Made by a program: the position numbers and the translations under genes. A stretch of 30,467 nt of DNA from a virus (Duplodnaviria > Caudoviricetes): IMG/VR virus record IMGVR_UViG_3300023314_000087, positions 1 through 30,467 of that record; one strand, 5' to 3'. Shown piece after piece: positions 1 through 30,467 of the stretch; the stretch's first letter is position 1; every line of letters starts with the position of its first letter. The notes beneath the pieces were generated by a model. The model did not search any database, was not told the DNA's origin, and was given only the letters and a program-made list of their open reading frames with translations.

Positions 1-1266
1 ATGGTGGTATATGCTTTAATCGATTGTAATAATTTTTACGCTAGTTGTGAGCGTGTTTTTAGACCTGATTTACGGAACGTTCCAATAGTTGTACTAAGTA
101 ATAATGATGGTTGTGTTATAGCTAGAAGCAATGAAGCAAAAGCTTTAGGAGTTCCAATGGGTGCAGCTGCATTTGAGTATGAAGATTTCTTTATTAAGAA
201 TAACATAGTTGTTTTTAGTTCTAACTATCCTTTATATGGTGATATGAGTTCTAGGGTAATGACATTATTATCTGAATACGCACCTGAAATAGAAATATAT
301 AGTGTTGATGAAGCATTTTTAAAATTTGATGGTTTTGATGAACACTATGATTTAACTGTATTAGGACGTGAAATAAAACATAAGATAGAACAATCTACTG
401 GTATACCTATATCTGTTGGTTTTGCTCCAACAAAAACATTAGCTAAGGTTGCTAATCGTATTGCTAAGAAATTTGTTCAAAAAACTGGTGGTGTATATGA
501 ATTAGTAACTGATGAACAACGTGTAAAGGCTTTGAAATGGTTACCAGTTGAAGATGTTTGGGGAATTGGTAGACAATTATCTAAAAAACTTCATTCAATC
601 GGAGTAAAAAGAACTTATGATTTTATACATCTACCTGAAGACTGGGTTTTAAGAAATATGTCGGTTGTTGGTTTAAGAATGTATAAGGAACTAAATGGTA
701 TACCTAGTTTAGAGATGGAAATAACTAAACCAAAAAAGAATATTGCAACTACTAGAAGCTTTGATGTGATGTATACGGAAATAGACCAATTGAAAGAGCG
801 TGTATTAACCTTTGCTACCAGTTGTGCTGAAAAATTAAGAAAACAAGATTCAGCTTGTAACGCTGTTATGGTGTTTATTCATACCAATGGATTTAGAAAA
901 GAATTACCACAATATACTAGAAGCATTTTAGTACAAATTCCTTATCCTACATCATCATCAATAGAGATTGGAAAATATGCTTTAATCGGATTACAGAAAA
1001 TATTTAGAAAAGGTTATAAGTATAAAAAAGCTGGTGTTATCGTAATGGATATTACACCAGAAAACCCAACACAAATAAATATGTTTGAAAATTCAAATCC
1101 TAAACATAAAATGTTGATGAAAGCAGTTGATAATATCAATGGTATTTACGGTACAGGAAAAATAAAACTAGCTGGTCAAGATTTAAAAAAAACGTGGAAA
1201 ATGAAGCAAGAAAGATTAAGCCAACGGTATACAACAAATATTAATGAACTTATTGAAATTAGATAA
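1..1266 (+). CDS. umuC: Y-family error-prone DNA polymerase (UmuC / Pol V catalytic subunit-like)
   Basis: [13 protein letters not shown] catalytic motif, [31 protein letters not shown], and the UmuC-type C-terminus [14 protein letters not shown]. Confidence 0.93.
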
Positions 1267-1405
1267 TTTTATCTAAATTTATATTGATGTTTACTTTCTT
1301 CACTTGGGGTCACTATACGACAAATCAAATCACTAAAGGTGAAGCATTAATTATTTTGCTTCTTGTTATTCCAATTGATATACTAATTTTTTCAACCATA
1401 TAGTT

Positions 1406-2050
1406 ATGTGTTTTCAGCACCGACAATCAAAAGAAGCTGTTAAGGTTGAAAATAGATTCAATGCTAAATTTGATAGTAATATACATTATCAACCATCAGA
1501 ATTATATAGAGGTCACGCATATCCCCAAACACCAGTTATAACAAATACAAATCCTGAACTAATTCAAATGTACAACTGGGGGTTAATTCCTAGTTTCTCA
1601 ACAAATAAAAGTAGACGTGAATTTACTCTAAATGCTAGAGTAGAAACACTCAATGAAAAGGAATCATTTAAAGATGTAATGGGTAATAGATGTTTAGTTA
1701 TAGTTGATGGATTCTATGAATGGGAATGGTTAACTAAATCAGGTAGCAGAAAACAAAAGTATCTAATAACATTACCTGATAACGGTTTATTCTGTTTTGC
1801 TGGTCTATATGATAGATGGGTTGATAACTACAGTAATGAAGTTGTACATAGCTATACTATTGTTACTACTACAGCTAATAAACTAATGTCGGAGATACAC
1901 AATCACGGTCAAAGAATGCCTATTATATTAAGACCTGACCAAGAAAGAACTTGGTTGAATAATGATGAATTTTTTGTTGATTATGAAATTGATTTATTAG
2001 CAACCCCAATTGATAAACCAATGACTACACAAGGTTCTTTATTTGGTTGA
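1406..2050 (+). CDS. SOS response-associated peptidase (SRAP/YedK/HMCES family, abasic-site protection)
   Basis: Cys2 at the N-terminus, WGLIP, NARVET, RCLVIVDGFYEW, FAGLYD, IHN..RMPIIL; adjacent to umuC, as is common for this family. Confidence 0.92.
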   Translation: MCFQHRQSKEAVKVENRFNAKFDSNIHYQPSELYRGHAYPQTPVITNTNPELIQMYNWGLIPSFSTNKSRREFTLNARVETLNEKESFKDVMGNRCLVIVDGFYEWEWLTKSGSRKQKYLITLPDNGLFCFAGLYDRWVDNYSNEVVHSYTIVTTTANKLMSEIHNHGQRMPIILRPDQERTWLNNDEFFVDYEIDLLATPIDKPMTTQGSLFG

Positions 2051-2199
2051 GATAAATAACAATGACAAACCGTTAATAAATGATGTTATATTCTAATTGT
2101 TAGTTAGAATACCTTTCAATTCTGTCTATTCGCTTCGTGCGCACAAAGCTTAATTCTATTATGCCATTTTTTAATCCGTAAGGATTCTTAGAAAGTTGG

Positions 2200-2505
2200 C
2201 TAACTTTCGTTCCACTCTACTACAAATCTTTTAACTAACAAGTATAAAAAACCTAATACCTCAACCATTGGTTCAATATCTTCCCATTTTGTTTTCACAA
2301 TAGCTAGGATTCCAAATTTCCAAAGTATGATAAACCAAAACAACACAAGTATCAAGGATACTATAGAGTTGTGGTCAATTTTTGAATTCTTAGATTTACC
2401 ATTATTAATTTCAATTGTGACATTGTCAAAATAATAGTAATTTTTGGTTATTCTTGATTTGTTATAATAAATGCATTTTTTTGATTTACTCTTTTTATGA
2501 GACAT
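2200..2505 (-). CDS. Hypothetical membrane protein
   Basis: 101-aa ORF with a basic N-terminus and 1-2 hydrophobic segments (IVSLILVLFWFIILWKFGILAIV); no family recognised. Confidence 0.4.
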   Translation of the reverse strand: MSHKKSKSKKCIYYNKSRITKNYYYFDNVTIEINNGKSKNSKIDHNSIVSLILVLFWFIILWKFGILAIVKTKWEDIEPMVEVLGFLYLLVKRFVVEWNES

Positions 2506-2719
2506 AAAAATTTGGTGAGCAAATACTTTTAATTCTGAATTTAATCATATGCTAAATTATTTACATTTTATTTTAAAATCATTTATACACAGTCTGTCAA
2601 AGAACTAATTCTTTATTTAAGAGATAAATAAAGAATATCATTAGCTTAAAATTAAACAAATAAATTTATAATGAGATTAACTAAAGTTTATTTTAGTGTA
2701 GAATTAGGTATTAATTGAA

Positions 2720-3190
2720 TTATTTTTCAATAAATTCACCTACATCTTCTTTTATAGTCTTACCACGGCTAACCATATTCTTAGCCATTTTAATAAAATC
2801 ATATCCTGTACTTAGTTTGATATTCTCTAATATTGAAAACACTTCAACTCCAACAAGTATAATAGCTACAAACTTGGTTAAAAAAAGAGAAACAACTGTA
2901 AACTGCATCACCAATTCATTCAATACATAGTTATCAATCAAGAAAAATAAAATCAATGTACCTTGATACAATAGCATCTTACTAATTAAAGCTGAAAAAC
3001 CTCTGCTAGTAATCTTTTTCTTTTGCTTATACGTTCGATATACGCCACTAAAAGTATCTAGCATAATACATAAGCCAACTAATAAAATAAGTGGTATAAT
3101 AGGCAATAGAATAGCTAAAATTAAAGCTAGGATATACTTACCAAATGCTTTGATAGTAAATAGAAAATTGTACGCTGCAATCTTAAACAT
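2720..3190 (-). CDS. Phage holin (Phage_holin_4_1/TcdE-like)
   Basis: Several TM helices with LDTFSGV...ITSRGF...KMLLY...EVFSILENI. Start moved from 3247 to the ATG at 3190, which directly follows the stop of the upstream gene (3192). Confidence 0.8.
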   Translation of the reverse strand: MFKIAAYNFLFTIKAFGKYILALILAILLPIIPLILLVGLCIMLDTFSGVYRTYKQKKKITSRGFSALISKMLLYQGTLILFFLIDNYVLNELVMQFTVVSLFLTKFVAIILVGVEVFSILENIKLSTGYDFIKMAKNMVSRGKTIKEDVGEFIEK

Positions 3191-3191
3191 C

Positions 3192-3722
3192 TTAGTTGAA
3201 TGAATTAGTACAGCTGTTATTTTTGTAGAAAACAAATCCACTATCAAATTGACTTGATTTGTCAGGTGCTATATCTGTATTTGGTGCTATGTATGATGGA
3301 AATAAATTTGAATTGATATACAAAAATTGTACAATTCTTTCAGAATAGAATTCAGCTAAGTTCTTAACCTCATTTCTCATATAGTTCACTACTTCTAATT
3401 CAACTTCTTTTGAGTTATCACCAAACTGTAATTGCAAACCTTTATTCTTGATATTGAAAGTCAAAAATGGTAACGCTAATTCAATCGTTTTAAAAGCTAC
3501 AGCTGGTTTAATGTATTCAACCAATTTTATCTGATTAGCTGAAAGTGTTTGACCTGAATAAGCTTCAAGTATCTCATTATATAAGTTAGTTCCTAGAATC
3601 GGTTGAATATGTAAATCTTGTGCTGGTACAATATGTACTACCAAGTCTTTCATATCAACATTCAAATTGATAGGCGCAATTTCTTTTAAATATGTTTCGC
3701 TAATTAGCTTTACTAATGTCAT
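3192..3722 (-). CDS. Putative head-tail connector/adaptor
   Basis: Directly downstream of the portal; LISETYLK...AQDLHIQPILGTNLY...LVEYIKP resembles Bacteroidota phage adaptor proteins. Mostly a context call. Confidence 0.55.
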   Translation of the reverse strand: MTLVKLISETYLKEIAPINLNVDMKDLVVHIVPAQDLHIQPILGTNLYNEILEAYSGQTLSANQIKLVEYIKPAVAFKTIELALPFLTFNIKNKGLQLQFGDNSKEVELEVVNYMRNEVKNLAEFYSERIVQFLYINSNLFPSYIAPNTDIAPDKSSQFDSGFVFYKNNSCTNSFN

Positions 3723-3724
3723 TC

Positions 3725-4930
3725 TTAAATAGGGTTATTTGTTTCTGTTATTTGAGTTTGTATTGTGTATATGTCAGCTTCTTTAAAATGTAATTCATTG
3801 TACAATCCATTAGTAGTAATGAAACTATTAAAGATTCTTTCTAAATCCTTTTGCGCTGGTTTAATAATTGATTTATTGAATAACTTATAGCTTGATTCAA
3901 CTTCACCACTATCACCTAAACTACCAGCTGTTTTTAATCCTAATAATATCGGATTGATAGAGTGACTATAAAGAATTTGTCTTTGAATAGTATCAGTTAA
4001 ACTCATAAAGGTTTTATCTAACTTGTTTGGCTCTAATTGTGTAACCTTAGCAGCTGAATCAACTGAAGGATTAAATAGAACCATCACCTTACCAGTATTT
4101 CTAGAACCAGCAAAACTATCATTCAATGATTGTAACGTTTTTTGCTTTTCTTCATCATTCGCTGGACTTCTAAAGAATTCAATCAACATTGATGGGTTTA
4201 AACTATTAGTAATATTTGACTTGTGATAAGCAGACATTTCAGAATCTAGAACAACCCAGTTAAGACCACTTACATAGCTTGGTAAAGCGTATGTTTTCAT
4301 ACCAGCTGATTCAACTTGATGTACATATAATTGTACCTTTTCTTTTGTATTCTGTTGGTCAAATTTTGCAATCTTAACTTTACCAAACCTACCAAGTTGA
4401 GACCAATCATAACAATAGTAATAACTAGTAGGTTGCATTCTATTATCTACTTCAGCAACTCTAATTTTTTCAGGTGCTATTCTTTCAAGCTTAATAATTT
4501 TTGTATTGTTAGAATTCCAAGTAATTTGAATGTATACCCTTGAATGTAAAAAGTAATCGAATGCTAAATTGTCATACATATTTTCAAACTGATTCAATAA
4601 CTGATTCAATTTGATTTTACTTTCACCATCTAGTTTATCTTTACCATCAACATCAAAACCCTCACCTACTGTAAGTAATTTCTTTAATTGAATGCTTCTA
4701 CTATGTAATGGTGAACTATTATAAAGGTTATTCAAATCATCAGGATAAGCATTATCAGCACCGAAATAAAAGCCGTTGCTATTTCTATAATTTGTTTGAA
4801 ATGGTTTTGTATAATCTGTTTTTAAATTGAATGAATATACATCAGTCATAGTATTACCTACACCAGTTTCAACTGTTAGTGTATGTGGTTCTAATTGTGG
4901 TTTTTTAATGAAATAATCTTTGAATGCCAT
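3725..4930 (-). CDS. Phage portal protein
   Basis: 401 aa; FGADNAYPDDLNNLYNSSPLH...GEG, YALPSY, FAGSRNTGKVMV, ILYSHSINPILLG, IIKPAQ match the portal pattern of Bacteroidota phages. Confidence 0.85.
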   Translation of the reverse strand: MAFKDYFIKKPQLEPHTLTVETGVGNTMTDVYSFNLKTDYTKPFQTNYRNSNGFYFGADNAYPDDLNNLYNSSPLHSRSIQLKKLLTVGEGFDVDGKDKLDGESKIKLNQLLNQFENMYDNLAFDYFLHSRVYIQITWNSNNTKIIKLERIAPEKIRVAEVDNRMQPTSYYYCYDWSQLGRFGKVKIAKFDQQNTKEKVQLYVHQVESAGMKTYALPSYVSGLNWVVLDSEMSAYHKSNITNSLNPSMLIEFFRSPANDEEKQKTLQSLNDSFAGSRNTGKVMVLFNPSVDSAAKVTQLEPNKLDKTFMSLTDTIQRQILYSHSINPILLGLKTAGSLGDSGEVESSYKLFNKSIIKPAQKDLERIFNSFITTNGLYNELHFKEADIYTIQTQITETNNPI

Positions 4931-4941
4931 CAGGGTTTTGT

Positions 4942-5307
4942 TTATCTATAAATCTTATCAAGTTCAGTATCTATACCATTTACATAAGCTTTACCAGTAT
5001 TGACAATACTAGTAGTTGCACTTACTTCAAGTGTTTCATTTGAACTTTCATAAATGTTATACTTATAGCTACCACTTAATAGATTAACTGTAGATGCAGT
5101 TAAATCAACATATGTAGTACCAGTTTCAGTTATTTGAAAGTGATTGTATCTTTGTTTGTACTCACTTAAATCAGGGCTTGTAAAGTATGTTACTTGTTGA
5201 GTTGTATCATTTATAAACTCAAATAAATAATTAGGGTTTTCAAGCGTACTATTTAAAGTCAATTCAATTATTACATCATTTTCAGTATTCTTATTTAAGT
5301 AAATCAT
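4942..5307 (-). CDS. Small putative virion protein (head completion-like)
   Basis: 121-aa beta-rich ORF (GSYKYNIYE) with its own copy of the late-promoter motif, upstream of the portal. Confidence 0.45.
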   Translation of the reverse strand: MIYLNKNTENDVIIELTLNSTLENPNYLFEFINDTTQQVTYFTSPDLSEYKQRYNHFQITETGTTYVDLTASTVNLLSGSYKYNIYESSNETLEVSATTSIVNTGKAYVNGIDTELDKIYR

Positions 5308-5315
5308 TCTACTTA

Positions 5316-5340
5316 AATTATCAGACTTTACTAATCGTTC
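5316..5340 (-). promoter_or_regulatory. Putative late promoter GAAC-N14-GATAATT
   Basis: Minus strand gaacgattagtaaagtctgataatt, 8 nt before ATG 5307. Confidence 0.7.
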
Positions 5341-5346
5341 TGCAAT

Positions 5347-5377
5347 AAAAAAAGCTTAGTAGAAATACTAAGCTTTT
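5347..5377 (-). terminator. Intrinsic terminator after the tail tube gene
   Basis: aaaagcttagt-agaaat-actaagctttt, with a T-run on the minus strand. Confidence 0.75.
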
Positions 5378-5418
5378 AACCAGTTTTAAGTGGTTGATGC
5401 TGGTCTCATAAGCGATTT

Positions 5419-5943
5419 TTATGCTATCAATGAAGCAATTATTGTTGAAGACACTTCAGGCATTAATTCAGGTTCTTGTGCTAAGAATGTAAGTGAGTAT
5501 TTTGAACCATCACCCATTGCTGTACCACTACCTTCACCTAAAGCAGTTAAGTTAGCAGAATTTGCATAACCCATATACCAGTATAAGCCGTTACCGTCTT
5601 TTATTATTATTTTAAGGTTTCTTTGTCCTGATGAAACTAGCAAAATTGAATTTCTTTTTGCTACTTCACGTCTAGGTATTACTAAAGAAAGTGTTGTTGT
5701 AAAGAATGTTGAACCGTTTTCAAGTGAAATAGCAGCTTCTTCAGTATAGTTACCTGTATTCTTGTTGAACTGGTATTCAATAAATTTTGATGAACCTGAC
5801 ATACTAATACCTGTAATAGTACCAGTTGATGCTGTTGTAGATAATACTGATTCACTTGGTGCTAAATACACATTAGTGATACCACCAGAATTATTTAAAT
5901 TACAAAACTTTATTTCTGTTAATGATGTATTTATACAAGACAT
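5419..5943 (-). CDS. Putative major tail (tube) protein
   Basis: 174 aa; MSC...C..NSGGITNVYL, ENGSTFFTTTL, IIIKDGNGLYWYMG, SGTAMGD..YSLTFLAQE pattern of Bacteroidota siphovirus tube proteins; follows the capsid gene. Confidence 0.7.
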   Translation of the reverse strand: MSCINTSLTEIKFCNLNNSGGITNVYLAPSESVLSTTASTGTITGISMSGSSKFIEYQFNKNTGNYTEEAAISLENGSTFFTTTLSLVIPRREVAKRNSILLVSSGQRNLKIIIKDGNGLYWYMGYANSANLTALGEGSGTAMGDGSKYSLTFLAQEPELMPEVSSTIIASLIA

Positions 5944-5979
5944 TATTTATTTGGTTAAAAATCATTGTTATTTTCTTTA

Positions 5980-6011
5980 AAGAGAGTAAGCATTTTATAA
6001 CTTACTCTCTT
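5980..6011 (-). terminator. Stem-loop between the capsid and tail tube genes (terminator or mRNA-stabilising)
   Basis: aagagagtaag-N10-cttactctctt, a perfect 11-bp stem with no strong U-tract. Confidence 0.5.
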
Positions 6012-6022
6012 AGGTTTTTTTG

Positions 6023-6943
6023 TTAGTGTACGTATACTATTTCACCACCATTCAAGATTGCAAAACCAACTTTTAAGTTTACTCTTGCTCTTAATAATTC
6101 ATCACCAGTTGTATCTGATAAGTTGATTATTTTAATGTCTGAAATATCTGAAATACCATCGAATGCATAAACCAAGTTATCAGGTACAGTTAATACGATT
6201 TGATTAGCTGGTAAATAAGCTTGTGGTATAATATCAATATCAGCAAATGTCATAGCTAATTTCTTAGTTACGTTTGATGTTGTATTATATTGTGCAGTTG
6301 CTATACCATATGCAGTTGCTACGTTTGGTGCTACATAAAATTTCAATTTAGTAGTATCAGTTTGTAACTTAGCTGGTAATGTTTGTAAAGCTGTAGCTAA
6401 TACTTGAATTACGTTTGCAGTTGTAACAGCAGAAGCTGCAACATCAATTACACTTGCATCAGCATTTAAAATAGTTGTAAAACCATTTACTAAAGCTTTG
6501 TGTGTACCTGTGTAAGCTGTGTTTGTTGTTGAACCATTCCAACGTAAGTCTGCAATTTCATCTTTGATTTCTTGTGACATTGTATCAAAGAAATATGATG
6601 TAAATGATGCAACTTCCCAGTTAGATGAACCAGCTGCCATTTCTTTTGAAATGAATGATGATTCTAAGTCTTTCTTACAAACTTGAACCATTGCGCTAAT
6701 ACCAACTACTGATACTGTTACTGCTGATAATGTAGCGTCTGTACTTGTGAAATTACAAGTTTCAGGTTTTAAAATATCTGCAAAGATTGCAGTTGCTACT
6801 TTCTCTGAACTCTTAACTCCTGGGATTGTTCTAAATAATTGTGCTTGTTCTTCATCAATATATGTTTTTGCATACCAAGATTCAGGATTAGGTGCATATA
6901 ATGCTGTTGAATTTACTGTTAAATCAAAACTAATTTTTTTCAT
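6023..6943 (-). CDS. Major capsid protein (HK97-fold likely)
   Basis: 306 aa after the protease/scaffold gene; IPGVKS, TCNFT, VCKKDLES, LRWNG, IKIINLSDTTGD..LRARV..GF...GEIVY resemble Bacteroidota phage capsid proteins. Confidence 0.8.
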   Translation of the reverse strand: MKKISFDLTVNSTALYAPNPESWYAKTYIDEEQAQLFRTIPGVKSSEKVATAIFADILKPETCNFTSTDATLSAVTVSVVGISAMVQVCKKDLESSFISKEMAAGSSNWEVASFTSYFFDTMSQEIKDEIADLRWNGSTTNTAYTGTHKALVNGFTTILNADASVIDVAASAVTTANVIQVLATALQTLPAKLQTDTTKLKFYVAPNVATAYGIATAQYNTTSNVTKKLAMTFADIDIIPQAYLPANQIVLTVPDNLVYAFDGISDISDIKIINLSDTTGDELLRARVNLKVGFAILNGGEIVYVH

Positions 6944-6985
6944 TTTGGGTTTTTATCTTTTCTATTATTATTTTATTCTACCTCT

Positions 6986-7010
6986 AATTATCACTAATTG
7001 AAAATCGTTC
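6986..7010 (-). promoter_or_regulatory. Putative late promoter GAAC-N14-GATAATT
   Basis: Minus strand gaacgattttcaattagtgataatt, upstream of the capsid gene. Confidence 0.7.
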
Positions 7011-7015
7011 GGTAT

Positions 7016-8080
7016 TTATTTTTTACTTGCATATTTCATCAACTCAACAAGTGAATCAACTGATGAAAATTCTGCTTTCATTTCGTCTTTTGTATCTTCA
7101 ATTGAAGATGTTTCTTGTTCTGTTTTTAATGCAGCAATTGCTTTATATACTTCGTCAAATAAAGGTGCTACAATAGCAAGTATTGCAGCTTCATCTGTCT
7201 TAGCTTCTTCTTCTTTTGGTGCTTCAGGTGCTGGTGCTTCTACTGCTGCTGTTTCAGTTGAACCTGATTCATACATACTTGTATCTACATTATCTTCAAC
7301 AACTTCTTCATAACTCCATACCTTACCTTCTTTGATTTCGATATGTGTACCATCTTCAAGTGTTATTTCACCATCAGTAGCTGGTACTTTTTGTAATTGG
7401 TCATCAATCATCCATACTGGTGAATCAATTGCTACATCACCTTCTACATAATATTTAGTTCCATCTTGTGCTGTTATATCAGCAAATTTTATTTTTTCCA
7501 TTTGGGTTTTATTTGTATTATCTGTTATTGATTTTTGTTTTTGTAATTCTATTGCTAGACCTAACCAAGCTTCTAGGCTAAATGAACTTCTATCACCATC
7601 TTTGACTTGTTCCCATTCAGCAGAATCTTTTACTTTAATCTTTGCCATCCAAGTACCAACTGGTAATTTGAAACCATACTTATTTGCTTTATCAAATTGT
7701 TCATCTTCAATAATCCAAGTTTCTAAAATGTATGCTGATTGAAGTTCTGTTTGATGGTCAAGATTAACCTTAGTAGATTTAGGATTTGAATTGAAATCTT
7801 CAGCTAATTGAGCTATTACTTCAGATGAAAACTTTACATAGTATTCACCCATTTCATCATCATATCTATAGATATGAATATCAGGTATTGCAACTGGTGC
7901 AACTATGATTTGTTGGTCTGCTGATAAGAATAATTTTTGTGGTGGATTCTCATTATTAAAACGAAAACCATTTACCATAATTGCAGGGTCTTTGACTATA
8001 GAAATATAGTCCATAAAGTGACCTGATTCAGTTTCTAAATCGTCAAGAGTAATTGAATAAATAGGTATATTATTAGACAT
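7016..8080 (-). CDS. Prohead serine protease (XkdF-like) fused to an acidic scaffold domain
   Basis: ISIVKDPAI, VAIPDIHIYR, VNLDH, ETWII, LPVGTWM, SFSLE, then an acidic Ala/Pro/Glu-rich C-terminus. Likely start is ATG 8080 rather than GTG 8086. Confidence 0.8.
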   Translation of the reverse strand: MSNNIPIYSITLDDLETESGHFMDYISIVKDPAIMVNGFRFNNENPPQKLFLSADQQIIVAPVAIPDIHIYRYDDEMGEYYVKFSSEVIAQLAEDFNSNPKSTKVNLDHQTELQSAYILETWIIEDEQFDKANKYGFKLPVGTWMAKIKVKDSAEWEQVKDGDRSSFSLEAWLGLAIELQKQKSITDNTNKTQMEKIKFADITAQDGTKYYVEGDVAIDSPVWMIDDQLQKVPATDGEITLEDGTHIEIKEGKVWSYEEVVEDNVDTSMYESGSTETAAVEAPAPEAPKEEEAKTDEAAILAIVAPLFDEVYKAIAALKTEQETSSIEDTKDEMKAEFSSVDSLVELMKYASKK

Positions 8081-8088
8081 ATACACCT

Positions 8089-8113
8089 AATTATCACAAA
8101 AAGTAAAACGTTC
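8089..8113 (-). promoter_or_regulatory. Putative late promoter GAAC-N14-GATAATT
   Basis: Minus strand gaacgttttactttttgtgataatt, 8 nt before ATG 8080. Confidence 0.7.
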
Positions 8114-8331
8114 GGAAGATGGAATGTGAGATATCAACAATTTTAAATTTTGGCATACCCAAAAATTTTGTTTCAAAAAAAGAAACTACCAGTTTATATA
8201 ACTGCCTATAAATCTAAACACTATGCGAATTTGCTGTTTCTTCTACTTGAAGAAATGTAAAAATCTTCTGTTTTGAATGTTAATAACGTTATTACCGCCA
8301 TTTAATTTTTTTATCTACATTCAAAATAAGA

Positions 8332-8360
8332 AATCCGCTGTAAGGTAGCGGATTACTTTT
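8332..8360. terminator. Stem-loop/terminator-like
   Basis: aatccgct-gtaaggt-agcggatt followed by actttt. Confidence 0.5.
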
Positions 8361-8374
8361 GAAACGTTGATTTG

Positions 8375-8444
8375 GGACAGGTAGCTTAACGGATAAAGCA
8401 AAGTAAACTAAGCTTAAGATGTCGGTTCGATTCCACCCTGTTTT
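8375..8444 (+). pseudogene. Degenerate tRNA-like element
   Basis: Acceptor ggacagg/cctgttt, TA, D-arm gctt..gg..aagc, anticodon arm aagt-aaactaa-gctt, T-loop ggttcgattcc. The anticodon loop lacks U33 and the T-stem is imperfect. Confidence 0.6.
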
Positions 8445-8551
8445 TACCCTTACACCGTTTTTATCAATTCGAGGTGGTCAGAAATGGCCACCTTTTCTTA
8501 TTATAAATGTAGTCTATATTATACCTTGCGTGTTTACCTACTTTTAAACAC

Positions 8552-9334
8552 CTATGTTGATATGTTCAATTCTTTGAAAAGTGCTAAACTGTTCAAACAC
8601 AACAACAAAGGTAATTTTACAACATCATTTATCTTGGTTACATCATTATTAGCCAGCTTCATTAGCAAAGCATCTAGACCCCATTTACTGACAATCTTTT
8701 CTTGTTCTATTGCTTTTTGATAGGTCAACTTATCAGCAGCCGACATTTGAGATACATCTATTTCTTCAGTTGAATCACTATCATCAAAATCAAATAAACC
8801 TGAATAGTTATCATAGATATGTTTTCTAAACTTGATATACTGATTCAATACACCATATACATCATCAATAATAGCTTCATTAAAAATATTTGCTCTATGA
8901 TTTAACCAGCTACCATATGATTCAAATTCATCAGGTATGAATGCATCATTGTTAATCTTCATACGTCTATATAGAATAGCTAGAATCTTAGGTAGGTTCT
9001 CTATACTATTTGATGTGATTAGATTTTCTAAATCTATAAACTCACCTATAATCATTGAATATAAATCAGGGTATAGATGTAAATCAGTATTAACAATTAC
9101 GATTGATTGTTTTGGTGGTTTACTTGGTAGCTTTGATAAGAATATCAATCTTGATTTGATTTGATTGAAATCATCTATATCCATTTCTTCAATAATAGTT
9201 GAATCAGTATCAGTTAGAATACTTAATAACTGAATAAAATATTCATCTTCACAATTGAAGTCTTCAACTTTAATTGATACCAGTTCTATAAATTGACCTA
9301 CACTAATTTGATTCCAGCTATCAGGTACTACCAT
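8552..9334 (-). CDS. Putative tail assembly chaperone-like protein (long paralogue)
   Basis: VPDSWNQISVGQF, GEFIDLE, ILAILYR, KWG motifs seen in Bacteroidota phage morphogenesis genes; similar to the upstream ORF. Confidence 0.5.
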   Translation of the reverse strand: MVVPDSWNQISVGQFIELVSIKVEDFNCEDEYFIQLLSILTDTDSTIIEEMDIDDFNQIKSRLIFLSKLPSKPPKQSIVIVNTDLHLYPDLYSMIIGEFIDLENLITSNSIENLPKILAILYRRMKINNDAFIPDEFESYGSWLNHRANIFNEAIIDDVYGVLNQYIKFRKHIYDNYSGLFDFDDSDSTEEIDVSQMSAADKLTYQKAIEQEKIVSKWGLDALLMKLANNDVTKINDVVKLPLLLCLNSLALFKELNIST

Positions 9335-9840
9335 TATTTAAATTGTTTGTGCAATAGATTTAAGTATGGTATAAGTATATTCATCGTCATAACACTTGAT
9401 AGTTCTTGTTTACGTTGTGCTATAGCTTCATCACTGTAATCATTAATGATATTTCCAGCTTCATCAATTGGTTTGAATATAATAGCTGCTAAGTCTTCTA
9501 TGTAGTTATTAGCATTAGCTTTAATGATTCCTTGTAAAAGGTTAATCTGTTTTACATTGAAGTTGAAAGTATCTTTGTTTGTAGATTTATATACCTTATC
9601 ATTTGCTTTGTATTCAATGATTACTGGTAAAGATGATGTATCAGTATTCTCATAATTAACGCTGTTTAAAATGGCTTTAAACTCGTCTAATTCTAATTCT
9701 TCAATCTCAGCAACTGATTTATCAGTTAAGATGTGTATTAGTTGAATAGATGTTTCTATATCATTGTTATCCGATACTTGTGATAAGTCATAGAATGCTT
9801 TGAATTTGTTTAGGGTAATAGTTGATAGATTTACTTGCAT
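9334..9840 (-). CDS. Putative tail assembly chaperone-like protein (short paralogue)
   Basis: Acidic helical protein aligning by eye with the N-terminal part of 8552..9334; its stop overlaps the next start (TAATG). Confidence 0.45.
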   Translation of the reverse strand: MQVNLSTITLNKFKAFYDLSQVSDNNDIETSIQLIHILTDKSVAEIEELELDEFKAILNSVNYENTDTSSLPVIIEYKANDKVYKSTNKDTFNFNVKQINLLQGIIKANANNYIEDLAAIIFKPIDEAGNIINDYSDEAIAQRKQELSSVMTMNILIPYLNLLHKQFK

Positions 9841-9855
9841 ATAATATTTATATCA

Positions 9856-9881
9856 AATTATCTGTATCTTAGAATTGGTTT
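9856..9881 (-). promoter_or_regulatory. Putative late promoter AAAC-N15-GATAATT
   Basis: Minus strand aaaccaattctaagatacagataatt, upstream of ATG 9840. Confidence 0.55.
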
Positions 9882-9887
9882 TAAACT

Positions 9888-10073
9888 ATGAAAGACACAT
9901 TATTTATTATAGGCTTTATCATCATCAGTATTATTGGTGGATTTATTTTAGTTAGTGGTGTTCAACTCTTTTGGACTTTAGTTGCTGAATTGATAGGTGC
10001 TTTATGGTTACCAGCTTTGATAGTAGGAGTTTTATACCTAATCTATGTTAACTATACTTCTAAGAAACAATAA
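9888..10073 (+). CDS. Small two-TM membrane protein
   Basis: 61 aa, almost fully hydrophobic, ATG start, basic C-terminus. Confidence 0.6.
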   Translation: MKDTLFIIGFIIISIIGGFILVSGVQLFWTLVAELIGALWLPALIVGVLYLIYVNYTSKKQ

Positions 10074-10088
10074 TCTTATAATTTATTT

Positions 10089-11000
10089 CCGAGTACTTAG
10101 CGAGGCGGAGCCTCCACGGTTCACTCGGTCAATCCGTATAAATTTCTTATAAAATAACTTTCAATCCAGATTGAAAGTTATGAAAGTATATATGTCAAAT
10201 TGTCGGTTGATAACTATATCAATTGTGATGAAGTTCCGCTTTGCTACACAACATCAATTTATATGATTAATATTATCATATTAATATAATTGTGATGAAG
10301 TCGCTTTGCTCCAACATCATATTTTTATATAACAGCGAATGCTGTTATGATAGTGTGTAAAGTTCCGCTTACGCTTCACAATAATTCATTTATTGTGGTG
10401 ATTCACATCACCACGTAGTAGAGATAAATAATGTAAAATAAGGCAAGCTATGCAAGCCAAATAATACATTATAAATTATCTTTTATAATCGACAAAGTCG
10501 ATGGTTTGGTGTTTTCTATTTTTTTTGCCCTGATATAAATTTTCTCACCCATTGAGGGTGATAAAATTCATTATATTTTAAATCGAAGATTCTAAACACC
10601 GCTTCATATTTCAAATTGAAATTTTGAAATATAATCTTAAAAAAGAAATTAAAACTTTATAATTGATTGGCATACGAAGTTTGCCTTTCAATTATATCAC
10701 ATCTTGTTTTAACGTAGTTAAAACGGCTTAAACCCCACAGGGGGTTGAGGTCTGAAAGACCTCTTTATACTGGCTCTATTAGAGCCATAAACCTAATAGT
10801 TGCAACGCAACTATTTATACACATATATATTTATTTACTAACATATTGATATGCATTGTCCGTTAATATGTTATTATTTTAATATATTATATTTATGTTA
10901 TAAATATAATATGAGCGAGTTGATATGTTACGCACTGTACGAACCTAATGGTAAGACCTAATGTTAAACGTGGAGGCTTCGCCTCACACGATGCATTAGG
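10089..11000. other. ~900-bp hairpin-tiled non-coding element (structured DNA site or large ncRNA)
   Basis: About 20 inverted repeats in series, nested stems, three copies of an internal repeat, 17-bp near-terminal inverted repeats, and no ORF in the track. Confidence 0.8.
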
Positions 11001-11550
11001 AAAATCCATTAGTGTATTCAGAAATGATAGTATCTTTTAAGTTGCGCATCAAATGATATGTTTGTGTTTTACACAAACCAATATGATTAGATACTTTAGA
11101 TACACTTGTTGGTGTATCACCACTAAACATTAATGAAAAAAGTATTTGCTGGTCTAATGGTAATGTTGGTATAGTTTGCTTTATATGGGTTAGTTTGTTT
11201 TTGATTTCTGATTCTACATTTAATAGTTGTTGAATATCGATTTCATCAATGATAGAATCTTGAATCTGGTTTGTATTGTGTTTTGTAAGGAATTTCTTTT
11301 TAAACTCGGTTCTTTCCCATACAATTTGCTTATTCATATAGTTTATGATGATTGCTTCAGTCATTCCGGATTTTGTAATATGGTCTTCAAGTTTTTGCAA
11401 GTTGTTATAAATGTATTCGTAAGATTGATTAACAAGGTCATTAACTAAATCAGTCCTATTTATTTTCTTTAGAATGTTATAGGCACATTCTATTAAATAG
11501 GGCTGATTTTTCGTAAAATAGGTATCAATTATGGATTTACTTTGATTCAT
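10996..11550 (-). CDS. Sigma-factor-like protein (divergent ECF-type / sigma region 4 HTH)
   Basis: NDLVNQSYEYI region-2-like helix; LPLDQQILFSL...SVSKVSNHIGLCKTQTYHLMRNLK region-4-like HTH. Confidence 0.6.
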   Translation of the reverse strand: MNQSKSIIDTYFTKNQPYLIECAYNILKKINRTDLVNDLVNQSYEYIYNNLQKLEDHITKSGMTEAIIINYMNKQIVWERTEFKKKFLTKHNTNQIQDSIIDEIDIQQLLNVESEIKNKLTHIKQTIPTLPLDQQILFSLMFSGDTPTSVSKVSNHIGLCKTQTYHLMRNLKDTIISEYTNGFS

Positions 11551-11701
11551 AAGTGTTTGGTGAGAATAGGGTATCTACTGCTATTATTTTTTCTATATTA
11601 TCTAGATGCTGATTTATCATAGTTTGCATTTCGATTTGTTTAGTTTTAGCTTTTTGTATTTCAGCTAAAATGATTTGATATAATATTTCTTCAGTTTGCA
11701 T
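11537..11701 (-). CDS. Small hypothetical protein (54 aa, not in ORF track)
   Basis: ATG 11701 MQTEEILYQIILAEIQKAK...YESK stop; fills the operon gap and overlaps the next start. Confidence 0.5.
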   Translation of the reverse strand: MQTEEILYQIILAEIQKAKTKQIEMQTMINQHLDNIEKIIAVDTLFSPNTYESK

Positions 11702-11723
11702 TATGGTTTAAATTTTAATTAAG

Positions 11724-11915
11724 CTATTCCCAGATTTTATATTTAGTAGCAATGCACCTTAGAATGAATGCTAACCCTATATATAAAAAGCAATAAGAGT
11801 TAACTCCAATTTGATTGATATAGTGATTTAATATATCTAGTATTCCTAGAGTAATAATGAGTATCCATAAAGTTATTGATACAATTTGGTTTGATTTGTT
11901 ATTAGTTTTGTTCAT
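11724..11915 (-). CDS. Small membrane protein
   Basis: 63 aa, two hydrophobic segments, ATGA overlap with the upstream ORF. Confidence 0.5.
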   Translation of the reverse strand: MNKTNNKSNQIVSITLWILIITLGILDILNHYINQIGVNSYCFLYIGLAFILRCIATKYKIWE

Positions 11916-12154
11916 TGGGCAAGGGTTTGGATTATTTGACTATATTTTTGATAGTTATCATTTGCTATTTCAATTACTACATCACCATACTTTAATTTGA
12001 AAGCTTCAATAGTTTTGTTGATAATTAAAGAAATATTTCGTCTTCTAGGTGAAAAGTGATTATGTTCTATATCATATAAAATCAGTGTTGTAAGTTCTTC
12101 ATAATATTTACTAAAAATATCATTCAGTAATGCTTTATTGTTTTCTGTTGTCAT
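11912..12154 (-). CDS. Hypothetical protein
   Basis: 80-aa ORF in a tightly packed minus-strand run. Confidence 0.55.
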   Translation of the reverse strand: MTTENNKALLNDIFSKYYEELTTLILYDIEHNHFSPRRRNISLIINKTIEAFKLKYGDVVIEIANDNYQKYSQIIQTLAQ

Positions 12155-12166
12155 TTTTAGTTTGTA

Positions 12167-12364
12167 TTAAATATGCTCAATTATTACTTTCATTTTTATC
12201 ACTTCTCTATTACATTCTTTTTGACTTAGTGATGTAAGTTGATTGACGTAATCTAATGCTGCTGATTTAATTCCTTCTGCAACTGCATTTTTATAATCTT
12301 CTTTAAAAAGAAGAAATGGGTCTAGGTTTATTTCTAGCTTAATTTTGTATTCGCTTTTTTTCAT
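12167..12364 (-). CDS. Hypothetical protein
   Basis: 65-aa ORF in a tightly packed minus-strand run. Confidence 0.5.
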   Translation of the reverse strand: MKKSEYKIKLEINLDPFLLFKEDYKNAVAEGIKSAALDYVNQLTSLSQKECNREVIKMKVIIEHI

Positions 12365-12374
12365 TGTTTTGTAT

Positions 12375-12536
12375 TTAATTAGTTTTGTTATTTTTCATTG
12401 TTATTTCAATTATTGATAATGCTATTTCAAGTTGTTTTAGTTGATGCAGCTTCATCTTTGTTTTATCATAGTAAGCTTTGTTCTTTAGCTTATATTTCTC
12501 TTTGTGTTTTTGATAATACTTTTGATTAGAATTCAT
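12375..12536 (-). CDS. Small basic protein (53 aa, not in ORF track)
   Basis: MNSNQKYYQKHKEKYKLKNKAYYDKTK...; preceded by the CTTTTT-N12-ATATTTAT motif. Confidence 0.55.
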   Translation of the reverse strand: MNSNQKYYQKHKEKYKLKNKAYYDKTKMKLHQLKQLEIALSIIEITMKNNKTN

Positions 12537-12550
12537 CTTTTCGCTTTATT

Positions 12551-12576
12551 ATAAATATGTGCGAAAACTCAAAAAG
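12551..12576 (-). promoter_or_regulatory. Putative second-class promoter CTTTTT-N12-ATATTTAT
   Basis: Same motif and spacing as 13072-13097; both are followed by AATAAA and a start codon. Confidence 0.5.
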
Positions 12577-13057
12577 TCAAATTATTTTTAAAAATGTTTT
12601 CAGCTTGTTGAAGTGTTTGGTTTAGGTTGTATTCAGATTTATAAATTGAGGCTTCAAATTGGCTTAAATAGCCATTGCATTTGCTTACTGTTCTATTATC
12701 ACCTTGTGTAGTTTTAGGGTTGTATTCATATATCCAATTAGGTTCTGTTGCTTGTTTGATTGTCCAGACCTGAACTCCATCAGAATGAATGTTTATGTAT
12801 AGTGTTTGGAATGTAGAAGCTGTTAGGGTATCATACTTGGGTTTTTCTATTAACCAGTCGTTATAACGTGCTAGAGGGTACTTATCTCTTACTTTCACTT
12901 CAACCTTATACCAAGTGTTAGCTGAATAAATAATTGCATCAAAAGAAGAATAACCAGTTACTGGTGTTGTATAGATTATTGTGAAGTCTTTTTGTTTGTC
13001 TTCAAATTGTTGAAGTAGTAAACGTTCCCTAATACTGGTGATTGTGAATTGTGACAT
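12569..13057 (-). CDS. PD-(D/E)XK superfamily nuclease-like protein
   Basis: YSSFDAII...KVEVKVR catalytic pattern, LIEKPKYD, LYIN. Confidence 0.65.
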   Translation of the reverse strand: MSQFTITSIRERLLLQQFEDKQKDFTIIYTTPVTGYSSFDAIIYSANTWYKVEVKVRDKYPLARYNDWLIEKPKYDTLTASTFQTLYINIHSDGVQVWTIKQATEPNWIYEYNPKTTQGDNRTVSKCNGYLSQFEASIYKSEYNLNQTLQQAENIFKNNLTF

Positions 13058-13071
13058 ATTGTTTGTTTATT

Positions 13072-13097
13072 ATAAATATGTCGATTTGTATAAAAAG
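13072..13097 (-). promoter_or_regulatory. Putative second-class promoter CTTTTT-N12-ATATTTAT
   Basis: Minus strand ctttttatacaaatcgacatatttat, 14 nt before ATG 13057. Confidence 0.5.
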
Positions 13098-13593
13098 CCT
13101 GGTATAAACGAAAAATAGTTAACGAGTTTATTTCATTGATTATGTGTTGAATATGAGATATAAAAAATATTTAGTGTACTTCAAAGTCTAAAACCTGTTT
13201 TGGTATTAATTGATTTTATAATTTTGTTCTAAGAAATTCTAAGAGAAAAGTATTTTATAAAGTTGAAAGATTCATAAATTTTATTTACACTTGTTGTAAC
13301 TATTGAGTTGAAGAGTTTTAAATAAAGGTGGTGATGATAAACGTGCTAGAGATATAACAAATGCTGGTGATGAAGATGATGATGAAGATGGTTGATGTGA
13401 AAATTTTACAGATAAATGGACAAATTGTCCTAAAGTTGAAAGTTGTTTAAATTTCGTGTAGATTGCACTATAAATAAAAAAGGTCAGTATAAAAACCGAC
13501 CTAATTAACGTTCGCAGCGTTGCAGAATTAAGTTAAAGGGTAAGGAACAAGATTTATTGGATTCCAAGCCTTTATTTCCCTGAGACCTTTAAT

Positions 13594-13620
13594 GGGTGAC
13601 CTTCCAAAAGTCACCCTTTT
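13594..13620. terminator. Terminator-like hairpin
   Basis: gggtgac-cttccaaaa-gtcaccc-tttt; lies downstream of the minus-strand ORF ending at 13671, but the T-run is on the plus strand. Confidence 0.55.
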
Positions 13621-13670
13621 CTGTTTTATAAAAGTAACTAAAAATTTGATATTATGACCTTTTTTGTGGT

Positions 13671-13919
13671 TCAGGTGGATTTAAATGGTCTTAAGTATTT
13701 AACGCTTAATAAGCCAGCGTAATCATCAAATAGACCAAATATAAATTCTTGTTTAAATTCATCATAAAACTCAGGATTTGAAAAATGGTCTAAACCGTGT
13801 TCTAATTTTGAAGAATCGAAATCAAATAGTTCATCATTAACTATTTCTTTGGTATGCTTTTGACCTTCATCATCTTCATATTGTATTTCATATAAATACC
13901 TGTCTTCTAAATTTTCCAT
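13671..13919 (-). CDS. Acidic hypothetical protein
   Basis: 82 aa, Asp/Glu/Phe-rich, ATG start. Confidence 0.6.
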   Translation of the reverse strand: MENLEDRYLYEIQYEDDEGQKHTKEIVNDELFDFDSSKLEHGLDHFSNPEFYDEFKQEFIFGLFDDYAGLLSVKYLRPFKST

Positions 13920-13945
13920 ATTAGTTATTTTAAATCTAAAATAAT

Positions 13946-13977
13946 AAAAAGGTAGGACATATCACTACCCTACCTTT
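13946..13977 (-). terminator. Intrinsic terminator
   Basis: aaaggtagg-N12-cctaccttt, with a T-run on the minus strand. Confidence 0.6.
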
Positions 13978-14029
13978 CATCAACTCAAAAAACAATATGT
14001 ATATGGTGGCTTATCCACCGTGTCAAAGT

Positions 14030-14072
14030 ATATAGACAAATAAACAACTTCTAGTTGATGTTGTCAAGGTTG
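14030..14072. repeat. 43-bp site, inverted copy of 30000-30042
   Basis: atatagacaaataaacaacttctagttgatgttgtcaaggttg matches the reverse complement of 30000-30042 at 38/43 positions. Confidence 0.85.
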
Positions 14073-14086
14073 CTTATCAAATATTT

Positions 14087-14356
14087 TTATCTTTTATTTA
14101 GAAACTGGTTAAAGATGTAATCATTTTCCTTTACCAAACCATCTAAGCAGAATTGATAGACTTCATTTCTATCTTCAATGGTTTCTAATCTGTAATAGTT
14201 GGTTAGTTTATCAGCAAAGAATTCTAAAGTCTTTTGTACTTGTTCTTTTAATAGTCCAGCAGCTTCATAATTTTCATTATTAACTAGCTGAATAAGTTCA
14301 TCATTACTGTTTACGATAAACTCACTTATTTGATTGATTTCATTTTCTTGATTCAC
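14087..14356 (-). CDS. Small protein with a UVR (UvrB/UvrC) coiled-coil motif
   Basis: LVNNENYEAAGLLKEQV resembles the UVR consensus (AxxxEDYExAAxLRDxI). Confidence 0.5.
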   Translation of the reverse strand: MNQENEINQISEFIVNSNDELIQLVNNENYEAAGLLKEQVQKTLEFFADKLTNYYRLETIEDRNEVYQFCLDGLVKENDYIFNQFLNKR

Positions 14357-14381
14357 TTTTGTTTAGTGTTAAAAAATATTG

Positions 14382-15077
14382 TTATGCATAGATACCTAGT
14401 TTCTTTTCTTCAAGGATAGCGTCAATTTGATACCTGTTTGTTATTTGACCTTTATCTAATTTTGATTTGAAATCATCAACTATTTTTGGTGATACACCGA
14501 AATAATAAATACTTTTTATGTGGTCAGCTATCAGTTGATAATCTTCAACTAATAAATCAATTTCACTTAATGTTGAAGCTGAATCAATTGTTATTCCTAA
14601 ATCATCTTCTAGTGATGTTTCTTTAGGCTTTTGAGCTGCTTTTGGTTCAATGGCTGGTGTTTGTATTGCTTTTGAAATGGCTGGCTTATTTGGCTTTATT
14701 TGAGGCTGATTTTTAGTAGCTTCTAATTTAAGCGGAGCTTCATCTGTTATTGCTAACCATTGACTAAATAAATCTTCATTAACAATCATAACTTTGTTAT
14801 TGAAGTAACCACCATCTTTAGTTTTAATTGATGATTTTTTTGAAATGAACCAATCATATTGATTTAGTTGAGTAATACAATATTGAAGTGTTCTTACTTC
14901 TATTCCAAATTTAACTGCTAGTTGATTATTAGAATCTGTACAAGTTAGGTTTGAAGCTTGTAAGCTAATTACATATTGAATGATTAGCTTTTGTTGCGCT
15001 GTTAGCTTAGTTGATGATAGTACATTAGTGAATACTTTAATGTAGTTAGGCTTTTCTGTTTTTGTTGATGTTTTCAA
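14382..15077 (-). CDS. Putative replication initiator / HTH DNA-binding protein
   Basis: N-terminal winged-HTH pattern (YIKV...LTAQQKLII...SNNQLAVKFGIEVRTLQYCITQL), a Pro/Lys linker, and a position beside an iteron array; TTG start. Confidence 0.6.
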   Translation of the reverse strand: MKTSTKTEKPNYIKVFTNVLSSTKLTAQQKLIIQYVISLQASNLTCTDSNNQLAVKFGIEVRTLQYCITQLNQYDWFISKKSSIKTKDGGYFNNKVMIVNEDLFSQWLAITDEAPLKLEATKNQPQIKPNKPAISKAIQTPAIEPKAAQKPKETSLEDDLGITIDSASTLSEIDLLVEDYQLIADHIKSIYYFGVSPKIVDDFKSKLDKGQITNRYQIDAILEEKKLGIYA

Positions 15078-15310
15078 TTTTCATTTTATTCTGCTTTTTA
15101 TGTTATTTCTGCTTTTAGTCTGGTGCAGAAGCTAAGGGTAATTACTCCCTTAGCAACCAGAGTAGATTGAACTACTTTTAATAAATATCATTAAGTATAA
15201 GCAAAATCAAAAAATAGTCAAGTAAAATTGATATATTATTGAAAAATACCTAAAATTAGGTATAAGTATTACTATTGATGTTTATTTCAATTGAAATGGT
15301 TTTCTTCAAT

Positions 15311-15429
15311 CATATTATAATAATACTAAATTGTAATAATATATAATAGTTATACTATAGTAATACTCTATTCTTATTCTTATATACTAATCTTATAGTT
15401 TATTCTTATAGTATAATCTTATAATAGAG
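15311..15429. other. AT-rich, strand-skewed tract (putative DNA unwinding element)
   Basis: Almost GC-free, with repeated tcttata units, abutting the iterons. Confidence 0.5.
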
Positions 15430-15525
15430 ATACCAAATTTGTGTATTATCTCAATACCAAAAAACTGTATTATCATAATACCAAATTTGTGTATTATCCT
15501 AATACCAAAAAACTGTATTATCCTA
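15430..15525. repeat. 4 x 24-bp tandem repeats (putative origin iterons)
   Basis: ataccaaatttgtgtattatctca / ataccaaaaaactgtattatcata / ataccaaatttgtgtattatccta / ataccaaaaaactgtattatccta. Confidence 0.85.
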
Positions 15526-15607
15526 TTAAAAAGAAAACCATCAACAAAGAATTACTTCAATGCTGATGGTTCTTATTTCAATTTAGTTCAATGCAAATAT
15601 AATAATC

Positions 15608-15880
15608 TTATGCACCAGTTGATGGTCTTCTTTCAAATAAATTTCTTCTTTTGTGTCTAGTTTTAATCTTACTACCTGAACTAGAAACTGAATCTTCAAT
15701 AATAACTTTACTAACTATGGTATCTGTAATATTCAAATCTGCATTAGTTGCTGTATCAATTTGTTCAATAATTACTTCATTTTGTTTTTTTGTATCATCA
15801 AGTTTGACAGATATAATCCATAAAACAAATGTTACAACTATAACACCAATTAGAATTTTAACTACAGTATTCTTTTGCAT
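15608..15880 (-). CDS. Small protein with an N-terminal TM anchor
   Basis: ILIGVIVVTFVLWIISV followed by a polar domain and a basic tail. Confidence 0.5.
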   Translation of the reverse strand: MQKNTVVKILIGVIVVTFVLWIISVKLDDTKKQNEVIIEQIDTATNADLNITDTIVSKVIIEDSVSSSGSKIKTRHKRRNLFERRPSTGA

Positions 15881-15948
15881 TCAAATATATTTTCAGAAAA
15901 ATAATTAAAATATTGGTTTTTGCCAAACTGGGAAATATTTATTCATAG

Positions 15949-16635
15949 ATGAATATTCAATTTACCAATAAAGATACAAAAGCATTTTCTAGGCATTTAA
16001 ACGACATAAGTAAGTATAAGCTACTTTCAGTTGATGAAGAAATGATGTTAGCTAAAACAGCTGTCAATGGCTGTCAAAACTCAATAAACAAGTTAGTAGA
16101 ATCAAACCTAAGATTAGTTATTACTATAGCTAAAAAGTATCAATCAAATAAAGCCAATTTAGAAGATTTGGTAGCTGCTGGTAATGTAGGATTATTTGAA
16201 GCTGCAAAGCGTTATGATGCTGCACAAGGTTTTAAATTCTCAACTTATGCTAGAGTATGGATTATCAAATACATTCTAGAATATCTAGCTTCAAATGAAT
16301 TGATTTGGATTCCAATTAATAAACAGAAACTACACAATAAGAATCAATTCATCAGCTTAAATACTAGTTATGATGATAACCAACAATTGATAGATTTTAT
16401 TGAAAATAAAGAATCAGAATCACCAATTCAACTAGAAGATGAAAATAAAATTAAAGTTGAATTTATTACTGGGAAATTAAAACCAGCTGAAAGGGAAATC
16501 ATCAATATGTATTACGGTTTGAATGGTGAATCATTTTCGATAATTCAGATTAGTAAAAAGCTAGGTGTAAGCCACCAAGCAATTCACAGTAGAATAACAA
16601 AGATTATTTCAAAACTAAAAAATGAATTCAATTGA
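15949..16635 (+). CDS. RNA polymerase sigma-70 family factor (RpoD/RpoS-like regions 1.2, 2 and 4)
   Basis: HLNDISKYKLLSVDEE, LVESNLRLVITIAKKY, EDLVAAGNVGLFEAAKRYD, GFKFSTYARVWI, and a region 4 HTH (EREIINMYYGL...ISKKLGVS). Confidence 0.92.
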   Translation: MNIQFTNKDTKAFSRHLNDISKYKLLSVDEEMMLAKTAVNGCQNSINKLVESNLRLVITIAKKYQSNKANLEDLVAAGNVGLFEAAKRYDAAQGFKFSTYARVWIIKYILEYLASNELIWIPINKQKLHNKNQFISLNTSYDDNQQLIDFIENKESESPIQLEDENKIKVEFITGKLKPAEREIINMYYGLNGESFSIIQISKKLGVSHQAIHSRITKIISKLKNEFN

Positions 16636-17107
16636 AGTACGAAAATGGAATAGAATATACAGAGAAATAAAAGCAGTCAGCAGATGTTGGCGTTATGCTG
16701 ATAGGATTTCTTTTGATGAATTGAATGATGTAGTAAATAAGGTAGTAACAAAGCTTTATCAAAAAGAAAAAGATGGTACAGTCATATTAGATGAGTATGA
16801 GAACTACAAACACTATGCATTTATAATAGCTAATAACTATGTTCTGACTGCTTTATTCCAAAAAACACAAATAAAGAAAAATCAAATCCTCAAAAACTAT
16901 GTTGAATTTGATTCTAGAATACATTCAAATCCAATTGAACCTGAATATGATTTTATTAACTCATTAGCAAATTTTGATGGTTTAGAATTAAAGATACTTG
17001 AATTAAAATTTCAAGGTTATGAAACGAAAGAAATTGCAAAAGAAGTTGGTTTTAGCAAAAGTTGGATTACAAGAACATTAAGAGAAATTAAAAGTGAATG
17101 GAATTAA
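16622..17107 (+). CDS. Sigma-factor-like protein (ECF-type, region 4 HTH)
   Basis: LNDVVNKVVTKLY..YAFIIANNY region-2-like segment; LELKILELKFQGYETKEIAKEVGFSKSWITRTLREIK HTH. Confidence 0.65.
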   Translation: MNSIEVRKWNRIYREIKAVSRCWRYADRISFDELNDVVNKVVTKLYQKEKDGTVILDEYENYKHYAFIIANNYVLTALFQKTQIKKNQILKNYVEFDSRIHSNPIEPEYDFINSLANFDGLELKILELKFQGYETKEIAKEVGFSKSWITRTLREIKSEWN

Positions 17108-17132
17108 AAACATTATGCTTTTACTGATAATT
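17108..17132 (+). promoter_or_regulatory. Putative late promoter AAAC-N14-GATAATT
   Basis: aaacattatgcttttactgataatt, upstream of ATG 17149. Confidence 0.7.
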
Positions 17133-17148
17133 CAGGTTAAACGCATTA

Positions 17149-17682
17149 ATGCAACCTCAATCATACATAAGAATTAAAAATGCATTAGCATACTTTGCAA
17201 CCCATCATTTGACCTTAAAAAGGTTTAACTGTTCTTTTAGTGAGCAGCTAGATAATTTTTCAAGTTCAGATAATTCTTTTCCAATTCTTTATTGTGTACC
17301 AAATGATGTATCATTTTTAGAGAATACAGATAGTTATTCATTCAGAATATACTGCCTTGATTTGCTTCAAAAAGACCGTTCTAATGAATCATTTGTACTA
17401 AACAATACTTTGCTAGTGTTAAGAGATTTAGTTAACTGGATAAGGCTAGATAGAGAAAATGAAATAAACATTTCAAATACACCAGTAGCTAGACCAGTAA
17501 ACAATTTCTTAGTTGATTTTAGTTGTGGCTGGTATCTTGATTTAGAAATTGAAGGTGTAGCCTTAGCTAGTGATTGTGCAATACCATTTAGTAACAATTT
17601 TAATCCTGATTCAAATTATATTCTTAGTGAAGATGGATTTATTATTTGTGCTGAAAATGGTGATATGATTGAATGGACATAA
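17149..17682 (+). CDS. Putative tail terminator/completion protein
   Basis: FPILYCVP, YSFRIYCLD, VLNNTLLVLRDL, GWYLDLEI..CAIP; C-terminal YILSEDG motif. Partly a context call. Confidence 0.5.
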   Translation: MQPQSYIRIKNALAYFATHHLTLKRFNCSFSEQLDNFSSSDNSFPILYCVPNDVSFLENTDSYSFRIYCLDLLQKDRSNESFVLNNTLLVLRDLVNWIRLDRENEINISNTPVARPVNNFLVDFSCGWYLDLEIEGVALASDCAIPFSNNFNPDSNYILSEDGFIICAENGDMIEWT

Positions 17683-17708
17683 CAAAAAGATAGAAACATA
17701 AAACCCAA

Positions 17709-19442
17709 ATGGCAAATAAAAAGATTACTCAATTACCATCATCAACAGGTGTAACACTTGAAACAATAATACCAGTTGTTATTGATGGACAAACAGAACA
17801 AACAACACTTCAATCATTAGAAACTCTTTTTGATGATAGTGATTTATATAATCAAATTACTGGATTAGATAATGTAGCTCTATCTGGACTTACAGGTATT
17901 GAAACATTAGCATTAGCTCAAACAGGTACAACATCAGCTTATCAAATAACTTTAGAAGATTTAAAGAGATTATTCATTGATACACCTTATGGTAATGGAA
18001 TTGTATTTGTTGGTGAATCAAGAGACTTTGAAGCGAATGATGAAGGTAAATTAATAGTAGTTGGTTCTGATTCTGGTGAGGTTATTTTAACAATGCCAGA
18101 GGGTCAAATATTTCAAGGTGGTAAAACATCATTAGTATTCCTTACTGCTGGTGGTTATCAAACAGTACCAGATAGTAATATAATCTATCCATTCATTAAA
18201 CAAGGTTCTGCTAATGATAATAATACTCAAGGTCAATTCTTACAATTTTTAAGCTACTATGATGATGAAAAATTAGAATCTGGTTTAGCATTATTATCAT
18301 CATCTGATGGTTATATTTTAGACCCAGCTGATAACACAAAATCATTAACCACTATAAAATACTTGTTTGATAAAGTTGCTAGTTTAACTGCTTCTACTGG
18401 TAGTGATTCATTATTCACAAGTGGTTCAAGTGGCAACTATTCAATAAAAGTTATAAATGATACTGAAACAGATGCTACAGGAAATTATTCAACAGCATTT
18501 GGAATTAGTAATTCAGCATCTGGTACATCGTCATTTGCTATTGGAACTGGTACACACGCTGAAGGTGAAAATTCATTTGCTTCAGGCAATTTAACTACAG
18601 CTAGTGGTGTTAATAGCCACGCTGAAGGTTATCAATCAACAGCTTCAAACTTTACTAGTCACGCTGAAGGATTCCAAACAACAGCTAATGGTATAAATAG
18701 CCATTCTGAAGGAGCTTTAACTGTTGCTAGTGGAAATTATAGCCACGCTCAAAACTATCAAACTACAGCATCAGGTGAACATTCTACAGCTATAGGTTAT
18801 GGCTCAACTGCATCTGGATATGGTTCATTTGCTTATGGGGGTTCTAGAGATAGATATGATGAAAATTTTATTGCTGGTGGTACAGCTAGTGGAATTGGTT
18901 CATTTGCTGGTGGTGGTTTATGTATTGCTAGTGGTAAAGATTCTGTTGCTTTAGGTAGTGCTGCAATTGCTAGTGGTGCTGGTTCATTTGCAATGGGTGG
19001 TACTGAAGGTGGTGATAATGAATCACACACAACAGCTTCAGGTTTAGGTGCATTTGCAATTGGATTTGGTAGTGTAGCAAGTGGTGACCAATCATTTGCT
19101 GGTGGTGGTGATTATGGTAATAGTGATATTACTGGTGGTATAGCTAGTGGTCATAATTCATTTGCATTTGGTCCTGGTTCTAGAGCAACTAATTCATATT
19201 GTACAGCAATAGGTTTTGCAGCAGAATCAAATGGTTACAATACAACTGTAATTGGTAATGGTATTGTAGGTAATGCAGATGGTACATTATACATAAATAA
19301 GTTAAATGTACTGTCTTTACCAGCGTATGATGATGAATCAGCTGCAACATCAGATGGTTTAGAAACTGGAACTATTTATAGAACTACTGGTTCAGGTTCA
19401 GCACCTTTAAATGTAGCTGGTATTTTAATGATTAAATTATAA
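17709..19442 (+). CDS. Fibre/spike protein with YadA-head-like (Hep_Hag) repeats
   Basis: Many 14-residue ASGxxSxAxG repeats in the C-terminal half; N-terminus MANKKITQLP. Confidence 0.75.
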   Translation: MANKKITQLPSSTGVTLETIIPVVIDGQTEQTTLQSLETLFDDSDLYNQITGLDNVALSGLTGIETLALAQTGTTSAYQITLEDLKRLFIDTPYGNGIVFVGESRDFEANDEGKLIVVGSDSGEVILTMPEGQIFQGGKTSLVFLTAGGYQTVPDSNIIYPFIKQGSANDNNTQGQFLQFLSYYDDEKLESGLALLSSSDGYILDPADNTKSLTTIKYLFDKVASLTASTGSDSLFTSGSSGNYSIKVINDTETDATGNYSTAFGISNSASGTSSFAIGTGTHAEGENSFASGNLTTASGVNSHAEGYQSTASNFTSHAEGFQTTANGINSHSEGALTVASGNYSHAQNYQTTASGEHSTAIGYGSTASGYGSFAYGGSRDRYDENFIAGGTASGIGSFAGGGLCIASGKDSVALGSAAIASGAGSFAMGGTEGGDNESHTTASGLGAFAIGFGSVASGDQSFAGGGDYGNSDITGGIASGHNSFAFGPGSRATNSYCTAIGFAAESNGYNTTVIGNGIVGNADGTLYINKLNVLSLPAYDDESAATSDGLETGTIYRTTGSGSAPLNVAGILMIKL

Positions 19443-19816
19443 TGGCAAATAAAAAGATAACACAATTACCGATAACTGATGTAGTAACAAAAGATACTAT
19501 CATTCCAATAGTTGACAATGCTGTAACTAAACATACAACTATTGATAAAATTGGAAATGTATTAAACGTTAAACATAAAATAAAAACAGATAAGGTTATT
19601 GAAGCTGATGATACTGTTGTTATTAGTGGTGATTATTTGATTTTCAAAACAACATTAACTATCAATGAATTTGAATCTGATTATGGTCAATTGTACATTG
19701 GTGGTAATCTAATAATAGCAGATAGTCAAGTAATAAATGATGGTGTAATCAATGTTGCTGGTGGAATTGAATTTATTGGTGATGCTTCAATAATTGGAAA
19801 TGGTGTAATAGTATGA
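19442..19816 (+). CDS. Small putative virion protein sharing its N-terminus with the upstream fibre
   Basis: MANKKITQLP N-terminus and a beta-helix-like Gly/Ile-rich remainder. Confidence 0.55.
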   Translation: MANKKITQLPITDVVTKDTIIPIVDNAVTKHTTIDKIGNVLNVKHKIKTDKVIEADDTVVISGDYLIFKTTLTINEFESDYGQLYIGGNLIIADSQVINDGVINVAGGIEFIGDASIIGNGVIV

Positions 19817-20100
19817 TTCAAGCAAAGGAAATAGCGAATGATTTAACTGATTTATTCAAAAGAATAATAAAGGATAAGAAACTAATTGAAACTGGTAGGC
19901 TATACAATTCTATCAAGTTTACAGCTGTTGAAAATAGTTCAGGTATTAATTTCCAATTGTCAGCCGTTGACTATTTCAAGTTTATTGATGAAAAGTATGG
20001 AGTTACTAAATCAGCTTTAAATAGTAGAGAATATCAAAATATTCAAAATAAGATAGCTGAATACTATACAGCCATTATTACAAAAGAACTAGAAGTATAA
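19813..20100 (+). CDS. Putative tail completion protein (HK97 gp10-like)
   Basis: LIETGRLYNSI resembles the DTGxLRxSI motif. Confidence 0.55.
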   Translation: MIQAKEIANDLTDLFKRIIKDKKLIETGRLYNSIKFTAVENSSGINFQLSAVDYFKFIDEKYGVTKSALNSREYQNIQNKIAEYYTAIITKELEV

Positions 20101-20125
20101 AAACATCTGATTGAAACGGATAATT
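20101..20125 (+). promoter_or_regulatory. Putative late promoter AAAC-N14-GATAATT
   Basis: aaacatctgattgaaacggataatt, upstream of ATG 20143. Confidence 0.7.
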
Positions 20126-20142
20126 CTTATTAAAGAAATTTA

Positions 20143-21570
20143 ATGAGTACAATTATAAAAGGTTATCCAAGTGGTTTTGATTCTGCATTTAATCCAACAT
20201 ATTTTTATTACGACAGTACAAATAAAGGTGAACAAGGCTTTAAGTATGTAATTGATGTTTTAGAAGATGGAACTAGTAATTTAATTTCAAGATTAAAATA
20301 TTTCCCAGCACCTTCTACAGGTTATGCAGTTGCTAATTTGCAACAAATTTTAGCTACTCAAGTTGGTTACTATTTCAATCCAAATCTTAATGGATTTGCA
20401 GCAACACCTCAAAATTATTTTCCTTATAAACTTGAAGTTGGTGAAGAATATATTGCTTATTGGAATTACAATAATAACTATTCAGTTAGTGGTGGTACAA
20501 GAACTGGATTTTCAGCATCAACAGCTACAACACACAACTTTAATGTAAATGATAGACTTTATTTTATACCTACCACAAATTCAACTTATAGTGGTTTATA
20601 TACAGTAACCAATGTACCGAACAACCATACCTTAGAAATTAATAAATTTTACTCAAGTGCTGGTAATGATAGTGGAAAGGTTACAACAGGTGCTAAAACC
20701 TTTTTTAGTGGTCTTTCATCTGCATCTAATTTTGTTGTTTTCAATGGAGTTATAGACCATCAACAATTAGCTAACTTTGATGGATATAATACTTACAATA
20801 TTAATACTGGTTCTACTAAGAAATTATTAACAAACCTACCTGATGAATTTCCAATTAAACTAGATAACAAATGTTATGTAAACTTCTTTACAAATCAGAA
20901 TTACAATATTAGCGGTCTTTATATAAAAACTGATACAGGTGGTGAATACAAAATAAATAACATTTCAACTTCTAGTGTAATGCTTACTATTGGCGTTGCA
21001 CCATCAAATATAACTGCTTCAACCTATTCAACTATTAGTGGTGCAACATCAGCATTTACTGATAATGTATCATCTTATCAAGTTTACTTAGTTGATTCTT
21101 CAAATAATAGGATTAGCGAAATTAAATCATTCGTTATTGATGATAATTGTTCTAGATACACAAACTATGAGTTATTGTTTATGGATAGAAAAGGCGCATT
21201 TTCACCATTTAATTTTGATTTACAATCAACAAGAACTATCAATGTAGAACGTTCACAATATCAATCAACATTAGGTTATCTAAGTGGCTTTAAATGGTCT
21301 TTTGATAGTTCAAGTGTCGGTAATCAAGTATTAAATACATCAGCATCTGAAGAATTAGAATTACAAACAAATTGGTTAACTGAAACACAATCATTTTATT
21401 TTAAGGAGTTGATTAGTTCACCAGTTGTTTTTATAAAAGAAAATGGTAAGTACTGGCCAGTAATAATTAAAACAAATTCTTTACAGGTTTTAACAAAGAA
21501 CAATAAAAAAAATATCCAGTACAAGATAATTGTACAATATGGAAATAACAATTCAATTCAACATTTCTAA
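20143..21570 (+). CDS. Putative distal tail/baseplate protein
   Basis: GFKYVIDV N-terminus; C-terminal LLFMDRKGAF..FNF, LQTNWLTE, ELISSPVVF pattern of Bacteroidota phage tail proteins; Ser/Thr/Asn-rich. Confidence 0.55.
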   Translation: MSTIIKGYPSGFDSAFNPTYFYYDSTNKGEQGFKYVIDVLEDGTSNLISRLKYFPAPSTGYAVANLQQILATQVGYYFNPNLNGFAATPQNYFPYKLEVGEEYIAYWNYNNNYSVSGGTRTGFSASTATTHNFNVNDRLYFIPTTNSTYSGLYTVTNVPNNHTLEINKFYSSAGNDSGKVTTGAKTFFSGLSSASNFVVFNGVIDHQQLANFDGYNTYNINTGSTKKLLTNLPDEFPIKLDNKCYVNFFTNQNYNISGLYIKTDTGGEYKINNISTSSVMLTIGVAPSNITASTYSTISGATSAFTDNVSSYQVYLVDSSNNRISEIKSFVIDDNCSRYTNYELLFMDRKGAFSPFNFDLQSTRTINVERSQYQSTLGYLSGFKWSFDSSSVGNQVLNTSASEELELQTNWLTETQSFYFKELISSPVVFIKENGKYWPVIIKTNSLQVLTKNNKKNIQYKIIVQYGNNNSIQHF

Positions 21571-21572
21571 GT

Positions 21573-23933
21573 ATGGCTAGTGTAACAAAGATTCAATTAA
21601 GTGATAAGGGTTATTTAGATGTACAAGATGATGTGAATATTCCTTTAACGTTTGCATTAAGTGACATCAAGGATATAAGTAAACGTAATAGTAGTTACAG
21701 TAAAACTATTCGTTTAGCTGGTACTTCAAATAACAATATACTGTTAGGTATGATTTTTAATGTAAATGTTTTTGATAGTAGTTTTAATCAAGCAAAAACT
21801 GAAAGATGTACCATATATCAAAATGATGTACCAATTATGAATGGTGTATTTAGATTGAATAATGTAAATATTGATGGTGATAAAATTGATTATGAAGCTG
21901 AAGTAAGAGATGATTCAGGTGATTTCTATTCAACAATTTCAGATAAATTATTAACTGATTTAGAAGGCTTTGAACAATACAATCACATCTATCAACCTTC
22001 AGCTGTATTATATTCATTCAATAATACTTATAGAAATGGTTATAAGTATCACTTAATGTACAATACAAAACCTTGGTACAAGCTAGAAGATTTTACACCA
22101 AATATATTTGCTAAAACTTATTTTGATGCAATTTTTCAAGATGCTGGATTTTCTTATAAATGGGATTCACTTGAAGAATTGAATTTTGATAAACTTATAA
22201 TTCCTTATAATGGAGCTAAACCAGTTACAAACCTTGATTTATATAGATTTCGTGCTGGTATGAATGATGATGGTCAAATTATGACAACTTATTATGATGA
22301 TAGAAAATCTGCAATGAATTTCAATCAAACAAACTTTAATACACCACCATTAAAAAATCCCAATAATTATTACAGTACAACTAGTGGAACGTGGACTAGT
22401 CCTTTTTCAGGTGCAACAAATAAATTTAAAGTAAGATATAACTATGTAAGCTACTTATATAGTCCAGTTAATTTGTATGTTGATTGTAGTATAGCTATTG
22501 GTAACTATTTAGGATATGGTTATTTAAATAGAACTTTGTCACATTACATTGGTGATAGTAACACTAATCAATTTATACCATTAACTAATAGTGTATTTGC
22601 TGAAAGCCACATAAGATTTTCATCAACTGATGGTAATTTATATATTCCAGCTGGTGAACATTTTCCAATGTCAGGTTTAACACCTGAATTTATTGGTGAA
22701 ACAGATTTACAAGTTGGTCAAAAAATTACAAATTATTTAAGTTGTGAAATTAAACGTGGTGCTACTGGTGGTGCAAACAATGGATATTATGACCATCCAC
22801 CATTCAATGCTTCATTTCAATTTAGATATAATAATTCAAGTGGTGCAATAATTCCAGTAACTAGTCCTGATTACCCAGTATTAAGAACTTACATAGGTGC
22901 AGCAATCATAGGTGAAAATATAGATAATGAAAGAGAATATTTTTACAATGAACCAATTGCAACATTTCAACAAGGTATGACTGTAAATATTCCTGATTTT
23001 ATACCAGCTAAAATAAAGCAAAAGGATTTCCTTAAAGCTATTAGCCAAATGTATAACCTATATATAACCCCTTCAAAAGAAAATGATAGACAACTAGTAA
23101 TAAGGACAAGAAATGAATTCTATAATGGTGGTGATGTTAAAGATTGGTCTAATAAATTAGATGTCTCTCAAAATATTAAAGTAGAATTTTTACCTGATTT
23201 ACAGAATAAGAAGATTCTCTTTACTTATAAAGCTGATACAGATTTATTTAATAAAACTTACACAGATACCGTTGGTGAAATTTATGGTCAAGCTGAATAT
23301 ACATTTCAAAGCGAATACGCAAAAGATACTTTGACAATTGGTAACACTTTATTTAGTCCAACGCCTCTAGCAAACAATGGTGGTCAAGTTGATATTTCAT
23401 TATTTCCATCTGTATTTAGTGCTGTAACCACAGATTTAATTGTACCAACTATCAATTGTGGTGAACCAAAAAACAATATTAGAATACTATATGATGGTGG
23501 TAATATAGATGGTGCTTGGGGTTTTAACTATGGAAATTTTGGATATAGTACAACAATCTTTTATGTTACATATCCTTACTTAGGTCATTTTTATCCTAAT
23601 CCAATTTTACCAACTGAAGACCTAAACTGGGGTTTATGTGATTATCAATTTTATGATAATTGGAGTGGTTTAACAAATAACAATTTATACAACAGACATT
23701 ATAGCAGATACATCAATCAAATTGAAACAGGAAAACTATTAACTGGAAAATTTAAACTTGATGAAATTGATATTGTGAATTTAGATTTTAGAGATAAGAT
23801 TTGGTTGAATGATTCTTATTGGTTTATAAACAAAATAACAGATTATAATGCAAATGAAAATGGCTTAACTGCTGTTGAATTAATATCAGTAGATGAGGGT
23901 ACAATCTTTGCACCAAATAATAATATTATATAA
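21573..23933 (+). CDS. Putative baseplate hub/tail tip protein
   Basis: LDV..IPLTFALSDIKDISKRNSSYSKTIRL N-terminus, QKDFLKAISQMYNL, DWSNKLD, and C-terminal LDFRDKIWL..WFINKITDY..VELI. Confidence 0.6.
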   Translation: MASVTKIQLSDKGYLDVQDDVNIPLTFALSDIKDISKRNSSYSKTIRLAGTSNNNILLGMIFNVNVFDSSFNQAKTERCTIYQNDVPIMNGVFRLNNVNIDGDKIDYEAEVRDDSGDFYSTISDKLLTDLEGFEQYNHIYQPSAVLYSFNNTYRNGYKYHLMYNTKPWYKLEDFTPNIFAKTYFDAIFQDAGFSYKWDSLEELNFDKLIIPYNGAKPVTNLDLYRFRAGMNDDGQIMTTYYDDRKSAMNFNQTNFNTPPLKNPNNYYSTTSGTWTSPFSGATNKFKVRYNYVSYLYSPVNLYVDCSIAIGNYLGYGYLNRTLSHYIGDSNTNQFIPLTNSVFAESHIRFSSTDGNLYIPAGEHFPMSGLTPEFIGETDLQVGQKITNYLSCEIKRGATGGANNGYYDHPPFNASFQFRYNNSSGAIIPVTSPDYPVLRTYIGAAIIGENIDNEREYFYNEPIATFQQGMTVNIPDFIPAKIKQKDFLKAISQMYNLYITPSKENDRQLVIRTRNEFYNGGDVKDWSNKLDVSQNIKVEFLPDLQNKKILFTYKADTDLFNKTYTDTVGEIYGQAEYTFQSEYAKDTLTIGNTLFSPTPLANNGGQVDISLFPSVFSAVTTDLIVPTINCGEPKNNIRILYDGGNIDGAWGFNYGNFGYSTTIFYVTYPYLGHFYPNPILPTEDLNWGLCDYQFYDNWSGLTNNNLYNRHYSRYINQIETGKLLTGKFKLDEIDIVNLDFRDKIWLNDSYWFINKITDYNANENGLTAVELISVDEGTIFAPNNNII

Positions 23934-24892
23934 TGAGAACAACAGTAAAAAAAACAGGTGGACGATTCGATTATTTAAGTAATGAGGTTTCTAAACTACA
24001 AACAAATACAGATAATAGATTAGGTCAAAATGTAACTTCAATTCAAATAAATGGAATAGATAATTTTATTCAAGCTGGTTCAACATCAAGTGTAGTTAAT
24101 GGTAATAATAATTCTATTGCTTGTGTAAATTCATCTATTAATGGTACAGGAAATACTGTATCTGTAAAAAATTCAATTTTAATAGGTAATGATAATTCTA
24201 TTAATGGTGATAATGTAATTGCTTTAGGTGTAAGTGGATTAACTGGCTACAGTAATTCAACTTATATTGGTTCACCATCAATTTATTTGGGTGATGTGAA
24301 TAGCGTAATTTATGTTAATGGTGATAATAAAAATGTACTTTATAATTTATGGTCTACAGGTATTAGTGGTGAATCATCATTAAAAACAATTGGAAATAGA
24401 TATACTGAAGCATCTGCTGATTATGCAATGGCAACAGGTACTTATGCAAACGCTTCACACTATGCTGAAATTGCTAGAAGCTCATCAAATCTAGGTCAAT
24501 ATGGTACAGTTTCTTGGGCTGGGTATTCTACAAATGATTCAGCAAAGGAATTGAATCTTGGTAATGGTGATAAGTTTACACTTACAAGTGGTGATACATA
24601 TTTCTTTGAAGTTAAGGCTATTGCTTCAAATCCATCTACAGGTAATGCTAAACAATGGACTGCATCAGCTTTAATTAAAAACATTTCAGGAACTACTTCA
24701 ATTGTAGGTATTCCAATAGTTACATCAGATTATGCAGATTCTGAATTATCAGGTACAGGTATCAGTTTACTAGCAAATGATACAGATGATACTTTGAAAG
24801 TTTCAGTTACTGGAAATACATCAACACATATTAACTGGTTTGTAAAAGGTGATTATATCAAAGTAAACAAAAGCAATATAGCAGATTCTTAA
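23933..24892 (+). CDS. Putative tail fibre/receptor-binding protein
   Basis: Asn/Gly repeats (NGxxN) followed by a beta-rich C-terminal domain; TAATG-coupled to the hub gene. Confidence 0.5.
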   Translation: MRTTVKKTGGRFDYLSNEVSKLQTNTDNRLGQNVTSIQINGIDNFIQAGSTSSVVNGNNNSIACVNSSINGTGNTVSVKNSILIGNDNSINGDNVIALGVSGLTGYSNSTYIGSPSIYLGDVNSVIYVNGDNKNVLYNLWSTGISGESSLKTIGNRYTEASADYAMATGTYANASHYAEIARSSSNLGQYGTVSWAGYSTNDSAKELNLGNGDKFTLTSGDTYFFEVKAIASNPSTGNAKQWTASALIKNISGTTSIVGIPIVTSDYADSELSGTGISLLANDTDDTLKVSVTGNTSTHINWFVKGDYIKVNKSNIADS

Positions 24893-24917
24893 AAACAGAC
24901 GCATCATTTAGATAATT
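24893..24917 (+). promoter_or_regulatory. Putative late promoter AAAC-N14-GATAATT
   Basis: aaacagacgcatcatttagataatt, upstream of ATG 24936. Confidence 0.7.
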
Positions 24918-24935
24918 CTAGGTAAAGCTAGAATA

Positions 24936-26882
24936 ATGAATGATAGAGAAATTCAGTTAAATCTTAAAATAGAATCAGCACAAGCTGCATCATCAGTAAA
25001 GGATATAAAACAAGCCCTAAAAGACCTTAAATCTGAAGCAATTGCTTTTGGTGAAGGTAGCGAAGGTTTTAAAAAGGCTACTAAAGCAGCTGGTGAACTT
25101 GAAGATAAATTAAGTGCTGTAAAAGATGGTATAAAATCATTTAATGCTAGTCCGATTGAAAACATTACAAATTCATTTTCATCATTATTTGTAAAAATTA
25201 GGTCACTTGATTTTGGTGGTGCTAAACAAGAAATTTCAAACTTAACAACTTCAATAAAAGAAGTTGCTAAGGGTATGCTTGGTATAACTGAAGCTACTTC
25301 ATTTGCTTCAAAAGGGTTTAAAATTCTTGGTGGTGCTGTTGCTGCAACAGGTATTGGTTTATTGATTGTAGCTATTACAGTTTTAGTAACTCAATTTGAT
25401 AGCTTATCAAAAAGAACTGGTTTAGTTGGTGACAAATTAAGAGAGTTAACTAAATGGTTTGGTGAACTTAAAGAAAAAGCTTTAGATGGAATAAACAATC
25501 TTGTAAATGGTTTTATAGACCTATACAATAATAGTTTACCAATACGTACTTCTATTCAAGCAATCGTACTAACATTTAAAACACTTGTTGATGCAGTTAT
25601 TACAGGTGGTAAAGTAATCATTGATTATTTTTCTGCTATTGGAAATGCATTCCTATACATTTTCAAAGGAAAAAATCCTTTAGATAGTTTAAAAGAAGGA
25701 TTCAAAAATATCAAAGGTGATATAAAAGACTTCAAAGACAATTTTGTAACAAACTTTAATCAAGCTGCTGATACTGCTGCTAACAGCAAATTAAAACACG
25801 TTGATTTATTTGGTGAAGTAATTAAGGATTCAAAAAAAGATGGTAATAAAGCTGGTACTGAATTCAAAAAAGGTGTAACTGAAAGTATTGGTGAAATAGA
25901 ACTTATTACACCAGCTAGTAAAGCAAAAGCTTTAAAAGAAATGCAAGATTTCTTATCTCAATTTAAACAAAAAGTTGAGATAACTCCAATTACTACATTA
26001 CCTGATTCATTCAAAAAACCTGAACCAATTGTAGTACCCTACAAAATGGAATGGGACAAAGATTCAAAGATTGATGTTGCTTCAACTGCATTAGATAAAC
26101 TATCAGAAAAATTTAAAGAAATAACTGAACAAATTGGTGGCTTTAAAGGTGCTGTAGTTGATGTATTTGGTCAAGCTGCTGCATCAATCAATGAAGCTTT
26201 TAAAGTATTCACAAATGAAGATGCAAGTTTAGGTGACAAAATAAATGCTGGTCTTCAAGTAGCAATGGATGTTGTAAATACTATTGGTAATGCTTTACAA
26301 GAAAAATCGAATGAAAGAATTCAAGCTAATCAACAAGAAACTAGTGAAAGAATAGCAGCGTTAGAACAACAAGCATCAGCTGGTTTAATTAGTGAACAAC
26401 AACTAGCTGAAGGTAAAGATAAAATTAATAAAGAAGCTGCTAAAAAAGACCTTGAATTAAGAAGAAAAGCATTCAATCAAAATAAAGCAATTCAAATTGT
26501 AAATGCAGTTATAGGAACTGCACAAGGTGTTGTATCTGCATTAGCTAATCCATTTCCATTGAATATAGTTATGGCTGCTTTAGCTGGTATTACAGGAGCT
26601 GTAAATATTGGCTTAATTGCTAGTCAAAAATTCCCTGAAGGTGGAACTGCACCTACTGCACCAGTTGCTAAAACTGTTGCAGCACCATCACAAAATTCTA
26701 TTCAAGCTGCTAAACCATCACAAGCATCTTTATATGGTACTGCTAGTAAAGAAAATAACTTAGGCTATCAATCAAATGTAACAGGTAATCAACCAACATT
26801 TTTACGTGCTTATGTAACCGAATCTGATGTAACATCTACTCAAACGAGGGTTAAGAGATACCAAACAGCATCAGAGTTATAA
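24936..26882 (+). CDS. Tail tape measure protein
   Basis: Ala/Lys-rich helical protein with AATGIGLLIVAI, amphipathic repeats, KKDLELRRKAFNQNKA, IASQKF, RAYVTESDVTSTQ. Confidence 0.85.
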   Translation: MNDREIQLNLKIESAQAASSVKDIKQALKDLKSEAIAFGEGSEGFKKATKAAGELEDKLSAVKDGIKSFNASPIENITNSFSSLFVKIRSLDFGGAKQEISNLTTSIKEVAKGMLGITEATSFASKGFKILGGAVAATGIGLLIVAITVLVTQFDSLSKRTGLVGDKLRELTKWFGELKEKALDGINNLVNGFIDLYNNSLPIRTSIQAIVLTFKTLVDAVITGGKVIIDYFSAIGNAFLYIFKGKNPLDSLKEGFKNIKGDIKDFKDNFVTNFNQAADTAANSKLKHVDLFGEVIKDSKKDGNKAGTEFKKGVTESIGEIELITPASKAKALKEMQDFLSQFKQKVEITPITTLPDSFKKPEPIVVPYKMEWDKDSKIDVASTALDKLSEKFKEITEQIGGFKGAVVDVFGQAAASINEAFKVFTNEDASLGDKINAGLQVAMDVVNTIGNALQEKSNERIQANQQETSERIAALEQQASAGLISEQQLAEGKDKINKEAAKKDLELRRKAFNQNKAIQIVNAVIGTAQGVVSALANPFPLNIVMAALAGITGAVNIGLIASQKFPEGGTAPTAPVAKTVAAPSQNSIQAAKPSQASLYGTASKENNLGYQSNVTGNQPTFLRAYVTESDVTSTQTRVKRYQTASEL

Positions 26883-26907
26883 GAATGAATAACAAGAATT
26901 GATAATT
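26883..26907 (+). promoter_or_regulatory. Putative late promoter GAAT-N14-GATAATT
   Basis: gaatgaataacaagaattgataatt followed by ctaggt (also follows the 24911 copy) and ATG 26914. Confidence 0.6.
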
Positions 26908-26913
26908 CTAGGT

Positions 26914-27168
26914 ATGACTGAAAATAAAATTGCAAATAAAAATGATATGCTAGAGCTATTGGTAACAACTCTAACAGCTTTAAACAATTGCTTCAAAGGT
27001 GATGATAATTACCAAAAGTATACAAGTGATTTAAAAGTTCTATCAAAATACTTTTTTCCTGAATACAATAGTAAATGCAATAGTTGTAGTGAAGGTCAAA
27101 TAAAAATAATGCTTGGCGAATACTGGGTTAAAACTGGTAAAGCAGAATATGAAAACATAAATAGTTAA
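26914..27168 (+). CDS. Small CxxC protein upstream of the terminase
   Basis: KCNSCS motif; start moved from TTG 26899, which overlaps the promoter motif, to ATG 26914. Confidence 0.55.
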   Translation: MTENKIANKNDMLELLVTTLTALNNCFKGDDNYQKYTSDLKVLSKYFFPEYNSKCNSCSEGQIKIMLGEYWVKTGKAEYENINS

Positions 27169-27172
27169 TAGA

Positions 27173-27574
27173 ATGCAAAGAAATTTAAAATCATTGAATG
27201 ATAATCATATCAGATTCATTGAACATTATATAATGTATGGCAATGCTACTCAAGCTTATTTAGTAGCTTATCCAAATACAACATACACATCTGCTAAAGC
27301 TGATGGGTGGATGTTATTACAAGAACCATTGATAAAAGATGAACTAGAAGATAGACGTGAAAAATTAGCTATAGCTAATCAAATTACAAAGACTGACATA
27401 ATCAATGAATTAGTTGATAGTGCATACTTAGCAAAATCAGATGGTAAGTATAATGATTACGCTAAGATGAAAGATATGATAATTAAAATGTTTGGATACT
27501 ATGAAGCTGATAAAGTTGAACATCTAGGTATGCCAATTTCAATAACGCTAAATCTAAATGAAGATGAAGAATAG
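27173..27574 (+). CDS. terS: Terminase small subunit
   Basis: LNDNHIRFIEHYI..GNATQAYLVAY HTH, LL..P.IK, ITKTDIINEL; directly upstream of TerL. Confidence 0.88.
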   Translation: MQRNLKSLNDNHIRFIEHYIMYGNATQAYLVAYPNTTYTSAKADGWMLLQEPLIKDELEDRREKLAIANQITKTDIINELVDSAYLAKSDGKYNDYAKMKDMIIKMFGYYEADKVEHLGMPISITLNLNEDEE

Positions 27575-28938
27575 TGAATCAGAAAACCCTAGATATAAAA
27601 CCAACGCTAACAAAAAAACAGCGTGAAGCATTAAAAATTTTATTAGACCACAATAATGGTATAACTGAATTAGTTTTTGGTGGTGGTGCTGGTGGTGGAA
27701 AATCCTATCTAGGTTGTGTATGGATTATTATTAATTGTCTTCAATATAATGATACACGTTGGTTAATCGGACGTTCTAAATTGACCAACTTAAAAATTAC
27801 AACACTTAAAACATTTTTTGAAGTTGCTAAATCACTTGGTTTAAAAGAAACAACACATTATAAATACAATGCTGTAAATAATATCATCAAGTTTAAAAAC
27901 GGTAGTGAAATTATTTTAAAAGACCTTGCAACAAACCCTAGTGATAGTGATTTTGATAGTTTAGGTTCACTTGAAATAGCTGGTGCATTCATCGATGAAT
28001 GTAACCAAGTAAGTGAAAAGGCTAAGAACGTTGTAATGTCACGTATAAGACATAAACTAGATGAATATGGTTTGATTCCAAAATTGTATATGAGTTGTAA
28101 CCCATCAAAAGGCTGGGTTTATAATGAATATTATAAGAAACTTAAAGATGGTGATATAGAACCTTATAAAGCTTTTATTCAAGCTTTAGTAACAGATAAT
28201 AAGCACATCAGTAAGCACTATATAACCAACTTAGAAAAATTAGATGACATAAGTAAACATAGATTGTTACTAGGTGAATGGGAATATAGTGAAGTAACTG
28301 CATTATTTGATTATGATAAGTTAATTGAAATGTTTGATGAAGATGATTATAAACCTAAACCAATTTATGATGTTATCGACAATGTTTATCTAACAATAGA
28401 TGTAGCTAGATTTGGTAGTGATAAAACTTGTGTAATAGTTTGGGACGATAAAAGAATTATTGATATACTAGATTATACTAGAACTTCATTAGCAACACAA
28501 TTAAGCTACATTAAAAAACTAATTGAAAAGTATAATATCAAAGCTAGTAACATAGCAGTTGATAGTGATGGTGTAGGTGGTGGTATTGCCGATTTTTTAC
28601 CTAACTGTATCAACATAGTTAACAATAGCAGACCAATCAATAATGAGAATTTTCAGAATCTTAAAACACAATTATATTTTAAGTTAGCTGAAGTAGTTAA
28701 TAAAGGTGAGATTAAAATTTTCAATGTAAAAGATGAAGTTAAAACTAAGCTAATACAGGAACTTCAAATATTGAAACGTGAGAAAATTGATATAGATGGT
28801 AAAATATGTATGACTACAAAAGACCAAGTAAAACAAATGATAGGTAGAAGTCCAGACACTAGTGATAGTATGGCTTTTAGAATGTTTTTTGAAATGAAAG
28901 ATACAGCGTTTACTTATTCGTTTGGTGTGGCTGGTTAA
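27574..28938 (+). CDS. terL: Terminase large subunit
   Basis: KQREA, Walker A FGGGAGGGKS, Walker B FIDECNQ, SCNP, and nuclease motifs IDVARFGSD, DSDGVGGG, SPDTSDS. Confidence 0.95.
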   Translation: MNQKTLDIKPTLTKKQREALKILLDHNNGITELVFGGGAGGGKSYLGCVWIIINCLQYNDTRWLIGRSKLTNLKITTLKTFFEVAKSLGLKETTHYKYNAVNNIIKFKNGSEIILKDLATNPSDSDFDSLGSLEIAGAFIDECNQVSEKAKNVVMSRIRHKLDEYGLIPKLYMSCNPSKGWVYNEYYKKLKDGDIEPYKAFIQALVTDNKHISKHYITNLEKLDDISKHRLLLGEWEYSEVTALFDYDKLIEMFDEDDYKPKPIYDVIDNVYLTIDVARFGSDKTCVIVWDDKRIIDILDYTRTSLATQLSYIKKLIEKYNIKASNIAVDSDGVGGGIADFLPNCINIVNNSRPINNENFQNLKTQLYFKLAEVVNKGEIKIFNVKDEVKTKLIQELQILKREKIDIDGKICMTTKDQVKQMIGRSPDTSDSMAFRMFFEMKDTAFTYSFGVAG

Positions 28939-29136
28939 CTAAATAAATTTAGTATTAATTACTGCGGTTGCTATATACTTCCTATCACTTTCTGCTGTGG
29001 TATCAATGGCAAGTGAATGACTTATACTAACAAATTTTACAGCAAATTTTATATTTTCAGCATCAAGTTTATTTCCTAGCTTGGTTATAGCTTCTTCAGG
29101 TTTAGAACCAAATTCAATTAATGTTATAACTTGCAT
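28939..29136 (-). CDS. Small hypothetical protein
   Basis: 65 aa, convergent with terL. Confidence 0.55.
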   Translation of the reverse strand: MQVITLIEFGSKPEEAITKLGNKLDAENIKFAVKFVSISHSLAIDTTAESDRKYIATAVINTKFI

Positions 29137-29158
29137 ATAATGATTTTATTAAAAGGCT

Positions 29159-29920
29159 TTAAATTAGACCGAACCAATGAACAATCATAGTTAAAACTAA
29201 ACCTATAATTAATAGTATTAATTCTTTAGAATTCTCTTGAAACCAATTCTTTTTTTCAATTTTCTTATTCTTTTCAAAGTCTATTCCATAAATATCACTT
29301 AAAAAGTTTGTGGTTTTATCTTCATTATCTAGTTGAAAGTTTTTTAAATTACTTGTAATTTTTCTTATACTATTCTGTTGGTTATTTTTTTGATTAAGTA
29401 TTTGTTCAACTCTAATTCGCTCTTTATAATTTTGCCATCCTTCATATTGTACTTCTAAGCCTTTAGGTGAAAGAACAACAAGAATTTCGTTATTTTCGTT
29501 TGGCTTATTATCATTGGGTTTTAAAATCAAACCTTCTAATAGCATCACATTTTTTAGTTGTACTGGTAGATATGCGTGAGATTCACCCTTAGCAGCAATA
29601 TATGATTCTTCAATCAACATATCATTATACCTTTCAGAATTGAAATCTTGTACTGGTATAAAAGGTATTCCAGTAATTACATTAGGTGCGTTCACAATCT
29701 CATCTTTAACGATAGACATTGCATAACCGCTTTTTTTCATTTTAATACCATCATAACTCAACCTACAAAATGTTTCATTCATAGTAACCTTTTCAGTATA
29801 ACTTAGGAAACCTTTTTCATTCATATACTCTGCAATATCATTTTTTATGACAGCTTCATTCTTATCATCAAATTCATTAAAGGCTTCGTGAATTTCAATA
29901 TCGATTTCACTTAAAGGCAT
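29159..29920 (-). CDS. Hypothetical protein with a C-terminal TM anchor (accessory/moron-like)
   Basis: 253 aa; LSPKGLE wing-like motif, coiled region and terminal hydrophobic helix; has its own host-type promoter. Confidence 0.65.
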   Translation of the reverse strand: MPLSEIDIEIHEAFNEFDDKNEAVIKNDIAEYMNEKGFLSYTEKVTMNETFCRLSYDGIKMKKSGYAMSIVKDEIVNAPNVITGIPFIPVQDFNSERYNDMLIEESYIAAKGESHAYLPVQLKNVMLLEGLILKPNDNKPNENNEILVVLSPKGLEVQYEGWQNYKERIRVEQILNQKNNQQNSIRKITSNLKNFQLDNEDKTTNFLSDIYGIDFEKNKKIEKKNWFQENSKELILLIIGLVLTMIVHWFGLI

Positions 29921-29941
29921 AATTTATAATTTTTATTTAAA

Positions 29942-29972
29942 CAAAGGTATAAGCTTCTTTAGTTCCTTACAA
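29942..29972 (-). promoter_or_regulatory. Bacteroidota housekeeping-type promoter (-33 TTG / -7 TAnnTTTG)
   Basis: Minus strand TTG-N20-TACCTTTG, 21 nt before ATG 29920. Confidence 0.6.
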
Positions 29973-29999
29973 CCCCTTTTTAAAAATTTATTTTACCCA

Positions 30000-30042
30000 C
30001 AACCTTGACAACCTCATTTAGGAGTTGTTTATTTGTCAATAT
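30000..30042. repeat. 43-bp quasi-palindromic site upstream of the serine recombinase (inverted copy at 14030-14072)
   Basis: caaccttgacaacctcatttaggagttgtttatttgtcaatat, containing the dyad ttgacaa-N21-ttgtcaa. Confidence 0.85.
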
Positions 30043-30137
30043 CACATTGTTTAAAAATAAGTCCAGGATTTAACATTGAATATTTGCCCTGGAAATCAAT
30101 AAGTTGTAAATTTAAGTATCATTTAAAACATACGAAA

Positions 30138-30467
30138 ATGGCTAGTAAAAGAAACAGAAAAAAGGTTAATGAATATGATATTTCAAACCGAGAAAGAAGA
30201 TTAGGAATATATGCACGTCAATCAAAAGAACGTGAAAATTCAGGTAGTATTGAAGACCAAATCAAAGAAGGTGAATCTAAAGCTAAGTTTCTAGGAATAC
30301 CTTTTGAATCTTATATTGATAGAGATGTAACTGGTGCAAATGATTCATTAGATAATAGACCATCATTTTTACAGCTTCTAGATGATATACAAAATGGTTT
30401 GATTAGTGAGGTATTTTGTATGGACGAATCTAGATTAACTAGAAGTACAGTTACAAAAGAAATTATG
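30138..30467 (+). CDS. Serine recombinase, N-terminal catalytic domain (runs off the window; not in ORF track)
   Basis: Manual translation MASKRN...LGIYARQSKERENSGSIEDQ...YIDRDVTGA...NRPSFLQLLDDIQNG...VFCMDESRLTRS shows the YARxS nucleophile, RP and SRLxR motifs. Confidence 0.92.
   Translation, partial: MASKRNRKKVNEYDISNRERRLGIYARQSKERENSGSIEDQIKEGESKAKFLGIPFESYIDRDVTGANDSLDNRPSFLQLLDDIQNGLISEVFCMDESRLTRSTVTKEIM

Follow-up and report, generated by a model that had tools for sequence, protein, structure and literature searches.

What is the function of a gene-free block of about 900 bp, tiled with hairpins, in the DNA of a tailed phage? The block occupies positions 10089-11000 of the window, by which is meant the entire stretch of 30,467 nucleotides that was analyzed. 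The window is a tailed-phage region with a G+C content of 29% and carries genes for a portal, a protease, a terminase, a tape-measure protein, a holin and sigma factors (Pfam, PHROGs). It is probably a prophage because the same proteins sit on a 133-kb contig. The UmuC protein of the window is 58-61% identical to UmuC of Flavobacterium and Emticicia, and this identity points to a host among the Bacteroidota. The open reading frame (ORF) list of the window has no ORF of at least 60 aa within 10074-10995. Two genes are directed into the block from its flanks: a hydrophobic ORF of 61 aa on the plus strand (9888-10073), for which the homologue search listed no relatives, and the gene of a 184-aa sigma-like/HTH phage protein on the minus strand (10996-11550).

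The block is situated at a break of synteny, because relatives join the 184-aa gene to terminase genes and a 168/260-aa gene pair to the tape-measure gene. The terminase genes come after the 184-aa gene in most relatives with placeable neighbors, and the tape-measure gene is often found ahead of the pair. The terS and terL genes of the window phage are 16 kb from the block. In the related genomes G408 and G418 the tail/terminase module is placed between the 184-aa and 168-aa genes, and relative to these two the tail and terminase module of the window (17149-28938) is inverted and permuted. Two 59-bp segments, 14030-14088 and 29984-30042, form an inverted pair with 80% complementarity, which encloses 16 kb with replication, sigma, tail and terminase genes. 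The pair ends just upstream of a serine recombinase gene (30138), itself truncated by the right end of the window, and could represent an invertible segment or recombinase sites. A degenerate tRNA-like sequence is located on the plus strand at 8375-8444, within the morphogenesis cluster, the genes of which are on the minus strand. It scores 31.7 bits in Rfam and has no ARAGORN call, and contigs of run X1 branch just ahead of it, at 8282-8311. A 162-aa protein (12569-13057) resembles phage PD-(D/E)XK endonucleases (Atlas, TM 0.66 to the PDDEXK_14 cluster) and is possibly a cutter of branched DNA. It is also encoded by relatives that do not have the block.

The preliminary description of this locus as a non-coding, hairpin-tiled block of about 900 bp is accurate, and every stem that it listed was found in its place. 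The block contains 20 perfect hairpins (stem of at least 6, loop of 3-8) compared to 2.6 ± 1.6 expected from 500 dinucleotide shuffles, the maximum of which was 8, although a small number of these overlap one another as alternatives (10261-10287, 10606-10632). Each of the remaining 30 one-kb bins contains 0-10 perfect hairpins. The block also folds far better than its shuffled controls on both strands, with z scores of -16.1 and -13.8 for the plus and minus strands as RNA and -13.9 and -15.7 as DNA. None of 20 shuffles folded as well for any combination of strand and chemistry, and three of the four best 400-nt folding tiles of the window are supplied by the block.

Other parts of the description require adjustment. 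Three-nucleotide loops are indeed frequent, being found in 7 of the 20 perfect hairpins (about 19% expected), but the GNA type is enriched rather than dominant: GNA tips, counted on either strand, make up 5 of 12 triloops in the block compared to 4 of 49 elsewhere in the window (p 0.011), and the remaining 7 of the 12 are not of this type. The hairpin scan confirmed a perfect palindrome of 12-13 bp at 10154-10181 (no strand assigned), but its stem reaches the reported 13 bp only with a 2-nt loop. The statement that the block is not a simple repeat overlooks three degenerate direct repeats (10221-10382) and ends that form an inverted pair.

The left terminal module (10086-10131, plus strand) begins 13 nt past the stop codon of the 61-aa ORF and consists of a GAGGC-GGA-GCCTC mini-hairpin inside an outer stem (10089-94/10123-28), with a CACG tail. 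The right terminal module (10954-11003, minus strand) overlaps the final codons and the stop codon of the 184-aa gene. It contains GAGGC-GAA-GCCTC and the CACG tail, and its outer stem is different in sequence but likewise pairs. The two ends are thus one module in inverted orientation, 87% complementary across 23 nt and identical in 33 of 50 alignment columns. Their local alignment score is 40, whereas windows off the minus-strand module score 22 at most. Each module carries a GC-GNA-GC mini-hairpin, and the two mini-hairpins are on opposite strands (the plus strand has the GGA loop, at ~10105, and the minus strand the GAA loop, at ~10982). The modules are 830 nt apart and there are about 18 more hairpins between them.

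Sequence comparison and folding place the three degenerate direct repeats on the minus strand of the left half (10219-10384), with a spacing of about 65 nt. On this strand, repeats 1 and 2 form stems with tandem T.T and G.A mismatches, which were read by hand, and an AAA loop, and repeat 3 has a GC-GTAA-GC tip. An AT-rich palindrome and the 10329-48 hairpin are found between the repeats. The repeats were also considered as a CRISPR mini-array; there is no Rfam repeat match and the spacers are themselves palindromic, and this candidate was rejected. The rest of the left half (10377-10573), also assigned to the minus strand, contains the hairpins 10377-97, 10395-414, 10424-80, 10488-502 and 10535-71, of which the second has a GTGA loop and the third three tandem T.T mismatches, both on the minus strand. 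The right half (10581-10912) is assigned to the plus strand, where five consecutive GNA tips are found at 10584, 10617, 10675, 10713 and 10753. T.T mismatches are on the plus strand in 10658-96, as are G.T pairs in 10825-87, and the hairpins 10731-46, 10771-87, 10795-815 and 10884-912 are strand-neutral.

Along the block, the non-canonical features are on the plus strand at ~10106 (GNA), on the minus strand over 10220-10573 (GNNA tips, T.T, G.A), on the plus strand again over 10584-10753 (GNA) and on the minus strand at ~10981; two features depart from this order, a weak tip on the plus strand at 10414 and an AAA loop at 10494. The block can be read as two plus-then-minus units in tandem, and the polarity of each unit matches that of the smaller origin-linked clusters in G407 and G408 described below. 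Loops of the inner hairpins tend to favor minus in the left half and plus in the right half, and this polarity is suggestive only because an automated change-point test of the inner hairpins gave p values of 0.063 for loops (8/8), 0.18 for mismatches (6/6) and 0.098 for both (10/11).

The nature of the base pairs bears on whether the block acts as DNA or as RNA. Pairs with a probability above 0.8 were compared to those of control RNAs from genomes of Bacteroidota type, five of them RNase P RNAs and five tmRNAs. In agreement with the earlier remark that the stems are nearly all Watson-Crick, G-U pairs account for 6 of 180 pairs on the plus strand and 7 of 177 on the minus strand (3-4%), but for 66 of 524 (13%) in the ten control RNAs (p 2e-4 and 6e-4, respectively). 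When G-U pairs are counted against G-C pairs to allow for composition, the p values are 0.008 and 0.03. The antisense strands of the control RNAs have 21 G-U pairs in 436, so that both strands of the block resemble the antisense of an RNA. Furthermore, 134 of the 180 plus-strand pairs (74%) recur on the minus strand, compared to 139 of 524 (27%) in the controls, although part of the contrast in both G-U content and mirroring is expected for any short stems because the controls are complex RNAs, richer in G+C. The scarcity of G-U and the mirroring of pairs favor DNA over one RNA.

The mini-hairpin motifs point the same way, although 7 of the 12 triloops are not GNA. The block contains three of the four GCGNAGC/GCGNNAGC motifs present in the window (p 1e-4), and the exact tips are GCGGAGC, GCGAAGC and GCGTAAGC. 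A review of such structures states that the DNA mini-hairpin forms with GNA loops only and has a far weaker RNA counterpart, that SSB has little affinity for a doubled mini-hairpin, and that DNA mini-hairpins are known from the G4 origin, ssiA and the N4 promoter (PMC13037366). The preference of the preliminary description for folded DNA over a single non-coding RNA is thus supported by strands that fold alike, by few G-U pairs and by the concentration of these motifs, but its analogy with the T5 injection stop signal (iss) is not supported, and membership in the GOLLD/ROOL group fails at Rfam, as discussed below. Taken together, the DNA-level readings account for about two thirds of the probability.

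The block is seen in one genome and one near-identical fragment. No diverged homologue was found in searches of phages, plasmids, viral contigs, metagenomes and genomes. A blastn search of 50,697 phage records returned 9 short matches of up to 47 nt, and 72,556 plasmids gave no match. Motif scans of viral contigs gave 4, 3 and 10 loci with no homologue among them, and the longest match to the block in 36 viral relatives is 33 nt. A metagenome scan recovered L082, a single identical copy that is not independent, as well as two unrelated matches. In 401 genomes of the genus of G001 there were 64 short AT-rich matches (best E 4e-7), 15 of which were examined and judged to be chance, and 331 and 401 genomes of two other families gave no match at 1e-7. 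The distant prophages G539 and G717 do not have the block. Flanking proteins used as single queries retrieved no viral loci, and alignment A1 retrieved none in genome contigs. The end motif, with one mismatch allowed, occurs in 1 of 401 genomes, which is about the level of a reversed control. Its three viral matches look like chance; the one examined, in L079, falls inside an open frame and is not a homologue. In L143, an unrelated phage, a hairpin with a GC-GAA-GC tip and tandem A.A mismatches is found right behind two sigma-70-type promoters (3001-3021 and 4834-4854). This copy of the 10436-56 motif is a look-alike and was read as chance.

In eleven near-whole relatives, with protein identities of 27-72%, the number of hairpins per 900 nt never exceeds 7, compared to 15 in the block; the hairpin count took in all 11 and the folding scan 7 of them. 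As none of the 11 has a block of this size, such phages generally do not need it. The only variant comes from a freshwater run, X2, in which two contigs cross 10416-10700 at a depth of 5 and differ from the window by seven substitutions and one deletion (comparison range 8000-10870). None of the seven substitutions touches a position that is paired on either strand, against a background of 57% paired positions on plus and 46% on minus, and the deletion affects a base that pairs on plus. No RNA run is listed among the sequencing runs that contain the sequence, which carries no information on expression. One change makes a GTA loop on the minus strand of hairpin 10424-80 and three changes invert the loop of hairpin 10488-502. 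The differences amount to about six events, four of them within one linker, with none compensatory, and the pattern gives weak support to selection on the stems.

A candidate partner of the block is the origin region of the phage. An O-like replication initiator gene (14382-15077, minus strand) was recognized by weak PHROGs matches, and a repeat search located an AT-rich tract with four 24-bp iteron-like repeats (15430-15528) at 15310-15528 (no strand assigned). The repeats are of two alternating types and, together with a long hairpin, are situated upstream of the O-like gene; the region 15310-15582 is the probable initiator-binding origin. The block is on the AT-tract side of the iterons, 4.4 kb and eight genes away. 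There are no C-GNA-G tips at the window's own origin between 14733 and 20211, and searches of 37 window proteins against Pfam and of 35 against PHROGs gave no match to a family of primases, helicases or SSBs.

Two relatives, G407 (L002, 18700-19400) and G408 (7630-8160), have non-coding clusters of 300-450 nt with C-GAA-G, C-GTA-G and C-GTAA-G tips. In both clusters the plus-strand tips precede the minus-strand tips, and an AT-rich tract, iterons and an initiator-like gene come immediately afterwards. The initiator of G407 shares 26% identity with that of the window. At least five such tips in 500 non-coding nt were found only in G407, G408 and the window among 36 sequences scanned (the window, 11 near-whole relatives and 24 loci, some overlapping). 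The G407 and G408 clusters are not independent because they are partly homologous to each other, and they fold far less strongly than the block (z -3.4, -5.0 and -2.1). A profile search gave no homology between them and the block (E >1), and only words of 9-14 nt are shared. L066 and G416, which have initiator-like genes and iterons, carry no such cluster upstream. A motif scan for the clusters returned no new member and missed G408 itself, so that these scans are not exhaustive. The two clusters share a repeated GTTGA word and have no Rfam match; as a candidate for a new origin element they are cleaner than the block. A second non-coding stretch of the window, 610 nt long (13058-13670), contains five GTTGA words and an AGGTC-GT hairpin resembling the start of the relatives' clusters, and has no profile match.

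The best explanation of the block, with a probability of about 0.35, is that the block folds when single-stranded and in this form most probably provides a signal that primes phage replication, similar to ssiA and ssiB of RSF1010, to which it is likened by layout. Beyond the observed anatomy, namely the hairpins, the inverted terminal modules that bear GC-GNA-GC tips on opposite strands, the low share of G-U and the mirrored pairs, we infer the following steps. The initiator bound at the iterons (15430-15528) would open the AT-rich tract, and a host helicase travelling leftwards would unwind the block. As each strand is exposed, its mini-hairpins would form, withstand SSB and load a host primase or primosome, resulting in the priming of both strands. 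The signal would be read by host proteins because the window gave no match to a primase or helicase. Against priming, the block is 4.4 kb from the iterons instead of adjoining them, and the terminal modules are on the sense strand at gene ends, for which a role at the transcript level is an equally good explanation.

A broader form of the priming hypothesis is doubtful. It supposes that a family of Bacteroidota tailed phages without a primase of their own may prime both strands from mini-hairpin arrays read by host proteins, in the manner of an IncQ-like two-site origin, and that in the present phage the array may have been doubled to 900 nt and moved off the iterons as a free-standing module. 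The literature searched, mostly outside subscription journals, gave no description of such a hairpin array in Bacteroidota phages, and an IncQ-like two-site priming origin is not known from tailed phages.

A structured RNA is a rather unlikely source of this anatomy. It could be one large non-coding RNA or two divergent RNAs of ~400-480 nt starting from ~10575, of which the minus-strand RNA would run leftwards and the plus-strand RNA rightwards. The RNA folding is very strong, RNA parameters favor the minus strand in most modules of the left half and the plus strand in several of the right half, the GTGA and GTAA tips of the minus strand fit GNRA loops, and large phage-borne RNAs have been reported (10.1101/2024.12.08.627333). 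However, G-U pairs number only 2 of 77 and 3 of 100 on the 'preferred' halves, and triloops outnumber the GNRA and UNCG tetraloops that dominate the control RNAs. A single RNA could not have both polarities, and the block lacks a Bacteroidota-type -7 promoter motif. As to a GOLLD/ROOL-type RNA, no Rfam covariance model matched at its gathering score, and the best match, with an E value of 0.063, scores well short of the cut-off. The features of a large structured non-coding RNA, a one-strand fold with G-U pairs and GNRA/UNCG loops, are not those of the block. Two further RNA candidates were rejected, a group I or II intron, for which Rfam has no match, and a type III antitoxin array, as the genes downstream are the morphogenesis cluster.

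The three other DNA-level or transcript-level explanations are each improbable. The block comes after the 184-aa gene, where relatives have their terminase genes, and its two-fold symmetry about 10575 would suit a site that is cut or bound near the symmetry center, such as pac, cos or an end-protection signal. Nevertheless, a packaging or genome-end signal is unlikely with terS and terL as distant as they are in the window phage, with relatives having no such block beside their terminase genes and with DnaA boxes not enriched, unlike in the T5 iss. Terminases work on double-stranded DNA, and their action leaves the loops of single-stranded type unexplained. Control of transcription between the convergent genes, by hairpins at the 3' end of each transcript and by terminators, operators or sites of antitermination serving the late operon that begins at 9840, would account for terminal modules that coincide with a stop codon and are on the sense strand. 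Three terminator-like sites are present in 9800-11100 (0.2 expected), the phage encodes three sigma-like proteins, and operators can be palindromes. This role has a small probability all the same: no T-run directly follows the terminal-module stems, some 20 different palindromes far exceed what termination needs, and relatives manage these genes with no such block. A non-autonomous mobile or recombination element of the MITE/REPIN kind would explain the inverted ends, and the scar of a rearrangement junction, with palindromes perfected by template switching, the position at the synteny break. Template switching can invert hairpin loops, and the loop inversion in X2 is a change of this kind; the phage also encodes the serine recombinase and the PD-(D/E)XK-like protein. 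Such a descent is nonetheless improbable for a block that is present in a single copy in the window, has no visible target-site duplication and has a right end belonging to the last codons of a gene, and the end motif is about as frequent in the 401 genomes as its reversed control.

Should the block prove to be a single-strand signal, a double-stranded DNA phage would possess a large natural element of folded DNA, one that points to how Bacteroidota phages without their own primase recruit that of the host. A recent report describes single-stranded DNA hairpins at phage origins as triggers of the OLD and Lamassu systems (10.64898/2026.07.10.737580), so that an array of 20 hairpins should then be costly or serve as a decoy. 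If the block is transcribed into a functional RNA, that RNA is an undescribed large phage RNA with unusually low G-U content. Either way, the block is a compact, clonable object, which is real, unusually ordered and easily tested.

By the features tested, the block is outside the Rfam families, the T5 iss type and the IncQ ssi family, although it has something in common with each of several known systems. The T5 injection stop signal is likewise an untranslated stretch of phage DNA, about 1 kb long, with many palindromes and repeats, and the iss regions carry about eight ordered DnaA boxes (10.1101/866236). In contrast, with the DnaA-box consensus from the same source there is 1 match in the block and there are 4 in the window, compared to 7.5 expected, and the block has no DnaA-box cluster and is not conserved among relatives. 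The T5 signal is also tied to a position near a fixed genome end and to two-step injection, whereas the block, known here from contigs alone, shows no sign of terminal repeats or of such an injection. GOLLD, ROOL, OLE and the UG27 non-coding RNA arrays (for UG27, 10.64898/2026.09.22.753630) are similarly long, structured non-coding stretches of phages and prophages. The block differs from the first three by having no Rfam match, few G-U pairs and strands that fold alike, and from the UG27 array, which adjoins a reverse transcriptase and accessory genes, in that no reverse transcriptase family is found among the window proteins. Terminal inverted repeats are shared with MITE and REPIN elements, the dispersed copies of which were not found in the window, the viral contigs or the 401 genomes, the host chromosome being outside the data.

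The resemblance is closer to systems in which single-stranded DNA is folded. The mini-hairpins of the G4 origin and the N4 early promoter have the same GCGGAGC, GCGAAGC and GCGTAAGC tips as the block (PMC13037366), and the GCGGAGC hairpin of the N4 promoter occurs at ~10105 on the plus strand. However, the block is in a tailed double-stranded DNA prophage and most of its tips are of another type, and the window, the longest ORF of which is 786 aa, has no gene for an N4-like virion RNA polymerase of 3,500 aa. The IncQ plasmid RSF1010 has in ssiA and ssiB two inverted hairpin sites of 40 nt on complementary strands (PMC8567376). The position of the block is not that of these sites, as the iteron-like repeats are 4.4 kb away and the block's pair of modules is separated by 830 nt with about 18 hairpins enclosed. 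The RepB' primase and RepA helicase were not matched among the 37 window proteins, a comparison in which many small ORFs are unassigned and the prophage extends beyond the window. Nevertheless, the layout of ssiA and ssiB, two similar inverted hairpin modules of 40-50 nt on opposite strands, is also that of the block, and the C-GNA-G mini-hairpin tip is common to the ssi sites and the terminal modules. The likeness extends to the mini-hairpin clusters of G407 and G408, which adjoin their AT-rich tract and iterons.
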